From the NCBI GenBank assembly GCA_013360585.1, contig JABWBH010000010.1, positions 34,629-98,628 of the forward strand: 64,000 nucleotides of DNA. Reading direction: 5' to 3'. The notes below the pieces were generated by a model that saw only the letters and a list, made by a program, of their open reading frames with translations, searched no databases and had not been told where the DNA came from. Origin of the DNA: Phycisphaerae bacterium. GTDB lineage: Bacteria; Planctomycetota; Phycisphaerae; UBA1845. Positions 1-64,000 of this stretch are shown here, piece after piece. The position numbers and the translations under genes are program-made. How positions within the stretch are numbered: position 1 is the stretch's first letter; each line of letters begins with the position of its first letter.

Positions 1-491
1 TCGACCGACCGGACGACCGGACTCGGTACGACGCCCCCGGCCAACCTCTGTCCGGCGGAAAATACACGATCGTGGACACGCGCACCGACCAGTTCGACTA
101 CGCCCGCGCGAAGCAGAACGCGCAGGACGCGATCGCCGCATATCCGAACCTGTCCTGCATGGTGGGGCTTTTCGAGTACAACCCGCCGCTGATGCTGGAC
201 GCGGTGCGCGAAGCCGGAAAGCTCGCGCGGATCAAGCTGGTTGCGTTCGATGAAAACGATGCGACGCTTCAGGGCATTCTCGACGGGCACATCGCGGGTA
301 CGATCGTGCAGAACCCCTACCGGTACGGATACGACTCGGTGCGGATTCTCGCGGCGCTGGCCCGAGGCGACCGAAGTGTGCTGCCGCCGGGTGGGTTTCT
401 CGACATTCCGGCGAGGCGCATCGTCCGCGACAACGTCGAGGCGTTTCGCGCGGAGCTGAAGAAGAACCTCACGGCGGGCGCCGGAAAATAA
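1..491 (+). CDS. sugar ABC transporter periplasmic substrate-binding protein, C-terminal fragment (5' end outside window)
   Basis: The frame is open from the window edge to the stop at 489-491. The sequence ...KLVAFDENDATLQGILDGHIAGTIVQNPYRYGY... is typical of RbsB-like binding proteins. A matching permease starts 9 nt downstream. Confidence 0.7.
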   Translation, partial: DRPDDRTRYDAPGQPLSGGKYTIVDTRTDQFDYARAKQNAQDAIAAYPNLSCMVGLFEYNPPLMLDAVREAGKLARIKLVAFDENDATLQGILDGHIAGTIVQNPYRYGYDSVRILAALARGDRSVLPPGGFLDIPARRIVRDNVEAFRAELKKNLTAGAGK

Positions 492-499
492 AAGATAAG

Positions 500-1480
500 A
501 TGCGCAGGCTGGCGGGCATCCTCGGATTGACGGTCGTGGTGTTCGTCGCCACCGGGCTGCTCGAACCGAACTTCCTCAGCGCGTACAACCTTCAGAATCT
601 CACCCGGTGGACGGCGCTTTTCGGCATCCTCAGCCTCAGCGCCACGTTCGTCATCGTGACGGGCGGGATCGATCTTTCGATCGGATCCGTCGTGTGCCTC
701 GTCGGAAGCGTGCTGGGTTGGCTGCTTTCGCAGCGCGGCTGGTCGGCGGGCGCGGCGGTTGCGGCGGTGATGACGATGTCGGTCGGGATCGGGTTGTCGC
801 ACGGGCTGCTGGTGACGCGCCTCTCGCTGCCGCCCTTTGTCGTGACGTTGTGCGGCCTGCTGATTTACCGGGGGCTGGCGCGGTGGCTGACGGGTGATCA
901 GACGGTGGGGCTGGGAGCGTCGAGCGAGGGATTGCGCAGCGTGCTCGGGTCGCGCGTGCCGCTGCCGCTGCTGCCCGGCGCGGCGATTCCGGCGCCGGCA
1001 TTCATCGCGCTGGCGTTCGGCGTCGCCAGCGCCGTGTTCTTCCACCGGACGACGTGGGGGCGCGGGATGCTGGCGCTGGGGCGCAACGAGGAGGCGGCGC
1101 GGTTCTCCGGTGTGCGGACCGGGGCGCTGACGGTGTTCGGTTATGTCGCCTGCGCGTGCGGGAGCGGGCTGGGGGGCGTGCTCTTTGCGGTGGACGTCAA
1201 CTCGATCCAGGCCGCGTCCCACGGGAGCTTTTACGAACTTTATGCGATCGCCGGCGCGGTGCTGGGCGGGTGCAGCCTGCGCGGAGGTGAGGTCTCGGCG
1301 GCGGGCGCTCTGCTCGGCGCCGCCGTCATGCGCGTGTTGTACAACGCGATCAACCTGCTGCGGATCCCGACGCAGCTTGAGCTGGCGATCATCGGCGCTG
1401 TCCTCCTGCTGGGTGTGGTCGCCGACGAACTGACGCGACGGGCGGCGCGAAAAGGATCCCGGAACGTCGCTGCGGTCTGA
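500..1480 (+). CDS. ABC transporter permease, RbsC/AraH (sugar) family
   Basis: 326-aa polytopic membrane ORF. The motif TGGIDLSIGSVV and a Gly/Ala-rich C-terminal half are typical of ribose-type permeases. Confidence 0.8.
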   Translation: MRRLAGILGLTVVVFVATGLLEPNFLSAYNLQNLTRWTALFGILSLSATFVIVTGGIDLSIGSVVCLVGSVLGWLLSQRGWSAGAAVAAVMTMSVGIGLSHGLLVTRLSLPPFVVTLCGLLIYRGLARWLTGDQTVGLGASSEGLRSVLGSRVPLPLLPGAAIPAPAFIALAFGVASAVFFHRTTWGRGMLALGRNEEAARFSGVRTGALTVFGYVACACGSGLGGVLFAVDVNSIQAASHGSFYELYAIAGAVLGGCSLRGGEVSAAGALLGAAVMRVLYNAINLLRIPTQLELAIIGAVLLLGVVADELTRRAARKGSRNVAAV

Positions 1481-1503
1481 GCAGAGGTCGGCGCGCCTTC
1501 GCC

Positions 1504-2541
1504 TCAACTCTCATTGATGCCGAACACTTCCCGGATCGGAGCAAAGCGGAAGCGCGTGAGAAGTTCGTCGAGCTTGTTCAGAAAGCCGGCGCGGCCCGCG
1601 CCCTGATGCACGCGGGTCAGCCAGGGCACGCGCCGTCCGGCGCGCGACACGCCGTAAGCGTCGGTCTCATACGGATGACAGTACACAAGTTCCGGACAAC
1701 CGAGGGCCTCCTGCACCGCCAGATGACGCCGGACGATGAACACCGGGAGGACGCGGAGGTATCCGCCCCCCCCGAGCGGCATCGGCGCGCTGAGCATCCG
1801 CCCGCACGCCACCGGAATCTCGATCAACTCCGCCCCGTCGGAGGTTCGCACCTGATGCGCGCGCTGCGGCCAGCCGGCGACGCCGTATCCGCGGAGGCGC
1901 ATCGGAAAGATCGAGGAATCATACCGGAATCCGCACTCGGCAAGGACGTCCAGCGCCCAGGGATTCCCGGCGTGGATTGAGAAGCGCGGCGCGCGATAAC
2001 CGCTCACCTTCCGCCCGATCACGTCCTCAATGACGGCTTGCGATCGCAGCAGATCGGCGCGGAACTCGGCCGGTGTCATGCGGTCCACGCGACGGTGATC
2101 GTACCCGTGCGTCTGAATCTCGTGCCCCGATTGTGTGAGGCGTCGCGCCAGTTCCGGCGCTTTGCGGGTGATGTTACCCAGCATGAAGAACGTCGCCCGC
2201 GCGCCGCGCAGCTCGATCAATTCCGCAAGCCGCAGCGTCTGCGCAATGAAGCGGTCCGACACCGGCAGGCGCCCGTCCAGCACCGACTGCGGCCAGTCCT
2301 CGACGTCCACCGAGAGCGAATGCCGCGCCGGCACACGGCTGACGTGCGCCCACGGGCGAACCTGAACACCCGGAATCGGCGAGCGGCGCCAAGGCGTGTC
2401 CTCGACTCGATCAAGCGCAGACGAACTCCGCGCTGGCGTCCGCAGTCTCGACTCGTCGCGGTCCGCACGCATCTCATGCTCAAAAATAATTGCAGGCTCG
2501 GGCACGGGTCGTATCCGTGTGCGACGCGCCCCGGACCGCAT
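1504..2541 (-). CDS. polysaccharide deacetylase family protein
   Basis: Shows SVDVEDW...ATFFMLG...GHEIQTHGYDH...GYRAPRFS, a NodB-type deacetylase motif set. The true start may be the internal ATG at 2472. Confidence 0.75.
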   Translation of the reverse strand: MRSGARRTRIRPVPEPAIIFEHEMRADRDESRLRTPARSSSALDRVEDTPWRRSPIPGVQVRPWAHVSRVPARHSLSVDVEDWPQSVLDGRLPVSDRFIAQTLRLAELIELRGARATFFMLGNITRKAPELARRLTQSGHEIQTHGYDHRRVDRMTPAEFRADLLRSQAVIEDVIGRKVSGYRAPRFSIHAGNPWALDVLAECGFRYDSSIFPMRLRGYGVAGWPQRAHQVRTSDGAELIEIPVACGRMLSAPMPLGGGGYLRVLPVFIVRRHLAVQEALGCPELVYCHPYETDAYGVSRAGRRVPWLTRVHQGAGRAGFLNKLDELLTRFRFAPIREVFGINES

Positions 2542-2651
2542 CAGGCACGACGCCTAACCTGCCCGCGAGGCTCTGTCATCAGAGTTATCGGCAGAGTCCA
2601 GCCCGGCTCCCCGGCGCTGCGGAACGACCTCCGCGACCTCGCCGCGCGCCT

Positions 2652-3188
2652 TTACCGCGGGTTCGGCGGGGCGAGGATCGACAGGTAGGCCTCCCACGGC
2701 CCCACCTCGACGCGGTGTTGATACGCCAGCCCCTTGCACACCTGCGCGATGTGGTTGAGGTCATGAACGACCCAGGTACACAGGAGTTGGGCGAGCGTCG
2801 CCGGACCGAGCGCCGGGTGACGCCCGCGGCGGGCAAGGTTCTCCGGCGTCAGCGGCAGGGCTTGCAGGGCGTTAAGACCGGCCCGCCGCTCCTCCTCGAA
2901 GAGATCGAGCAGTTCGGCGGTCGTGTGCCGCCGCGCAAGATCGGCGTGCCCGTTCCGGTCAAACGGGTCGAAGGGCACGGATTCGCCGAACTCCAGGATG
3001 CGGCGTGCGCGCGGGAGCCAGTCCGTCCGCTCCCCGAAGATCAGGTGCGCAACGACCTCGTGCGGCGACCACGTTCCCGGTCCGTAATTCGCCCGCGTCC
3101 ACGCATCCGGAAGTCCGTCAAGCAGCGACCGGAGAACGCGGGGCGTTCGCGCGAGAATTACAATGTCGCGATCAAGGTTGAAGTCCAC
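2652..3188 (-). CDS. DinB family protein
   Basis: Shows ...WSPHEVVAHLIFGERTDW...VVHDLNHIAQV..., a DinB-like His triad. The ORF track extends to 3371 through an Arg/Ser-rich stretch, so I chose the GTG at 3188. The start is uncertain. Confidence 0.65.
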   Translation of the reverse strand: MDFNLDRDIVILARTPRVLRSLLDGLPDAWTRANYGPGTWSPHEVVAHLIFGERTDWLPRARRILEFGESVPFDPFDRNGHADLARRHTTAELLDLFEEERRAGLNALQALPLTPENLARRGRHPALGPATLAQLLCTWVVHDLNHIAQVCKGLAYQHRVEVGPWEAYLSILAPPNPR

Positions 3189-3237
3189 CGTCGGATTCTT
3201 TCCGCGCGAGGCGTCATGCCGGCACAAGCCGCTTTCG

Positions 3238-4110
3238 TTATCCGCAATCCACGAGGCGCGTGCCTTCGCAGTGCGGCGGGTCGAGCAGGCGCACCGTGTG
3301 CATACCCGTCCGGTTCGGGAGGATGAGCTTCGCCTTGTCGCTGCGGATCGTCGCCGTGAACACCTCGTCATTCACCGAGAAACGCGCGGTCTGTCCGTCC
3401 GAGGACTCATCCGACATCACCAGCACCGACTTCAGTTTTCCCCGTCGACAGTTCGCCTTGAACTTGCGCACCGCGCCGGTATCAGGGCGCGGGGCCGTCG
3501 CGCGGATCGTCGCCGTGATGCGGATCGTTCCGAGGTCCGGGTTGTTCGGATCCAGCGGTTCGAGGATGTCGAGCGTGCCCGTCAGGACAAGCTGCGCCGG
3601 CTGGACGCTGACCGATCCCGGGAGGTCCGCCGCCGCCGGAGGCTGCTGCTCGAGGAAGAATGTGGCTTCGCAGGGGTACCCGAACGACTGCATCGTCGCG
3701 CAGACGACCCCGCTCGCTTCGTAGTCAATCCGCCCCTGCTTGATGTAGTCGACGCCCGGCGCGTTGAAAGCTCCGCCGCTGACCGGCGTAAACGGCTCCG
3801 GCGGACCGTCGTGCAGGACGGCCACCCCCTCGCCGGTGGCGAAGATGTCGCCGAGAAATCCGTAGTCGAGGTGCAGGCTGATCGTCTCCGCCACGCGGAT
3901 CTCGAAGTCCTCGATCGAAATCTCGCCGGGCGCGTCCGGGCAGTTGAACACCGCCGTCATGTACCCCGTCAGTGACGAAGAATCCGAGTCACACTCACCG
4001 AGCACGCACAACTCGACCTGCGCGGTCGAGGCCCCCGAGTCGATCTGAAACTGAATGCCTCCGATCCCCGCTGCCGCTCCCGCCACCGCCGCCGAAACCC
4101 ACGTCAGCAT
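3238..4110 (-). CDS. hypothetical exported protein
   Basis: The internal ATG at 4110 is preceded by a GAGGGGG RBS-like run. The N-terminus MLTWVSAAVAGAAAGIGG is hydrophobic. I recognise no family. Confidence 0.5.
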   Translation of the reverse strand: MLTWVSAAVAGAAAGIGGIQFQIDSGASTAQVELCVLGECDSDSSSLTGYMTAVFNCPDAPGEISIEDFEIRVAETISLHLDYGFLGDIFATGEGVAVLHDGPPEPFTPVSGGAFNAPGVDYIKQGRIDYEASGVVCATMQSFGYPCEATFFLEQQPPAAADLPGSVSVQPAQLVLTGTLDILEPLDPNNPDLGTIRITATIRATAPRPDTGAVRKFKANCRRGKLKSVLVMSDESSDGQTARFSVNDEVFTATIRSDKAKLILPNRTGMHTVRLLDPPHCEGTRLVDCG

Positions 4111-4454
4111 GACAGCCCCCTCTGAATAACCGGTCCGACCCGTCCTCGACCGAGGTCCGCCCCCGTCGAGGGTGATCATTAAGAACAGTGTACCGGAGTT
4201 CGCGGGAAAGCTCCCGCAAGCCCCGCCCCCGGCCGCCTGCGGGGTCCGCGGTCCTTGCTCCGTCCCGTAAGACGCCCTCAAGGACGCTCCGATCCTGAGA
4301 CGCCGGTCCGAGAATCTGACCTCGGTCTGCGGCAAAAGCCTTATCCAACGCCCGACGATAAATGCCTGAACGAAGTTTAATGCGGGATCGGAACGCGCCA
4401 CAACCGCGCGCCCACCCTCGCAAGCACCGGGTCCAACGAACAAAGGAGATGGGC

Positions 4455-7010
4455 ATGCCCGAACGAGTGACGTGGACAGGAAGGCTCGCCGCCGGATCGG
4501 CGGCGTTGATGTTGATGCTGACGATGACGGGTTGCACCGGTGGCGGACCGGGCGGCGGAGGCGGCGGACCTGGCGGCGATCCGGGCGACGGAACCGCGGA
4601 CCGCTCGATCTCCTTCAATACCGATCCGGATGTCGCCCTCGCCGCGGTCGCCGAGCACGGCGAAAACACGCAGACGGCTGCTTACGGCGCGAAAAATGAC
4701 GAAGGCGATCTCACGTCGGTGGACCAGCTCGACTTCGTTACCGCGAGCGGATCGACCGTCTCGATGCAACTCGACGAGGAAGGGCAGCCGGTCTACATCA
4801 GTTCCTCCGACGGCGATGAAGCCGCGTTCACCTACGACGAGGATACGGGAACCGTCGTCGCCACCACGTCCACCGCGGGCGCGACGACCGTGACCGAAGC
4901 CTCGACTTCAAGCGGGACCGACGCAAGCACGGCGAAGCGACGCCCCCTGCTGAGCAAGTCCCAGGAAGACCTCTGCGAGCACCTTTCCACCGCGATCGGC
5001 GTGCTCGACTCGGTCTTTGACTGCGACGACGAGACGGATTGCGATGACCCGGTCTCCCAGGCCGCCCTTCAGCTTCAGGAACTCTGCGAAGCCGACTTCG
5101 AGGAAGTAGATGACCTCGACACGACGCTGGGCACGACGCCCCAGGACATCGCTCTCGGCGTCAAAACCCTGCACACGACGCGCCCCGCGTCCGAGGGCGG
5201 AACCACCGTGATCCTCACGGCGACGCCCTTCGGCGGAACCCGCCCTTATGAAGCGGAGTGGTCGTTCTCCGGCGGACCCGCGGCGGTCGCCGTGGAGAAT
5301 CTGCCGGGCGGCGCCGCGGTCGCGGATATCTTCACCGACGGATCGTACACCTTTGAAGTGACCATCACGGACGCCGAGGGCGCGATCACCACGGCGCAGC
5401 AGACGGTCGACACGAGTGCGGTCGCGCGGCTTCAGATCGAAACTTCAAACGCTTACCCGCTGCCCGGCGAAACCGTGACGTTCGTCGTGGCCGACGGCGG
5501 CGAATCCGCCTCCGACGCGGGTCGCTTCACGTATCTCTGGAATTTCGGCGACGGCTCGACGGGCGAGGGTTCCTCGGTCGAGCACGCGTTTGACGCTGCC
5601 GGCGAGTACCTCGTGCAGGTCGTCGCCACTTCCGACGACGGACGCCGCGCGAAAGGCGCCGTTCCCGTCCTCGTGGACGACGAGCAGGACTGCAAGGTCA
5701 TCTGCTTCGATCAGTCCGGCGACGCTTATTACGACTGCGTCCTCGGAGGCGGAACCGACGCCGAATGCGCCGCCGAAGCCCTGACGCAGCTTGAATCCTG
5801 CGCGATGGCCGAATGCGGCGAGCCGATCGACTGCGACAAGATCTGCCACGTTGCGGCGCGCGAGGTGTACGCCGCCTGCACCGCCGCGGGTCTGGGAGAT
5901 ACGGATTGCGAGACGGAATCGCTCGCATCGCTGGATGCCTGCCTGAGCGAGCAGTGCGGAGGCGAAGAACTCAGTTGCGAAGACCTCTGCGCGAAAAGCG
6001 CCGACGCCGTCTTCCAGCAGTGCCTCAACTCCGACCTGACCACCGACGAATGCAACGACCTGTTCCACGCGACGTATGCGGATTGCACGGAGTTCGGCTG
6101 CGGCGAAGTCCGCAACTGCGAAGACCAGTGCAGCCAGCGGGCCAAGCGCGGCTTTGAACTGTGCCTCCGCAGCGGCGGCGGTGAAACCGAGTGCGCCTCC
6201 CGGGCGCGCTCGTTCGCCGAAGAATGCCTCGCCGACGACTGCGGGACCGAAGGCGACTGTCCCACGCTCTGCGGCGACGAAGCCCACCGCGTGTACGACA
6301 AATGCCTGGCACGCGGCGGCGACGCCGACCGCTGCCAGACCAAGGCCGACGAATACTACCAGGTCTGCCAGGAAGAGCACTGCGACGAAACGACCAACGA
6401 ATGCGAGTCCGCGTGCGTCGCCGCTGCCGACAGTGCGATGGCCGACTGTCTCGCTTACGGCGGGACGGAGGACGCCTGCCTGTCCGACGCGGAGGCGATG
6501 TTCGCCGCGTGCCTGTATGAGAACTGCGGACAGACCAGCGACTGCGCGACGGACTGCGTCGTCAGCGCGCTGGGCTACTACGAAGGCTGCGTCGCCGAAA
6601 CCGGTGACGCCGAGTCCTGCGCCTACGCCGCCTTCAACGGCGTCACCGTCTGCATGACCGACGAGTGCGGCCAAACCGCTCACTGCGAGGATTGCACGCT
6701 CGACGGGCTGGACACGCTCGCCGAATGCGCGGCCTCCGCCACGGACGCCTACCTCTGCGGGCAATACGCCGTCGAGTCCGTTGCGGATTGCATCCAGGAC
6801 GATTGCGAAGATGACGGCGAGGGAGACGACGGGGACGGCGGCGATGATGAAGGCGGCGACGACGGCACGCTGGACTGCGAGGAATACTGCGAGGCGTCCG
6901 CCGCGGACGCTTACGAAATGTGCCTCGCCGACGGCGGCGCTGCTGACGATTGCAGTTTGTCCTTTGACGACAACTACGCCGCCTGCCTTGAAGCGCACTG
7001 TGACGAGTAA
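4455..7010 (+). CDS. lipoprotein with PKD-like domains and nine tandem Cys-rich repeats
   Basis: AAGGAG RBS at 4443-4448. Lipobox LTMTGC. PKD signature WNFGDGSTGEGSSVEHAFDAAGEYLVQV. The C-terminal 440 aa are built from a repeated six-Cys unit. Confidence 0.8.
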   Translation: MPERVTWTGRLAAGSAALMLMLTMTGCTGGGPGGGGGGPGGDPGDGTADRSISFNTDPDVALAAVAEHGENTQTAAYGAKNDEGDLTSVDQLDFVTASGSTVSMQLDEEGQPVYISSSDGDEAAFTYDEDTGTVVATTSTAGATTVTEASTSSGTDASTAKRRPLLSKSQEDLCEHLSTAIGVLDSVFDCDDETDCDDPVSQAALQLQELCEADFEEVDDLDTTLGTTPQDIALGVKTLHTTRPASEGGTTVILTATPFGGTRPYEAEWSFSGGPAAVAVENLPGGAAVADIFTDGSYTFEVTITDAEGAITTAQQTVDTSAVARLQIETSNAYPLPGETVTFVVADGGESASDAGRFTYLWNFGDGSTGEGSSVEHAFDAAGEYLVQVVATSDDGRRAKGAVPVLVDDEQDCKVICFDQSGDAYYDCVLGGGTDAECAAEALTQLESCAMAECGEPIDCDKICHVAAREVYAACTAAGLGDTDCETESLASLDACLSEQCGGEELSCEDLCAKSADAVFQQCLNSDLTTDECNDLFHATYADCTEFGCGEVRNCEDQCSQRAKRGFELCLRSGGGETECASRARSFAEECLADDCGTEGDCPTLCGDEAHRVYDKCLARGGDADRCQTKADEYYQVCQEEHCDETTNECESACVAAADSAMADCLAYGGTEDACLSDAEAMFAACLYENCGQTSDCATDCVVSALGYYEGCVAETGDAESCAYAAFNGVTVCMTDECGQTAHCEDCTLDGLDTLAECAASATDAYLCGQYAVESVADCIQDDCEDDGEGDDGDGGDDEGGDDGTLDCEEYCEASAADAYEMCLADGGAADDCSLSFDDNYAACLEAHCDE
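5688..7007 (+). repeat. nine tandem ~48-aa repeats at protein level: C-x3-C-x10-C-x9-C-x10/11-C-x4-C-G
   Basis: Read directly from the translation: DCKVICFDQ..., DCDKICHVA..., SCEDLCAKS..., NCEDQCSQR..., DCPTLCGDE..., ECESACVAA..., DCATDCVVS..., HCEDCTLDG..., DCEEYCEAS... Confidence 0.8.
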
Positions 7011-7045
7011 CGCTCGCCCGGCGCGCTCAACCTGAAGACCAACCC

Positions 7046-7078
7046 GAGGCCCGGTCGGCACACCGCCGACCGGGCCTC
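7046..7078 (+). terminator. 13-bp perfect GC hairpin downstream of the lipoprotein gene (no U-tail)
   Basis: GAGGCCCGGTCGG (7046-7058) pairs with CCGACCGGGCCTC (7066-7078), with a 7-nt loop. Confidence 0.4.
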
Positions 7079-7500
7079 GATCATTCGCGCGCCGCGGACG
7101 CCCCTCGCGCAGATCTCTGCTCGGTCCGTCGGGCCGGTATTGCATCTACGTCGTCAGCCGCCACCCGCATCCCGCGAGGGTTCCCGACCTTCGATTCCGG
7201 TAAAGAATACGACGCGGCTTCAAGACCTCCGGAGAGCTGTCCCGGAAGAGGACGCCCCGCGACTTCCGGGGAAAGATAGACCTTCTCTTATCCCTTTCGG
7301 GACGGGCAGTTACGCACCCCGACGGACTTTACCCCAAGCCGTTCAGGGGCCAACGCAGGCGATTCTTCAGGGCCTTTTTCTGTGAGGATGAAGGAGTTCG
7401 CAGTACTCCCCTTGTGCATTGGGGGGTGGGGGGGCAACCTGGGCCGTGCAGTAGCTTTCAGTCCTCGTAATTCTCGGAAGAACCCTCAAAGAACGCCTCA

Positions 7501-8580
7501 TTACGGGCGCGACTGGGATGGCCAGAGGATGTCAATGATGCGCTCCGCGATCTCCGGCGTGCGCAGGGAAGGCACAAGCGAATGCGGCAAGTCGTCCCCC
7601 AGCACGAAGACCCGGCCGGATGCAACCGCCGGGCACGCCAGCGGCGACCACTGCGCGATGATTATTGACTGCAACTCGGGGGTCACACGCACTTCGGGCA
7701 TCAGTTCGATGATGATGTCCGGGGCACGGACGACGACCTGTTCAAGAGAGACGGTCGGGTAGGGCAACTCAAGATCTCCGAAGATGTTCTCCGCCCCGAC
7801 CTGCCGCAGAATTGCGTCGTGCGTCGTTCCTGCCGCCGCGGTCAGGATGTCCTTCAATTCGGAAGGGTTCCGCGCCAGGGTCATCAGCACGCGCGGGGGT
7901 GTGCATCCGGCGCGCCGCTCTTCGGCGCGGCGACGGGCGGCGTCGAGGCGCGCCTCCAGCGACGTCAGGACGGCGTCGGCGCCTGGCGCAAGTCCGGTGA
8001 GGTCGCCGAGGTCGCGGATGCAGGTTCTCAGGTCGTCAAGCCCCTCCGTCGGATCGCGATAGAGGCGGATTCCGCGGCGGGCGGCAAAGTCCTCCAGCGT
8101 GGCGTTGTGCCCGCGAACCACGATGAGATCGGGATCAAGGGAGACGATCGCCTCCAGATCCGGGTCGAACAAACCGCCGACGCGGGGTCGCGTCGTCAGC
8201 TCGGGCGGATACGACGTGAACGTGCTGACGCCGACGATCCGCTCGGTGGCGCCGATCGCGCAGAGGACCTCGTCGGCGCTGGGAGAGATCGTGACGATCC
8301 GCCGCGCCGGTCCGGAGGCCGGCGGCGGCTGCGCCGGCCTGCGACAGCCCGTGAAGCCGCAGACAATGACCAGAAACGTACTGAGCAGATACCGCTCCCG
8401 TGGAACCGCGCCCGCGCGCCCGAGGCGAAGGCGGGGTTGCGGCGTGTTTTCGCGCGTGCGGAGGTGCGACGGTCGCTTCCAGGTGATGCTCAAGGTGTGC
8501 TGATCCTGGTTATCGGATGCCCCTCGCGGAATCCGGGACGGCCTCGCCGCACGTGGACCGGGAATCCGCGTTCGTTGCAA
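7501..8580 (-). CDS. ABC transporter periplasmic binding protein, BtuF/FhuD-like (cobalamin or Fe-siderophore type)
   Basis: Shows RIVTISPSADEVLCAIGA..RIVGVS...FDPDLEAIVSLDPDLIVV, typical of the class III (helical backbone) binding fold. A lipobox-like FTGC lies near residue 78, so the real start is probably downstream of 8580. Confidence 0.7.
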   Translation of the reverse strand: MQRTRIPGPRAARPSRIPRGASDNQDQHTLSITWKRPSHLRTRENTPQPRLRLGRAGAVPRERYLLSTFLVIVCGFTGCRRPAQPPPASGPARRIVTISPSADEVLCAIGATERIVGVSTFTSYPPELTTRPRVGGLFDPDLEAIVSLDPDLIVVRGHNATLEDFAARRGIRLYRDPTEGLDDLRTCIRDLGDLTGLAPGADAVLTSLEARLDAARRRAEERRAGCTPPRVLMTLARNPSELKDILTAAAGTTHDAILRQVGAENIFGDLELPYPTVSLEQVVVRAPDIIIELMPEVRVTPELQSIIIAQWSPLACPAVASGRVFVLGDDLPHSLVPSLRTPEIAERIIDILWPSQSRP

Positions 8581-8667
8581 GCGACGGCGCGCCCGCTACG
8601 ATAACCTCCGTGGGGGGCGGATGTGCCGCCGGGACCGGTCACGAGGACGTACATCAATCAGTTCGGC

Positions 8668-9261
8668 ATGAAAAAGCAAGATTACATCACGGTCGTTTCG
8701 GGGCTGCCGCGCTCAGGCACCTCGATGATGATGAGCATGTTGGAGGCTGCGGGGTTCGAGGTTCTTCAGGACGGTGTGCGCACCGCGGATGAGGACAACC
8801 CGAAGGGTTATTACGAATTCGAGCGGGTCAAGAAGCTGACCGAAGGAGACGTCGCGTGGCTTCCGGACGCGGTGGGGAAGGTGGTGAAGGTCATCTCACG
8901 GCTGCTGGTCGAACTGCCACCCGGATATCGGTACAAGGTGATCTGGATGCGACGGAACATCGACGAGATCATCGCGTCCCAGAAGAAGATGCTCGTGCGT
9001 CGCGGGACGTACGACGACTCCGTCAAGGATGATGAAATTCGCCGAATGCTCCTGAGGCACGTCGAGAAGACGCTTTCGACGATCAAGGAGCGATCCGGCT
9101 ACATCGACCTGATTTTCACGAATTACAACAAGCTGCTGGGCGGATCGCGCGAGGAGGTGGACGCGCTGGCCCACTTCCTCGGCGGCGGCGTCAGCGCTGA
9201 CGCGATGATGCCCGTGGTGGACAAGAACCTCTACCGCAACCGCGCAGGTGCGAAGGCCTGA
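8668..9261 (+). CDS. sulfotransferase family protein
   Basis: The ATG at 8668 gives MKKQDYITVVSGLPRSGTSMM, which matches the PAPS 5'-phosphosulfate-binding loop (PRSGTS). Confidence 0.7.
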   Translation: MKKQDYITVVSGLPRSGTSMMMSMLEAAGFEVLQDGVRTADEDNPKGYYEFERVKKLTEGDVAWLPDAVGKVVKVISRLLVELPPGYRYKVIWMRRNIDEIIASQKKMLVRRGTYDDSVKDDEIRRMLLRHVEKTLSTIKERSGYIDLIFTNYNKLLGGSREEVDALAHFLGGGVSADAMMPVVDKNLYRNRAGAKA

Positions 9262-9268
9262 CGCGCCC

Positions 9269-9297
9269 TTGACATTGCCGGCCGTCCGGAGTAGTCT
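9269..9297 (+). promoter_or_regulatory. sigma70-like promoter of the his operon (TTGACA-17 nt-TAGTCT)
   Basis: TTGACA at 9269-9274, a 17-nt spacer, and TAGTCT at 9292-9297. It lies 10 nt upstream of the leader ATG. Confidence 0.55.
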
Positions 9298-9307
9298 GGA
9301 TTCCACG

Positions 9308-9370
9308 ATGCGGGTCAGGATGCTTTTTGTTGTTCATCATCATCATCACCACGGGGCCGTGGCCGGGTGA
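9308..9370 (+). CDS. hisL: his operon leader peptide MRVRMLFVVHHHHHHGAVAG (six consecutive His codons)
   Basis: The codons CAT CAT CAT CAT CAC CAC occupy 9335-9352 and the stop TGA is at 9368-9370. An alternative start at ATG 9320 gives 16 aa. The ORF lies directly upstream of hisG and is followed by attenuator helices. Confidence 0.7.
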   Translation: MRVRMLFVVHHHHHHGAVAG

Positions 9371-9403
9371 TGGTGTCGCCGTTTTAAGACGAGTAATCAC
9401 CAC

Positions 9404-9438
9404 CGACGCCGGCTCCTGCCGGCGTCGTTCGTTTTCCG
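9404..9438 (+). terminator. his attenuator terminator (10-bp GC stem, 4-nt loop, U-rich tail)
   Basis: CGACGCCGGC (9404-9413) pairs with GCCGGCGTCG (9418-9427). The loop is TCCT and the tail is TTCGTTTTCC. Confidence 0.7.
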
Positions 9439-9477
9439 CCGGATCAGGGGCCGCCGTCACAGACGACGGAGCCTTGA

Positions 9478-10353
9478 ATGACGGTTCGGAAAGATGACCA
9501 GCAGATCCGTCTGGCGCTGCCGAAGGGGCGGATGTCGGAGGGCGTCATTTCTCTTCTCGACGATGCGGGGATTCGGCTTCGTGCCGGGGCCCGCGCCTAC
9601 CGACCGGAGATTTCGCTGCCGGGGCTTGCGGCGAAAACCCTCAAGCCGCAGGCGATCGTGAAGATGCTCCAGGTGGGCAGCCGCGACCTGGGGTTCACGG
9701 GCGCAGACTGGGTGGCGGAGTTCGGGGGGGGAGTCGTCGAGCTGCTTGACACCGGTCTGGATCCGGTGCGGGTGGTCGCGGCGGCGCCGGTCGAGAATCT
9801 CGTGGAGGGTCTCCTCGCCGACGAGCCCCTGATTGTCGCGTCCGAGTTCGAGCGGATCACAAATGACTGGATCCGTCGTCGCGGGCTGCGGGCGACGTTT
9901 CTGCGCTCGTTCGGCGCGACGGAAGTGTATCCGCCGGAGGACGCGGATTGCATCGTGGACGTCGTAGCGACGGGCGCGACCTTGAAGGCGAACCACCTCA
10001 ACGTCGTCGAGGAGCTGATGACGTCGTCGACGCGGTTGTACGCGAGCCCGGCGGCGCTGAACGACGCGGCGATGCGCCGACGGATCGACGGGTTTGTCAT
10101 GCTTCTGGAGTCGGTGCTGGAAGCGCGGCGGCGGGTGATGGTGGAAGTGAACGTCAGCGCCGACGCGATGGAGCGAGTCGTCGCGAAGCTGCCCTGCATG
10201 CGCGAACCGACGATCGCGCCGCTGCACGGTCATCACGGTTATGCGGTGAAGGTCGCGGTCCGGCGTGAGGAGCTTCCCGACCTGATTCCGAGGATCAAGG
10301 CGCTGGGCGGAACCGACATCGTGGTCAGCGAGCTTTCGCAGATCGTGCCATGA
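9478..10353 (+). CDS. hisG: ATP phosphoribosyltransferase, long form
   Basis: 291 aa. Shows IRLALPKGRMSE...DLGFTGADWV and a C-terminal regulatory domain. Confidence 0.92.
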   Translation: MTVRKDDQQIRLALPKGRMSEGVISLLDDAGIRLRAGARAYRPEISLPGLAAKTLKPQAIVKMLQVGSRDLGFTGADWVAEFGGGVVELLDTGLDPVRVVAAAPVENLVEGLLADEPLIVASEFERITNDWIRRRGLRATFLRSFGATEVYPPEDADCIVDVVATGATLKANHLNVVEELMTSSTRLYASPAALNDAAMRRRIDGFVMLLESVLEARRRVMVEVNVSADAMERVVAKLPCMREPTIAPLHGHHGYAVKVAVRREELPDLIPRIKALGGTDIVVSELSQIVP

Positions 10354-11450
10354 AAACTGAGGCGCCTTCGGGGCGCGATGATATTCCGGTGATTCTCCGA
10401 CCCGCGGACCGCCTCCGCGGTCTGACGCCGTATGCCGCGGTCGCACCGTCCGAGTCGATCGATCTTCGGCTCAGCGGCAACGAGGGCGCCGCGCCTCCGG
10501 CGGAGCTGCTGGCGGAAATTCACGGCGCCGACGAATTGATGCGCCGGTATCCGAACGTGGACGCGTTGGAGCGGGAGGTCGCCGAACGTCACGGGGTTTC
10601 GCCCGGCAGGGTGCTGGTTACGGCCGGCGCGGATGACGCCCTGCAGCGCGCCTGTCTTGCGACGTTGGATCGCAGCCGGGAGCTCATTCTTCCCGTCCCG
10701 ACGTTCGAGATGCTGGAGCGGTATGCAACCCTCGCCGGAGGACGGATTATTGAGGTTGCGTGGTCGACGGGCGCGTATCCGACCGTCGCCGTGATGCGAG
10801 AAATTCGACCGACCACCGCGGTGATGGCGGTCGTCACGCCGAACAACCCCACCGGGGCGGTTGCCAACGCGGAGGATTTGCGCCGGTTGAGCCTCGCCGC
10901 GCCGGGCGCGCTGCTGCTGGTGGACCTGGCGTACACCGAATTCGCGGATGTGGATTTGACGCCGACGGCGCTGTCCCTGCCGAACGCCCTGGTCATACGA
11001 ACACTTTCAAAGGCGTGGGGACTGGCGGGGCTGCGCGTCGGATACGCGATCGGCGCGCCGCAGGTGATCCGCTGGCTGCGTTGTGCCGGAAATCCGTATC
11101 CGGTCTCGGGGCTGTCGGCGCAGTTGGCGGCCACGTGGTTGAAGGTGGGGAGCGCGGATCGGCGAGCGTGGATCGACCGTGTGCGGAGGGAGCGTTCGGC
11201 GCTGGCGGGACTCCTGCGCGAACTCGGCGCGAATCCGCTACCCTCCGAAGCGAATTTTGTTCTGGCTGAATTCCAGGATGCGGCACGCGTCGGCGCCGGG
11301 CTGGCGCGACGCGGCGTCGGCGTGCGAGCGTTCCCGGCGCATCCTCTGCTGACGAACCACCTTCGGATCACTTGCCCCGGGGAGCCCTCCGCCTTCGCGC
11401 GATTGACCGACGCGCTTCGACAAATCATGACCGATCAGGGGGAGAGTTGA
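10350..11450 (+). CDS. hisC: histidinol-phosphate aminotransferase
   Basis: Class II aminotransferase with VTPNNPTG and the PLP lysine context RTLSKAWGLAGLRVGY. Its start overlaps the hisG stop as ATGA. Confidence 0.92.
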   Translation: MKTEAPSGRDDIPVILRPADRLRGLTPYAAVAPSESIDLRLSGNEGAAPPAELLAEIHGADELMRRYPNVDALEREVAERHGVSPGRVLVTAGADDALQRACLATLDRSRELILPVPTFEMLERYATLAGGRIIEVAWSTGAYPTVAVMREIRPTTAVMAVVTPNNPTGAVANAEDLRRLSLAAPGALLLVDLAYTEFADVDLTPTALSLPNALVIRTLSKAWGLAGLRVGYAIGAPQVIRWLRCAGNPYPVSGLSAQLAATWLKVGSADRRAWIDRVRRERSALAGLLRELGANPLPSEANFVLAEFQDAARVGAGLARRGVGVRAFPAHPLLTNHLRITCPGEPSAFARLTDALRQIMTDQGES

Positions 11451-11452
11451 AA

Positions 11453-12046
11453 ATGAGTATGACGGTGCGGCGAGGCGAGTTCACACGAAGGACGCGGGAA
11501 ACGGACATTTCGGCGACGCTCATTCTCGACGGCGCCGTGGAGACGGACGTCCGCACGGGCCTTGAGTTCCTCGATCACTTGCTTACGGCGCTTGCCCGGC
11601 ATGCGCGCTTCGGGCTGAAGCTGTCATGCACGGGCGACCTGGGGGTGGACGATCATCACACCGCGGAGGATTGCGCCCTGGCGGTCGGAGCGGCACTCGA
11701 CCGGGCGCTGGGGGAGCGCCGCGGAATCGCGCGCTTCGGCTCCGCGTACGTCCCGCTGGATGAGGCGCTGGCGCGAGCGGTGGTGGATCTTTCCGGGCGG
11801 CCCTTTGCGCGGGTCCGGCTGGGGCTGCGCCGCGACCGTCTCGGAATGATGTCGTGCGAAAACGTCGGACACGTCTTGTCGTCGATGGCGACAGCGGCAC
11901 GGATGACGCTGCATGTGAAAGTGTTGGAAGGAGAGAACGATCATCACCGGGCGGAGGCGGCGTTCAAGGCGGTTGCTCTGGCTTTGCGCGAAGCGGTTCG
12001 TCGGGACGGCTCGGACGAAGTACCGAGCACGAAGGGGGTGCTCTGA
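11453..12046 (+). CDS. hisB: imidazoleglycerol-phosphate dehydratase (monofunctional, no phosphatase domain)
   Basis: The ATG at 11453 follows a GGGGGAGAG RBS. Shows RRTRETDI...DDHHTAEDCALA...GENDHHRAEAAFKA. Confidence 0.92.
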   Translation: MSMTVRRGEFTRRTRETDISATLILDGAVETDVRTGLEFLDHLLTALARHARFGLKLSCTGDLGVDDHHTAEDCALAVGAALDRALGERRGIARFGSAYVPLDEALARAVVDLSGRPFARVRLGLRRDRLGMMSCENVGHVLSSMATAARMTLHVKVLEGENDHHRAEAAFKAVALALREAVRRDGSDEVPSTKGVL

Positions 12047-12669
12047 TGCGATTTGTTCCGGTGACCGTGGTGCATACCGGCGTGGCGAACCTCGCGTCGG
12101 TGCAGGCGGGGCTGCGTCGCGCCGGAGCAGAACCGGTCGTGGCCGAGGATCCTCGCGCGGCTGAGGACGCGGAGCGCCTTGTGCTTCCGGGCGTCGGGGC
12201 GTTTGCGCCGGGGATGGCGAGACTGGCGGTGTGTGGCTGGGTCGAACCGCTGCGGAAGCGGATCGAGGCGGGCCGAGCGACGCTGGCGATCTGTCTCGGG
12301 ATGCAGTTTCTAGGCGGCAGCAGCGAAGAGAGCCGCGGAATCCCGGGACTGAGCGTATTCGCCGAAGGAGCAAAACGTTTCCCGGGGCATGTCCGCGTGC
12401 CGCAGATCGGCTGGAACGCCGTGACCTGCGGCGAGGGGCTCCGCTATCTGTGCGAGGGATATGCGTATTACGCCAACTCATATCGGTTGGACGCCGCTCC
12501 GCAGGGCTGGTGCGCGGCGTGGTCAGATCACGGAGGTCGCTTTGTCGCAGCGCTGGAGCGTGGAAGCGTGCTCGCCTGTCAGTTTCATCCGGAATTATCC
12601 GGGCCGTGGGGCATCGGACTCCTGCGGCGGTGGCTGGGAGCCGGGGGTTCGGAGACGGGATCGTGTTGA
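12046..12669 (+). CDS. hisH: imidazole glycerol phosphate synthase, glutamine amidotransferase subunit
   Basis: The ATG overlaps the hisB stop (TGATG). Shows LPGVGAF...AICLGMQ...ACQFHPE, a triad GATase. Confidence 0.9.
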   Translation: MRFVPVTVVHTGVANLASVQAGLRRAGAEPVVAEDPRAAEDAERLVLPGVGAFAPGMARLAVCGWVEPLRKRIEAGRATLAICLGMQFLGGSSEESRGIPGLSVFAEGAKRFPGHVRVPQIGWNAVTCGEGLRYLCEGYAYYANSYRLDAAPQGWCAAWSDHGGRFVAALERGSVLACQFHPELSGPWGIGLLRRWLGAGGSETGSC

Positions 12670-13418
12670 CGCGACGAGTTATTCCCTGTCTTGACTGTCG
12701 TGACGGCCGCGTGGTCAAAGGGGTGCGCTTCGCCGACCTGCGCGACGTGGGGTCGCCGAGCGAATTGGCGACCGCTTATCAATCCCAAGGCGCCGACGAG
12801 ATCGTCCTGCTGGATGTGGCCGCGACCGTCGAGGCGCGAGCACACCAGGCGGACACGGTGCGCGCGGTTCGGGAAGGGTTGTCGATCCCTCTGACGGTGG
12901 GGGGCGGTGTACGAAGTCTGAAGGACGCGGCGCGGCTTCTCGAAGCCGGAGCGGACAAAGTTGCGGTGAATTCAGCGGCGGCAGCGCAGCCGGAGATCAT
13001 TGACGCGCTCTCGGCGGAGTTCGGTGCGCAATGCACGGTGCTGTCCGTGGATGCCGCGGACGACGGGAGGGGCGGGTGGCGCGTCGTCGTCCGGTCCGGA
13101 AAGGAACCGACGGCGCGCGAGGCGATCGCGTGGGTCCGGGAAGGGGTTGAGCGCGGCGCGGGGGAAATCCTGCTGACAAGCCTGGACCGCGACGGAACCC
13201 GCGCCGGCTACGACCTGATGCTTGTGCGCCAAGCGGCACGAGTCGTGAACGTTCCCGTCATTGCCTCCGGGGGAGCGGCGTCGGCGATCCACTTCTTCGA
13301 GGCGCTCGAGGCCGGAGCGGATGCGGTGCTGGCAGCAGGTCTTTTTCATGAAGGAGCGACGACCGTCGGGGACGTGAAGGGATATTTGTCATCGCGAGGG
13401 ATCGAGGTGCGGCGATGA
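12663..13418 (+). CDS. hisF: imidazole glycerol phosphate synthase, cyclase subunit
   Basis: GTG start at 12663. The N-terminus LTRRVIPCLDCRDGRVVKGVRF is typical of HisF, as are VIASGGA...LAAGLFH. Confidence 0.9.
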   Translation: MLTRRVIPCLDCRDGRVVKGVRFADLRDVGSPSELATAYQSQGADEIVLLDVAATVEARAHQADTVRAVREGLSIPLTVGGGVRSLKDAARLLEAGADKVAVNSAAAAQPEIIDALSAEFGAQCTVLSVDAADDGRGGWRVVVRSGKEPTAREAIAWVREGVERGAGEILLTSLDRDGTRAGYDLMLVRQAARVVNVPVIASGGAASAIHFFEALEAGADAVLAAGLFHEGATTVGDVKGYLSSRGIEVRR

Positions 13419-14686
13419 TTCTTCCCTCGATCGACCTGATGAACGGGCGAGCGGTGCAGCTTGTCGGCGGCGAGGCGCTGGAACTGGACGCGGGCGATCC
13501 CTGTCCGATCGCGGAGCGCTTCAGCGTTGTGGGGGAAGTGGCGGTCGTGGATCTCGATGCCGCGCTGGGGAGCGGATCCAACGCGGACGTGATCCAGGAG
13601 TTGCTGCGGATCGCGCCGTGTCGCGTGGGCGGCGGGATTCGCAGCGTGGACGACGCAGTACGCTGGCTGGACGCAGGTGCGGAGAAGGTGGTGATCGGGA
13701 CCGCCGCGGCGCCGGAGATTCTTTCACGGCTCCCGCGGGAAAGAGTGGTGGCGGCGCTGGACGCCGTGGAGGGAGAGGTCGTCACGCACGGGTGGCGAAC
13801 ACGCACGGGAACCACCGTGGCGGAACGGATGAAGGAGCTTGACGGTCTCGTCGGCGGATTCCTGGTGACGTTTGTCGAGCGAGAGGGGCGGCTTGGCGGA
13901 ACGAAGCTCGAAGCCGTCGAGAGGCTGGTCAGCGTCGCGGGCGGGGCGCGGCTGACGATCGCCGGCGGAGTCACGACACCGGAGGAAATCGCGGCGCTGG
14001 ACCGACTTGGCGCGGACGCCCAGGTGGGGATGGCGCTGTACAAGGGGCGAATGTCGCTGGCGGAGGCCTTCGCGGCGCCGCTGGTCAGCGACCGGCCGGA
14101 CGGATTGTGGCCCACCGTCGTCGCGGACGAGCACGGCGTCGCGCTGGGGATTGCATATTCGAGCCGGGAAAGCCTTCATCAGGCGTTGGAGTCTCGGCGC
14201 GGGGTTTATCACTCACGACGTCGCGGAGTCTGGATAAAGGGGGAGACTTCGGACGCGGCGCAGGAGCTGCTTCGCGTGGATGCCGACTGTGATCGTGATG
14301 CGCTGCGTTTTACGGTCCGACAGCAGGCGCCGGGCTTCTGTCACCGAAGGACGCGCACGTGCTGGGGAGACGATCCCGGGCTTGCGGGGATCGAGCGCAG
14401 AGTGCGCGGGCGTGCGGACGTCGCCCCCCCGGGATCCTACACGCGCCGGCTGCTGGAGGATCCGGCACTCCTGAAAGCAAAGCTCGTCGAAGAGGCTGCC
14501 GAACTCGCGGACGCCGCTGATCCGCGGAACGTGGTGCATGAGGCAGCTGACTTACTGTACTTCTCGCTGGCGCGACTGGCGCAAGCGCGCATCTCGCTTG
14601 CGGACGTTGAGCGAGAACTTGTTCGAAGGGCAATGAAGGTCTCACGCCGGTCGGGCGACGCGAAGTCTGCAAAGGAGGTGACGTGA
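13415..14686 (+). CDS. trifunctional fusion: ProFAR isomerase (HisA) + PR-AMP cyclohydrolase (HisI) + PR-ATP pyrophosphatase (HisE)
   Basis: Residues 1-220 (MILPSIDLMNGRAVQL...VGGGIRS...IAGGV) match HisA. Residues ~225-320 (LWPTVVADE...IKGETS...DCDRDAL...FCHRRTRTCW) match HisI. Residues ~335-410 (SYTRRLL...EAAEL...EAADLLYF) match HisE. Confidence 0.88.
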   Translation: MILPSIDLMNGRAVQLVGGEALELDAGDPCPIAERFSVVGEVAVVDLDAALGSGSNADVIQELLRIAPCRVGGGIRSVDDAVRWLDAGAEKVVIGTAAAPEILSRLPRERVVAALDAVEGEVVTHGWRTRTGTTVAERMKELDGLVGGFLVTFVEREGRLGGTKLEAVERLVSVAGGARLTIAGGVTTPEEIAALDRLGADAQVGMALYKGRMSLAEAFAAPLVSDRPDGLWPTVVADEHGVALGIAYSSRESLHQALESRRGVYHSRRRGVWIKGETSDAAQELLRVDADCDRDALRFTVRQQAPGFCHRRTRTCWGDDPGLAGIERRVRGRADVAPPGSYTRRLLEDPALLKAKLVEEAAELADAADPRNVVHEAADLLYFSLARLAQARISLADVERELVRRAMKVSRRSGDAKSAKEVT

Positions 14687-16020
14687 ATCCGCCCTGGCTC
14701 TGTCGCATGAGTCCTGAAGCTCTCGCGCCGCGACGCCGTCGCGCAGTGGACGCGCACACCCTGGAGAGCGCCTCAAGTATCGTCGAGGATATGCGACAGC
14801 GGGGGGATATCGCCCTGCGGGAATACGCCAGCCGGCTGGACGGCCTGCCCCCGGATGAGCCGCTGGCGATCGACCGGACTTCCTTGGAAGCCTCGCGCGA
14901 CGCCCTTACGCCGCCTGTTCGAGCGCTTCTGGAGCGGGTCGCGGATCGCATCCGGGCGTTCGCGGTCGCGCAGCGGGCCGCGCTCAGCGATCTCTCGTTT
15001 CCGGTGGCCGGTGGTCACGCCGGGCACACGGTGCTGCCGGTCGCGATCGCCGGCTGCTACGCGCCCGGCGGACGATATCCGCTTGTTTCCAGCACTCTGA
15101 TGACGGTGGTCACAGCGCGAGCGGCGGGCGTGGGGCAGGTCTGGGCGTGCTCGCCGCGGCCGACGCCGGTGATGCGAGCCGCCGCCGCGATCGCCGGGGC
15201 CGACGGGATGCTCTGCGTGGGCGGTGCTCACGCGATCGCAGCGCTGGCTTACGGGGCGGCGACGGTTCCGGCATGCGACGTCGTTGTGGGTCCGGGCAAC
15301 CGCTGGGTCACCGCGGCGAAGCACCTCGTTTCCGCAGACGTGGGCATTGACCTGCTGGCGGGCCCTTCGGAGCTGCTGATCCTTGCCGATGATTCCGCCG
15401 ATCCGCATCGCATTGCGGCGGATCTTCTCGCGCAGGCGGAGCACGATCCGGACGCGGTTCCGATGCTGGTGACGACGCAGGAGTCCCTGATCGACGAAGT
15501 CGAGCGCGTATTGTCGTTGCAACTGGCGGAGCTGCCTTCTCGCGACACGGCGGCCAGCGCGCTGCGTAACGGATTTGCGGTTGTGGTCGGCGGGACGGAC
15601 GAGGGGATCAATGTATGCAATCGTGTCGCTGCCGAGCACGTCGAGCTGCACGTTCGTGATCCCCGGGAAGTTGCGGCGCGGATCCGGTGCGCCGGAGCGG
15701 TTTTTCTCGGGGAAGACTCTGCGGAAGTGCTCGGCGACTACGGCGCCGGCCCGAATCATACCCTGCCGACGGGCGGGACGGCGCGGTATGCCTCGGGATT
15801 GTCTGTGTTCACGTTTCTGCGATGTCAGACCTGGTTGCGGCTGAACCGCGCGGACGTCACGTCCCCGCCGGGATTCGGCGCGGCGGGACAAATCGTGGAC
15901 GGCACGGCGGAACGCATGATCGACGACGCGGCGGCGCTGGCGCGGCTGGAAGGCCTGGAGGGACACGCCCGCAGCGCGGAGCTTCGTCGCATCCCGGCGT
16001 CGAGGCTTCGCCGATCGTAG
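14683..16020 (+). CDS. hisD: histidinol dehydrogenase
   Basis: GTG start after an AAGGAGG RBS, overlapping the upstream stop as GTGA. Shows ...AGPSE...AQAEHD...GDY.AGPNHTLPT. Confidence 0.92.
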   Translation: MNPPWLCRMSPEALAPRRRRAVDAHTLESASSIVEDMRQRGDIALREYASRLDGLPPDEPLAIDRTSLEASRDALTPPVRALLERVADRIRAFAVAQRAALSDLSFPVAGGHAGHTVLPVAIAGCYAPGGRYPLVSSTLMTVVTARAAGVGQVWACSPRPTPVMRAAAAIAGADGMLCVGGAHAIAALAYGAATVPACDVVVGPGNRWVTAAKHLVSADVGIDLLAGPSELLILADDSADPHRIAADLLAQAEHDPDAVPMLVTTQESLIDEVERVLSLQLAELPSRDTAASALRNGFAVVVGGTDEGINVCNRVAAEHVELHVRDPREVAARIRCAGAVFLGEDSAEVLGDYGAGPNHTLPTGGTARYASGLSVFTFLRCQTWLRLNRADVTSPPGFGAAGQIVDGTAERMIDDAAALARLEGLEGHARSAELRRIPASRLRRS

Positions 16021-16199
16021 ACCGACCAAACGCGCCGTTGGAATCAAGGAGGAAAGATCGGGACTCAAGAACCCAAGCTGATTGTTTGCATTGAGTTCGA
16101 TCGCGCTATCGGAACCGGAGCGGAGCGTCCTCATTCTCCGAACGCCTTGGCGCCCGTGCGATCCGCCGCCGCAGGCGATCCCTCGGCAGACAGACGGAT

Positions 16200-16754
16200 T
16201 CACCCGCGAAGCAGTGACATGACTTCCGCGCGCGTGCGCGGGTCCGATCGGCACAGTCCCAGCACCGCCGAGGTGATCATCACGCTGCCCGGCTTACGCA
16301 CCCCGCGGCAGGTCATGCAGGTATGCACCGCGGAAATCACGACGGCCACGCCCTTCGCCTCAAGCCGCTCCATCAGAAGCCCGGCGATCTGCGTGGTGAG
16401 GCGTTCCTGCACCTGCGGTCGGCGGGCGAACGCCTCGACGACCCGGGCGAGCTTTGAGATGCCCGCGACCTTGCCGTCGGGAAGATACGCGACGTGAGCC
16501 TTCCCCTCGAAGGGCATGAGATGATGTTCGCAGATCGAGTTGAAGGAGATGTCGCGCAGCACGACCAACTCGTCATAACGCTCCGTGAAGGAAGTGGTCA
16601 GGAGGTCTGCGGGGTTTTCGTTCAGACCGCTGAAAAGCTCCTCGTACATGCGGGCGACGCGCTGCGGCGTGTCGCGCAGCCCCTCGCGGTCCGGATTCTC
16701 CCCGACGGAGATCAGGATTTCCCGAACCGCACGTGCAATGCGCTCCCGATCCAT
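16200..16754 (-). CDS. folE: GTP cyclohydrolase I
   Basis: The ATG at 16754 gives [14 protein letters not shown]...[12 protein letters not shown]...CEHHLMPF...[12 protein letters not shown]. Confidence 0.9.
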
Positions 16755-16968
16755 GTCCGGCAGGATACGCCGGGACGGGACGGGGGAAAAGGGCGTCCGC
16801 GAGGAGGAGAACCGGGATTCAAGACGTCGTCGCAAGACCCGGCCGCACCGACGAGACCGCCCGATGAGAAAGGCAGCGGAGAGATTCAAGGTTCAGGAGT
16901 CAAGATCCTTGAATCCTTACCCCCTTCAAGGGCGGAACACCGACACGTTACGCCGTCGACGCGCGCCG

Positions 16969-17523
16969 TTACGCGAGGGTCTCGGCGCGATCTTCGAGGC
17001 GGAGCACGCGCTGGACGAGGCGGCGATGCGCGCCGACCAGATCGCGGCAGACGAGTTCAACTTTTTCGTTGAGCTGACGGCGCTCGCGGACGAACCGGCG
17101 AGTCAGCTCGCGAAGCTGGCGATGCCGCCGCGCATGCTCGCGCTGAAGGCGATGTGCTTCCAGGGCGCGACGCGCGGTCTCCACCAGCCCGGCGATCGGA
17201 AACGGCTTGAGCAATACTTCGCGCACGCCCGCGCGCAGGAGGCGCAGGGTCTCCTCGACGTTGAGGTCGCGAGCGGTGACGATGACCGGCCGGCGGCTGA
17301 TCGACGCCAGGTGTTCCGCCAGTTCCGCGCCCTCAAGGTCCGGCGGGTCCATCGTGGCGACGACGAGGTCGTGCGGCTCGAGCAGTTCCACGTCGAGCGC
17401 TTCGGCGCCGTGCGACAGGCAGGTGATCTGCGCGGCGAATTCCCGCGTCAGCGCCTCGATCATCATCTCGACGACGCGCGCCTCGGGCTCGATCAGAAGA
17501 ATCTTGTGCAACGGTTCATGCAT
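16969..17523 (-). CDS. response-regulator receiver protein with C-terminal coiled coil
   Basis: REC-like fold (KILLIEPE...VVATMDPPDLEG...KPF), followed by an Arg/Glu-rich helix. Confidence 0.7.
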   Translation of the reverse strand: MHEPLHKILLIEPEARVVEMMIEALTREFAAQITCLSHGAEALDVELLEPHDLVVATMDPPDLEGAELAEHLASISRRPVIVTARDLNVEETLRLLRAGVREVLLKPFPIAGLVETARRALEAHRLQREHARRHRQLRELTRRFVRERRQLNEKVELVCRDLVGAHRRLVQRVLRLEDRAETLA

Positions 17524-17593
17524 AAAATGAGCGTCCGTCGGAGGACCGGGCGTCGTCCTGCGCCGCGCCTCAGGGGTGACGCCGCGTCAGCCG

Positions 17594-19882
17594 TTACGTG
17601 CCGACCGCAGGGTCCGCGGGCGCCCGGGCGGGCAGCTCGATGAAGACGGTCGTCCCGACGCCGGGCGAGGATTCGAGCGAGAGCTTCCCTCGCCCGATCT
17701 CGATCAACCGCAGCGCCCGCGACAACCCCATCCCCCGCCCGCGTCCGGCATGCCGGTGCGAGAAAAACGGGTCGAACGCCCGCTCGAGCACCTCGGCGTC
17801 CATCCCCGCGCCGTTGTCCTCGATGCGTATTCGGACTGTTTCATCGGACGCCGCCGAAGGCGAGTTGATGATGAGGCGCGCCGTCTCGGGTTTCATCGCG
17901 GCGACGGCGTTCGACAGCAGGGCGTTGAACACCTCCTGAAGGGCGGCAGGATCGGCGTACACCTGCACCCCCGTGTCCGCGAGGCGCACCTCGAAACGAT
18001 CCTCCGTGAGGCTGGATTCCTCCGTCCACCGCTTCCACAACACTTCGAGGAAGTCCGCGAGTCTTATCGGAACCGGCATCGGCTGCCGGGGCTTCGCAAA
18101 AGACATCAGTTCATTCACGATGCCCGACGCGCGTTTCGCCTGCTCCGCGATGATCTCGAGGGCGCGGAGCGTCGCTGGGTCCGTGTTGTCGGCGGAAAGC
18201 ATCTGGGCCCGTCCGGCGATAACCGCCAGCGGATTGTTCAGCTCGTGCGCGGCGCCAGCGGCCATCTCTGAGACCATCGAAAGCGACTTTCGGTGCAGAA
18301 GCTCCGCTTGAGCCGACTGCACGCGCCGGTTCGCCTCGACCAGCGCCTCCTGAAACCGCTCGCTTTGCTCGCGCCCCGCGGCATGCGACAACGCGAGTCC
18401 CCACGCCAGGGACAGGCCTTCCAGTTCACGACCGGCGGTGTTCCAGGCGGAAAGGGCGTGCTCGGGCAGGCGAAGAACGACGCGGCCGACCTCGCTTCCG
18501 GCGTGGTTCAGCGACAGAACAACCGGTTCACCCGGACCTTCCAGACCGCCGATGCGGCGCAAGAGGTCGATATCCGCCGGTTGCGCCGCGCGGAATCCGC
18601 CGGAACCGCCCAGCGTCGAGGCGCCGGTTTCCGCTCTCACGCCGCTAAGACGCTGCGAACGCCCGGCGCGGTCCTTGTCCCATGTCGCTGCGACCGCAGG
18701 GTCCGTGATCGTGGTGAAAACGGCGGCCCGCCCGCTGTCAAAAAGCAGCACCGCCGTCTCCGCGATCTTCTCCGCGACGGTTCCGATCGGATCATCCGCG
18801 TGCAGCAAGCCCGCAAAATGCCGGAACGCCTCAAAGCACCGCCCCCGGCGCAGCGTCGCACGGTGTGCCTCGTCGAGCCGTGAATTGACCCGACCCAACT
18901 CCGCGTTCGCCTCCGAAAGCGCCCGCACCAGCGTCATGTCCGTCGGCGCCGCGTTCAGATCGAACGCCGAGGCGCAGGCTTCAAACTCGCCAGGGATCGC
19001 CGCCGAAAGCTCGCGCGCCTGATCCCGCGTCAACCCGAGTTCCTCGCAACGGCGCTCGACGTCCCCCGGACCCGGCCCCGCACAGATCCCGATGCGCAAC
19101 TGCCGCACCAGGGCGTCCGCTGCGTGGACGATCCTGACCATCGTCGGCGCCGCCAGCCCCGCGGGAAGCGACCGCGGGTCAAGGTGATGCAGCCACGCGG
19201 CTTCGACGACCTCCCGAGAAAGTCCCCAGCGCGTCAGCAGCCGTCGAGCCGCCACGGTGTGATCGACGCCGAGCACCTCCTGCTCCACGTCGCAGATCGG
19301 CCGGTGCTCCTTGACGGCCCGATCCACCACCCGCTGATACGCCTTCGGCAGACACGCCTCCAGCGCGAGCTTCCCAACATCGTGAAGCAATCCGGCGACG
19401 AAGGCTTCCTCGGGCTTTGCCGCCGGTCCCCGGCATTGCTGCGCCACCAGGCGCGACGCGCACGCCACCGCCACCGAGTGCTTCCAGAGGTCCGCGCGCA
19501 ACGCGGGCGACCCCGCCTCGCCGGCGTCCACCCCGCGGAATACGTCGTAGATCGACACGGACAGCGCCGCCGCCCGGACCTGCGCGAACCCGAGAAGGAT
19601 GACCGCCCGCTCGACCGTCCCCGCGCCGGAACGAACTCCGTGGCCCGGACGCTGCAACAGGCGCAACACCTTCGTCGTCAGCGCCGGATCAGACTCGATC
19701 AGGCGAACCACGTCCGAGGCCGCCGAAGCATCCGACGCCGTCGTCTCGAGCACGCGGACCGCTACCGCCGGAAGCGCGGGAAGCTCGTTGAGATGATCGA
19801 GGATGATCTCGGCTCGGACCGGCGACCTGCCGGACGCGCCGCCGGATCGAGCCGCCTTGTGGTTGAGCGTCGTTGTGGTCAC
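17594..19882 (-). CDS. HDOD domain-containing sensor histidine kinase
   Basis: N-terminal HDOD (LPALPAVAVRVLE...DVVRLIESDPALT). H-box AAHELNNPL. HATPase_c (IEDNGAGMD...GRGMGLS). Confidence 0.85.
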   Translation of the reverse strand: MTTTTLNHKAARSGGASGRSPVRAEIILDHLNELPALPAVAVRVLETTASDASAASDVVRLIESDPALTTKVLRLLQRPGHGVRSGAGTVERAVILLGFAQVRAAALSVSIYDVFRGVDAGEAGSPALRADLWKHSVAVACASRLVAQQCRGPAAKPEEAFVAGLLHDVGKLALEACLPKAYQRVVDRAVKEHRPICDVEQEVLGVDHTVAARRLLTRWGLSREVVEAAWLHHLDPRSLPAGLAAPTMVRIVHAADALVRQLRIGICAGPGPGDVERRCEELGLTRDQARELSAAIPGEFEACASAFDLNAAPTDMTLVRALSEANAELGRVNSRLDEAHRATLRRGRCFEAFRHFAGLLHADDPIGTVAEKIAETAVLLFDSGRAAVFTTITDPAVAATWDKDRAGRSQRLSGVRAETGASTLGGSGGFRAAQPADIDLLRRIGGLEGPGEPVVLSLNHAGSEVGRVVLRLPEHALSAWNTAGRELEGLSLAWGLALSHAAGREQSERFQEALVEANRRVQSAQAELLHRKSLSMVSEMAAGAAHELNNPLAVIAGRAQMLSADNTDPATLRALEIIAEQAKRASGIVNELMSFAKPRQPMPVPIRLADFLEVLWKRWTEESSLTEDRFEVRLADTGVQVYADPAALQEVFNALLSNAVAAMKPETARLIINSPSAASDETVRIRIEDNGAGMDAEVLERAFDPFFSHRHAGRGRGMGLSRALRLIEIGRGKLSLESSPGVGTTVFIELPARAPADPAVGT

Positions 19883-19910
19883 AGCGGTGCGGCTCGCGGG
19901 GTTGAAGGGG

Positions 19911-20498
19911 TTAGACGGGCACGAGTTCCAGCAGTTCGCCGACGCGCTGAATCAGCTTGTCCACCGCGAAAGGTTTGCGGATGAACTCGTCAGCCCCCGC
20001 TTCGATCAACTGTTTGACTTCGTCCGGATCAGCGACGCCGCTGACCAGTACGATCCTCATATGCTGGTAGTCCGGATTCGAGCGGATCCGCTTGCACACC
20101 ACGTTGCCGTTAACGTCCGGAAGCTTGTAATCCAGGAGGATCAGGTCCGGGCGGAACTGCTCGGTCTGGATGCCGGCGTCGTATCCGCTCCCCGCCGTCC
20201 GGACCTCGAAGCGCCCGTCACGCTCCAGCAGATCCCGCATCATGTCGATGATGTGCGGATCGTCGTCCACGATCAGCACGCGCCTCTTGCCCGTCTCCAG
20301 GGCGTCCAGCGGAATGTTGTTCTCACGCATGAACACCCGCAGAGCATCGAGCGGAATCCGCCTGAACCGGGATCCGGGAACCCGGTAACCGCGCAGCCGG
20401 CCGTTATCGAAGCAGCGGATGATCGTCTGCTGGCTGACGTTGCAAATTTGCGCAACCTCGCCGGTGGTGAAGACCGTTTTGTCAGGTCCGTTTCTCAT
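19911..20498 (-). CDS. response regulator with N-terminal excisionase/MerR-type HTH and C-terminal REC domain
   Basis: HTH is TTGEVAQICNVSQQTIIRCFDNGRL. REC is VLIVDDD...DLILLDYKLPDVNG...KPF. Confidence 0.8.
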   Translation of the reverse strand: MRNGPDKTVFTTGEVAQICNVSQQTIIRCFDNGRLRGYRVPGSRFRRIPLDALRVFMRENNIPLDALETGKRRVLIVDDDPHIIDMMRDLLERDGRFEVRTAGSGYDAGIQTEQFRPDLILLDYKLPDVNGNVVCKRIRSNPDYQHMRIVLVSGVADPDEVKQLIEAGADEFIRKPFAVDKLIQRVGELLELVPV

Positions 20499-20594
20499 GC
20501 GATCCTCGCGTCACGGGATGGCGCGCCGATTCCTCCTGATCTCGGCCTAGTTCTCCAGTCTGTTCAAATTCGCCATCCAACCCAGATTAGCTAT

Positions 20595-20624
20595 ACATTA
20601 GGTTCGGCGCTAATTCCTTGTCAA
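20595..20624 (-). promoter_or_regulatory. candidate sigma70-like promoter for the RR-HK-RR operon (TTGACA-18 nt-TAATGT on minus strand)
   Basis: On the plus strand these read TGTCAA (20619-20624) and ACATTA (20595-20600). They sit in an unusually AT-rich patch. Confidence 0.35.
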
Positions 20625-21087
20625 GAAAAAACTGAAAAAATTTTCTGTCGGAGTCCATCACGTCCGATACCTCAGTTCCCGCGCCACACGGTCTTCCCAT
20701 CCTCCGGACAGCAGGGTCATGCGGTTTTTGCATCAGCGTGGACCGGCGCAGGTACAAACCCCGGTGAAACATCCGGCAGAGGCTCGCCGCGCGGACTCGC
20801 AATAACCGCCGCTACGCTGAGAACCATCAGGTACAGACGACCGGCGGTCGGCGCTGCGGCGACGGGAGTCGGGCGAGTCTCGGCGAGAGGAACAACAAAA
20901 GTACTCGCGCCGAGTTACGCGACCGCTTACGTTCGTCTCCGCAGAACGTCTTCGGCTTAGACGAGCCGTCGTTCGATGCGGACCGGGCGAGGCCGCCGAT
21001 CGCGTTGTCCGCGTTCCGGGAGCGTCCTAGAATGCGCAGCTCGGCGCATCAAGAGACGGCGCCGCACGATGAGAGGCTTCGAGATAC

Positions 21088-23595
21088 ATGAAGCACACAG
21101 GGATCGCCCGGACCCCGCGGTCTTTCCGTCGACAACGATCCCGCCTTCAGTGCTGGATCCTGATGCTCGCGGGAACCGTCTCCGCCGCGAGCGGCGCCCC
21201 GGCCTTCGCCGATGTAGTCGTCCAGAGCATCGGCGTGGGATTCAAGGCCCGGGGATTCGGACAGGCCCACCACGAGGGCGTCATCCGCACGGGAACCTGG
21301 ACGCCGATCGTGGTCGATCTTCAGTTGGAGAACGCGGCATCGTTCGACGGAAGTCTTCGCGTCTGCCAGTTCGACCCCGACGGCGATGTGGCGTACGACG
21401 AGGTTCCGGTTCACCTGCTGGCGTCGTCCGGCGGCGGCGCGGGGAGGTACGTCCTTTACGTCCTCCCTTCCGGCATCGACACCGACCGCCAGGTGCGCCT
21501 CGACCTTCTCGATGAAAACCGTGAAGCCGTCACCGCCCTCTACAACGGCGTACCCTACCGCACGGTCAGAACCGAGGACATTCCGCACATCATCACCGAT
21601 GAAATCCTGATCCTGGACATCTCGGTCGGGAGCGGGGCTCACGCCGGGGCGCTGAGCGATCCGGAGCTGAAAGGCCTGTTCAACCGCGACGTTTTTACGG
21701 CGCGCCTCGCTGCAGGAGATCTTCCCGAGCACTGGATCGGCCTGGAAGCCGTGGATTACATCATCTGGGACGAGGCCGATCCGGCGGATTTCAAAAGTCC
21801 CGCGCAGTTGAAGGCCTTGACGGACTGGGTCTGGCACGGCGGGACGCTGCTGATCGCGGCGTCGCGCACCGCCGGGGCGCTGACCACAACGGCGATGATT
21901 AATGAAATGCTGCCGGTGGACATCGGGCCGCCGCAGATCGCCGGCGACCTCGGCTTCCTCCCGCAAAGGCTGATGAGTATTCCGATGCCCGACGCGCCTC
22001 CGTCGGAGAAGGAGAAGGTGCGCCCGCCACCCCTTCTGGAACCGGCGACGATCGTCGCCTGCAAGACCCGGGCCGAGGGTTCGGTGTTCTCTTACTACGA
22101 GGATACCGATCAGCCGGTGCTCGGAGAGCTGCTGACGCGCCGGACATGGGGCAGCGGCGAAGTTATCTTCCTCGGCGTAACGCTTCACGACCTGTTTACG
22201 AAGGTTCCGGGCATTCGGCAGACGGAGGTCTTTCCACTGGAGAACGCCCGCGTGCAGCCGGGCAGCGCGGTCGAATTCTTCCAGCGTGTGTTCTTCCTGC
22301 GCCAGGAGCTGCACAACGTGGACCCGGCCTCCGAAGGGGTATACCCGCAGGTGCAAGCCCCCATCAATTTCGCCGCCAACTCCGCCCTCTTCCTGATCCT
22401 CAGCCTGATGCTCATCATCGCCTATGTCGGCACGGCGACGTTCGGGTCGTGGCACCTGCTTAAGCAGCGCGGGTGGCATCGGCACAGTTGGACGGCTTTC
22501 TCAGCCGTGGCGTTGGCGTCGAGCTTCCTGAGCGTGCTGATCGTGCAGAGCGTGCGCGGGTTCGGCCAGACCGTCGAGCAGCTTTCCATCATCGACGTCA
22601 ACGCCGGCGAAATCAGGGCCCGCGGATCAGCGCTTTTCGGTTTGAAGACCGGAACGCACACCGAGCTGGATCTCTGGCTGCCGGCCGACCCTTTGATGGA
22701 CCGCCAGCCGGGTACGACGTCATGTATGTTGCGCCCTGCGCCCGTGGCGACCTCCGTCGACGGTCTGGAGTCGCGGACGACCTACGCGGATCCGGAGCGC
22801 TACAACCTCGCCCCGTCGAATGCGATGATCGAAGGCGTGTCCTTCCGGGCGACGCTCAAGAAGCTTGAGGGACGCTGGACGGGGCAGATCGCCGGAAGCG
22901 TCGAGGGGCGGCTGCAGCGCCTGCCGCAAGCGTCGCGTCCGGGTGCGGAGTCGCTGTTTACCGCCGACAGCGCCGTGACCAACAAACTTCCGGTGGATCT
23001 GGTCAAAGCCTACCTGTTTTACGCCGAGGACGACCACGTTCTTCCGAAGACGGGAGCGTTCATCGACCAGCGCGGACGCCGGTCGCTTTATGCGATTCCG
23101 CTGGGCACGATCGCGGCGGGGACGTCGATGAATGTCGGAACCTTCCCCCATCTTCATGACGTACGCCGCGGGCTCCAGAACAACGAGCCCAACCCGCTGC
23201 ACAAGTACCTCCTCGTCGAGGAGCACAAGCGGTGGAACCGGTCGGTGCGCTCAATGATCGGATCGTTGACGGCGGAAGTCCCGGCCGGTCAGTTCGACAT
23301 GCGCCTCGAACCGTTTCAGGCGACGCTGCTGCTGGCGTCCACGATGGAGGAGGTCGAGCCGCGGACGAATCAGTGGGGGCAACCCTCCGTGCTGTCACGG
23401 CAGCATGTGCGTCATCTGGAGCTGCGGCAGGCGCTTCGGTCGGACACGGCGATCCTGATCGGGTTCGCGAACGACCCCGGTCCGATCCGCGTCGCGTCGC
23501 GCAGCGCGGGTTCGCAGCGGGACTTCCGGGTGATCGAACCGCGCGAGGGCGGTTCGTGGACGATGTACCGGGTGCGGATCCCGGTCCAACGATGA
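21088..23595 (+). CDS. large hypothetical membrane protein (signal peptide, two central TM helices), upstream of an ABC-2 exporter
   Basis: 835-aa ORF with non-repetitive composition. Signal-like LMLAGTVSAASGAPAFA. TM segments ALFLILSLMLIIAYVG and WTAFSAVALASSFLSVLIV. Confidence 0.6.
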   Translation: MKHTGIARTPRSFRRQRSRLQCWILMLAGTVSAASGAPAFADVVVQSIGVGFKARGFGQAHHEGVIRTGTWTPIVVDLQLENAASFDGSLRVCQFDPDGDVAYDEVPVHLLASSGGGAGRYVLYVLPSGIDTDRQVRLDLLDENREAVTALYNGVPYRTVRTEDIPHIITDEILILDISVGSGAHAGALSDPELKGLFNRDVFTARLAAGDLPEHWIGLEAVDYIIWDEADPADFKSPAQLKALTDWVWHGGTLLIAASRTAGALTTTAMINEMLPVDIGPPQIAGDLGFLPQRLMSIPMPDAPPSEKEKVRPPPLLEPATIVACKTRAEGSVFSYYEDTDQPVLGELLTRRTWGSGEVIFLGVTLHDLFTKVPGIRQTEVFPLENARVQPGSAVEFFQRVFFLRQELHNVDPASEGVYPQVQAPINFAANSALFLILSLMLIIAYVGTATFGSWHLLKQRGWHRHSWTAFSAVALASSFLSVLIVQSVRGFGQTVEQLSIIDVNAGEIRARGSALFGLKTGTHTELDLWLPADPLMDRQPGTTSCMLRPAPVATSVDGLESRTTYADPERYNLAPSNAMIEGVSFRATLKKLEGRWTGQIAGSVEGRLQRLPQASRPGAESLFTADSAVTNKLPVDLVKAYLFYAEDDHVLPKTGAFIDQRGRRSLYAIPLGTIAAGTSMNVGTFPHLHDVRRGLQNNEPNPLHKYLLVEEHKRWNRSVRSMIGSLTAEVPAGQFDMRLEPFQATLLLASTMEEVEPRTNQWGQPSVLSRQHVRHLELRQALRSDTAILIGFANDPGPIRVASRSAGSQRDFRVIEPREGGSWTMYRVRIPVQR

Positions 23596-23748
23596 GACCG
23601 ACGGTATGAAACCGGCGGTTGATGGGAGAACAAGCCTCGGGGCGCATGCCGCCGGGTGGGCGACGACGAAAGCAGAAGGAACGAACCAGAAGCCATCCTC
23701 GGCCGGCGTTGGGGTTTCGCGGGCCGTTGCGAATCAACCCCGTCCCTC

Positions 23749-24678
23749 ATGATCATACAAACCATCAATCTCACAAAGCGCTACGGGAAACTCGTTGCCC
23801 TCGACAATCTGCACCTGAACATCGAGGACGGCGAGTGCTTCGGGTACATCGGTCCCAACGGCGCCGGAAAGACCACGACGATCAAGATCCTCGCCACGCT
23901 GCTTCAGCCGACGTGGGGCGAGGCGCGGGTGTGCGGGTACGTCGTCGGGTACGAGTCGCGGAAGATCCGCCCGCTGATCGGCTATGTCCCGGACTTCTTC
24001 GGCGCTTATGAAGACATGGTCGTGCAGGAGTATCTCGAGTTCTTCGCCAGCGCTTACGGCATCACGGGCAAACAGCGCGAGCGCGTGGTGGGCGACGTGC
24101 TGGAGCTGACCGACCTGTCCTACAAGAAGGACGCCCTGGTGGACTCGCTGTCCCGCGGCATGCAGCAGCGCCTGTCGATCGCCCGCGTGCTGCTGCACGA
24201 CCCGCGCGTGCTGCTGCTGGACGAACCGGCGAGCGGTCTGGATCCGCGGGCGCGCATCGAAATCCGTGAACTGCTGAAAGAACTGCGCCGGATGGGCAAG
24301 ACGATCCTCATCAGTTCGCACATCCTGCCGGAGCTCGCCGATCTCTGCACCACCGTCGGCATCCTCGAGCAGGGCAAGCTCCTGTATCACGGACCGATCA
24401 AGGACATCATCGCCCGGGCCAAGACGGGGACGAAAGTCTGCGTCGCGGTCACCGATCAGCAGGATCTGGCGGCGATGCTGCTGGAGAAGACCAACGGCGT
24501 CAAGGCGGTCGAGCAGCGCGACGGGCACCTCATCGTCGAGCTGGAGAGGACCACGCACGACTTCACCGGTCTCGCCCGTCTCCTCCTCGACAACAATTTC
24601 CGCATCAAGGAGATCAAAGAAGAGGAGGTCAACCTGGAGACGGCGTTCATGCGGTTGACGAAGGGAATGGTGCAGTGA
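23749..24678 (+). CDS. ABC transporter ATP-binding protein
   Basis: The ATG at 23749 gives MIIQTINLTKRYG. Walker A is GPNGAGKTT, the signature is LSRGMQQR, and Walker B is LLLDEP. Confidence 0.9.
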   Translation: MIIQTINLTKRYGKLVALDNLHLNIEDGECFGYIGPNGAGKTTTIKILATLLQPTWGEARVCGYVVGYESRKIRPLIGYVPDFFGAYEDMVVQEYLEFFASAYGITGKQRERVVGDVLELTDLSYKKDALVDSLSRGMQQRLSIARVLLHDPRVLLLDEPASGLDPRARIEIRELLKELRRMGKTILISSHILPELADLCTTVGILEQGKLLYHGPIKDIIARAKTGTKVCVAVTDQQDLAAMLLEKTNGVKAVEQRDGHLIVELERTTHDFTGLARLLLDNNFRIKEIKEEEVNLETAFMRLTKGMVQ

Positions 24679-24753
24679 CGCCGTATCGTATCGCCGGAAT
24701 CGAGATCGAGGGGGTTAGAGAAAGTATTCACTGCACCTGAGGCATTGGCAGGC

Positions 24754-26583
24754 ATGTCGACGGTTTTGAACAAGATCGCGTGGTCCTTCTGGCGGCTGCT
24801 GCCCGCGAATCCGATCCTCATCCGCGTCGTCAGCGGCGCCAGCAAGCGCGTGCGCCATCTGTGGCTGCGGGCGGGTTACCTGATCCTCCTGGCGGCGGTG
24901 GTGCTGCTGTCGCTGATGACCTTCATGGGCGACGCCAGCGGTCTGAACGAGCTGGCGAAGGGCGCGTCGCAGACGTTTAAATACGCCGCCACGCTTCAGC
25001 TCGGCCTGATGTGCTTCCTCGCCCCGGTGTTCACCGCGGGCGCGATCACCCAGGAGCGCGACGCCCAGACCTACAACATTCTCCTGTCCACGCCGCTGAC
25101 CAACGCTCAGATCGTGCTCGGATCGCTGCTGAGCCGGTTGTACTTCGTCGTCATGCTGCTGGTGGCGGGGCTTCCGATCTTCTTCACGACGATGGTTTAC
25201 GGCGGCGTCACCACCTCCCAGATCATCGAGAGCTTCGGTTTGTCCGCGGCGACGGCCGTCATCACCGGGGCGCTGGCGATCTTCATCAGCGTCGTGTGGA
25301 TCGGCACGCGGCGGACCATCTTTTCGTTCTACATGACGATCGCGCTGTACCTGCTGGCGGTGTACCTGCTGGGACAGTGGGGTCGGACCTGGTCGGCGGA
25401 CGCGCCGCCGAACGTCGAGGGTCAGCGGATGTCCGTGCTCGCCCCGCTGCATCCGTTCCTGGCGCTGGAGGTGTCGCTGAACCGCGTGACCGCGCCGGAT
25501 TATGCGCTCGTCGCCGGACACGGAGCGATCGTCGGACGGGCGCTCGCCTACCCGTCGGCGGCGTACATCACCTGGACGCTGATCGTCGGCGTGCTGCTGA
25601 CCGTCGCAAGCATGTTCTTCGTCCGCAGCGGGGCGCGGCAGGGCGAACCGACGATCTGGTCGCGTCTGCGCGCGGGCGTCACACGTCGTGCGGACGAGGA
25701 GCGTCGCCGCAAACCGCGCCACGTCTGGAGCAACCCCGTCGCCTGGCGCGAGGCGAAGACGAAGTCGTCCGGCGGGGCGGGGGGGCTGCTGCGCTGGTTC
25801 CTGCTGATCGGCGGGGCGCTCGCCGCCGTCGGCCTGCTCTTCCTGCACCTGACCGATTCGAAGGTGCTCTCGGTCCAGACTACGCAGGAGTGGCTGGGCG
25901 CCGTGCTCATGATCGAGTTCACCATCGCCCTGCTGATCGCCACCAACACCGCCGCCACCTCCATGACCAAGGAGAAGGAATCCAAAAGCATGGAGGTGCT
26001 GCTGACGACGCCGCTGACCAGCCAGTACATCATCTGGGGAAAACTCCGCGGGCTGGTCAGCTTCGCCGCGCCGCTCATCGCCGTTCCGGTGGGCAGCCTG
26101 CTGCTCTTCGGGCTGGTCGGCCTGATCCCGCGCGGGAAGGAGCCGCTGGCGTGGATCGAGCTGGCGGTCGAGCTGGGCGCCGTGCTGGTCATGTACGTCG
26201 CTTTGTCCTGCGTCGTGTGTCTGAAGTTCTCGTTGACCAGTAAGAAGACGGTCAAGGCGACGATGATGAGCATCGCGTTCATGCTGGTGCTCGCCGGGGC
26301 GCTGACGGCGATCTTCCTCCCGATCCTGGGCGCCCCCGACGGGCACATCGGCGCGTTCTTCGCCCCGTGGACGCCCTACACCGCGATCTACGCCATGACC
26401 CAGCCGGTCGTCCTCACCGACGGCGACTTCTCCCGTCTGTCGGCCAACGCCGCCTCCCTGCGTGTCGCCTTTTTCATGGGCAGCGCCATCGCCGCAGGCA
26501 TCTACGCCCTCATCGTCTTCAGCCTCTACAAAGCCCTCGTCCGCGGCTTCGACATGATCGTCCGCAAACAGACGGCGACGTAG
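24754..26583 (+). CDS. ABC-2 family transporter permease (duplicated/fused)
   Basis: About 610-aa polytopic ORF directly after the ATPase. It has two similar hydrophobic halves, each followed by ...TPLT..QI..GK... Confidence 0.75.
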   Translation: MSTVLNKIAWSFWRLLPANPILIRVVSGASKRVRHLWLRAGYLILLAAVVLLSLMTFMGDASGLNELAKGASQTFKYAATLQLGLMCFLAPVFTAGAITQERDAQTYNILLSTPLTNAQIVLGSLLSRLYFVVMLLVAGLPIFFTTMVYGGVTTSQIIESFGLSAATAVITGALAIFISVVWIGTRRTIFSFYMTIALYLLAVYLLGQWGRTWSADAPPNVEGQRMSVLAPLHPFLALEVSLNRVTAPDYALVAGHGAIVGRALAYPSAAYITWTLIVGVLLTVASMFFVRSGARQGEPTIWSRLRAGVTRRADEERRRKPRHVWSNPVAWREAKTKSSGGAGGLLRWFLLIGGALAAVGLLFLHLTDSKVLSVQTTQEWLGAVLMIEFTIALLIATNTAATSMTKEKESKSMEVLLTTPLTSQYIIWGKLRGLVSFAAPLIAVPVGSLLLFGLVGLIPRGKEPLAWIELAVELGAVLVMYVALSCVVCLKFSLTSKKTVKATMMSIAFMLVLAGALTAIFLPILGAPDGHIGAFFAPWTPYTAIYAMTQPVVLTDGDFSRLSANAASLRVAFFMGSAIAAGIYALIVFSLYKALVRGFDMIVRKQTAT

Positions 26584-26611
26584 GGTCGAGCAGAAGGGCG
26601 GACCTTCTCTG

Positions 26612-26665
26612 GGGCGCGTGGTTTTACCCCGCGCGATCGATCGCGCGGGGTAAAGCCACGCGCCC
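26612..26665. terminator. 54-bp near-perfect palindrome between convergent genes (candidate bidirectional terminator)
   Basis: The arms 26612-26638 and 26639-26665 are reverse complements, with a single G-U position in RNA. Confidence 0.5.
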
Positions 26666-26727
26666 GGGTCATGCTTGTTTCATCCCCCCCAAAGCGCCGA
26701 ACCCCCGAAGGAGCGGTCGGTGTTTCA

Positions 26728-27873
26728 CTACTTCGTCCGGATGCGGCTGACCAGGCTTTGCGCGGACGCCTTGATGCCTTTCATGGCGCTTTGGAGGGCT
26801 TCGCGGCTGGGGGCGTATTCCATGGCCGTGTCATAGTGGATGCGTTCCTTCTCGATCAGTTGGACAAGCGACTGCGTGAAGGAAAGCATGCCTTCGTGTT
26901 CGCTCTGGGCGATGACGGCGGGGAGGTCTTCGTCCTCTTCGTTGCGGATTTTGTCCTTGACCACGGGCGTGTTGATGAGCACTTCCGACGCGGGGTAGAC
27001 CTTGCCCTGCTCGATGCCGGGGATGAGGCGCTGGCAGAGGATGGCGCGGAGGCTGTTGGCCATGCTGGAGCGGATGAAGGCGTGCTCGTTGCGGGGGAAG
27101 AACTCGAGGATGCGGTTGAAGGACTGGACGACGTCGCCGACGTGGAGCGTACCGAAGACGAGGTGACCGGTCTCGGCGGCCTGGAGGGCGGCGGTGAGTG
27201 TCTCGCGGTCGCGCATCTCGCCGATGAAGATGGTGTCCGGGTCTTCGCGGACGATGGCGCGGAGGGCGATGGGGAAGCTGGGGACGTCCAGCCCGATCTC
27301 GCGCTGGGAGATGATGCACTTTTTCGGAGTAAACGAATATTCGATAGGGTCTTCGACGGTGATGACGTGCATCGCCTCGATGTGGTTGAGGTGGTCGATC
27401 ATCGCGGCGAGGGTGCTGCTCTTGCCGCTGCCGGTGACGCCCGTGACACAGATGAGGCCCTCGCGCGTCTCGTGAATGAGCTTTTCATAGATCGGGGCGA
27501 GGTTCAGCTCCGCGTAGGTGGGGATCTTGTTCTGAACGCGGCGGATGGCGGCGTGCATCTCGCCCATCGAGCGGTAGACGTTGCAGCGGAAGCGGTCGCC
27601 GGTGGCGCCGCGGTAGGAGAAGTCGATCGAGCCGTTGGTTTCGTAATCGTGCAGCTTGTGCGTCGGGATGATCGACTTGAGCATCGCCTCCATGTAGTCG
27701 TTGGAGTCGATCGGCGGGACGGAGGCCACCTTGCGCAACAGTCCGCCGACACGGTAGTACGGCGCGTAATGCACTTTCAGGTGCAGGTCGGACGCAAGGA
27801 ACTGCGTCGTCCCGTTGAGGAGATTCTGCATCGCCTCGGCGGGGGGAGGAAGTTGGGTCATCGACATGTGCAT
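26728..27873 (-). CDS. pilT: type IV pilus twitching-motility ATPase PilT/PilU family
   Basis: Walker A is GVTGSGKSST. Also shows VITVEDPIEY, TIFIGEMRD and the His box GHLVFGTLH. Confidence 0.9.
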   Translation of the reverse strand: MHMSMTQLPPPAEAMQNLLNGTTQFLASDLHLKVHYAPYYRVGGLLRKVASVPPIDSNDYMEAMLKSIIPTHKLHDYETNGSIDFSYRGATGDRFRCNVYRSMGEMHAAIRRVQNKIPTYAELNLAPIYEKLIHETREGLICVTGVTGSGKSSTLAAMIDHLNHIEAMHVITVEDPIEYSFTPKKCIISQREIGLDVPSFPIALRAIVREDPDTIFIGEMRDRETLTAALQAAETGHLVFGTLHVGDVVQSFNRILEFFPRNEHAFIRSSMANSLRAILCQRLIPGIEQGKVYPASEVLINTPVVKDKIRNEEDEDLPAVIAQSEHEGMLSFTQSLVQLIEKERIHYDTAMEYAPSREALQSAMKGIKASAQSLVSRIRTK

Positions 27874-27984
27874 CTCCTTGGGAGTACGCAGAAGATCATG
27901 CCATCAAGGAAGGACGTTGTAAATTGCCGCCCGCAGCGAACAACTCGGGAAGGGAAGGACGATCCCTGGGGGGCAGAAAGGGAT

Positions 27985-29064
27985 TCACGGACAGGGGCGG
28001 CGTATCGGCCCCGTCGTCCTCGGAACCCGTCCGATCCACAGGATGGCCTCGTGTCGGCCGCGCGGAGAAGCGGCCGAACCCACCACGTAGAGGCGCCCCT
28101 CGTGCTCGGTGATCGCCTTGGCGACCGAGGCGTAATAGCCGTCGGGCGCGAGGTAGTCCTGCAGGTTGATGAAGCTCTCCGGAACGTCGCCGATCCACAG
28201 GCCCGCCTCGGCCGAGCCGAAGCCGTGCGTGACGTAACCGGCGTGGAACGTTCCCGTCGTCGCGTAGAGCTGCGAGTGATAGGCGTCCGCGGGATTCATG
28301 ACGATGGCGCTTTCCGGCGTGCCGTGCCACAGCACCGCTAAGTTCCGCCCCTCGAAGATTCCCCAGCCTACCTGCACGCCCGGCGCCATGCCCAGAATCA
28401 CCGACTCCCGGGCGCCCTCGGGATTCATATCCATGAAGCTCTCAGCGCTGCTGCGCCACAAGCCCGCGTGGATTCCAATATCGGGATCGTTAATGTCCAC
28501 GCGCCCGCCCTGGTGCTCGCCATCGGTGGCGTACGCCTCGGACCAGCGCGCAACAGCCGGGTGAAGGTCGACGAAGCTCTCGGGAGTGCCAAACCAAAGG
28601 GCGGCGTGGAGCATGCCGTCCGTCCATGAACATGCCGCCCCCACCTGCTGCGCGCCGGCAACGGCCCTTGCATAGGCGCATATGTACGGGAACCCAGGTG
28701 TCAGATCAACGAGGCTTTCCACCGTTCCATGCCATAATGTGGCGAACGGCCCTTCGCTGAGGCTTCTGATCTCCCCTACCTGCCATTCGCCGTTCATGCC
28801 GTAGATGACCCCCATGCGCATGCCTTCTGGCAGGAGATCAACATAATCGTCGCCGGACGCATCCCAAAGGATCGGATGGCGCTGCCTTCGGCCGTAGGCC
28901 CGCACGGTTTTGTACCCGCCCTGACGTCCGCCGGATGCGGAGAAGGCGTCTGACTCCTTCGTCGGACTCGGGTGCAAGTACACGACAGTCCACAGGGGTG
29001 TGGGGTCGTCTGCTGCAACGGGGGAGACAGTCGAGAGCATGAATAAAAGCAAAGAAAGGCACAT
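27985..29064 (-). CDS. exported HAF-like repeat protein
   Basis: The ATG at 29064 gives a signal peptide, MCLSLLLFMLSTVSPVAA. At least six repeats of about 45 aa match h-A-x-LW-x-G-x-x-ES-x-V-D-L (HAALWFGTPESFVDL, HAGLWRSSAESFMDM, LAVLWHGTPESAIVM...). Confidence 0.65.
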   Translation of the reverse strand: MCLSLLLFMLSTVSPVAADDPTPLWTVVYLHPSPTKESDAFSASGGRQGGYKTVRAYGRRQRHPILWDASGDDYVDLLPEGMRMGVIYGMNGEWQVGEIRSLSEGPFATLWHGTVESLVDLTPGFPYICAYARAVAGAQQVGAACSWTDGMLHAALWFGTPESFVDLHPAVARWSEAYATDGEHQGGRVDINDPDIGIHAGLWRSSAESFMDMNPEGARESVILGMAPGVQVGWGIFEGRNLAVLWHGTPESAIVMNPADAYHSQLYATTGTFHAGYVTHGFGSAEAGLWIGDVPESFINLQDYLAPDGYYASVAKAITEHEGRLYVVGSAASPRGRHEAILWIGRVPRTTGPIRRPCP

Positions 29065-29108
29065 AGTCCATTCACCACGCCGTGGGTTACAGCACCCCCC
29101 CACCGTCC

Positions 29109-30695
29109 TCATTCATTCCACTTCGCCATCTCGCTATCGTAGATTTCACAGAACATCGCCTGATCCCCCGCATCCACGCTCCCGTCGCCGTTGAGGTCGC
29201 TATCCAGAACGCCGTCGCCGCAGAGCTTCTCGAAAACCAATGCGCCCTCCCCGCCGCCGTAACCGCCGAGGCTCTCCCCGCACAGGATCTGGATCTTGTG
29301 CATGTAGCAGTTCTGCTGCGTCCATTGAAAGTTGGCGTCTTTGGCCATGGCGATGTACGCCGGGTAAACCGTCGCCGTGGGCGTCGCAGCGCCCGGCGGC
29401 GCTGCGGCCATGTGCTGATAGTCGCCTAAGAACCCCGCCGCCGGCGTCAGAAGAAAAGACGTTGGCGTAAGGCGGATCTGCTGGATCGCCTGCTCTGGGG
29501 TTCCATATCCCGTAATGCGCACAAAGTAGAGGTCGTACCAATGGACGCTGTCGTTCAAGTCCGCATCATGGCGGTCGTCATAAAACAGGACGTTGACGCC
29601 GCCGCAGGCATCGACGGCGATGGCGGGCATGACCTGGTCCGGGCCACGAAGCCCACCCGGCTGTCCGGTGAGCAAGAGGTCGGTGAGGGGCACCAAGTGG
29701 ATTGGGACATCCGGAAAAGTTAGACCACCGTTTGTACTGCGTGAAAGGTAGACATCCGTGTTCCGATCGGCGGCGTCCAGCGTCGATTCCGCCCGTGCCG
29801 TGAACGCCACATAGACATTGCTGTTGTCGGTCGGGTCCACGGCGATGGACGGATAGTTCACGTTACGGTCCAGGCCGTTGGGCGTGTCCTCGGGACGGGC
29901 GTAGCGGATGTTCGAGTCTTCCGCCACGGCCACCGGAACATCCGCGTCGGGGAGCCACGTGGCGCCGTCGTCGTCAGAGTACAAGACGAAGGGCAGAAGG
30001 TCGTTGTAGATACGATCCCCCGATTCAAAGCGACTCAGGTTCACGACGACGACCCGCCCCGTGTCCAGCACGACGGGCATGGCGCCCAGCCCGACCCACC
30101 GGCAATCGCCCGGATGGTTGAGCGGCTCCATGCGCACGCCGGCGGGCCAGGGACAATCCGTCGGCGTCGAGGACGCCCCCGTCCACAGAGCCCTCGGGCA
30201 GTTGCCCGTCAGTATACTGTAACTGACGTATTGACGCCCATCGGCGCCAATGGCCATGAGCGGCTTGTCGATGGAACTGAAGCTCCTGATGCAGCAGATA
30301 TCGCTGAAAACACTGCTGCCGGCGTCCTTGTACACGGCTCCGATGCCTCCCGTGCATCCGAGCGCGGAAATCCACATGCGCCCGGTAACGGGATCGGCGA
30401 CCACGCCGGGATCGGAGAATAAACCGAGCGACCCGTTGGTGAACGACGAGCCGCCGTTGAACGTCACACCGAATCCGACGTTCACGGCGACCGGCTCCCC
30501 GTAGATGTTGTTGGCGGCGACCACCGCCTCGTTGGGTTGGTCAAAGCGCACGGCGACGGAGCATTCGCGCCAAATGGTGCCGGTGGGATTCACCCGGCGC
30601 TGGGAACCGGCGATCGCCATGGATTGTGCATACCCCGCACCGGTGAAAATCACGAGACAGGCGAATGGCGGAGTCCGCAGGCATTGAGTCTTCAT
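29109..30695 (-). CDS. exported BNR/sialidase-fold-like protein with C-terminal dockerin/EF-hand-like motif
   Basis: Has a signal peptide and Asp-box-like YSDDDGATW and SRSTNGGLTF. The C-terminus is DSDLNGDGSVDAGD. Confidence 0.6.
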   Translation of the reverse strand: MKTQCLRTPPFACLVIFTGAGYAQSMAIAGSQRRVNPTGTIWRECSVAVRFDQPNEAVVAANNIYGEPVAVNVGFGVTFNGGSSFTNGSLGLFSDPGVVADPVTGRMWISALGCTGGIGAVYKDAGSSVFSDICCIRSFSSIDKPLMAIGADGRQYVSYSILTGNCPRALWTGASSTPTDCPWPAGVRMEPLNHPGDCRWVGLGAMPVVLDTGRVVVVNLSRFESGDRIYNDLLPFVLYSDDDGATWLPDADVPVAVAEDSNIRYARPEDTPNGLDRNVNYPSIAVDPTDNSNVYVAFTARAESTLDAADRNTDVYLSRSTNGGLTFPDVPIHLVPLTDLLLTGQPGGLRGPDQVMPAIAVDACGGVNVLFYDDRHDADLNDSVHWYDLYFVRITGYGTPEQAIQQIRLTPTSFLLTPAAGFLGDYQHMAAAPPGAATPTATVYPAYIAMAKDANFQWTQQNCYMHKIQILCGESLGGYGGGEGALVFEKLCGDGVLDSDLNGDGSVDAGDQAMFCEIYDSEMAKWNE

Positions 30696-30854
30696 GGCGG
30701 CTTCTCCTCCTCAGAGGTAAGTCTCTCGACTTTTTTGGACGTTCATCATTCCTCGATGGCTGCAACGTTCGACATCGAGCGCACTTATTGTATTGGTCAC
30801 AACTCCGCATATCAACGGCAAGGCGGCGTCGCGGTGCCAGCCGAAAGCCCCCGC

Positions 30855-31640
30855 TTATCTGAGAACGGCCACCAGCCCCAGCACGGCCGACAACACCGCC
30901 AGCGCGATCGCCCCGGACAGCACGCGCGTCAGCCGCCGCGTGTGATCCGCGAAAACCCGCAGGATGCGCTCCTCCCGCTCGCCCGCGGCCCGGCAAAGCT
31001 GCTCCGCCATCGTCGCCGACGCGGTTTCCACCCGGGTGAGGCTTTCGATCGACCCCCTCAGGTCGCCCAGAGCGTCCGCGATCCGCGCGTCCGTGCGCCG
31101 CTGTTGTTCGACCAGTTCGGGGAGCTGGGCGAGATGATTGTCCAGCCGCCTCGTGCGCACCGCCGTGCTTTCGAGCTGTCCCGCCAGCGCCGTAATCGCC
31201 TCGGCCTGGGCCGCGGAGGCGCGCGGAAGCTGCGAGACGCTGTCGGCCAGGCGATCCAGGGCTTCCGCCATCCGCGCAGTCCGATCCTGCTGCGCGACGA
31301 GGTGGCTTTGAATCGACTCGATCAGGCTGACCACCTTCTCCTGCGTTCGCTGGAGACCGTCGAGGGAGCGGATCGCGGCGGCTTTGCCCGTGATCAGCGT
31401 CGCGCCGTCGCCTCGATCGTCGGGCGGCGCGTCGTCATCCGGCGCTTGCGAGGCCGGGTCTGAAGGCCACTCCACCGGCGCGCCGCTGCGATGCCCCCGG
31501 AGCCGGTTCGTCACACGAGACCAGAAATGTCCCTGCACCATGTTCGGCTGTCCTTTGCGTAGGAGTCCCGTCGCGTTCATCGCGGCGGGCGGCGCGACCG
31601 GCATCCTGCCGGACGGGCGCGGCGGCGTCGCGGGGATCAC
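30855..31640 (-). CDS. hypothetical coiled-coil protein with C-terminal TM anchor
   Basis: Its start overlaps the gpx stop (ATGA). It has heptad-like Ala/Leu/Gln/Arg-rich helices and ends in LSGAIALAVLSAVLGLVAVLR. The start is uncertain. Confidence 0.45.
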   Translation of the reverse strand: MIPATPPRPSGRMPVAPPAAMNATGLLRKGQPNMVQGHFWSRVTNRLRGHRSGAPVEWPSDPASQAPDDDAPPDDRGDGATLITGKAAAIRSLDGLQRTQEKVVSLIESIQSHLVAQQDRTARMAEALDRLADSVSQLPRASAAQAEAITALAGQLESTAVRTRRLDNHLAQLPELVEQQRRTDARIADALGDLRGSIESLTRVETASATMAEQLCRAAGEREERILRVFADHTRRLTRVLSGAIALAVLSAVLGLVAVLR

Positions 31641-32284
31641 CCGGACTTCGACGCCGCCGGTTCTTTCTTCTTCTCGGGTCGCGGCGCGGCCAGCGCTTTC
31701 TCGATCGCCTCGCCGAGCTTCGCGTCATTCGGCGCCGTGCGCGGATCGAACTTCTCCAGCACGGTCCCGTCGCGCGCGACCAGGTATTTCTGAAAATTCC
31801 AGCGGACGTCGCCGCGGATTTTCTCGTCCGGATGGGTCGTCAGGTACTTGTACAACGGACACGCCGCGTCGCCCTTCACGCTCACCTTGTCGAAAAGGTC
31901 GTACGTTCCGTGATGCGTCGAGCGGCAGAACGACTTGATTTCTTCGGGCGTGCCAGGCTCCTGACCGCCGAAGTCGTTGCAGGGGAACGCAAGAATGCGG
32001 AACCCGCGATCCTTGTACTTCTGATACAGGGGTTCGAACTCGGCGTAGTTCTGCGCGGTCAGCCCGCACCTGGTCGCGACGTTCACGATCAGCAGAACCT
32101 CGCCCTCGAAACTGCGCAGGGAGACGTCCTTTCCGTCAATGTCCTTGACCACCGCGTCCAGCACCGACGTCAGCGGCTTGTCGGCGGCGCCAGCAGAGAG
32201 TGTTTTTGCGACGGGGTCGCTCTGGGCCAAGGCGAAAGCAGAAAAAGTCAACACGGTCAGAGTTCCGTTCAACACGCATTTCAT
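31637..32284 (-). CDS. glutathione peroxidase (Cys-type) with signal peptide
   Basis: Shows LIVNVATRCGLT...FPCNDFGGQEPG...WNFQKYLV. The N-terminus is MKCVLNGTLTVLTFSAFALA. Confidence 0.9.
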   Translation of the reverse strand: MKCVLNGTLTVLTFSAFALAQSDPVAKTLSAGAADKPLTSVLDAVVKDIDGKDVSLRSFEGEVLLIVNVATRCGLTAQNYAEFEPLYQKYKDRGFRILAFPCNDFGGQEPGTPEEIKSFCRSTHHGTYDLFDKVSVKGDAACPLYKYLTTHPDEKIRGDVRWNFQKYLVARDGTVLEKFDPRTAPNDAKLGEAIEKALAAPRPEKKKEPAASKSG

Positions 32285-32747
32285 CGAAAACCCTCACAAG
32301 CGCCGGGCCGGCTGCGCCCCTGACGTGGGATCGCAGTTGCCGATCCGGCGCTGTTATCTTACCCGGCGAGCCTGTCCGTCCGCAATCCGAACCCGGAGGG
32401 GGTCGCCTGAGGTGATCGGGTCTGCCCGCCGGACGGCTTCCCAGACCTGACCGACGGCTTTTGTAACGCCCCATCGAGAACCGTGAGGGTCGGCTACCCC
32501 GGCGAGGTCCGTCCCCGCCGCGAGGCCTTCGCGAAATCGTGAACTCCTGCGAACTCAACGCCCGGCCGCCGGCGTCAGGGAAAACTCAGGAGGGCGGATT
32601 TCGTTAACCTGCGGTTTGTGCGGTAAGTTGCAGCTTGGGGGCGAAGTTGCCCTGAGCGGCGATGCTCTGCGTCGCAAGGGGCGAAACGGAGGTGTCGGTT
32701 CCGGGGCGGACCGGAGGTCCGCGATCCGATGAAGCCTGCCGGAACGG

Positions 32748-34430
32748 TTGGAGACGGAGAACGTGGCGACGCTTTATGTGATGCGAGGACCAGACAAGGG
32801 TCTGGTTTTCGAGCTGACGGACGACGAGACGCTCATCGGGCGGTTCGCCGATCGTCTGCGTCTCACGGACGACAGCATCTCGCGCCGCCACGCTGAGATC
32901 CGGCGTGAGAACGGCGCCTGGAAGATTCGCGACCTGAACAGTTCCAACGGCACGTTTCACAACGGCCACCGGGTCTTCGAGCCGTCGCGCCTCCAGCACG
33001 GCGATCAGATCAAAGTCGGGGCGACGATCCTCGTGTTCAGCAGCCAGGACGCGGTCGGACGCGCCAGCGGCGAGCAGCGGATCCGCGATCTGGTGGACCT
33101 CAACGTCGCCAGCGAACCGGGCGACGCCGCGATCCTCTCGTCGCTGGCGTCCTCTGAAGAAAGCGTCATCCTTCAGGCGCCGGAGACGGTCGAGCAGGTC
33201 GCGGCGTGGAACATCATCTACCGCATCGCGGAAGTCATCGGCACCGTCCCGCGCGTCGAAGATTTTCTGGAGCGCGTCGCGGACATCCTTTTCGACCACC
33301 TGGTCGTGGACCGGCTGGTCGTCCTCCGACTGGATCGGCGCACCGGCGACCTTTCTCCGCAACTCGTCCGCTATCGCACGAAGCGCCGCAGCAAGAAGCC
33401 GCGCATTCACACGTCGCGGACGATCATCCAGTACGTGATCCAGACCGGCTCGGGCGTGCTCTGCGCCGATGCGATGACCGACCGCCGCTTCACCGAGCAA
33501 AGCAAACACGACAGCATCCACCAGCTCGGGCTGCGCAGCGTCCTCTGCGTCCCGATCATGCTTCAGGACGAGGTCGTGGGCGTCATTCACCTGGACACGT
33601 CGATGGCGCATCATGCGTACACGCCGGAGCAGCTTCGCCTGGCGACGGCGGTGGGGCGCATGATCGGGCTGGCGATGGAGAACGCCCGCCTGCTCGAGAC
33701 GCGCATGAGGCAGGAGCGGCTCGTCGCCACCGGACAGACGGTGGCCCGGCTATCGCACGAGATCCGCAACATTCTTCAGGGGCTTCGCAGCGGCGCGGAC
33801 GTGGTGGAGCTGGGCCTGAAGCAGGGCAAGCTCGAGCTGATCCGCTCCGGTTGGCGCATTGTGCGCCGCGGGATGGAGCGGGCGGTCGTGCTGGCGACGA
33901 ACATGCTTTCGTTCAGCCGTCAGCGTCAGCCGAAGGTCCAGCTTGTGCAGCTTTCGTCGCTCGTCGAGGAGGCGCTGAGCAGCGCGGCGGACCGCGTCGC
34001 GGACAAGAACGTCATGATCCTCACCGAGTTCGCCGAGATGCCCGCCATCCCGGTCGATCCTTACGGACTGGGACAGGCGGTGCAGAACATTCTCCTGAAT
34101 GCGATCGACGCCGTGCAGCCCGGGATGGGGTGCGTGACGGTGTGCACCGACTACGATGAGGCGAAAGGGGAGGCGCGGATTTCGATCTGCGACAACGGAC
34201 CGGGCATTCCCGTCGAGGACCAGCAGCGCATATTCGAACCTTTCATGTCCACGAAGGGACAGGCGGGCACGGGTCTGGGGCTTGCGGTCGCGCGGCAGGC
34301 GGTCGTCGAGCATCACGGGCGCATCGAGGTCGAAAGCGCACTCGACGGCGGCGCGACGTTTCACCTCTTTATCCCGATCGATCGCCCGGAAGCCGCCGAC
34401 AGCGAGAAGACGCACGGCGCTGCCCGGTGA
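32748..34430 (+). CDS. FHA-GAF sensor histidine kinase
   Basis: FHA is LIGR....L.D..ISRRHAEI....W.I.DL.SSNGT. It also has a central GAF domain, the H-box LSHEIRN, and an HATPase (DNGPGI...GTGLGL). The start may be the GTG at 32763. Confidence 0.85.
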   Translation: METENVATLYVMRGPDKGLVFELTDDETLIGRFADRLRLTDDSISRRHAEIRRENGAWKIRDLNSSNGTFHNGHRVFEPSRLQHGDQIKVGATILVFSSQDAVGRASGEQRIRDLVDLNVASEPGDAAILSSLASSEESVILQAPETVEQVAAWNIIYRIAEVIGTVPRVEDFLERVADILFDHLVVDRLVVLRLDRRTGDLSPQLVRYRTKRRSKKPRIHTSRTIIQYVIQTGSGVLCADAMTDRRFTEQSKHDSIHQLGLRSVLCVPIMLQDEVVGVIHLDTSMAHHAYTPEQLRLATAVGRMIGLAMENARLLETRMRQERLVATGQTVARLSHEIRNILQGLRSGADVVELGLKQGKLELIRSGWRIVRRGMERAVVLATNMLSFSRQRQPKVQLVQLSSLVEEALSSAADRVADKNVMILTEFAEMPAIPVDPYGLGQAVQNILLNAIDAVQPGMGCVTVCTDYDEAKGEARISICDNGPGIPVEDQQRIFEPFMSTKGQAGTGLGLAVARQAVVEHHGRIEVESALDGGATFHLFIPIDRPEAADSEKTHGAAR

Positions 34431-34538
34431 GAGCCTGCCGCAGTCCGGTCGGACGCCGGCGCCCGCCCGACAAGATGTTGATGTCGACGCTTCCCGCCGC
34501 TTTGAGAATCTCTGTTGCGGCGTTAAAACCCGGAAATC

Positions 34539-36356
34539 ATGCCTGCGCCTTCGCACCAAAAGACACCTGTCAGGACCGCGACCGCAACCCTGAAGCGCAT
34601 CGGGCCGGCACGGGGGTTCTGCATCGCCGCCGCCGCATATTCAGTCGTGATGGCGTTTTCCGCCCCCACGGTCGTCGGGCGGATCGAGGACGACGGCGTT
34701 TACCTCTCGACGGCGAAGTCGCTCGCCGACGGACGCGGATACCGCCACGCCAGCCTGCCGGGGGAACCGTATCAGACCAAGTATCCCGTGTTGTATCCGG
34801 CGATGCTGTCGCTGGGGTGGCGAGCGGGAGGATCGCTGGATGCGGCGATCTTCGGCGGACGCCTCCTCAACGCGGTTGCCGCCACGGCGGGGCTGGCGGG
34901 CGCATACGTCCTGATGCGCCGGGTCTGGCGGGTCCCGCGCTGGCTGGCGGCGTCCGCGATCGTCATCACCGCAACGCACGCAGACTGGTGGGACTTCATC
35001 CGCCAGATCATGAGCGAGCATGTCTTCGGCGCGTTCGCGATGGCCGGACTGGCGGTTGCGGCTGCGGCGTCGAAAGAAACTCCCGCCCACTCGGCGGATG
35101 CGGAAGCCTCGCCGGGAATTTTTCCGGGAATCTCAACCGCCTCCGCCACAACCGACCGTCGGATCCTGTGTGTGTTGGCGGCTGTCGCCGGAGTTCTCGC
35201 GGGAGCGGCGTATCTGTCGCGCAGCATCGGGCTTGCCGCGGTTGTCGCCGTTGCGACAGGACTGCTTCTAAGCCGCCGACGAGGCGCTGCAATCCTCGCC
35301 GCTGCTGCGGGCGGTGCGTTTGTCGCGGGATGGCTGATTTGGCAGAGTTCCGCGGAAAACCTGAACCGGAGCCTCCCGCAGGTCTCGGCTCTGGCGTACG
35401 ACCTCAGTTATGAATCCTGGATCCCGGAGGACGCTCCGACGCTTTTCCGGGTCATCTTTCTGAATACCTCGCGCTTGATCGTGGGGATGTTTGCGATGGT
35501 CAGTTCAGCCGGACGGTGGCTGCCTTCGATGGCGAGCACGCCCGGGGTGCTGACCGTGCTGGCGTGGACCGGAGCGTTGGCGACGCTGGGACTCGCCGGG
35601 TTGGGGGCGGCGGCGACGTACCGTCGCTCGGCGCTGCATGTACACCTTTTTCTGGGTTTGTACTTCGCGCTCGTGCTGGTCTGGCCGTTTGACCCGGCGC
35701 GCTTCCTGATCCCCGTCCTGCCCCTGATCGTCGGCGCGGTGCTCGCGGGATTGCATCGTTTCGTCGCGCGACTCGGCGCGATCGCGTCCTCACGCCTGAA
35801 GTTGACTCCTGCCGGTCCCGCGGCTTCGGGCGCTTCGAGTTCCGCGCCGTCCGTGGGTTTCAGCGGCGCTGCGACGCTGCTGGCCGCCTCCGTGCTCGTT
35901 CTGATCAACGTCGGGGGCGCTTCGCGCATCCTGAACGACCCTTATGTTCAGCGCGAGGCGGCGCAGCAGGCGGCGCTCGCCGCGGAACTTCGCTCCTTGC
36001 CGCCCGGTTCCGTCATTGCGTCCACCGCAAGCCATGTCCTCGCGCTTCGCACGGAGCACAAGGCGGTTCCGCTCGTCCCCGCGGTCCGGTCCACGCACCT
36101 GCTTTACGCCCCCGACGCGCGTTTCTCGAACATCGACGGGGCGATCTCCCCCGCAGGCATCGCCGCGCACGAATGCATGATCGAGCAGGAATTGACGCGG
36201 TATTACGAAGCGACCGGCGTCACGCATGTCGTTTGCTCAGACGTCGGCGGCGGTGTTGCGCACCACGCTTACGTCCGCCGTCACCCCGAACGCTTCCAAC
36301 GCCTGCGCACCGTCGGAGGACGCGAGCTTTTCGCCTTCATCCCCGGCGGATCGTGA
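34539..36356 (+). CDS. polytopic membrane protein, ArnT/PMT-like glycosyltransferase (GT39/83-like)
   Basis: N-terminal EDDGVYLSTAKSLADGRGY...YPVLYP is followed by about 10 TM segments and a soluble C-terminal domain. The family call is tentative. Confidence 0.5.
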   Translation: MPAPSHQKTPVRTATATLKRIGPARGFCIAAAAYSVVMAFSAPTVVGRIEDDGVYLSTAKSLADGRGYRHASLPGEPYQTKYPVLYPAMLSLGWRAGGSLDAAIFGGRLLNAVAATAGLAGAYVLMRRVWRVPRWLAASAIVITATHADWWDFIRQIMSEHVFGAFAMAGLAVAAAASKETPAHSADAEASPGIFPGISTASATTDRRILCVLAAVAGVLAGAAYLSRSIGLAAVVAVATGLLLSRRRGAAILAAAAGGAFVAGWLIWQSSAENLNRSLPQVSALAYDLSYESWIPEDAPTLFRVIFLNTSRLIVGMFAMVSSAGRWLPSMASTPGVLTVLAWTGALATLGLAGLGAAATYRRSALHVHLFLGLYFALVLVWPFDPARFLIPVLPLIVGAVLAGLHRFVARLGAIASSRLKLTPAGPAASGASSSAPSVGFSGAATLLAASVLVLINVGGASRILNDPYVQREAAQQAALAAELRSLPPGSVIASTASHVLALRTEHKAVPLVPAVRSTHLLYAPDARFSNIDGAISPAGIAAHECMIEQELTRYYEATGVTHVVCSDVGGGVAHHAYVRRHPERFQRLRTVGGRELFAFIPGGS

Positions 36357-36371
36357 TCGCAGGCGCCGGGT

Positions 36372-37283
36372 TCACGGGCCTTGCCTGACGCCCTCCGCTT
36401 CGAAGCGCAACTCTCCCTGAAACGTCGCCCCGATCTCCTGAAGCACGAGGTTCATCAGCAGATGCGCCGTCTGCCCCGGGGGCAGGATCGTGGGGAGGTC
36501 CAGCGGGAACTCGGGCAGCTCAAGTTCCGGGTTCTGCGCTTGCGAAAGGTCGATCGGCTGAACTGAAATAACCTGTGCAAAAAGCGGACCGGCGACGACT
36601 TCTCCGGTCAGCGGCAGCGGAACCGGCGTCGGCGGAAGCTCGAAGTCGTTCTCAAGCACGCTCACCCTGCCGCCAACCTGCACGATCAGGATAACCTCGA
36701 ACGCATAACGGTCGCCTTCGATCCGCGACAGCGTCCCGACGGCGGCGTCTTCCGTCTGCACGAGACGCAGCTCCGTCAGCGCGATTTCCCCCAGCGGAAG
36801 CGTGATCGGCACGTCACCCGGAAACAGCGAATCCGGGCTTCGCGTCCGAAAAGTGTCCGTCTCCAGCGTCAGCTCGGCGGGCAGAATGAGCGGTCCGTCG
36901 GCGAGCAGGTCCGCCTCCAGCCGGGAGAGGCGGACGCGCTCGCGTCGCGGGTTGATCCGCAGGCGAAACGCGCCGGCGGACGCGGACCGCGACGGTCCGC
37001 CGAGTGCGAAGTCGAACGAAACATCCACCGGGAGGTTTTCGCGTTCGCCGAAACCGCCGAAGAATCCCGGCTTGGTGCGGGTTCCCGAGGGGTTGTCGAA
37101 CTCGTCCCAGTTCCCGATCAAGGTGCCGCCCGTATTCGCGTGGAAGCTTATGTCAGCGTCCAGTCCGCTTCGGTCAGAATCAAACAGACAGTCATACCGG
37201 ACGGACTGCGCCCGCGCCTCGCTCGCCGCGCACGCGATGCCCCCGGCAACAACACCGGTCAGAAACAGACCTGCCCTGAACAT
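36372..37283 (-). CDS. hypothetical exported protein (last gene of the MoxR/BatA cluster)
   Basis: Signal peptide MFRAGLFLTGVVAGGIACAASEARA. I recognise no family. Confidence 0.5.
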   Translation of the reverse strand: MFRAGLFLTGVVAGGIACAASEARAQSVRYDCLFDSDRSGLDADISFHANTGGTLIGNWDEFDNPSGTRTKPGFFGGFGERENLPVDVSFDFALGGPSRSASAGAFRLRINPRRERVRLSRLEADLLADGPLILPAELTLETDTFRTRSPDSLFPGDVPITLPLGEIALTELRLVQTEDAAVGTLSRIEGDRYAFEVILIVQVGGRVSVLENDFELPPTPVPLPLTGEVVAGPLFAQVISVQPIDLSQAQNPELELPEFPLDLPTILPPGQTAHLLMNLVLQEIGATFQGELRFEAEGVRQGP

Positions 37284-37596
37284 GCTTCACTCCTTCTTGA
37301 GTCTCATTCGACGACACCGACGACGGCCGAACCTTCCTTATTGCACCGTAGTGATTGTGCGACGCAATCTCAACAGAAATTTTCCGGGAGGCGAGGGGGA
37401 ACCTCGGATGCCGGTCTCGCGGGGGGGAGGGGGGGAGGGAGCCTCCTTCCGGCGGGCAGGAATCCCGGTCGCCTGGATCGCAGCGTTCGCCGTCGCCGAG
37501 AGTATGCGGGACACAAGCACGGGCGGACGACGATCTTCGCTCCCGCTCTCTCGCCGTCGCGGCCCGGGACTGTGCGGCGCCGGATCGGGCGGGTCT

Positions 37597-39633
37597 TTAT
37601 ACAAACACCCTTCGGTTGTACACGACCCACTCCAGCGACAACACCAGCAGCATCGCCAGCAGCACGTAAGGCCACGCCGGACGGTTGGTCGGCTGCTCCG
37701 TGGTCGTCGCCTGCACCGTCTCGGCGCCGATGGCGATCTTCGTGCGGGGCGCGACGTGGCTTTCCACCGGATCGAAAAGGTTCACTGCGAAGTGCTCATG
37801 CCCCGGCAGCGCCGGGTCCACGCGGTACAGACCCGTCGCGCGCGTCCGCGCGTAATGCACCGTGTTAAACCCCGCCGAGGGGACACGATCGGTCTGCCCG
37901 TCCGGGCGCGAGATCGCTACTTCCGCCGCCTTCGGAGGCACGGGGATCGTCACCGGCTGACCGGGCGGTGCGCCGAGCACGCCCTTGCTCATCAGCGATG
38001 AGGAGAGGAACTGCACGGCGTTCTGGAGAAAGACAATGAAATGCGGTTTCGTCACCCAGAAGGTGTTAAGCATCGGGTTGCCCGCGTCGTCCTGCACGAT
38101 CAATGAGAACGCGCAGATCAGGTACTGGCTGGCGCCGCGGGTCAGATGCGCCAGAACCGGTGACGACTGTCCCTTGATCAGCGGCGTCGCGTCCACCGGA
38201 ACCTTCAGGTCCAGCCACTCAAAGGCGTCCACCGCCGCTACGGGGACGTGCCGCAGCACCGGATGCGTGTCGTCCCAGTCGAAGAAGCGCTGATCGCGGA
38301 TCGGCGCGCCGGTGGTCACCCCGTCGATCTTCGGCGCCCCGCCCCAGAAGAAGTAATTCCCCTGCGGAAGCTTCGCGGTGGAGAAGGCGTCCATCACGAC
38401 GACGTCATAACGGCATCGCTCGCCGTCCATCACCTTCGCATCGCCCGCGTCCACCGCCGCCTCGAACGCCGACGGGAGCATCACCTCGAGCTGCACCGGC
38501 AGACAACCCAGCGCCTCCTCCAGGAGAAAATTGCCCGGCGTCACCAGCAGCAGACGCACGTTCCGCGGCGGCTCGACGACGCACCACGCCCGGTTGTCCG
38601 CCGTCAGCGCATCATCAACGCGCAGGCGGATTTCGACGACCCCGGCGGTGTTGAAGTTCACTTCGTCAAAGGCGATCGATTTGGCGCTGCCCGGCGTGGG
38701 CGGCGTGAGCACGGCGTCCGGCGCGCCCTCCGGCAGCACGAACCCCTCCAGCTCCACCCCCTGGTTGTCCACGAACGCGTCATTGATATACAGCGACGCA
38801 TCGAGGCGCACCGGTTCCGGTCCGAAATTGCGCAGGCTGGCGAACACCTGGAGCACGTCCGGCCGCTCATAATGCCGCTTCGTGTCCATCGAAAGGATGC
38901 CGACGTTGTCCGTCCGCGCTCCGACCGCCACCACCTCCATCGCCTCGACTTTCAGTCGCTCCACGGCGAGCCGGTCGCCGTCCGTGATCCGCCCGTCGGT
39001 GTAAAGGAGGACGGTGGCGTCCGGAGCGGCGCTGGTGGGCGCGACATCCTTGCCTTCTTCAGTGCCGCCGATAATCACGTTCTGCGAATACGCCTCCGCC
39101 AGCGACAGCGCCTCGCCCAGGGAGGTCGTGCTCTGCGTCGCTTCGATCGCGTCGATCCGCGACGAAAGCGCCCGCTTGTCCGTGTCGAACGATGCCGCCA
39201 CCGCCGCCCGGTCGCAGAACTCGATGACCATCGCCCGCGAACCCGCCGGCATGTCCGCCACCGCCTGCTTCGCCCGCTCCTTCGCCAGGTCCAGGCGCGT
39301 CTTGTTTCCTTCTTCGATGACGTTCATCGAAGCCGACTGATCCACCAGCAGGATCAGCGTCTGCTCACGCTGCTCCACCCGCTCACACATCGGGACGCCC
39401 AGGGCGAGCGCACCCGCCGTCAGCACCAGCAGTTGCAGGAACAACAGCAGGCTTTTGCGAAGCCGCTGAAAGGGCGAATTGACCTGCAAGTCTTCGACCG
39501 TCCGCTTCCACAGAAACGTGGACGGGACGACGTGCATCCGTCGCTTCAGCTTCAGGAAATACAGCGCCACCAGCGGCGGGATCGTCGCCGCCGCCGCAAT
39601 GCCGATCGCCGTTGGATTCAGAAAGTCAGGCAT
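37597..39633 (-). CDS. BatA-like membrane protein with VWA domain
   Basis: The aerotolerance-regulator N-terminal domain is MPDFLNPTAIGIAAAATIPPLVALYFLKLKRR. The MIDAS motif is LVDQSASM. Confidence 0.85.
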   Translation of the reverse strand: MPDFLNPTAIGIAAAATIPPLVALYFLKLKRRMHVVPSTFLWKRTVEDLQVNSPFQRLRKSLLLFLQLLVLTAGALALGVPMCERVEQREQTLILLVDQSASMNVIEEGNKTRLDLAKERAKQAVADMPAGSRAMVIEFCDRAAVAASFDTDKRALSSRIDAIEATQSTTSLGEALSLAEAYSQNVIIGGTEEGKDVAPTSAAPDATVLLYTDGRITDGDRLAVERLKVEAMEVVAVGARTDNVGILSMDTKRHYERPDVLQVFASLRNFGPEPVRLDASLYINDAFVDNQGVELEGFVLPEGAPDAVLTPPTPGSAKSIAFDEVNFNTAGVVEIRLRVDDALTADNRAWCVVEPPRNVRLLLVTPGNFLLEEALGCLPVQLEVMLPSAFEAAVDAGDAKVMDGERCRYDVVVMDAFSTAKLPQGNYFFWGGAPKIDGVTTGAPIRDQRFFDWDDTHPVLRHVPVAAVDAFEWLDLKVPVDATPLIKGQSSPVLAHLTRGASQYLICAFSLIVQDDAGNPMLNTFWVTKPHFIVFLQNAVQFLSSSLMSKGVLGAPPGQPVTIPVPPKAAEVAISRPDGQTDRVPSAGFNTVHYARTRATGLYRVDPALPGHEHFAVNLFDPVESHVAPRTKIAIGAETVQATTTEQPTNRPAWPYVLLAMLLVLSLEWVVYNRRVFV

Positions 39634-39823
39634 AGGAATTCGTGGATCATGAATCGTGGATCGCGGATCGGTCCTGCCTCTGCGCGTCTTTACCGGTTGC
39701 CTTTCCTGCTCGCCCCCGTCAGGCGGGCTACGCCCGCCGCCCTACCACCGCCCCCGTCGGACGGGCTACGCCCGCCACCCCGTCCCGCCCCACGATGCCA
39801 GGCCCCGTCGCCAGCTCCCTTTC

Positions 39824-40723
39824 CTACGCTACCAGTCCGCGACGGCGGAAGTAGCTCAACACGATCTGCTCGAAGGGCACATCGGTCCCCGTGAACAGGT
39901 AATTGATCCCACGGCGCGTGCAGAACTCCTTCAGCCCGCCGCAGTAGGCCTGAAGGTTTGCCTTGTACCGGTTCAGCAGCGCCCGGCTGACGGTCACGTC
40001 CGCCAGGTCGCCGTCCTCGACATCCTTCAGTTGCAGATCGCCCACCAGCGGCGGGTCGATCTCCTCGGGACTGAGCATCTGAATGCAATACAGATCATAT
40101 CGCCGCCCAAGAAGGAACTTCAGCCCCTGCTCATATCCTCCCTTTTCAAAGAAATCGCTCAGGAGGATGACGATGCCCGCCTGCGGATGACGGATCGCGA
40201 ACTGCTTGCACGCTTTCGACAGGTCGCTTGCCCCGTCGCACTCCGTCTGAGACAGAAAGGACAACAGCTTCGGAAGCGATCGCCGGCTGCGCAGGCCCGC
40301 CATCTCATATTGCAGTCCGCCGGCGTACGCATACACGCTCACGCGGTCAAGGTTGGCCAGTCCGATGTAGGAGATCGCCGCCGCGACGCGCCGCGCATAA
40401 AGCGTTTTGCTCGGCCGGCCCCAGTCCATGCTCTTCGACGTGTCCACGAGAATCGAGACGTGCAGATCCTCCTCCTCAAGGAAGAGTTTCAGGAAGAGCT
40501 TTTCAAGACGCGCGTAGATGTTCCAATCCACGTGACGAAGATCGTCCCCGACGACGTAGTTGCGGTAATCCGCAAACTCGACGGATTCGCCGCGCCGTCG
40601 GCTCCGACGCTCCCCGCGCATCTTGCCCATGAAAATCTTGCGCGAGACGAGCTGCAACTGCTCGATCTTTGCAATGAAGTCGGGCGTGAGGAGCGCGGCG
40701 GTGTCCGATGGAACCGTACTCAT
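39824..40723 (-). CDS. DUF58 domain-containing protein
   Basis: Shows GERRSRRRGESVEFADYRNYVVGDDLRHVDWN...ILVDTSKSM. Confidence 0.85.
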   Translation of the reverse strand: MSTVPSDTAALLTPDFIAKIEQLQLVSRKIFMGKMRGERRSRRRGESVEFADYRNYVVGDDLRHVDWNIYARLEKLFLKLFLEEEDLHVSILVDTSKSMDWGRPSKTLYARRVAAAISYIGLANLDRVSVYAYAGGLQYEMAGLRSRRSLPKLLSFLSQTECDGASDLSKACKQFAIRHPQAGIVILLSDFFEKGGYEQGLKFLLGRRYDLYCIQMLSPEEIDPPLVGDLQLKDVEDGDLADVTVSRALLNRYKANLQAYCGGLKEFCTRRGINYLFTGTDVPFEQIVLSYFRRRGLVA

Positions 40724-40840
40724 GATCCGCTCTTTCTCCCTAACCGTCTCTTGAAGAACTCACGATCCGCCTCGGTAAGACCGATTATTCTCGATTCAAT
40801 TCGCGTCCCGGAGGGACACACTGCCCTTTTCAACGGGCGG

Positions 40841-41857
40841 CTAAGCCGCCTCCGCCATCGTCGGCGTTTTCTCCAGGATCTGGCGCAGCACGTCGTCCGT
40901 CGTGACGCCCTCGGCCTCGCCCTCGAAGTTCAGCAACATGCGGTGGCGCATCGCCGGAAGGTACACCTTCCTGATGTCGCTGAAACTCGCGTTGAACCGT
41001 CCGTCCAGCAGCGCATACAGCTTCGCCCCCAGCGTCAGCGCCTGCGCCGCGCGCGGGCTGACGCCCCAGCGCACGTACTTGTTCGTGTCCTCGACCGCAT
41101 AAGGCCCGCCCGGGTGCGACGCCATCGCCAGGCGCACCGCGTAGTCCTGCACATGCGGCGCCATCACCACGCGGCGCACCAGGGTTTGCGCCCCGAGAAT
41201 CTCATCGCCCGTCATCACCCGCTCGATTTTCGGCACGTGCCCCGTCGTCGTGCGGTCCAGGATCGTCTTGATCTCGTCCTTCGTCGGATACTCGACGACG
41301 ATCTTGAACATGAACCGGTCGAGCTGCGCCTCGGGCAGCGGGTATGTCCCCTCCTGCTCGATCGGGTTCTGCGTCGCCATCACAAAGAACGGCGGCTTGA
41401 GTTTGTACGTCGTCCCCGCCACCGTGACGCTCTTTTCCTGCATCGCCTCGAGAATCGCCGATTGCGTCTTCGGCGTGGCGCGGTTGACCTCGTCGGCGAG
41501 CACGATCTGGGCGAAGATCGGTCCGCGCTGGAACTGGAAGTGCCGCCGACCCGTCTCGCTGTCCTCCATCACGATGTTCGTCCCGATGATGTCCGCGGGC
41601 ATCAGGTCTGGCGTGAACTGGATGCGCGAGAAGTCCAGTTGCACGGCTTCCGCCAGCGTGCGGATCAGGTACGTCTTGCCCAGCCCCGGAACGCCCTCGA
41701 GCAGCGCGTGTCCGCCGGTGAACAAACACGTCAGCACCCCGTCGACGATCTCGGTCTGTCCGACGATCGCCTTGCCGATCTCCTCCTTCAGCCGATTGAA
41801 CTTGCTCCGAAATTCCTGCGTCGCTTTTTCGACCGCGGGATCAATTTGCGTGGCCAT
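40841..41857 (-). CDS. MoxR family AAA+ ATPase
   Basis: Shows HALLEGVPGLGKT...RIQFTPDLMPADI...ILADEVNRATPKTQSALLEAM-like motifs. Confidence 0.92.
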   Translation of the reverse strand: MATQIDPAVEKATQEFRSKFNRLKEEIGKAIVGQTEIVDGVLTCLFTGGHALLEGVPGLGKTYLIRTLAEAVQLDFSRIQFTPDLMPADIIGTNIVMEDSETGRRHFQFQRGPIFAQIVLADEVNRATPKTQSAILEAMQEKSVTVAGTTYKLKPPFFVMATQNPIEQEGTYPLPEAQLDRFMFKIVVEYPTKDEIKTILDRTTTGHVPKIERVMTGDEILGAQTLVRRVVMAPHVQDYAVRLAMASHPGGPYAVEDTNKYVRWGVSPRAAQALTLGAKLYALLDGRFNASFSDIRKVYLPAMRHRMLLNFEGEAEGVTTDDVLRQILEKTPTMAEAA

Positions 41858-41929
41858 GTCGAACTCCAGTAAGTCGCCGGCTTCCCCCGCCGGCTCCTAG
41901 CTGCCGGCTGCACGTCGCCAGCCAGGTAT

Positions 41930-41988
41930 TCTACTTCTCTACTTCTTCTCTACTTCTCTACTTCTCTGCTTCTCTGCTTCTCTGCGTG
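41930..41988. repeat. tandem 8-mer array TCTRCTTC (about 7 units; GAAGYAGA on the coding strand) in the moxR 5' leader
   Basis: The units start at 41930, 41938, 41949, 41957, 41965, 41973 and 41981. There is a 3-nt insertion after unit 2, and the last unit is degenerate. Confidence 0.8.
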
Positions 41989-42065
41989 TCTGAAACGGTT
42001 CCTCGGACCCGGCGGAGCGCTTGAAGCTTGCCGCTCGAAGCGTGCCCCGACCGCTCGGCGCGCTC

Positions 42066-45000
42066 TTATTCCTTTTTGTCCAGCCCCTCTCTCGCCTTCT
42101 TCCTCGCCGCCAGCAAGCGTGACGTCGTCTCTTCCTGCGATTCCGCTTCGCCTTCGGCGGCGGGCTTTCGCTTTTTCTCCGCCGGCGGCGCGGCGCCGGC
42201 CTTCGCCCCGCCCAGAGCGTCCGCCAGATCCGCCGTCGGACCGCGCGGGGCTTCCTCCCCAAGGTCGAATTTCTTTTTCGCCGTCGTCGCGTCCGAAGGC
42301 GCCGCCTCCTCCTTCGCCACCCGACGCACGCCCGACGCCTTGTCCGCCGACAGATCCTCCTTCACCCGGTCGCGCGTGCCCCGAAGCTGCCCCAGCGAAG
42401 CCGTGCTGCGCTCCCCCGCCTCCGCCAGCGCCACCGACCCGTGCGTCACATACTCGAACAACGGACGGATGTACCGCCACCGCACCGACCAGCCGACGCC
42501 CTCGGCAATCAGCAGACTCAGCAGCCAACCCCTCACGCCGTCATACATCCACCCGAGCCCGACCAGCACGAACACCAGCACCAGAACTTCAATCACGATC
42601 GACAGCGCCAGCCAGTTCGCCAGCCGCCGCACCGCCACGTCCAGCAGGAAGATCGGCAGCAGCAGCCACCCCAGGACGAACTCCCACGCCGGTCGATGCG
42701 ACTCGGTCGGGGGTAGATCCTTGCGGAACACGTCTGCCGTCGCCGGGTTCAGCTCCAGCAGCTTCCCGCCCGTGAGGTCCGCGATCTGCGCCAAGAGCGG
42801 CATGTTCGTCTGAAGGTCGCGGTACTCCGCCGAATACGGGGCGGATACGCCGGCCTGGATCGCGCCGCGATGCTCCCCGCCCTCGAACACCTGCGACGTC
42901 ACGAGGTACTGCCCCATCTGGTCGACGTCGAACTCCGCCTCGTAATGCCCCGGACCGGTCTGGCGGAACTCCAGCTCGGCGTTCGTCCCGTCCGGACGGA
43001 TGACCTTGCTGCGGAACTGGAGGAAGTTCAGGTAGCTGGCGTCCTTGTCGAGGGCGTCTATGACCACGCGGCCCTTGTTCCCCTCGATGCGCGTGTGCGA
43101 GTCGAAGTTCGCGGGGGTCTCCTGCTTCATGCTCCAGCGGACGATCTGCGCCCACAATTTGGCGAACTTGCCCCACTCCGCCCAGCGCGTCCCCCAGCGA
43201 GGCCACTGTCCGCTGGTGAACGCCACCGTCTTGCCCAATTCGTATTGCCAGTGCGCCAGCACCGGGTCGTCCCCGTCGGCGGTGCGGCGGATCAGCGGGA
43301 GCTGAACGTGCGTGCTCTCCTTCGGCGAGGTCAGCACCAGCCCGCCCAGAGGCGGAATCTCCTCCGCACTCACGCCCGCCAGCAGTTCGCTGACGCCGTG
43401 GAACACCTGCGGCTGAAACGCTTCCTCCGTGATCAGCGAGCGCCGGACGACCTTGGATTCCTTCGTGAAAATCTGCGGAAGCTGGCTGGCCGTCTTCGGC
43501 GCGTAAAAGCGCCCGCCCGTCGATCGCGCGATCTTCTCCAGTTCCGCCGTCATCACGTGCATGCCCCAGCCGATGCCGATCGTACTGACCGTGATGCCCG
43601 CGTCCTTGTACGCTGCGATCAGCGAGTCCCGCGGCGGGCTGGGGTCGCCGTCGCTGATGATGATGACGTGGCGCTGCGCCGCGTCGCGCCCGCGACCCTT
43701 GACCAGCCCTTCGTACGCCATGTCCATCGTCGAGTCGAAGTCCGGCATGTCGCCGATCTGCATCCGGTCGATCCGGGCCTTCACCGCACCCTTGTTCGCG
43801 TTCTCCTGGAGCGGAACTTCCCAACTCACGCCGCCGGGCGAATACGAGTACGCCAGCACCCCCAGGTAGTCACGGGAGCTGACCGTGTCCACGCTCTTCT
43901 TCGCCATCTCCTTGCCCCAGTAATTCCCGCGCGGAATCTCGCAACTGTGGCAGATGATGACCAGCGCCCCGCGGGGAATCACCCGCTTGTGCTTGATCTC
44001 GAACGACACAGGCATCACTTCCTCGATCGGCGACCCGATCCACCCGCCCGCGCCGAAGCCTTCGTCCCCGCCGAGCATCACCAGACCGCCGCCCATGTCC
44101 CGCACGTACGACGCCAGATCGCGCATCTGGTCGTCCGTGAAGTCCGAAGCCGGCACGTTCGACAGGATCACGTTCGAGTAGCTTTGCAGCTTCAGCAGGT
44201 CGAGCGGCGCCGTCGCGGCCTCCCGCGCCTGCACGTCGATGTTCTCGCTCGTCAGCGCTTCGATCAGCGGCGCATCCGCTTCCAGATCCTTGCTCAGGAA
44301 CAGCACGCGGCTCGGACCCGACACAAACGAGAACGCCGTCGCGTTGTTGTTCAGCGACACGGCGTCCAGCGACTCATCGTCCGGCCGGAAGCGCGCCTCG
44401 AAAAGCTGCGGTCCCGCCTGGTTGACCGGCAGGCGCAGGAACATCGTGTTCGTTCCGGGCGTCAACTCAATGTGCGCATCCTCCGCCGGAATCTGCACGA
44501 GCTGCCCGTTCTGGTACACGTCGATCGTACCGGAGACGCGCCGGGACGTGTTTAGCACCATCCGGATCGGAACCTGCTCCCCCTTCTCCGCGTGCGTCGG
44601 CGCCATCATGCGATCGAAGTAGACGTCGTTGGTTTTCTGATAGCGCAGCGGGATGACGTCGATGCTGATCCCGTCCGCCCGCGCCCGACGCGCCTCCGTC
44701 AGCGCGTCGCCCAGATTCTCATTCCCGTCCGACAGCAGCACGATCCGCTTTGCCGCGTCATGCGGAAACATCGCCATCGAAAGGCGGATCGCCGCGGAAA
44801 TATCGGTGTGATCCGTGCGCGGCATCTGCGGAAGCCGCCCCGGCTCGATGTGATATCCCCCCTGCATCGGCAGTTGCTGAAGAAACGCCTGCCCCGCGAA
44901 GTCGATCATGCCCACGCGATCGTTCTTCGGAACGCGACCGGCGTCCGCCGCCTCCGCCAGGAACTTTTCCGCATCCGCTTGCGCCCCCTGCGTCGAGAAC

Positions 45001-45245
45001 GAGCGGTCCAGCAGGAACATCACCGTCACGTCCCGGTTCCGCCGGACGAACTGCACCTCCGCCAGGCACGCCGCCAGAAGCGCCACCACCACGCTCCGCA
45101 CCGCAAGCGCCAGCACCCGCCGCACCGGGTCCAGCCCCGCCAGACTCCGCAGCGACGCCAGCACGAGCAGCGGGATCAGCAGCAGCAACCACAGCCACTG
45201 CGGCTGATCGAAGGAGAGAGGAAGGGCCAGACCGAGGAGATTCAT
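42066..45245 (-). CDS. large BatA-like membrane protein with two VWA domains and a GATase1-like domain
   Basis: The ATG at 45245 gives MNLLGLALPLSFDQPQWLWLLLLIPLL. MIDAS motifs are LLDRSFST and IIISDGDPS. C-terminal TM helices are followed by a Lys/Ala/Glu-rich tail. Confidence 0.8.
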   Translation of the reverse strand: MNLLGLALPLSFDQPQWLWLLLLIPLLVLASLRSLAGLDPVRRVLALAVRSVVVALLAACLAEVQFVRRNRDVTVMFLLDRSFSTQGAQADAEKFLAEAADAGRVPKNDRVGMIDFAGQAFLQQLPMQGGYHIEPGRLPQMPRTDHTDISAAIRLSMAMFPHDAAKRIVLLSDGNENLGDALTEARRARADGISIDVIPLRYQKTNDVYFDRMMAPTHAEKGEQVPIRMVLNTSRRVSGTIDVYQNGQLVQIPAEDAHIELTPGTNTMFLRLPVNQAGPQLFEARFRPDDESLDAVSLNNNATAFSFVSGPSRVLFLSKDLEADAPLIEALTSENIDVQAREAATAPLDLLKLQSYSNVILSNVPASDFTDDQMRDLASYVRDMGGGLVMLGGDEGFGAGGWIGSPIEEVMPVSFEIKHKRVIPRGALVIICHSCEIPRGNYWGKEMAKKSVDTVSSRDYLGVLAYSYSPGGVSWEVPLQENANKGAVKARIDRMQIGDMPDFDSTMDMAYEGLVKGRGRDAAQRHVIIISDGDPSPPRDSLIAAYKDAGITVSTIGIGWGMHVMTAELEKIARSTGGRFYAPKTASQLPQIFTKESKVVRRSLITEEAFQPQVFHGVSELLAGVSAEEIPPLGGLVLTSPKESTHVQLPLIRRTADGDDPVLAHWQYELGKTVAFTSGQWPRWGTRWAEWGKFAKLWAQIVRWSMKQETPANFDSHTRIEGNKGRVVIDALDKDASYLNFLQFRSKVIRPDGTNAELEFRQTGPGHYEAEFDVDQMGQYLVTSQVFEGGEHRGAIQAGVSAPYSAEYRDLQTNMPLLAQIADLTGGKLLELNPATADVFRKDLPPTESHRPAWEFVLGWLLLPIFLLDVAVRRLANWLALSIVIEVLVLVFVLVGLGWMYDGVRGWLLSLLIAEGVGWSVRWRYIRPLFEYVTHGSVALAEAGERSTASLGQLRGTRDRVKEDLSADKASGVRRVAKEEAAPSDATTAKKKFDLGEEAPRGPTADLADALGGAKAGAAPPAEKKRKPAAEGEAESQEETTSRLLAARKKAREGLDKKE

Positions 45246-45286
45246 CAAAAGACTTGCACTCAAACGTTGCAGTATACGAACCTGAA

Positions 45287-45389
45287 ATTACGAATTACAA
45301 ATGACGAATGACCAAAAAGAGAGGGCCGGCGGTGTCGCCGCCGTGTCCGAAACCGCATTCCGGGTCATTTGTAATCCGTCATTCGTAAT
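45287..45389. repeat. AT-rich inverted arrays of four ATKACRA heptamers flanking a GC hairpin; overlaps a promoter-like TTGTAA-18-TATACT (minus strand)
   Basis: The left arm (45287-45313) is ATTACGA ATTACAA ATGACGA ATGACC. The reverse complement of the right arm (45363-45389) is ATTACGA ATGACGG ATTACAA ATGACC. Confidence 0.6.
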
Positions 45390-45405
45390 TGACCCCGCTT
45401 TCCCG

Positions 45406-46335
45406 TCACTCCGCCCGCACGACCTGGATCCGGCTGTTGAGTGAATCCACGACGTACACGCGCCCTCCCGGTCCGTAGATCGCTCCCCACGGAGCCCAGA
45501 GGCATCCCGGTTCGCGCCCGCTGCGGCCCCAGCTCTTGACGAACGTCCCATCCTTCCGGAACCACTGCAACCGGTTCGACCCGAACTCACACACCATCAC
45601 CATCTGACCGTCCGGCGTCAGCGACAGGTCATAAGGGTAATCCAGCAACCCTTCTTCCTTGCCGAAGCGCCCGAATACGCGGACCGCCTTTCCGCTTTCA
45701 TCAAACGCCACAATCCGGTGATTGCAGGCGTCCGCCACCCACAACACCCCGTCGTCGTCCACCTCGATCCCCGCCGGTCTGCGAAGTCGCTCCCCTTCGA
45801 CAGGGGTTTCGCCGATCGCCCCAACGTATTCCAGCGCCGGCGACCACTTCGTGATCCGGTCGTTTCCCTGATATTCGCTGACGTAAATGTAACCTTTCCG
45901 GTCGAACGTGACGGCCGTCGGCAGCTCCATCTGCCCCGGACCTCGACCCTGCTCCCCAAAATGTCCGACCGGACGACCGTCGCGATCAAAAATCATGACG
46001 CGGTGGTAATGCGTGTCCGCCACAAACAGACGCCCGTCCGGATGCACCGCAAGACCCACCGGCTTACCGTGCGCCGTCTCGGGCATTGTCCACTCCAGCT
46101 CATACACGCCCTCCGCGGAGAAGCGCTGCACGCGCCCCGCTTTGTCCACGACGAAGACCGATCCTTCAGGTTCCGCCGCGATCGCCCGCGGGTAGCTGAA
46201 CTCCGCGGGACCGCGACCGACGCCCCCGAATACAGCAACCACCCCGTTGTGGCTCAGCGCGTCCGGCTCGCATCCGGCCAACATCACGCCGCATGCCGCC
46301 ACGCAAACCCCGCGAATCCACCTCCGCCACGTCAT
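45406..46335 (-). CDS. NHL repeat lipoprotein (six-bladed beta-propeller type)
   Basis: Lipobox MLAGC. It has repeated ...P.G.AVD..G.iyVaD..n.Ri..f... units (YPRAIAAEPEGSVFVVDKAGRVQRF, etc.). Confidence 0.8.
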   Translation of the reverse strand: MTWRRWIRGVCVAACGVMLAGCEPDALSHNGVVAVFGGVGRGPAEFSYPRAIAAEPEGSVFVVDKAGRVQRFSAEGVYELEWTMPETAHGKPVGLAVHPDGRLFVADTHYHRVMIFDRDGRPVGHFGEQGRGPGQMELPTAVTFDRKGYIYVSEYQGNDRITKWSPALEYVGAIGETPVEGERLRRPAGIEVDDDGVLWVADACNHRIVAFDESGKAVRVFGRFGKEEGLLDYPYDLSLTPDGQMVMVCEFGSNRLQWFRKDGTFVKSWGRSGREPGCLWAPWGAIYGPGGRVYVVDSLNSRIQVVRAE

Positions 46336-46519
46336 CGTGATTCAACCGTCGCGGACGCGCCGCCCCCCGTCGCAACGCCGCCCGCTTCCGCCTCTGCTGC
46401 TCGTTTAACGCAGCGCTACGGAACGCTCGTTCACCGCCACGTGTCCGCCGGCGCGGGTTCGCCGGTTTTCGCCCGCTCTACCGACGAGCCGCCTGCTTCA
46501 CTGTTATGCGCCTGACGAT

Positions 46520-48010
46520 TCACGACACGCGCCGCACCGCCCACGCCGCCGCCGCCACGCACGGTGCCGCGACCAGCGCCAGGATCAGGCTGATCGCCAG
46601 CACGTAACCGTCCTCGAACTTGTGCATCTTGTCCACCAGAACCACCGAAATCGGCACGAACGATGACACCTGCGCCTGCACCGTCGTCGCCAGATCCCCC
46701 AGCGACAGCGCCCCGGCCGCCGCACCGCCCGCCAGGATCAAGGGCGCCTGTCTCCGCACCCGCAGCGACCACGCGATCCGCGACGCATCCGCTCCGTCCA
46801 CCACCGCCTGCTCCTCGATCTCTCGGCATCGCGCCGATGTCGCCAACGCCGCCACCACCGGCAACCACCCGAAACGCGCCGCCCACCCGGCCGCCAGCTT
46901 CACCCAGTGATCCTGCGTCGCAGACCACCCGCCGTATCCGCAGATGATCGCCTCGCCCACCACTACCGCAGGCAGGATCCCCACCCCTACCGCCACCGCC
47001 ACGGTCATCGCCCCGAACCGCCGACTCATCACGCCCGCCGTCGCAATCCCCACCGCCGCCGCACCCGCCGCCGCAGCTGTCCCCAGCGACCCCGTCAGAT
47101 CCCCCCCGTGAACCCTCAGCACTTCCCCCAACCAGCGCCAGGACTGCATCCGGTAAGCCGCACCCGACACCGGGACGATTACCGTCAACACAACCACCCC
47201 GAGCGCCGCAATCCGCATCCACAACGGCGGCGCCCACGCCTGTGACGACTCCGAAACGCCGCCTTTGCCCGCAAGGCTGCGACGCATCCGCGACACCAGC
47301 ATCAGCCCCAGCCACGCACAGAGGCACACCGGCAGCGCCGGACCCACCGTGTCCAGCGTCCGGCTTGAACTCTCCGCCGCCGCCAGCAACTCCGTCGCGT
47401 AAACATTCAGACCCCACGCATGAGGCACGACGAACTCCGTCACCAGCAGCGTTCCGACCGCCAGCGCCGACGCCGCCAGCGCCGCCCGCATCCCCGGCAA
47501 CACGATGTGAACGAACGCCCGGCGCCGGCTGCAGCACAGGAGCGCCGACTCGTACGCCTCGCGCGGACCGCGCCGCCACGCCTCGCCCAGCAGCAGCGCG
47601 GGGATCGGCCACGTCCAGCCCGCCCAGATCAGCACCGTCCCGAGGTGTCCGAAGGACGACGGCGCGCCGTTCAGCTTCAGCAGATGCTGCCACCCGAAAC
47701 ACATCGTCATCGGTGACACGATCATGCACGCCGCCATCCCGATCGTGATCGCGCTCGACGCCCCGCGCCGCGCCCAGCACGCCGCCGCCGGCAGCCCCAC
47801 GACGATCGCCGTCGCCGTCGCACACGCCGTCAGGATCAGTGTCTCAAGGAAAAGTCCGCTTTGACGCGCTGACAGCACCCAGCCTTGCTCGGGTTGCCAG
47901 CCTTCATTCGACGCACGCACAAGCAGCGCCGCCGGCGGAAACACGTAAAGGCCGCAGATCGCGACCACGGCGAAGAGGAACACGGTCCGGCACGCAACGC
48001 GACGACTCAC
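46520..48010 (-). CDS. iron(III)/thiamine-type ABC transporter permease (two fused CysTW-type domains)
   Basis: The GTG at 48010 overlaps the upstream stop (GTGA). The ORF is polytopic with two repeats of the binding-protein-dependent permease fold. Confidence 0.8.
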   Translation of the reverse strand: MSRRVACRTVFLFAVVAICGLYVFPPAALLVRASNEGWQPEQGWVLSARQSGLFLETLILTACATATAIVVGLPAAACWARRGASSAITIGMAACMIVSPMTMCFGWQHLLKLNGAPSSFGHLGTVLIWAGWTWPIPALLLGEAWRRGPREAYESALLCCSRRRAFVHIVLPGMRAALAASALAVGTLLVTEFVVPHAWGLNVYATELLAAAESSSRTLDTVGPALPVCLCAWLGLMLVSRMRRSLAGKGGVSESSQAWAPPLWMRIAALGVVVLTVIVPVSGAAYRMQSWRWLGEVLRVHGGDLTGSLGTAAAAGAAAVGIATAGVMSRRFGAMTVAVAVGVGILPAVVVGEAIICGYGGWSATQDHWVKLAAGWAARFGWLPVVAALATSARCREIEEQAVVDGADASRIAWSLRVRRQAPLILAGGAAAGALSLGDLATTVQAQVSSFVPISVVLVDKMHKFEDGYVLAISLILALVAAPCVAAAAWAVRRVS

Positions 48011-49035
48011 TTCAGAAGAATCTCCCTCGCGGCCTGCGCCGACGCCTCCAGCGCATCCGCGACCCGGGCGAAGGTGAGCTTCGACGCCGGCGGCGCCGTC
48101 ACGCCCAGCTCCTCGCAAAGCGCCGAACGCACCGGAATGTTCCGCGAGTCGCTCCGCGCCAGCATCCGCTCCACGTCCGCCGACACGAGAAAGTCGTACA
48201 ACGACTCCGCCTCCCGACGATGCGCGCCGCCTCGGACGATCGCCACGGAGTTCGGAATCAGCACCGTCCCGCCGTCTCCCAGATCCGGATAGATCATGTC
48301 CAGCGTCGGACGCTGCTTCCGGGCGACGATCACGTCATCGGTGTCCGTGAAGGCGATCACCCGGTTCCCCGACAGCACCGCCCGCACCGTCGCGCTGTTC
48401 GAATCCAGCACCGCCGCGCCGCCCGCCCGGAGGCGCTCCAGATACGCCCGCCCGCGATCCTCGCCCCACAATGCGAACGCTGCCGCCACGTGTCCGCGCG
48501 TCGTCCCGAAAAGCGGGTTGGCGATCGCCAGCTTCGACGCCCACTCTGGCGCCGCATACGCCTCCCACGTCGTCGGCAGCGACGCGCGCGGTGTCACCGC
48601 CGAGTCAAACGCCACCACCCGCGCCCGCATCCCGAACGCCGTCCACGTTCCCGCCGCGCACTTGTACGCCTCAGGAATGTCCGCCGCCGCCGGGCTGACG
48701 TACGCCGCCAGCCGCCCGCGCCGCGACAGCAGGATCGTGTTGAAAATCTCGTTCGACCAGAAAAGGTCCGCCCCCGTCTGCCCCTCCTCATCAAGGATGC
48801 GCTGCACCAGACCCGTCGTCTTCGCCGCCTCGGTGTCGAAGATCACCCGCACCTTCACTCCCGTCCGACGCTCATACTCCGCCAGAACCTCCCGCGCGAA
48901 TTCCGTGTCCACGCTGCAATACAGCAGCGGACTCTCCCCCGCCGCGCCGCCCTTCCTCTCACAACCCGCAACACTCGCGCACGCCAGCGCCAGAACCCCC
49001 GCCAACACGCGCCCTTTCGCGCCCCCTCTTGCCAA
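48007..49035 (-). CDS. ABC transporter substrate-binding lipoprotein, Fe(3+)/FbpA-like
   Basis: Shows LLYCSVDTEFAREVLAEYERRTGVKV...GADLFWSNE. I chose the TTG at 49035, which gives the lipoprotein signal ...VLALACASVAGC. The ORF track extends to 49122. Confidence 0.75.
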   Translation of the reverse strand: MARGGAKGRVLAGVLALACASVAGCERKGGAAGESPLLYCSVDTEFAREVLAEYERRTGVKVRVIFDTEAAKTTGLVQRILDEEGQTGADLFWSNEIFNTILLSRRGRLAAYVSPAAADIPEAYKCAAGTWTAFGMRARVVAFDSAVTPRASLPTTWEAYAAPEWASKLAIANPLFGTTRGHVAAAFALWGEDRGRAYLERLRAGGAAVLDSNSATVRAVLSGNRVIAFTDTDDVIVARKQRPTLDMIYPDLGDGGTVLIPNSVAIVRGGAHRREAESLYDFLVSADVERMLARSDSRNIPVRSALCEELGVTAPPASKLTFARVADALEASAQAAREILLK

Positions 49036-49175
49036 ACCGCACCTAACTGAGCCGCGCCCGTCAGGAAGCGCCCCCCCCGACCTCTGATTGCGGGCGCCTG
49101 AATCCGGTTGTGTCACGTTCAACGCTCCGCCCCCTGTCCCTCGAATCTCAACCCGCCTCCCACTACACTTCCCGA

Positions 49176-49871
49176 ATGAACTTTCACCCGCCCGATCTCC
49201 GCGAACTCGCCCGGAAGAACCCCGGACGCGGTCTCGGCTGGCATGCCTACGCCGAGGCCTGGCTGACGTTTCCGCTCGGAAAAGTCCTCGATTACGGCTG
49301 CGGAAGCGGCGTGTTCGCTTCCCGCGTGATCAACCGCGCTGAGGAATACTGGGGCGCGGAAGTCGACGACGACGCGCTTGCCGAGGCCGCGAAAGTCCCC
49401 GGTCTTCACCCCGTCCGGATACAACCGGACGCCCCGCTCCCTTTCGACGCCGACGCCTTCGACACCGTCCTCATTCTCGAAGTCATCGAGCACGTCGCCG
49501 ACGAACGCCTCGTCCTGGGCGAACTCCTCCGCGTGCTCAAACCCGGCGGCCTGATGCTCCTGACCACCCCGCACAAGGGCCTGCTCACCTTCCTCGACCC
49601 CGCTAACTTCAAGGTCGTCGCTCCGCGCCTGCACCGCTGGGTCTACTGCACCCTGCTTCGCCGCCGCGCCTACTACGAAGCCCGCTTCGGAGACGAGCGC
49701 CGCCGGCGCACCGGCCTTTTCGGCAGCCTCGCCGCCGAAAACCCCTGGCACCGACACTACCGGGTCAGGGATCTGCTGAAGCTGCTGCCCCCCCCCCCCG
49801 CGGGGGGCGACCCTCGTGCCCGTCGCACACCGGGTTTATTTCCCGGCGATGCGCGCCTTCTGGCTGCTTAA
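49176..49871 (+). CDS. class I SAM-dependent methyltransferase, apparently frameshifted in a C12 tract
   Basis: Shows VLDYGCGSG...LILEVIEHV...LKPGGLMLLTTP. After the C12 run at 49788-49799, the conserved-looking C-terminus continues in the +1 frame (ORF 49816-50214). Confidence 0.7.
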   Translation: MNFHPPDLRELARKNPGRGLGWHAYAEAWLTFPLGKVLDYGCGSGVFASRVINRAEEYWGAEVDDDALAEAAKVPGLHPVRIQPDAPLPFDADAFDTVLILEVIEHVADERLVLGELLRVLKPGGLMLLTTPHKGLLTFLDPANFKVVAPRLHRWVYCTLLRRRAYYEARFGDERRRRTGLFGSLAAENPWHRHYRVRDLLKLLPPPPAGGDPRARRTPGLFPGDARLLAA

Positions 49872-50069
49872 GGGAGTCCTGCGCGTGTTGACCCGAGGCC
49901 GCCTGACCCGCCTCCCCTGGCCGCTCGACACGCTGGAGCGAGCGCTCAGCCGCTGCGAATCCCGAACCGGAGACCAGCTCGTAATGCTGTTCCGACGGTC
50001 TGTGTCCGAAGGCGCCGACTACAACAGCCGAACCCGCGGCGTGCGGCCCCCAGCGCCGTCTCCGCGCCA

Positions 50070-51902
50070 TCAGGAGTCGCCGTCGGCCTTTTCTTCGTCG
50101 TCGCTTTTTCCGACGGGCGCCGCTTCCTCGGTCTTGTCGTTCTCGCCGTCCGTCGCCTTCTGCCCCTCCAGCGCCTTCTGCACCGTCGAGAAGAACGCCT
50201 TCACGGACTTCTGATACTGCCGGGGGATGCGGTCGCGGGTCACGGCGTCGGTCGCTTCGCGCTCCTCCGCGGTGACGATCTCCGCCAGCGCCTTGCTCGC
50301 CTGACCCTTCACCTGCTCGCCGTCGATGAGGAACTGTCCGACGATCGCGCCCTTGCGCGTCTCCACCTTCTGCCGCTCGGTCTTGAACGCCACCGCCGTC
50401 TGCTGCTCTTCCGCAAGGCCTCCGCGACCCTGACCCGGTTTTTGACCCATCCCGCCGTTGCCCTGCTTGCCGCCACCCTGACACTGCCCCGTTCCGTTGC
50501 ACCCGGAGCATTTCCCGCCGTTGCGCTGCCCCGTGCCCTGACACTGCGAGCAGGAGTTCATACTGTCCTTCGCATCCTGAAGGTCGGACAACGTCGAGTT
50601 GAGCTGGTCCATCTCAGTCTGAAGCTGCTCCAGCTCGCTGAGCTGGTCCGACGCGGCGGAAAGCCCCGCCGCCGCCTCCGACATCGACCCCGGCGAGTTG
50701 CACTGCGACGCCTGCTTCATCGCCTGCGAAAGCTGCTTCATCCCCTGGCTGGCGGACTGACGCTGCGCAAGCTGCTTCGCCATCTGCTCGATCTGCTGCT
50801 GGTTGTACCCCTGCTGCTCCAGCGATTTCTTGACCTGATCGAGATCCTGCTTGCTGAGGTTCTCCAGCATGCGCTGAAGGTCTTCCGGCTTGATGCCCGC
50901 CTGCTGGAGTTTCTGCTCCAGCTCCTTGTTCTGCGCAAGCTGCTCAAGCTGCTTTGAGAGGTCTTCGAGCTGCTTGCTGAGCTGCTCGGCCATCTCCTTG
51001 TCTTCGTCGTGCTTAAGCGTGGCGAGCTGCTCCTGAAGCTTCTCGATCTGCTCCTGCGCCTCCTTGAAATCCCCCTCCGCCAACGATTTCGACAGTTCGT
51101 TCGCCGGCGTGTCCGCCTCCTGCGGAACTTTCAACCCCCGCATCATCTTCTGCATCTGCTCGACCTTGTCGTATCCCGGATCGTCGAGCTTATCCTTCAC
51201 CGCGTCCGCGAGACTGTCGATCTTCTTCTGCGCTTCGTGCCGGATCGCGTCGGGCTTGTCCAGCGGCGCGGCCGGCGCTTCCGCCAGCCGCTCCATCTCC
51301 TCCTTCAACTCCTCCAGCGCGGGGTTGTCTTCGGCCTTGCGGATGATCTCCTGAAACTGCTTCTTGACCGTCGCCTGCACCTGCTCGACCGCCGCCACCT
51401 GCACCGGATCCGCGGGCTTCTTCTCCTCGCCCAGCAGTCCTGCCGGAACCAGCAGCGACAACGCCGCCGCCAGCGACGCCCCCGCCGCGTAATTCGCCGA
51501 GCGCGGGTACGTGAACCGGATGTGACGGCGCGCCGACACCGCCGAACTCGCCCGCTCCGCGTCCGACACGACGGCCTGCGCAAAAGGATCGTCAGACGTT
51601 CGGCAATAAAAGCTGCTGCTGAGACGCTCTCGCAATCCCGCCGCCTCATCCAGCGCCGCCGCCGCCGACTCCAGACTCCGGCGCTCCGCCAGCGACCAGA
51701 TCAACGACGCCAGCACCGCGATCGCCGCCAGCGCCGCCGCCGACAGGTCCAGCGGGATTGCCGCCTCCGTCAGTCGCTGCGTCACCGTCAGTCCCGCAAA
51801 ACCGACCGCCGCCCCGCACAAGCACCAGAACACCCGGCTCATCCAGCCGTTCAGCCAGATCCGCCGCCGCGCCACGTGAACCTGCCGTTCGAAGTGACTC
51901 AT
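50070..51902 (-). CDS. membrane-anchored Gln/Glu/Lys-rich coiled-coil protein with DnaJ-type CxxCxGxG zinc-finger pair
   Basis: The ATG at 51902 follows an AGGAG RBS. It has two N-terminal TM helices and a long coiled coil. CSQCQGTG and CSGCNGTG lie at 50481-50552. Confidence 0.6.
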   Translation of the reverse strand: MSHFERQVHVARRRIWLNGWMSRVFWCLCGAAVGFAGLTVTQRLTEAAIPLDLSAAALAAIAVLASLIWSLAERRSLESAAAALDEAAGLRERLSSSFYCRTSDDPFAQAVVSDAERASSAVSARRHIRFTYPRSANYAAGASLAAALSLLVPAGLLGEEKKPADPVQVAAVEQVQATVKKQFQEIIRKAEDNPALEELKEEMERLAEAPAAPLDKPDAIRHEAQKKIDSLADAVKDKLDDPGYDKVEQMQKMMRGLKVPQEADTPANELSKSLAEGDFKEAQEQIEKLQEQLATLKHDEDKEMAEQLSKQLEDLSKQLEQLAQNKELEQKLQQAGIKPEDLQRMLENLSKQDLDQVKKSLEQQGYNQQQIEQMAKQLAQRQSASQGMKQLSQAMKQASQCNSPGSMSEAAAGLSAASDQLSELEQLQTEMDQLNSTLSDLQDAKDSMNSCSQCQGTGQRNGGKCSGCNGTGQCQGGGKQGNGGMGQKPGQGRGGLAEEQQTAVAFKTERQKVETRKGAIVGQFLIDGEQVKGQASKALAEIVTAEEREATDAVTRDRIPRQYQKSVKAFFSTVQKALEGQKATDGENDKTEEAAPVGKSDDEEKADGDS

Positions 51903-52175
51903 GACGAAGACTCCTGCCGGAGGCCGGTCCCCCGGCGCAGCCTGCAACAAACCGCGCGTCAAACCCCGCTTTCACGTTGATATCGTCTCAGGGGACGCTC
52001 AACGATCTTATCGGTGATTCTAGCCCGATCCGCACCTCCGAACAACGCGAATCCACCGAAGCGACGATCCGGGCAGAACCGCAGCCCGCCCGCAAGGCGG
52101 CTTTCCACCTCTTTGACGATCCGCAGACTCCGGCGTTAACCCTCTCGGAAGCCAAGCCGCACAATCCCGGACAAC

Positions 52176-52988
52176 TCAGAACCGCGAATACGCCCGATCG
52201 TCGGCGCTGAGGAACCCGTGTGCGGGCCAATTCAGCAGCGCCTCGTTTTCCGGGCGTGCCCCGGGCTTGCGCGACGGCGTCCGAATCATGTCCCCGTGAC
52301 CGTCGGCGTAAGCGATATTCGTCGCTCCCCGGTGACGGAACGCCTGTGCCCCCGCATGTACCGTGCTCTCCGCCACGCTCGCGTCCAGCGGGGCACGCAT
52401 GAACTTGTTCGCTCCCGCCCGGTAACCGCCGTCGCCCGCCAGCGCCGCTGACGACGGCGACCGCACCTGCGCCGTCATTGCTGGTTCCTCGCCCATCCCG
52501 AGATACTCCTGCTCGCCCTGTCCGCGCCCGAGATAGGTCGTGTTGTAGTTGTACCCGGTGTAAGGATCACCCGTCGTCATGCTCGGTCCCTCGTACGACG
52601 GACACTGCTGCACCGCTCCACCGTCCGCGTACTCCCAGATCAGACCCGCCGACGCTTGTTTCGGGCTGCCCCAGGGCGTTCGCGTGTCCCAGCACACGAA
52701 CGCCTCCTCTCGCTCGTCCACATACTGCGCGATCGGATACCGATCGGAATAAACATGCGCATACGTCTGCACCGCCGTCCCGATCTGCCGCAGGTTCGAG
52801 GCGCACTGCACCGCGGCCGCCTGCTTCCGCGCCTTCGACAGCGACGGCAGCAGCATCGCCGCCAGCAGCGCCAGAATCGCGATCACCACGAGAAGCTCAA
52901 TCAACGTGAACGCCCGCGAGGCATCGTCGCATCCCCGATCCCGCCGCGCCGCCCTCCACCTCTCCTTGGGTCGTTCAGATTTCTTCAT
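52176..52988 (-). CDS. DUF1559 protein with prepilin-type N-terminal cleavage/methylation signal
   Basis: Shows [25 protein letters not shown], and the C-terminal H-X9-DG signature reads [13 protein letters not shown]. Confidence 0.85.
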
Positions 52989-53020
52989 TCTTCACACTTC
53001 ATTCCGCATTCTTCATTCAC

Positions 53021-53986
53021 TTACATCGGCCCGGACCAGCCCTCGTACACCCGCACGTAGTCCTCCAGGTCGATGTCTTCGTCTTCGTCCAGGTCCGCCG
53101 CCCGGCAATCACAGGCTTCGATCTCTCCTCCCCCTCCGGAGAAGCACCGCTGCAACCGAGCGAAATCCGCCAGATCCGCATCGCCGTCGAGATCGATGTC
53201 TCCCGAAACGGCGAAACCCGGGGCGACGTCTGCCAGCCCGTCCACCTCTCCCAGCGCCTCGCTCGTCAGATACACATACTGAACCGACTCAAACGGCGTC
53301 GCCGCCAGATCGAACCCCGCCCCGCCGCCCGAACCGCGGTACCACGCGATCGCCTCTCCCGCGGACAGCCCGATGAAATCCGTCTCCACCAACGCCGGGT
53401 CCACCGGTCGCGTGAAATCCGATGGCGCGCCCCAGGCGTGCGCGCAGGAGTCCCACAGATACGCATTCGTCGGGAAAAGACCGTCCCCGTAAGGCCCGTC
53501 CGCGAACACATGCCACGCCTCGGGGTTGCTCTCCGGGTCGCCCTCGCCCGTCGGGCTGACCGCGACGATCACCGGTTCGCGGAAAAGTCCGCCGACGATC
53601 GTGACGGCGTCCATGTTCGTGTCGGGGTCGATGCCGGTGTCCGCAATGAAGAACGCATTGCCGAACACCAGCAGATCGATCCCGAAAGGATTCCGCGGAT
53701 CATCCTCGACGGGATCGTCGAAGCGCACCTTGACGAATTCCCCGCGCCGCAGCGTCAGCAGCGTCTTGCGCCCCGACTCGTCACGGTTCAGCGGTGCAAC
53801 GACCACCGACGCACGAAAGGTCTGCCCCGAGAAAGGGTCGATGAAGGTCCGCGTCGGTTCGCCCAGCGCCGCGTTCGGATCATTGTAAAGCCCGCGCCCG
53901 TCCAGCGACGGGCTGAACTCCACGATGGTGTCCGCCCACGGATCAGACGCAACCGCCGCCGCAATCAACATCAGTGCAGTCAACAT
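53021..53986 (-). CDS. hypothetical exported protein with C-terminal acidic dockerin/EF-hand-like repeats
   Basis: Signal peptide MLTALMLIAAAVASD. The C-terminus contains GDIDLDGDADLADF...DLDEDEDIDLEDY. Confidence 0.55.
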   Translation of the reverse strand: MLTALMLIAAAVASDPWADTIVEFSPSLDGRGLYNDPNAALGEPTRTFIDPFSGQTFRASVVVAPLNRDESGRKTLLTLRRGEFVKVRFDDPVEDDPRNPFGIDLLVFGNAFFIADTGIDPDTNMDAVTIVGGLFREPVIVAVSPTGEGDPESNPEAWHVFADGPYGDGLFPTNAYLWDSCAHAWGAPSDFTRPVDPALVETDFIGLSAGEAIAWYRGSGGGAGFDLAATPFESVQYVYLTSEALGEVDGLADVAPGFAVSGDIDLDGDADLADFARLQRCFSGGGGEIEACDCRAADLDEDEDIDLEDYVRVYEGWSGPM

Positions 53987-54013
53987 GACGGTCCGCTCCT
54001 TTCTTTCCGTAAA

Positions 54014-55360
54014 TCACGGACACGTCACCGTCACCGCCGCGCCGCACTCCGCCGGATCGGTCAACGCGACCGCGTGCTCTCCCGAGTTCACGCCTTGCCA
54101 CGTCCACCGCGCCTTCCGCCCGTTCACCGCTCCCTGATGCGGCACGCCGTCCAGCGTTGCGTACAAGACGACGCCGTCTTGCGCTTCTCCGCTCAGCCGC
54201 GCCCGCGCCCGCACCCGACCGGATGCGCCGCACCGCGCCCGGAACACCCGCACGTCATCGCACGTCACGCCCGATCCCACGGTGTACACGTACGCCAGCG
54301 AGGTCCACGCATCGCGCACGAGGAGTTCGCCCGGCGCCGCGTTGTGCGTCGCGTCGTACCAGTTCGAGTCGTTCGCCCCGTCCGGATCGACCCGGCGCAC
54401 CTCGTCCGGGTCGTCGTTGTCCGCCGGACCTTCGCCACGCCAGGCCGCCTCGATCGCCTCCGCCGCGACGAGACCCAGCGCGTCCACGTCGCCCGTCGCG
54501 AAATCACCGCCGCCCGTGTGAAGGTTGCCGCTCGTGTCAAAGCCCAGCGATGCCGCCGACAGCACGTCGCAGACCTGCACGCCCTCGGCCTCGTAGTCGA
54601 TCGGCGAGCCGCCTTCGACCGCCTCGCGCCAGCGCGCGTAAGTAAACCCCTTCACCCAGCCCGTCTCGCTCGGTCCGTTGAGCTTCAAACCGGTCCCGGT
54701 GTAAAGGTTGCCCGCGGCGTCGAACGCCACCCCGGCCGAGAAGGGACCGCCGGTCATGAACCGAGGATTCACGGGCGCCTTCGGATCGCTCGTCGTGTCC
54801 AGCAGCGTCATCTCGCCCGCGTCGCGGATCGCCAGGTGAACGTCATCGAACCACTCCGCGTCGTAGTGCCCGACGAAAAACCACGTCCCCGCCAGCGTCT
54901 GCACGTCGAACACGCCCACCGCGTCGAAACTGTTCCCCACCGCGAAGCGCGTGCCGTCCGGCGAAACCCGCACGAACGCCGGATACGACACCGGACCGCC
55001 CTCTCCCGGCAGCGCCCCCCGAGGCTCGAAATGCCGCGACCCCGGCGAGGTCTCGATGTACACATCGTTGGCCGCGACGACGATCACGCGCCCGTCCGGA
55101 TGAACGTCAAACATGTCCTGAAACGCCCCCGCCGAGGGCAGGGGCACGGCCCCGCGCAGACCGTATCCGCCGATGTCACTGGCCAACGCCTTCGCCCCGA
55201 TCAACGAGACAATCCCCGCAATCGCAATGAGACCCCGCTGCAAAACCGAACCGTGCCCGCCAGGAAGCGGGTGCTTCCAGCCGCTCAAACAAAAGCGGTA
55301 ACTGGGAACAAGCGAACAAACTGAGGTGAAGCGCCGCAAGGCGCGGCTTCCGATCGACAT
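54014..55360 (-). CDS. hypothetical exported protein, first gene after the cobalamin riboswitch
   Basis: The ATG at 55360 is preceded by AAGGAGGAA. It has the hydrophobic segment LIAIAGIVSLIGAKALA. The beta-rich repeats (HPDGRVIVVAAND, SPDGTRFAVGNS, DAAGNLYTGTG, DTSGNLHTGGG) suggest a propeller-like fold. Confidence 0.6.
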   Translation of the reverse strand: MSIGSRALRRFTSVCSLVPSYRFCLSGWKHPLPGGHGSVLQRGLIAIAGIVSLIGAKALASDIGGYGLRGAVPLPSAGAFQDMFDVHPDGRVIVVAANDVYIETSPGSRHFEPRGALPGEGGPVSYPAFVRVSPDGTRFAVGNSFDAVGVFDVQTLAGTWFFVGHYDAEWFDDVHLAIRDAGEMTLLDTTSDPKAPVNPRFMTGGPFSAGVAFDAAGNLYTGTGLKLNGPSETGWVKGFTYARWREAVEGGSPIDYEAEGVQVCDVLSAASLGFDTSGNLHTGGGDFATGDVDALGLVAAEAIEAAWRGEGPADNDDPDEVRRVDPDGANDSNWYDATHNAAPGELLVRDAWTSLAYVYTVGSGVTCDDVRVFRARCGASGRVRARARLSGEAQDGVVLYATLDGVPHQGAVNGRKARWTWQGVNSGEHAVALTDPAECGAAVTVTCP

Positions 55361-55402
55361 GCGTTCCTCCTTCTTGTGCCGGGGGCGCCAAACCCGGGCG
55401 CC

Positions 55403-55447
55403 CGAAAAACAAAAAAATCCCGGCGCTTCGCGGAGCAAAGCGCCGGG
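55403..55447 (-). terminator. intrinsic terminator forming the riboswitch expression platform
   Basis: On the minus strand, CCCGGCGCUU-N9-AAGCGCCGGG forms a 10-bp stem (55419-55447), followed by AUUUUUUUGUUUUUCG. Confidence 0.75.
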
Positions 55448-55559
55448 ACCGCACGTCTCGGAAGGAAACGCCGAACCCGCCGCGCACGTGTGCGACGGAA
55501 CGGCGCCCGATCGGGCTGGTCGCGGCCGCCGTCCCCGAGGCGCCACGTCCGAACGCGGT

Positions 55560-55753
55560 GGCAGGCAGGTCTTCTGGCTGACGGATCACTCTACTTGCCG
55601 GGCCTTCTCCGCGCGAGCTTCACAAGCCTCAAAACCTGCAAAGCCCCGCCCGAATGGCGCATCCGGCTTTCGTCCCCGATCACAGCGGCGGGTCCACGGT
55701 GGATTCGCACCACCTTCCCTCTTCGAGCGCGGCATCGCGCCCGACCTGCTACC
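55560..55753 (-). promoter_or_regulatory. cobalamin (B12) riboswitch aptamer
   Basis: The minus strand carries GGGAAGGUGGUGCGAAUCCACCGUGGACCCGCCGCUGU and the B12 box AGCCAGAAGACCUGCC. GGUAGCAGGUC and GACCUGCCUGCC form the closing helix. Confidence 0.85.
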
Positions 55754-55815
55754 GCAAAGGATTCACTTGTCACGTTTGCGGCCCCACGCGCCGAAGCCGC
55801 CAAGACCGCATCGAC

Positions 55816-55843
55816 AGACTAACCCCGTCTCCTGCGCCGTCAA
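55816..55843 (-). promoter_or_regulatory. candidate promoter of the riboswitch transcript (TTGACG-16 nt-TAGTCT on minus strand)
   Basis: On the plus strand these read CGTCAA (55838-55843) and AGACTA (55816-55821). The -10 hexamer is the same as in the his promoter. Confidence 0.4.
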
Positions 55844-55891
55844 GCGCAAACGAAACAGGGAGGTTCCCCAGCGCGGTGAGTTTTGCACAGG

Positions 55892-56480
55892 CGAAAAACA
55901 AAAAAAGAGGCATGAGTCTTCCTCTGAACACGGGGTACGATCCTTGGATGACCTTGGAACTGTCGCCCGGTACGTCTTGGACGCTGTTGCAAAACCGAGC
56001 CGCGCCCGTCAGGAAGCGGGCCTTTCGGACCCTTCACGCGGGTTTTGAAACAGCGACTTGGCGCCTCGGAGAGGCGGGCGGGAGTTGCCCGGCGATTTGT
56101 GGCGGCGGCGCGGAGCATCGAACCAGACCGTCCCGGAGGGAACGGAGGATCTCCGGGGGCGTTCGTCTCAATCCTGAAAAGTGCGCGCGATCGTCGGGCG
56201 CGCTCGGTTCAATCCCGAAGGGATTGCGGCCTTTAAGCCTGAGGTTGGACGCCGAGGGCGGCCTATCTTGGGTTTGCGGCGTCGTCCCTTCGATCAACCC
56301 TGAAACGGTTGCGCCGGGTTGAAAGGTCGGCTGCCGTGCCGCGACCCCGTGGGGGTCAAGGATCGAACGCCTGCGGTTGAGGGCTAGGATCGAACGCTGC
56401 CCCCGAGCGATACAACTGCGTTGGGACCGGGGAACGCCGCGGAGCTGGTTCTTCCGAGGCGCAAGCAGCCGAGGCACAAG
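55892..56480 (-). ncRNA. candidate structured noncoding RNA of unknown class
   Basis: No credible ORF. It is bounded by an extended -10-like TGTATATTT (rc of 56491-56499) and by a hairpin plus U-tract (55892-55925). I found several GC helices by hand. Confidence 0.25.
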
Positions 56481-56696
56481 CAGTGGGCATAAATATACAA
56501 TGAGAAAATTGCATTAAAAACGCATTTCGTCCACGGTTGCGTCGCGAAGTTAATGCGAGCTTAGCGCTATGATAACAATCCACCAAGACAATCCGCTGGG
56601 TTAAGGTCTCTGAGACGCCTCATCGTCATGCTTCAGGAGAGGTGCGTGGCCAAAGCACATGCGACTGTTGCCGTCGGGACAACAAGGCTTCCGGCT

Positions 56697-57485
56697 ATGA
56701 TTCGCCCCTCGCCAGTTTCGCCCCAGCAGCCGGCGCAAGATGCGGTGATTCGGACGGTGTCGCTGACCATCCGTTACGGCGATTTTGAGGCGGTCAAGAA
56801 CGTTTCCCTTGAATTTCAGCGCCACCAGGCGACGGCGTTGATCGGTCCCAGCGGATGCGGAAAGAGCACGTTGCTGCGAGCGCTGAACCGCATGAACGAC
56901 TTCACCCTGAACTGCCGGGTAACCGGTCGGGTCGAGTACGCCGGACGCAACATCTACGACGCGGCGTGCGATCCGGTGGAGCTGCGCCGGCGGATTGGGA
57001 TGGTGTTTCAGAAGCCGAACCCGTTTCCGAAGTCGATCTACCGGAACGTCGCGTGGGGAGCGATGATCAACGGGTTCCGTGGAGACATGGACGCCTTGGT
57101 GGAGCAGTGCCTGCGGCGCGCGGGGCTCTGGGACGAGGTCAAAGACAAGCTGAAGCAGAACGCGCTTCAGCTTTCCGGCGGACAGCAGCAGCGGCTTTGC
57201 ATCGCTCGGGCGCTCGCGCTGGAGCCGGAAGTCCTCCTGATGGACGAGCCTTGTTCCGCGCTGGATCCGATCGCCACCAGCCGGATCGAAGATCTGATCG
57301 ATCAGCTCAAGTCGCGCTACACGGTCATTCTCGTCACCCACAACATGCAGCAGGCGGCGCGCGTCGCGGATCGGACCGCGTTCCTGTATCTCGGGGAGTT
57401 GATCGAAGTGGACGAAACCCAGAACATGTTCACTCAGCCGACGCACCCGAAGACTCAGGCGTACCTGACGGGGCGGTTCGGCTGA
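56697..57485 (+). CDS. pstB: phosphate ABC transporter ATP-binding protein
   Basis: Shows [20 protein letters not shown]...[14 protein letters not shown]...[12 protein letters not shown]. An alternative start lies at 56628. Confidence 0.9.
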
Positions 57486-57489
57486 TTGC

Positions 57490-58143
57490 ATGACGGTCCA
57501 CTTCATCAATCTGCTGGACGATCTTCGACGGCGTTCGCTGCGCATGGCGGCGCTGGTCGAGGACATTCTCAACGAGGCGTGCGACGCCCTCCTGCTTGGC
57601 GACGAGAACCTCGCCCGCCGGGTCATTCTGCGCGACGAAGGCGTCGATACGGAGGAGGTCGAGGTCGAGAAAGAGGTGATCCGTCTGCTCGCGCTGTATC
57701 AGCCGGTCGGGACGGACCTGCGCCTGCTTTGTACGATTCTGAAGGTTAACAACGACTTCGAACGGATTGCGGACTGCGCCGTGAACGTGGCGGAGCGTGC
57801 CAAGCACCTCGTCGATCATCCGGTCTATCGCGCCGATGTGGAGATACGCGAACTGTGCAACGTCGTGCAACAGACGCTGCGCCGCGCGATCCAGGCTTAC
57901 GGCGCAGAAGATCTCGAGGCGGCGCAGGCCATCCGCCGCGGCGACACGGTCATCGACGATCTCTACGCCCGGATCATCAAGGATTTCACCGCCGAGGGCG
58001 CCACCGGCCCGGATAACACCGCCGCGATGCTCGACGCCCTGTCCGTCGCGAAAAACCTCGAACGCATCGCCGACCACGCGACCAACATCGCCGAGGACAT
58101 CATCTATCTCATCACCGGGCAGATCGTCCGGCACCAGTCCTGA
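57490..58143 (+). CDS. phoU: phosphate signalling complex protein PhoU
   Basis: Two PhoU repeats carry DxxERIADxAxNIAE motifs (NNDFERIADCAVNVAE and KNLERIADHATNIAE). Confidence 0.9.
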   Translation: MTVHFINLLDDLRRRSLRMAALVEDILNEACDALLLGDENLARRVILRDEGVDTEEVEVEKEVIRLLALYQPVGTDLRLLCTILKVNNDFERIADCAVNVAERAKHLVDHPVYRADVEIRELCNVVQQTLRRAIQAYGAEDLEAAQAIRRGDTVIDDLYARIIKDFTAEGATGPDNTAAMLDALSVAKNLERIADHATNIAEDIIYLITGQIVRHQS

Positions 58144-58960
58144 CCCGCCGGGCTTAACAACCCCGTCGAAAAAGGACGGCGCGTCCCACCGGGATGCGAA
58201 TCTCACTGAGAAAACCCGGCATTCCAAGGGTCGGTCGTGAGTCCTTCAACCGGCGGTGAACCCGCGATACCCGGAAAGGAAGACAATAACCGCCCCAACC
58301 CAGAATCCGTACGACGGGCCATCCCCACCGCCCGCCCCCCCCCGATCCTCGACCCGTAACAGCCTGTACGGGCTGTTAGCGCTGAGCGCCCGCGACATTG
58401 TGCGTTGCGGCGGATTCCTCCGGGCGGATTCAACAGGCCGCAAGACCGCTTCGTGTCGTCTGCCGCAAATCGTGTCGTGTGCCGCAATGATGACACGGCA
58501 ACGGCTCCCACTGGCGCGGAGCGGTTTGTGCGAGATCAGAGCCCGGCGCAACGTCTGGCGAAGTGCGACCACCACGTCGCACAGCCTGATCGGAAGCCGC
58601 AGTCGGCGCACGTTCACGGGTTGCAGATCGACATGCACGGCATGCGCCGCGGCCAGCCCGTCGGCTTCAGCCCGCGCCTGTTGCATGCGCCGCGCCAGTT
58701 CCGCATTCAGCCCCACGGAACATTGACCGGAGCTGCTCCGTCCACTGCCGATTGCGCAGCCGTCAGCCGCTCCGACACTTGCGTTGCGACGCAATCTGTG
58801 CTCGATTTCGGGGCAATCGGAAAGCCTCCTTGCAGGTCAGCACGGTTGACGCCGTGCGGGTTCTAACCTCGCAGATACGGCATTTCGAGTTCCTTGTTGC
58901 GAAGAGAACATCGAATTCATGCCTGAGGGATCCGGCCGCTCGCCCCGCCGCCGGGCGATC

Positions 58961-61051
<2,091 letters not shown>

Positions 61052-61081
61052 TCAACTCGGAGCGCAGGCGTTCTGTCCGCA

Positions 61082-61141
61082 CGTGCGAAGGGGAGCTTCG
61101 CGATCCTGCTGCGGCGTGCGAAGCGGAGCTTCGTGATCCTG
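61082..61141. repeat. two 27-nt direct repeats (25/27 identical, period 33), each a GCGAAG-N5-CTTCGC hairpin, in the thiC leader region
   Basis: CGTGCGAAGGGGAGCTTCGCGATCCTG lies at 61082-61108 and CGTGCGAAGCGGAGCTTCGTGATCCTG at 61115-61141. Confidence 0.75.
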
Positions 61142-61460
61142 GCGACGAGTTCGATCGCGTCCGGTGGGTTCGTGGTGAAACGCCGCCGATAACGCGGGAA
61201 GCCCGGCCACATTTGAGAGGCGGAGGCTGACGCCCTCTCGTCCGCGAATTGTACCTTACTTCCGTGATGGACGGTCGAAAAGCCGCCGACGCCGTGTAAA
61301 CCGGCTCGGCTGCGCAGCGGGGCGGCGCAGCGCCGATTACGCGGACGATCCACGCGGACGTGGAGGTGCGTCGCGGGGCGGCGGCTACCGATAGATGCCG
61401 GGAGGGGCGCGCTGGCGATGGCGCGGCGCGTGAGTCGAGCGGATCGTCGCGGAGCAGGAC

Positions 61461-62396
61461 ATGAAGCCGGAGATCATCGAAGCGATCAAGCGCAGTGCGG
61501 CGGTTCCGTCGATGCCCGCCGTGGTGGTACGGTTCCTCGAGGTGATTCAGGATCCGGACTTCACGTATGACGACGTGGTGCGCGTGCTGTCCGCCGATCC
61601 GGGGACGGTGAGCGAGATCCTGCGGCTGGCGAACTCGCCGCTGTTCGGGACGCGCCACGACATCACGTCGCTGAAAACCGCGTTGACGCTGCTGGGTCCG
61701 AAGCGGACGCGGTCCCTGGTGCTGGGGCGGTATCTGGTGGAGTCGATGGGCGGGCGCGACGTGGACGGGCTGGACATGAGTTACGCCTGGCGGCGGTCGC
61801 TGGTGTGCGCCGTGGTGGCGTCGCAACTGGCGGGGAAGCGGCGTTCGCAGGTGCGCGAGGAAACGTTCATCAGCTCGCTGCTGGCGGACATCGGGATCCC
61901 GATTCTGGCGCAGGCGATGACGGAGAAGTACTGGCCGATCAGCGAGCGGTATGCGCCTTACGGGATTCCGGTGACGCCGGAAGACGAGGTGCGGGCGGTG
62001 GGCGTGCATCACGCGGAAGTGTCGGCGATGGTGCTGGATTTCTGGAAGCTGCCGGAAGTCGTGGTCGCGGCGGTCCGCATGCATCCGTCGCCGCCGGAAA
62101 CCGTGGCAGGCAGCGGCGGCGAGGCGGCTCGGATCGCGCATTTCATTCACGGCGCGGACATGATATCGCGGTTGCTCTGCGAGGTTCCTGACGAGGCGTC
62201 GATCGAAGAGCAATGCCGCAAGGCGATGGAGGCGGCGGACTGCGACCTGACGATGCTGCTCGAGGTGCTTCCGAAGGTGGAGAGCGAGGTCAACGAACTG
62301 GCGAAGCTGCTGCGGATCGACGTGGTCGCGGGCTCGGTCTACGAGCTGCTGGCGCGAAACGTGCGGGAGCTGCTCGCGGCGCCGGCGGTTGCGTAA
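61461..62396 (+). CDS. HDOD domain-containing protein
   Basis: Shows VPSMPAVVVRFLEVIQDPDFTYDDVVRVLSADPGTVSEILRLANSPLFG...HHAEVSAMVL. Confidence 0.8.
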   Translation: MKPEIIEAIKRSAAVPSMPAVVVRFLEVIQDPDFTYDDVVRVLSADPGTVSEILRLANSPLFGTRHDITSLKTALTLLGPKRTRSLVLGRYLVESMGGRDVDGLDMSYAWRRSLVCAVVASQLAGKRRSQVREETFISSLLADIGIPILAQAMTEKYWPISERYAPYGIPVTPEDEVRAVGVHHAEVSAMVLDFWKLPEVVVAAVRMHPSPPETVAGSGGEAARIAHFIHGADMISRLLCEVPDEASIEEQCRKAMEAADCDLTMLLEVLPKVESEVNELAKLLRIDVVAGSVYELLARNVRELLAAPAVA

Positions 62397-62488
62397 GCGG
62401 ATTCGTGACGCGAGCGCGGCGCGACAAGCGCCGGCGGCAAGACAAGGCGCTGACCGGCACGGCGCGCGGGGACAGGTCGAAGGGGTCG

Positions 62489-62971
62489 ATGAAAACGGGG
62501 GCGCAAATGCGCATCGACAGACAGGAGAGTCCGGCGGCGTACGTCTCGAGCGGAGCGGCGGCGACGCGCTTCGGACCCGTCGGCGGTGAGGGGTGCGCGG
62601 TCGCGGCGGCGCCGGCGACGGGTCGTCGCGCTTCACACCGGCACTGGCGTCCGTCGACAGCGGTGGAGCTTGCCGTGCCCGGGGATCCGGGCGTCGGCGT
62701 CACGGGGCGATTGCTGAATCTGTCGGAGGACGGGCTGGCGTGTCTCGTATCGTCGGATGCCGTGGCGATGCTGACGGCGTCGGGGCAGGTGCGTTGCAGC
62801 CTGGGACTGGCTGGAGCGGCGGCGAGGTTGACGCTGGCCGCACGGGTGGCGCACGTCAGCGACGCTTCGGAGCCCGGACACAGCCGCGTGGGACTGGATT
62901 TCACGCGGGATTCAAGAAACGCTGAGGCCCGGCGACGGGTCTGTGAGGCGCTGGTTCACGCGCCGTTCTGA
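62489..62971 (+). CDS. PilZ domain protein
   Basis: The ATG at 62489 follows GAAGGGG. An RxxxR-like motif (RRASHRHWR) and NLSEDGLACLV (D/NxSxxG) match c-di-GMP-binding PilZ motifs. Confidence 0.65.
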   Translation: MKTGAQMRIDRQESPAAYVSSGAAATRFGPVGGEGCAVAAAPATGRRASHRHWRPSTAVELAVPGDPGVGVTGRLLNLSEDGLACLVSSDAVAMLTASGQVRCSLGLAGAAARLTLAARVAHVSDASEPGHSRVGLDFTRDSRNAEARRRVCEALVHAPF

Positions 62972-62991
62972 TCACATAACTGAGAGACGAT

Positions 62992-63807
62992 ATGTCCACC
63001 ACGGCAACCCTTCCCGCAAACTTCCGGCGTGACGCCATCCTGCAACAGGTGATCGCCCGCGGCACGCGCGTTACGGTCACGGAGCGTGGGGAAAGCGGCT
63101 GGCGCATGCACACGGGCACGTTCCTGCCTGAGACCGGAGGCGAGGGTTTGATTTGGGTTGAACTGGGAGACGAGCCGCGTGAACCCGGCGGAGTCGGAGG
63201 CGCGGGTCTTGCGCCGGGACGGGAGATCGGGCTGACGTTTCGCCGGGGACACAAGAAGTGCATCTGCTGCTGCACCGTCGAACGATGCGAAAGCGGCGGC
63301 GGAGTGACCCGGATCGGTTTGCGGCGGCCTCGGCAGGTGCAGGAGCTTCAGCGGCGGGTCTTCGAGCGCACCGAACCGACGAAGGACTGTCCGATCGAGG
63401 TGGAATTGCGGGCCTTGCCCGGCGGAACCTCAACGGGCGGAGTCATCCGCGGGAGTCTGATCGACATCTCGGCCGGCGGCATCAGGGTTCGTGCGAACCT
63501 GACCGGCAAGATTGAAGTCGGCGCGGGCTACCTTTGCAGTCTGCGGTCGGATGCGGCGCGGATGGCGCTGACCGTGGAAGCGGTGCTTCGTCACGCGGAA
63601 GCTCCGGTCGACGGGGCAGCTTCGCTGGGGCTGCAATTCATCGGGTTGGAGGCGTCCACGCAGGGATATGAGAAGCTGCTCGGGTTGGCGCGGTTCGTGA
63701 AGTCGCTTCAGCGTCGGACGGCTCGGACGGCGGAGCAGGAGGGTGGTCGGACCGGAGTGTCGGCGGTAAAATCCGGGCATGACCGCATTCACATTCGTCC
63801 GCACTGA
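62992..63807 (+). CDS. YcgR-like protein (N-terminal PilZN-like domain + C-terminal PilZ domain)
   Basis: Shows QRRVFER (RxxxR) and GSLIDISAGGIRV (DxSxxG). Confidence 0.7.
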   Translation: MSTTATLPANFRRDAILQQVIARGTRVTVTERGESGWRMHTGTFLPETGGEGLIWVELGDEPREPGGVGGAGLAPGREIGLTFRRGHKKCICCCTVERCESGGGVTRIGLRRPRQVQELQRRVFERTEPTKDCPIEVELRALPGGTSTGGVIRGSLIDISAGGIRVRANLTGKIEVGAGYLCSLRSDAARMALTVEAVLRHAEAPVDGAASLGLQFIGLEASTQGYEKLLGLARFVKSLQRRTARTAEQEGGRTGVSAVKSGHDRIHIRPH

Positions 63808-64000
63808 CTGGGGTACGTTCAGCTTCGTTTCGCGCGACGACCGGCTTGTCGCGACTTACCTTCCCGCGTCACGCGCTGACGCGATCGTCCGTATCCGCCG
63901 GGGGTTCGGTGAGGTTCGCGAGGATCCCGGGGCGTTGCCGCGGTTCCAGCGACAGGTGCAGGCGTACTTCCGGGGGGAAACATTCGCTTTCGACGTCGAG
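63779..64000 (+). CDS. methylated-DNA-protein-cysteine methyltransferase family protein, N-terminal fragment (3' end outside window)
   Basis: The ATG at 63779 opens a frame that runs to the window edge. MTAFTFVRTDWGTFSFVSRDDRLVATYLP...FQRQVQAYFRGE..FDV resembles the Ogt/MGMT N-terminal domain. Confidence 0.55.
   Translation, partial: MTAFTFVRTDWGTFSFVSRDDRLVATYLPASRADAIVRIRRGFGEVREDPGALPRFQRQVQAYFRGETFAFDVE

Follow-up and report, generated by a model that had tools for sequence, protein, structure and literature searches.

Immediately upstream of the histidine biosynthesis operon hisGCBHF(A-IE)D, the 64,000-nucleotide stretch of Phycisphaerae DNA analysed here (the window) carries a leader that is very probably, at roughly 85%, a histidine-responsive, ribosome-mediated transcription attenuator. 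This reading draws on the sequence features of the leader, on competing helices and their energies, on the his operon that follows and on conservation in related genomes. The first-pass annotation of the window had already interpreted the leader as a ribosome-mediated His attenuator, and that interpretation is upheld by the operon downstream, the competitive helices and the relatives. The mechanism itself is classical; what is new is the breadth of the family to which the leader belongs and its lack of an entry in Rfam. Judged from sequence, this is a conserved his-leader family that is absent from Rfam and present in at least eight phyla.

The features of the leader are collected in Table 1. 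Histidine accounts for 6 of the 20 codons of the leader ORF (9308-9370), and a complete his operon lies 3' of this ORF. Both had been proposed from the letters of the window; the ORF with its six His codons agrees with the sequence, and the operon is borne out by Pfam matches for hisG through hisD (9478-16020). The motif CAYx6 occurs a single time on the two strands of the window and in none of 100 dinucleotide shuffles, so chance is ruled out for the His-codon run. The genes follow the order hisG-hisC-hisB-hisH-hisF-hisA/IE-hisD, with hisD ending at 16020; the hisF-like gene is a His_biosynth match, and a hisA-like domain is fused to PRA-CH/PRA-PH (hisIE) in one gene of the operon, all according to Pfam. 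The leader stop UGA (9368-9370) is found five codons past the His run and inside segment 2, and a repeat finder returned an 8-mer direct repeat, ATCACCAC, at 9345-9352 and 9396-9403. The hisG ATG at 9478 lies 51 nt past the terminator hairpin and 41 nt past the U-tract, as close to the latter as had been claimed. On the 5' side of the leader, a sulfotransferase-like ORF ends at 9261.

Table 1. Features of the putative his leader and of the operon behind it (window coordinates)
Feature	Position	Strand	Basis or remark
-35 hexamer TTGACA	9269..9274	+	sequence; TTGAC-type hexamer conserved in relatives
-10 hexamer TAGTCT, 17-nt spacer	9292..9297	+	sequence; conserved position in relatives
Leader-peptide ORF	9308..9370	+	sequence; 20 codons, encodes MRVRMLFVVHHHHHHGAVAG followed by a stop
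Six consecutive His codons (CAT x4, CAC x2), predicted regulatory codons	9335..9352	+	
Segment 1 (last His codons plus CGG), partner of segment 2	9341..9354	+	MFE and centroid fold
Segment 2, GGCCGGGUGAUGGUG, holds leader stop UGA 9368-9370	9361..9375	+	cross-phylum conserved block
Small spacer hairpin within antiterminator loop	9378..9394	+	nascent-transcript fold; variable in relatives, unconserved in alignments
Segment 3, His-codon-like CACCACC plus terminator 5' arm	9398..9414	+	antiterminator partner of segment 2
Intrinsic terminator hairpin, 10 bp, 9 G-C, 4-nt loop (CUCC-U region 9414-9417)	9404..9427	+	terminator scan
U-tract UUCGUUUUCC	9428..9437	+	terminator scan; T-rich tail kept in relatives
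hisG Shine-Dalgarno GGAG	9468..9471	+	sequence; 6 nt 5' of ATG
his operon, seven genes, predicted target of regulation	9478..16020	+	Pfam matches
hisG (long form), first gene of his operon	9478-10353	+	Pfam

Folded without constraint, 9300-9445 gives helix 1:2 and the terminator exactly, in both the MFE and the centroid structure. These two helices had been derived by hand in the first-pass annotation and are confirmed here: helix 1:2 pairs 9341-9350 with 9366-9375 over 10 bp with one G-U and is the same as inverted repeat I2 of the repeat finder, which returned both helices as inverted repeats, and the terminator pairs 9404-9413 with 9418-9427, is followed by TTCGTTTTCC and is matched independently by a terminator scan. 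The U-tract is broken by other bases (UUCGUUUU), which counts against the attenuator reading. Segment 2 is complementary to both the His codons and segment 3. The helix 2:3 given previously, 9372-9378 with 9404-9410, does exist at its coordinates (7 bp including one G-U, -8.9 kcal/mol) but is not the best antiterminator. When the His region is masked and the fold is confined to the nascent transcript short of the terminator 3' arm, 9361-9375 pairs with 9398-9414 over 14 bp with small bulges, and this pairing encloses the spacer hairpin and takes in the entire terminator 5' arm. The functional antiterminator is most likely this predicted 14-bp helix rather than the 7-bp one. The calculated energies are -20.8 kcal/mol for hairpin 1:2 and -22.7 kcal/mol for both the antiterminator and the terminator, so that the alternative structures, as the attenuator reading supposes, are energetically competitive. 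With a ribosome mask to 9356, the full-length terminator state reaches -38.5 kcal/mol against -33.1 kcal/mol for the forced antiterminator, and the terminator stays in the equilibrium fold of the full leader despite masking of segment 1 or of the His region. Since the terminator state is better by about 5 kcal/mol and the antiterminator is transcribed first, antitermination would have to be kinetic. In the classical trp attenuator, too, the antiterminator is thermodynamically no more stable than the terminator, and the choice between them is kinetic.

The promoter TTGACA-17-TAGTCT had been read from the sequence, and its hexamers stand at their coordinates and are conserved in relatives, but a generic promoter scan left 9269-9297 uncalled. 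The scan missed it because TAGTCT agrees with TATAAT at just 3 of 6 positions; the reality of the promoter is argued from its conservation. Among 55 related loci examined, 51 show the pairing of a -35 box with the leader start, and a TTGAC-type -35 hexamer stands 35-39 nt 5' of an in-frame leader start in 48. At a spacer of 16-18 nt, position 2 of the -10 hexamer is A in 48 of 51 related loci and position 6 is T in 47 of 51; the start codon lies 5-10 nt past this hexamer in 50 of 51 (10 nt in the window). ATG 9308 lies 39 nt from the -35 box and 10 nt from the -10 box, and this family spacing indicates that the predicted leader start is ATG 9308, not ATG 9320. No SD-like motif occurs at -16..-4 of ATG 9308, and in the relatives such a motif precedes 2 of 51 leader starts versus 24 of 25 hisG starts. 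The promoter spacing predicts a transcription start 3-4 nt or less 5' of ATG 9308; because 10 nt separate the -10 box from the ATG, there may be a 5' UTR of 3-4 nt instead of none at all. Because of the spacing between the -10 box and the start and the lack of an SD, the leader peptide, with a transcription start placed by promoter spacing, is most likely translated leaderless. Of the two possibilities left side by side previously, leaderless translation or a start at ATG 9320, the former is retained, and the latter falls away because the -35/start spacing of the family picks 9308. Examples of leaderless leader peptides are known from Deinococcus deserti, where 14 were predicted (PMC4007540), and leaderless poly-Cys uORFs have been described in mycobacteria (bioRxiv 10.1101/834739). 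A leaderless leader peptide is a known variant and brings in no new principle.

Conservation was examined in the best 80 loci from a scan in which each GTDB species was represented by one genome, with an alignment of HisG relatives as the query. The closest HisG proteins belong to Planctomycetota/Phycisphaerae metagenome-assembled genomes, with a best identity of 80%, and the order hisG-hisC-hisB(-hisH) is preserved in 69 of the 80 loci. A His-rich mini-ORF, defined by at least 4 His in 9 residues and an end 60-300 nt 5' of hisG, is present in 53 of the 80, and in 47 of these 53 a hairpin with a T-tract follows 25-50 nt past the leader stop; the distance from terminator to hisG in the relatives ranges from 34 to 183 nt. 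The common layout comprises the His-rich mini-ORF, a stop within GGUGAUGGUG, which is complementary to the His codons, and the terminator. Two blocks stand out in the alignment: the first, GGCCGGGTGATGGTG(TAG), bears the stop codon, and the second is the near-invariant terminator, CGACGCCGGCC...GGCCGGCGTCG-Tn. Outside the His run the sequence of the leader peptides is unconserved, and they follow a loose M-x(4-9)-H(n) pattern. In some lineages a different frame is used over the same RNA block, with an ending in MV and a stop (AUG GUG UAG) versus AG and a stop (GGG UGA). Since the RNA block is kept across different frames, selection appears to act on the RNA and the stop position, not on the peptide.

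Twenty-five leaders, annotated with helix 1:2 and the terminator, served to build a covariance model, R1. Of the 80 loci, 57 have a plus-strand match to it just 5' of hisG, and many of these matches, at 30-67 bits, lie outside the seed. In the window R1 has a single match, at 91.5 bits, a score that is partly by construction as the window is in the seed, and R1 found no second copy of the element in the 64 kb. In the three nearest metagenomic relatives, whose HisG is 77-80% identical, the R1 scores range from 43 to 91 bits, and the His run and terminator, whose absence from close relatives would have spoken against an attenuator, are found in all of them. By taxon label, the R1 element occurs in 27/27 loci of Planctomycetota, 9/9 of Acidobacteriota, 4/4 of Gemmatimonadota, 8/15 of Myxococcota and 'Deltaproteobacteria', 2/2 of Gammaproteobacteria and 0/6 of Alphaproteobacteria, as well as in single loci of Methylomirabilota, Krumholzibacteriota, Thermodesulfobacteriota and Armatimonadota. 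The earlier view of the element as an unexpected planctomycete oddity has to be given up in the face of a broad family that spans at least eight phyla and includes every planctomycete and acidobacterial locus sampled. Two finished genomes carry it, those of Labilithrix luteola DSM 27648 (L072) and Acidobacteria bacterium Mor1. The blocks of the family are ordered as a TTGAC -35 box, a start codon 35-39 nt on, the His run, GGCCGGGUGAUGGUG with the stop, then CGACGCCGGC...GCCGGCGUCG with a U-tract 25-50 nt past the stop, and finally hisG; the window has every conserved block of the family defined by R1.

Covariation was counted on a model-based alignment of 47 distinct sequences. For the terminator, 95.7% of the cells are paired and 6 of the 10 pairs have changes on both sides; at one of them, 20 sequences have G-C and 18 have A-U. 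Helix 1:2 is paired in 75% of the cells, and the covariation score of the terminator and helix 1:2 together is reached by 0 of 500 shuffles. From the raw MAFFT alignment of 47 leaders, RNAalifold retrieved the terminator alone, and helix 1:2 had to be entered by hand for the model. The antiterminator in the register of the window is paired in 74.9% of the cells versus 27-55% for slid registers, a control that is biased because the structure comes from one sequence. Its fixed-register covariation is weak, and the registers vary between lineages, for which reason the energy of each sequence against its shuffles was used instead. In this test, which covered 58 loci, the nascent RNA was folded over the stretch that begins shortly before segment 2 and ends at the terminator loop, and was compared with 200 dinucleotide shuffles of the upstream part of that stretch. 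The antiterminator energy has a mean z of -2.83, 81% of the 58 loci fall below -1.64, and 7.5 of the 10 bases of the terminator 5' arm are paired upstream versus 6.1 in the shuffles. The window alone gives z -1.28, with 23 of 200 shuffles as stable, which is not individually significant, so the support for the antiterminator comes from the family and not from the window alone.

In the proposed mechanism, transcription would start at ATG 9308 or a few nt from it, and the 20-codon leader would be translated without an SD. When His-tRNA is plentiful, the ribosome would reach the UGA at 9368-9370 and, because this stop sits in the middle of segment 2, would cover that segment as it terminates; with no ribosome on the leader, segment 2 would pair with segment 1, which holds the last His codons. 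Both situations would leave segment 3 free, the terminator at 9404-9427 with its U-tract would form, and the polymerase would stop 50 nt 5' of hisG. When charged His-tRNA is scarce, a ribosome stalled at 9335-9352 would mask segment 1 and leave segment 2 open, which could then pair with 9398-9414 as soon as this is transcribed and sequester the terminator 5' arm, so that the polymerase would enter hisG. Within this scheme, the transcription start, the leaderless initiation, the stalling of the ribosome and the response to histidine are the parts that we infer.

A search of 8800-10000 with the Rfam model His_leader (RF00514, gathering threshold 49 bits) gave no match at E<=10, and no Rfam family, RF00514 included, reached its gathering score in 20 related loci. 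The same model scores 131.6 bits on E. coli hisL as a positive control, and R1 in turn scores only 18.7 bits on E. coli hisL. The likeness to hisL drawn in the first-pass annotation does not extend to membership of that Rfam family, and the predicted element is not a member of the enteric hisL family RF00514. Thr_leader gave a full-length match of 22 bits (E 0.18, gathering score 55), which is a generic 'codon run plus terminator' similarity, as E. coli hisL scores the same. Across the whole window, the sole Rfam match is to a cobalamin riboswitch (55547-55764).

The leader shares with enteric hisL a short ORF with a His-codon run, alternative hairpins and an intrinsic terminator just 5' of hisG, and the regulatory logic, in which a ribosome stalled on His codons prevents termination, would by analogy be the same. 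The two differ in that no homology is detectable either way, with RF00514 here or with R1 on E. coli. In the enteric his leader, six segments (A-F) take part in pairing and an SD precedes an ORF of 16 codons whose stop is two codons past the His run, whereas four segments, no SD and a stop five codons past the His run in segment 2 are found here; the operon order is hisGDCBHAFI in enterics and hisGCBHF(A-IE)D here. In the design of trpL, the pairing 2:3 is the antiterminator and 3:4, with a U-tract, is the terminator. Similarly to E. coli trpL, the leader has four segments and a stop near or within segment 2, its helix 1:2 forms when it is untranslated, its terminator is at least as stable as the antiterminator, and the choice between them would be kinetic. 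Unlike E. coli trpL, it has His instead of Trp codons, six instead of two of them, and a putatively leaderless ORF, and the sequences are unrelated. The four-segment layout is closer to trpL than to enteric hisL.

Outside the Proteobacteria, His leader-peptide attenuators have been predicted in Firmicutes, namely for hisZ/hisS paralogues of the B. cereus group, in Peptostreptococcaceae and in Erysipelotrichales (PMC9413887; PMC2965389). They resemble the present element in being non-proteobacterial, in having His codons with terminator and antiterminator hairpins and in being unmatched by RF00514; compared by description, they differ in occurring in other phyla with low GC, in having three to five His codons and in having hisZ/hisS as first genes (PMC9413887; PMC2965389). 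As is predicted for the present leader, the leaderless leaders of Deinococcus and of mycobacteria have a mini-ORF that starts at the 5' end of the transcript and lacks an SD (PMC4007540; bioRxiv 10.1101/834739); theirs are mapped start sites, whereas the start here is placed by promoter spacing, and they sense other amino acids and have no RNA family in common with the present leader. Reports of His leader-peptide attenuators cover the Gammaproteobacteria and three Firmicutes lineages (PMC9413887, PMC2965389, PMC4833913). In the searchable literature, no His attenuator was found for Planctomycetota, Acidobacteriota, Gemmatimonadota or Myxococcota; the survey of Lopatovskaya et al. 2010 may list some. 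The conserved leader described here has no model in Rfam 15 that detects it. The survey by Lopatovskaya and co-workers is reportedly the broadest published on classical attenuation.

Several other explanations of the leader have been weighed. The mini-ORF might confer translation-dependent protection from Rho, or act by general coupling of transcription to translation, and not through a switch between antiterminator and terminator. Such a scheme has been put forward for certain leaderless Cys uORFs of mycobacteria (bioRxiv 10.1101/834739), and the ORF here seems leaderless as those are; the antiterminator of the window, moreover, is not individually significant. A strong conserved terminator with a T-tract, set at a constant distance past the leader stop in 47 of 53 loci, and a terminator 5' arm complementary to the stop-codon segment throughout the family, make this explanation improbable, as neither is needed in a Rho-based scheme. 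Action chiefly on the translation of hisG, by sequestration of the ribosome-binding site, has precedent in leader-peptide attenuator variants that work on translation (PMC9413887). It is nonetheless highly improbable here, given that the hairpin ends 41-51 nt from the hisG SD and ATG and is followed by a U-tract, and that the distance between terminator and hisG varies from 34 to 183 nt in the relatives, which makes a fixed pairing with the SD unlikely.

Two further explanations take the ORF out of regulation by the ribosome. His-rich peptides are able to bind metals, and the loose M-x(4-9)-H(n) pattern common to the leader peptides would suit a metal-binding micropeptide, or the His run could be coincidental, with the hairpin as a constitutive terminator or a stabilising 5' structure. 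This is very unlikely in view of a His run placed before the his operon in more than 50 genomes of at least eight phyla, a chance expectation of 0 for CAYx6, and a peptide that is unconserved outside the His run and varies in its C-terminal frame over a constant RNA block. The leader RNA might instead sense histidine status directly, as a riboswitch or a T-box-like binder of uncharged tRNA-His, with the ORF untranslated, and His T-boxes do control some his operons of Firmicutes and Actinobacteria (PMC9413887). Against it, no T-box or riboswitch model of Rfam matches the leader at E<=10, nor any at gathering score in the 20 related loci, the leader is too short (~125 nt) and without specifier-loop architecture, and the in-frame start, the His run and the stop are all conserved, which leaves such direct sensing with next to no probability. 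Attenuation by a ribosome that reads the His codons is the reading retained.

With regard to its evolution, the planctomycete element is homologous, by comparison of sequences alone, to the elements of several other phyla. The element may plausibly have arisen independently of enteric hisL, which would be compatible with the absence of detectable similarity. A quick neighbour-joining tree of HisG has its phyla interleaved and is star-like, a topology in which horizontal transfer and poor resolution are inseparable; it is consistent with horizontal movement of the operon together with its leader. The near-invariance of the terminator may reflect the double pairing of segment 3, with segments 2 and 4, under which a change would need three coordinated substitutions. 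On a wider view, which we hold as slightly better than an even bet, the leader represents an uncurated, conserved his-leader RNA family with a leaderless sensor ORF that goes with the hisG-hisC-hisB-hisH operon in at least eight phyla and that either dates back to deep divergences or has spread horizontally with the operon. The range of this family would take in all sampled Planctomycetota, Acidobacteriota and Gemmatimonadota, many Myxococcota and some Gammaproteobacteria, Methylomirabilota, Armatimonadota, Krumholzibacteriota and Thermodesulfobacteriota.

If correct, this would extend a textbook mechanism to phyla in which his regulation is essentially uncharacterised, and an element in every planctomycete locus would imply tight transcription-translation coupling in that phylum. 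R1 is a covariance model ready for annotation, which would keep the mini-ORF from being overlooked or mis-called, and Labilithrix luteola DSM 27648 (L072) is a cultured carrier suited to work on the mechanism. The putatively leaderless sensor ORF offers a system in which to ask how a 70S-initiated ribosome matches the pace of RNA polymerase in attenuation. In addition, the near-invariant terminator across phyla is an evolutionary puzzle, whether it stems from the three-way pairing constraint or from horizontal spread.

In metagenomes, the pattern CCGGGTGATGGTG-N(18-45)-GACGCCGGC gave 120 matches, mostly in coding sequence, and 49 of them have the minimum gap of 18 nt. Many of the inspected matches with an 18-nt gap encode a phosphofructokinase-like motif, RVMVLEVMGRDAG. 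No regulated gene other than hisG was found among the 120 matches. A His run lies upstream in just 6 of the 120, and all six are 5' of hisG-hisC. A HisG protein identical to that of the window is present in the assembly of run DRR335824.

The gene order of the his operon in the window is hisG-C-B-H-F-(A-IE)-D, which differs from the hisGDCBHAFI order of the enteric operon; the penultimate ORF carries a His_biosynth (HisA-like) domain together with PRA-CH and PRA-PH (HisI and HisE) and is apparently a hisA-hisIE fusion. The upstream neighbours of the his leader, an 882-aa PKD protein and a 212-aa ORF, have no obvious link to histidine metabolism. The only Rfam family reaching its gathering score within the window is the cobalamin riboswitch aptamer, which lies immediately 5' of ORF 54014-55546, both being on the minus strand. 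The features of the window and of the DNA upstream of the his leader at the hisG loci of related genomes (L numbers) are listed in the table.

Features of the window and of DNA 5' of the his leader in relatives
Feature	Location	Strand	Remarks
882-aa protein with PKD domains	window 4362-7010	+	upstream neighbour of his leader
212-aa ORF, borderline Sulfotransfer_3 match	window 8623-9261	+	upstream neighbour of his leader
ORF with His_biosynth, PRA-CH and PRA-PH	window 13415-14686	+	
Cobalamin riboswitch aptamer (RF00174, 104.7 bits)	window 55547-55764	-	
Tandem repeats, CCCCTCAT units	L076 about 2140-2240		short; directly 5' of leader promoter region
Tandem repeats, GGCACT units	L057 about 2280-2320		short; directly 5' of leader promoter region
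tRNA gene	L005 1683-1755		Phycisphaerae; few hundred nt 5' of leader
tRNA gene	L018 2062-2135		Phycisphaerae; few hundred nt 5' of leader
Acido-Lenti-1 sRNA (RF01687, 44.2 bits)	L055 356-401		Planctomycetota; 5' of leader

At the leader 3' ends of L004, L011, L039, L043, and L072, the conserved RNA block around the leader stop codon is translated in another frame; these peptides finish ...MV*/...ML*/...MA*, and the stop used is the TAG/TAA of GATGGTGTAG, not the TGA of GGGTGATGG. Since two alternative leader frames end within the same block, it has stop codons in two frames. HisG and the leader (MSDVFLRSLHHHGSWAAGDG) of L079, from a genome labelled Acidobacteria (bin61), are nearly the same as those of L058 and L068, two Gammaproteobacteria/Acidiferrobacteraceae genomes, which suggests mis-binning or recent transfer.

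In the metagenome scan (L088-L207), the DNA pattern CCGGGTGATGGTG-N18-GACGCCGGC was repeatedly found in many GC-rich contigs. The recurrence is explained by the protein level: translated, the pattern gives RVMVLEVMGRDAG, a phosphofructokinase-like motif that is conserved, and its resemblance to the attenuator blocks is a coincidence of coding.

Follow-up and report, generated by a model that had tools for sequence, protein, structure and literature searches.

Few microbes make vitamin B12 whereas most require it, and the ways in which cells scavenge it consequently shape microbial communities. To our knowledge the machinery of B12 uptake is largely unknown outside Proteobacteria and gut Bacteroidota, and no uptake route for Planctomycetota was found described in the literature searched. 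A stretch of 64,000 nucleotides from a Phycisphaerae bacterium (hereafter the window) raises the question of what a cobalamin riboswitch controls when the genes behind it have no familiar role in B12 metabolism. A sequence-only reading of the window had placed such a riboswitch ahead of three closely spaced genes, here called A, B and C (Table 1), and had proposed that they form an undescribed B12-acquisition system.

This proposal is supported by the riboswitch score, by the recurrence of the linkage and by the predicted BtuH-like fold of the gene B product, and we regard it as probable, at roughly three chances in four, that the operon is a B12-repressed module for corrinoid capture and import in a Phycisphaerae-type planctomycete, the proteins of which would bind corrinoids. 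By comparative genomics the locus defines a widespread riboswitch-controlled module, with relatives of A, B and C found behind B12 riboswitches in well over 100 other genomes and metagenome contigs. This distribution suggests that Planctomycetota and related bacteria possess a hitherto undescribed system for scavenging B12.

Table 1. Features of the putative B12-acquisition locus, in window coordinates
Feature	Position	Strand	Basis or description
Promoter-like pair TTGACG-16 nt-TAGTCT	55816..55843	(-)	Weak; sequence present, scan negative
Cobalamin riboswitch aptamer, RF00174	55547..55764	(-)	Full-length model match
Intrinsic terminator, 16-bp stem and U7GU5	55403..55450	(-)	Terminator scan and folding
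Small GC hairpin	55383-55403	(-)	Sequence; forms in one minimum-free-energy fold
RBS AAGGAGGAA	55364-55372	(-)	Read from sequence, ahead of ATG at 55360
Gene A	54014..55360	(-)	ORF; 448 aa, exported beta-propeller and C-terminal beta-sandwich
Gene B	53021..53986	(-)	321 aa, exported; ~240-aa core and dockerin/EF-hand-like tail
Gene C	52176..52988	(-)	270 aa, prepilin-type DUF1559 / H-X9-DG protein

Riboswitch, expression platform and operon structure

Rfam cmscan of the whole window revealed a single family exceeding its gathering score, RF00174, with a match of 104.7 bits (E 3.7e-25) over model positions 1-189 of 189, far above the gathering score of 31.5 bits. Our own model of the 5' core (R1) scored 75.1 bits at the same element, its sole other match in the window reaching 13.5 bits (E 0.068). 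Both riboswitch signatures are present, namely the core GGGAA...GGUG..AAUCC..CCCGC..CUGU (GGGAAGGUGG...CUGU at 55719-55682, minus strand) and the B12 box AGCCAG.AGACCUGCC (AGCCAGAAGACCUGCC at 55579-55564, minus strand), and the P1 strands (55753-55743 and 55571-55560) correspond to the outer helix of the Rfam alignment; the coordinates proposed earlier for the core, the B12 box and the closing helix thus agree with the minus-strand sequence. Judged by these features, the element is a genuine B12 riboswitch for which a ligand response is predicted. The promoter-like pair reported further upstream was found at its proposed location, but calling it a promoter was not supported, the -10 element matching at 3 of 6 positions and a sigma-70 scan remaining silent.

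Regarding the expression platform, the GC hairpin and U-run suggested to be an intrinsic terminator were recovered by the terminator scan as a stem of 16 pairs (10 G-C) at 55450-55416 followed by TTTTTGTTTT, and the hairpin is present in every minimum-free-energy fold tried. The equivalent hairpin of a 95%-identical locus has a folding energy of -29.6 kcal/mol, and of 40 related loci about 13 have an equivalent CCCGG...CCGGGAUUUUUUU terminator in the interval from riboswitch to gene A. Folding of the window leader gave no anti-terminator alternative. The small hairpin described ahead of gene A forms on folding, and the ribosome binding site is present in the sequence; the start codon which they precede is backed by the N-termini of close homologues (MSIGSR...).

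The gaps between the three genes were measured as 27 and 32 nt, the spacing given before; the size stated for the B product was also correct, but that of A (449 aa) had included the stop codon. The gene order A-B-C is kept in nearly all Planctomycetota loci compared. Genes encoding a TonB-dependent receptor, an ABC importer or pilus assembly were not detected among the neighbours examined in the window and in the Planctomycetota locus L046. The operon resembles the BtuB-BtuFCD system of Escherichia coli in its (predicted) repression by a cobalamin riboswitch and differs from it in having neither TonB-dependent receptor nor ABC transporter, although some variant operons of the module share a BtuF-like Peripla_BP_2 protein with it.

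Gene A encodes a predicted beta-propeller

No Pfam or NCBIfam family matched the product of gene A. Its AlphaFold model (pLDDT 86.7) consists of a beta-propeller at residues ~60-360 and a C-terminal beta-sandwich, in agreement with the propeller-like beta repeats noticed in the sequence. BtuG, the B12 lid of BtuB, is a seven-bladed beta-propeller (PF16819), and A is likewise an exported beta-propeller; its gene is the first to follow a B12 riboswitch, and in some lineages A is fused to an H-like domain. However, a specific relationship to BtuG was not detected: the fold search against the PDB returned generic propellers only, the best being of the WD40 type, with BtuG absent from the best 50 matches; a profile search against PDB sequences also gave generic propellers and no BtuG; PF16819 had no match in any of 26 A-family members at E up to 1; and no TonB-dependent partner is encoded in the Planctomycetota neighbourhoods examined, the one exception seen, with a TonB-dependent receptor beside an A homologue, being a Kofleriaceae locus (L018).

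Homologues of A (n=41) include natural fusions to a B-like domain (P0011, P0015, P0033, P0034, P0037 and P0039). Upstream of A, on the same strand, RF00174 was matched at or above the gathering score in 40 of the 44 evaluable genome loci, and sub-threshold matches occupy the same position in three more; after de-duplication at 70% identity, 39 of 40 clusters are riboswitch-linked, which bears out the recurrent linkage on which the earlier proposal depended. The riboswitch-linked loci come from Planctomycetota and Myxococcota as well as from a Pseudomonadota MAG and a bin labelled Vicinamibacteraceae, and they include distant homologues (28-32% identity; Minicystis rosea, Polyangiaceae, Pseudomonadota MAG) which have as neighbours a BtuF-like Peripla_BP_2 protein, a riboswitch-controlled TonB-dependent receptor and methylmalonyl-CoA mutase. 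Gene A is dispensable, a small PEP-CTERM protein standing in its place in most operons with B and C.

Gene B: a predicted fold similar to that of BtuH

The predicted model of B (pLDDT 91.5) had only two PDB fold matches at E < 1e-3 in Foldseek, BtuG1 (8blw_B, E 3.6e-6) and BtuH2 (7biz_A, E 2.9e-4) of Bacteroides thetaiotaomicron, both of which carry the BtuH B12-binding domain (PMC10404256, PMC8941943). With BtuG and BtuH taken as references by the sequence-only reading, the fold comparison returned BtuH-domain proteins for B but did not tie A to BtuG specifically. At the sequence level, a profile of the B core detected no BtuH chain in a search of all PDB sequences that admitted E values as high as 10. 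This core, which comprises 1782 clusters at 50% identity, is without a Pfam or NCBIfam family, and neither PF16819 nor PF14717 matched any A- or B-family member examined. The statement that these proteins bear no likeness to known B12 proteins holds for sequence only, as B probably resembles BtuH in fold.

Like B, the BtuH and BtuGH proteins (7BIZ, 8BLW) are located at the surface or exported, their genes follow a B12 riboswitch, and they have a beta-propeller as partner, in some cases within one fusion protein (PMC10404256). Conserved acidic and Asn residues abound in both B and BtuH, compare the Ca/Na sites of the latter; the fusions of A with B, and those of p221 with B that were also found, parallel the BtuGH fusion. 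Apart from the lack of detectable sequence similarity, B differs from BtuH in having, instead of a Cys lipobox, a dockerin-like tail or (in orthologues) PEP-CTERM as anchor, in the absence of an adjacent BtuB in the window, and in its constant neighbour, a pilin-like protein of the DUF1559 family that is absent from Bacteroides loci. Outside Bacteroidota, BtuH homologues have been published for three Firmicutes only (PMC8941943, PMC13616437). With this module the BtuH-like binding fold would range far outside the gut, and the B domain could be a new scaffold for B12 capture. Another B12-binding protein, the jelly-roll BtuJ/DUF4465 (PF14717), is exported, riboswitch-linked and also present in Planctomycetota (PMC13398666; bioRxiv 10.1101/2025.07.01.662609), but PF14717 matches none of A, B, C and p221.

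The acidic, Ca-binding-like end described for B appears dockerin/EF-hand-like. PF00404 (dockerin type I) scored 17.4 bits on the tail of the window protein against a cutoff of 22.9 and matched 19 of 39 B-family members, and the B-family profile found solved dockerins with E from 1.4e-7 to about 1e-3.

Regarding genomic context, 54 metagenome loci have 1.5 kb or more of sequence upstream of B, and in 53 of them a riboswitch core is located there, including one doubtful case at a distance of ~6 kb (L067). The 12 weakest of these matches all held up against the Rfam model at its gathering score, and after de-duplication 36 of 38 loci are riboswitch-linked. A C-like DUF1559 gene adjoins B in 61 of 68 metagenome loci, and it is B and C, not A, that form the conserved core.

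After the BtuH-domain proteins, the next fold matches of B are carbohydrate-binding modules and lectins, which would fit a role in adhesion under B12 starvation, with A, B and C as surface adhesins or fibres directed at B12-producing partners or particles rather than as vitamin binders; dockerin, PEP-CTERM, propeller and CBM-like beta-sandwich folds are typical of adhesins, and pilins often mediate attachment. Such a role is very unlikely, however, given that the best and sole significant fold matches of B are B12-binding domains, that some operons encode a BtuF-like binding protein, and that A homologues of Myxococcota have riboswitch-controlled TonB receptors and BtuF-like genes as neighbours, indicating a context of transport rather than adhesion.

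The numerous invariant Asp, Asn and Glu positions of B could also bind metal, and it is established that cobalamin riboswitches control cobalt transporters and cob/cbi genes as well, so that the ligand, instead of a complete corrinoid, might be cobalt or another B12-related precursor that feeds synthesis de novo or by salvage. This we consider highly improbable, because the cobalt uptake systems known to date consist of integral membrane transporters, none of which is present here, because the acidic residues of B fit the structural Ca/Na sites of BtuH (PMC8941943), and because cob/cbi genes were found neither in the window nor in the loci with scanned neighbours. Capture of corrinoids by B remains the preferred reading.

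Gene C and a riboswitch-linked subfamily of DUF1559

The product of gene C has a class III signal peptide (A|FTLIELLVV) with Glu at +5 and exceeds the cutoffs of PF07963 (N_methyl; 31.3 bits, cutoff 21.2), TIGR02532 (26.6 bits, cutoff 16.3) and, over profile positions 2-41 only, PF07596 (DUF1559; 23.7 bits, cutoff 23.3), for which many of its homologues carry a precomputed match. The C-terminal H-X9-DG motif is present in C and in 115 of 120 homologues, with C scoring 13.2 against the corresponding model TIGR04294, under the cutoff of 19. The assignment as a DUF1559 prepilin-type protein is thereby upheld, and the signal peptide, Glu+5, N-terminal region and motif are shared with DUF1559/H-X9-DG proteins of Planctomycetota, Verrucomicrobiota and Lentisphaerota. 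Just ahead of the cleavage site (-1), Ala replaces Gly in 58 of the 82 homologues in which the cleavage motif was found.

DUF1559, for which one search gave >7900 significant homologues among the matches listed, is known to be heavily expanded in Planctomycetota and Verrucomicrobiota, and we know of no function for it; a connection between DUF1559 and B12 was not found in the literature searched. The best homologues of C are encoded on the same contigs as homologues of A and B, and all five informative picks among those at 44-47% identity are located in riboswitch operons, two of which (L050, L132), like the metagenome locus L115, encode a BtuF-like Peripla_BP_2 protein. C belongs to a distinct subfamily of DUF1559 that is consistently linked to B12 riboswitches, which offers a first concrete and testable hint at what DUF1559 proteins do.

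The N-terminal helix of C matches the pilins GspG/H/I/J, ComG and PilA in NCBIfam and the PDB and can be aligned with that of T2SS and competence pseudopilins. Assignment to the T2SS major pseudopilin GspG was rejected, as TIGR01710 gave 34.4 bits versus 88.85 and the N-terminal helix alone aligns. Acquisition of B12 could nevertheless proceed with C as a substrate-dedicated pseudopilin of a T2SS-like system exporting A and B, while the corrinoid enters through a conventional BtuB-type receptor or porin and BtuFCD encoded elsewhere: A and B need to cross the outer membrane in order to act at the surface, and the BtuF-like protein of some operons implies that a normal inner-membrane route exists. 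We consider this unlikely, since secretion pseudopilins are normally encoded with their machinery and not one per substrate, the full-length scores of C against the other T2SS pseudopilin models are far under their cutoffs, and the frequent pairing with B together with membership of a distinct B12-linked subfamily makes a specific partner likelier than a general part of a secretion system.

Proposed mechanism of corrinoid capture

For the operon as a corrinoid capture module, the following scheme can be put forward. When cobalamin is plentiful, the riboswitch would bind its ligand and the strong terminator 100-150 nt downstream would halt transcription, whereas scarcity would allow read-through into genes A, B and C. 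The signal peptides, the PEP-CTERM or dockerin tails and the prepilin motif imply an extracytoplasmic location; A and B would be exported to the cell surface or envelope, where the BtuH-like domain of B may be kept at the surface by its dockerin-like Ca-binding tail, or by PEP-CTERM in orthologues. A would take the place of BtuG, being elsewhere fused to B or replaced by the small PEP-CTERM protein, and both A and B are expected to bind corrinoids with high affinity.

Regarding passage through the envelope, C may be anchored in the inner membrane through its N-terminal helix or form a short pseudopilus, and might take the corrinoid bound by B toward a BtuF/ABC-type importer, thus doing in Planctomycetota the job of the TonB-dependent BtuB elsewhere. 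We tentatively suggest that the DUF1559 subfamily could be the envelope-crossing element of vitamin import, with a BtuH-like surface binder handing the corrinoid to a pilin or pseudopilus that replaces BtuB in Planctomycetota and related phyla, a possibility that we rate well below that of corrinoid capture as such. Participation of the pilin-like partner would represent a new way of importing a large cofactor into a diderm cell and, if this suggestion is true, the first pilin-dependent route of micronutrient uptake as well as the first function for any DUF1559 protein. Inward carriage by a pilin or pseudopilus may be likened to the uptake of DNA by competence pseudopili.

Cobalamin riboswitch and leader of the operon

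Analysis of the leader, gene content and relatives of the minus-strand operon of genes A (predicted propeller), B (BtuH-like) and C (prepilin-type DUF1559) suggested that it encodes a corrinoid capture/uptake module, a reading to which we assign a probability of roughly three in four. An Rfam scan of the whole 64-kb window returned a single family above gathering score, the cobalamin riboswitch RF00174, matched over the full model, and its conserved core, B12 box and P1 strands lie exactly where the sequence-only reading had placed them; judged by its sequence, it is an ordinary RF00174 member. The terminator proposed earlier was recovered about 100 nt downstream as a GC-rich 16-pair hairpin followed by U7GU5, which was present in all computed folds of the expression platform, and neither unconstrained nor constrained folding revealed a convincing alternative pairing for an anti-terminator. 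Downstream of the terminator, a small hairpin, the ribosome-binding site and the start codon follow as had been described, the start of A being confirmed by the N-termini of close homologues. Regarding the promoter, the proposed pair of elements is present at the locus; its -10 element is weak and was not called by the promoter scan.

Coordinates of features in the window and at related loci from other genomes and metagenomes (L handles)
Locus	Feature	Coordinates	Strand	Remarks
Window	RF00174 riboswitch	55547-55764	minus	104.7 bits, threshold 31.5
Window	Terminator hairpin	55450-55416	minus	
Window	RBS AAGGAGGAA	55372-55364	minus	
Window	ATG of A	55360	minus	
Window	A	54014-55360	minus	448 aa
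Window	B	53021-53986	minus	321 aa; signal peptide, ~240-aa core, dockerin/EF-hand-like tail
Window	C	52176-52988	minus	270 aa, prepilin-type
Window	630-aa gene	50070-51962	minus	
Window	Bat/MoxR-type cluster and NHL-repeat propeller	37597-45263, 45406-46335	minus	
Window	thiC	58961-60970	minus	ThiC_Rad_SAM, 623 bits
L050	p221	2864-3529		
L073	p221	5300-5962		
L050	Cys_rich_CWC + DUF5522 gene	5863-6255		
L051	Cys_rich_CWC + DUF5522 gene	5894-6277		
L132	Cys_rich_CWC + DUF5522 gene	6773-7216		
L134	Cys_rich_CWC + DUF5522 gene	6834-7184		
L073, L076, L091, L115, L118	Cys_rich_CWC + DUF5522 gene			
L114	Paired riboswitch cores	2369-2471, 2676-2780		
L116	Paired riboswitch cores	1612-1716, 1917-2021		
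L117	Paired riboswitch cores	3417-3521, 3722-3826		
L039	Second cobalamin riboswitch	7214-7398		
L039	Collagen-repeat/DUF7151 lipoprotein	7584-9197		
L039	414-aa lipoprotein	9204-10448		no family
L039	BtuF-like Peripla_BP_2 gene	11330-12388		
L042	Riboswitches and B12-related genes	921-1133, 1193-4797, 4833-5025, 7733-11019		
L046	c-di-AMP riboswitch and tRNA-Sec gene	5482-5654, 56-150		riboswitch 78 bits

Genes of the operon and their neighbors

Genes A, B and C are separated by gaps of 27 and 32 nt, as claimed; the C sequence is identical to that of a protein from a Phycisphaerae MAG, and the locus shares 95% identity with Planctomycetota bacterium BroJett003. Scans of Pfam and NCBIfam assigned no family to A, while its structural model (pLDDT 86.7) bears out the predicted beta-propeller and places a small beta-sandwich after it. 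No specific likeness of A to BtuG, a B12-binding protein of Bacteroides, was recovered: BtuG was absent from the top 50 PDB fold matches of A, which are generic WD40-type propellers. In the N-terminus of A, a twin-arginine-like motif (...SRALRRFTS...) is separated from the hydrophobic segment by a 28-residue insertion that is missing in a 78%-identical homologue (P0003); the arrangement is possibly that of a Tat signal whose spacer is atypical.

The core of B has no Pfam model. The sequence of C contains a cleavage/methylation motif, Glu at +5, the N-terminal part of DUF1559 and an H-X9-DG motif, marks of the DUF1559/H-X9-DG family, to which we assign it. Among the C subfamily proteins P0162-P0281, Ala precedes the predicted cleavage site in 58 and Gly in 23, whereas Gly is found at this position in classical type IV prepilins; Ala may point to a peptidase of another specificity or to absence of cleavage.

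The 630-aa gene, tried as a fourth module member, is placed outside the operon unit, its conservation being limited to the two closest relatives; its product combines a membrane segment at the N-terminus with a long coiled-coil-like region rich in Glu, Lys and Gln and a Cys-rich stretch of the CxxCxGxG type, and was assigned no family. Elsewhere in the window, a Bat/MoxR-type cluster (BatA-VWA, DUF58, MoxR AAA_3 and a 1065-aa VWA/GATase1-like protein) adjoins an NHL-repeat propeller; at locus L133 a MoxR-like AAA gene likewise lies downstream of the C-like gene. The window also has thiC, a gene commonly under TPP riboswitch control, yet the Rfam scan of the full 64 kb returned no TPP riboswitch at gathering score.

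Linkage of the gene families to cobalamin riboswitches

Scanning one genome per species for A homologues gave 45 loci, 44 with upstream sequence, and in 40 of these RF00174 was found at or above gathering score upstream on the same strand (39/40 after clustering at 70% identity), so that recurrent linkage, which had been put forward as a check, was observed. Three of the four exceptions have sub-threshold matches (24-30 bits) in the expected place, and at the fourth, from Kofleriaceae, two paralogues of A precede a riboswitch and a TonB-dependent receptor. A clear intrinsic terminator lies between riboswitch and gene at about one third of the A loci. The order A-B-C is kept across Planctomycetota loci, and the linked set includes homologues of 28-32% identity in Minicystis rosea, a Polyangiaceae MAG and a Pseudomonadota MAG; such distant homologues have a BtuF-like binding protein, methylmalonyl-CoA mutase and riboswitch-controlled nrd-like genes (the last assigned by motif only) as neighbors. 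The linkage still holds at about 30% protein identity and in more than one phylum, although the counts are not independent events, since related loci share ancestry.

With E up to 1e-3, the core profile of B reached 1782 clusters (50% identity), and a metagenome scan detected B homologues at 80 loci. From 39 riboswitches already found, we built a covariance model of the 5' core, which scored 75 bits at the true site in the window, its sole other match there having 13.5 bits (E 0.068). Of the 54 loci whose upstream DNA extends to 1.5 kb or more, 53 had a match to this model upstream of B on the same strand (36/38 de-duplicated at 70% identity); one of the matches, about 6 kb from B, is doubtful. 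All 12 of the lowest-scoring matches were confirmed by Rfam at gathering score, and L061, the sole negative locus re-tested, again gave no match.

Downstream DNA was sufficient at 68 loci, and at 61 of these a C-like DUF1559 gene adjoins B on the same strand. An A-like gene occurs at only 5 of the 80 B loci, and at 50 its place is taken by p221, a PEP-CTERM protein of about 220 aa occasionally fused to B. The best C homologues (54-69% identity) share contigs with A and B homologues. Six C homologues at 44-50% identity were also sampled, five of them informative (the contig of P0216, at L049, begins at the gene); all five, at 44-47% identity, lie in riboswitch-controlled operons, and the idea that the module is limited to the closest C homologues was therefore rejected. 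Four of these operons encode a B-like domain, four a Cys_rich_CWC/DUF5522 protein and two a BtuF-like Peripla_BP_2 protein. By gene content, B plus C is the conserved core of the module, and the B- and C-based surveys define two architectures, riboswitch-A-B-C, as in the window, and riboswitch-p221-B-C, the latter occasionally continuing with CWC/DUF5522 and BtuF-like genes.

Fold of B and comparison with known B12-binding proteins

Among 350,000 PDB chains, the model of B (pLDDT 91.5) had only two matches below E 1e-3, both of which point to a BtuH-like fold: 8blw_B, BtuG1 of B. thetaiotaomicron, whose additional ~250 residues are a BtuH domain (PMC10404256), and 7biz_A, BtuH2, in which a C-terminal globular domain binds B12 (PMC8941943). 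Carbohydrate-binding modules and lectins followed at E 1.5e-2 or weaker. Because TM-scores are low (0.30 and 0.21) and a profile search of PDB sequences found no sequence-level signal between the B core and BtuH, B is graded as BtuH-like, and homology to BtuH is probable, short of proof; support for membership comes from the modeled fold. Several A homologues are natural A+B fusions resembling the BtuGH of Bacteroides, in which a propeller is joined to an H domain, and this architecture lends independent support to the BtuH likeness. In BtuH2, B12 is contacted by Gln333, Asn399, Phe401, His476, Tyr510, Trp511 and Trp577.

Searches with Pfam, NCBIfam and PDB-sequence profiles matched neither A, B, C nor their alignment members to known B12 proteins, returning only dockerin, PEP-CTERM, generic propeller and pilin-helix matches; the proteins fall outside BtuG (PF16819), BtuJ (PF14717) and GspG.

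Proposed function of the module

The riboswitches, the terminator and the gene associations are documented by these loci, while corrinoid binding, protein localization and the role of C are what we infer from genomic association and one fold comparison. When B12 is bound to the riboswitch, the terminator would halt transcription, and under B12 scarcity A, B and C would be produced. B, together with A or p221, would be exported, retained at the surface through dockerin-like or PEP-CTERM tails, and capture corrinoids there. C, the constant partner of B, would either be held in the inner membrane through its pilin helix or form part of a pseudopilus, and would relay cargo inward toward a BtuF/ABC importer; that this pilin-like protein itself moves the vitamin across the envelope seems rather unlikely. 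The main alternative for C is a role as a pseudopilin dedicated to the secretion of A and B. A capture module remains the preferred reading of the operon.

Functionally, this module may be likened to the BtuG/BtuH/BtuJ surface relay, which as of September 2026 was described in Bacteroidota only, apart from a small number of BtuH homologues in Firmicutes and DUF4465 members of wider occurrence (PMC13616437, PMC13398666). Riboswitch-controlled surface B12 capture is thus a known kind of system; new are the two unannotated protein families, the occurrence in Planctomycetota and relatives, the operon without BtuB and the tight pairing with a pilin-like protein. Literature searches brought up only four papers that mention DUF1559, none of which gives it a function or a B12 link, and found nothing relevant on DUF1559 with riboswitches or on cobalamin riboswitches with Planctomycetes, PEP-CTERM or pilins.

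Accessory genes and variants at related loci

The exported p221 is encoded between the riboswitch and B and has no Pfam family beyond its PEP-CTERM anchor; p221-B fusions form proteins of about 700 aa (L051, L132, L134). Neither p221 nor the extension of the long B forms showed similarity to A, B or C; p221 probably also serves corrinoid capture as an accessory component. In riboswitch-controlled operons, a gene for a small Cys_rich_CWC + DUF5522 protein recurs just 3' of the C-like gene, several times with a BtuF-like Peripla_BP_2 gene after it, and this recurrence suggests that the uncharacterised Cys-rich family is also B12-related. At L114, L116 and L117, operons with two B-like genes are preceded by a pair of cobalamin-riboswitch cores on one strand, spaced by about 300 nt, which are possibly tandem riboswitches.

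In Minicystis rosea (L039, CP016211.1), a second cobalamin riboswitch directly 3' of the A-like gene precedes two lipoprotein genes, with a BtuF-like gene further downstream. L042 has one riboswitch ahead of apparent B12-independent ribonucleotide reductase genes (motif only) and another ahead of the A-like gene, which is followed by methylmalonyl-CoA mutase (Pfam-confirmed) and a MeaB-like GTPase (motif only), a gene set that reads as a compact B12 regulon island. L046, a Phycisphaerales contig with a 60%-identical A-B-C operon, also holds a tRNA-Sec gene and a c-di-AMP riboswitch upstream of an amino-acid permease.
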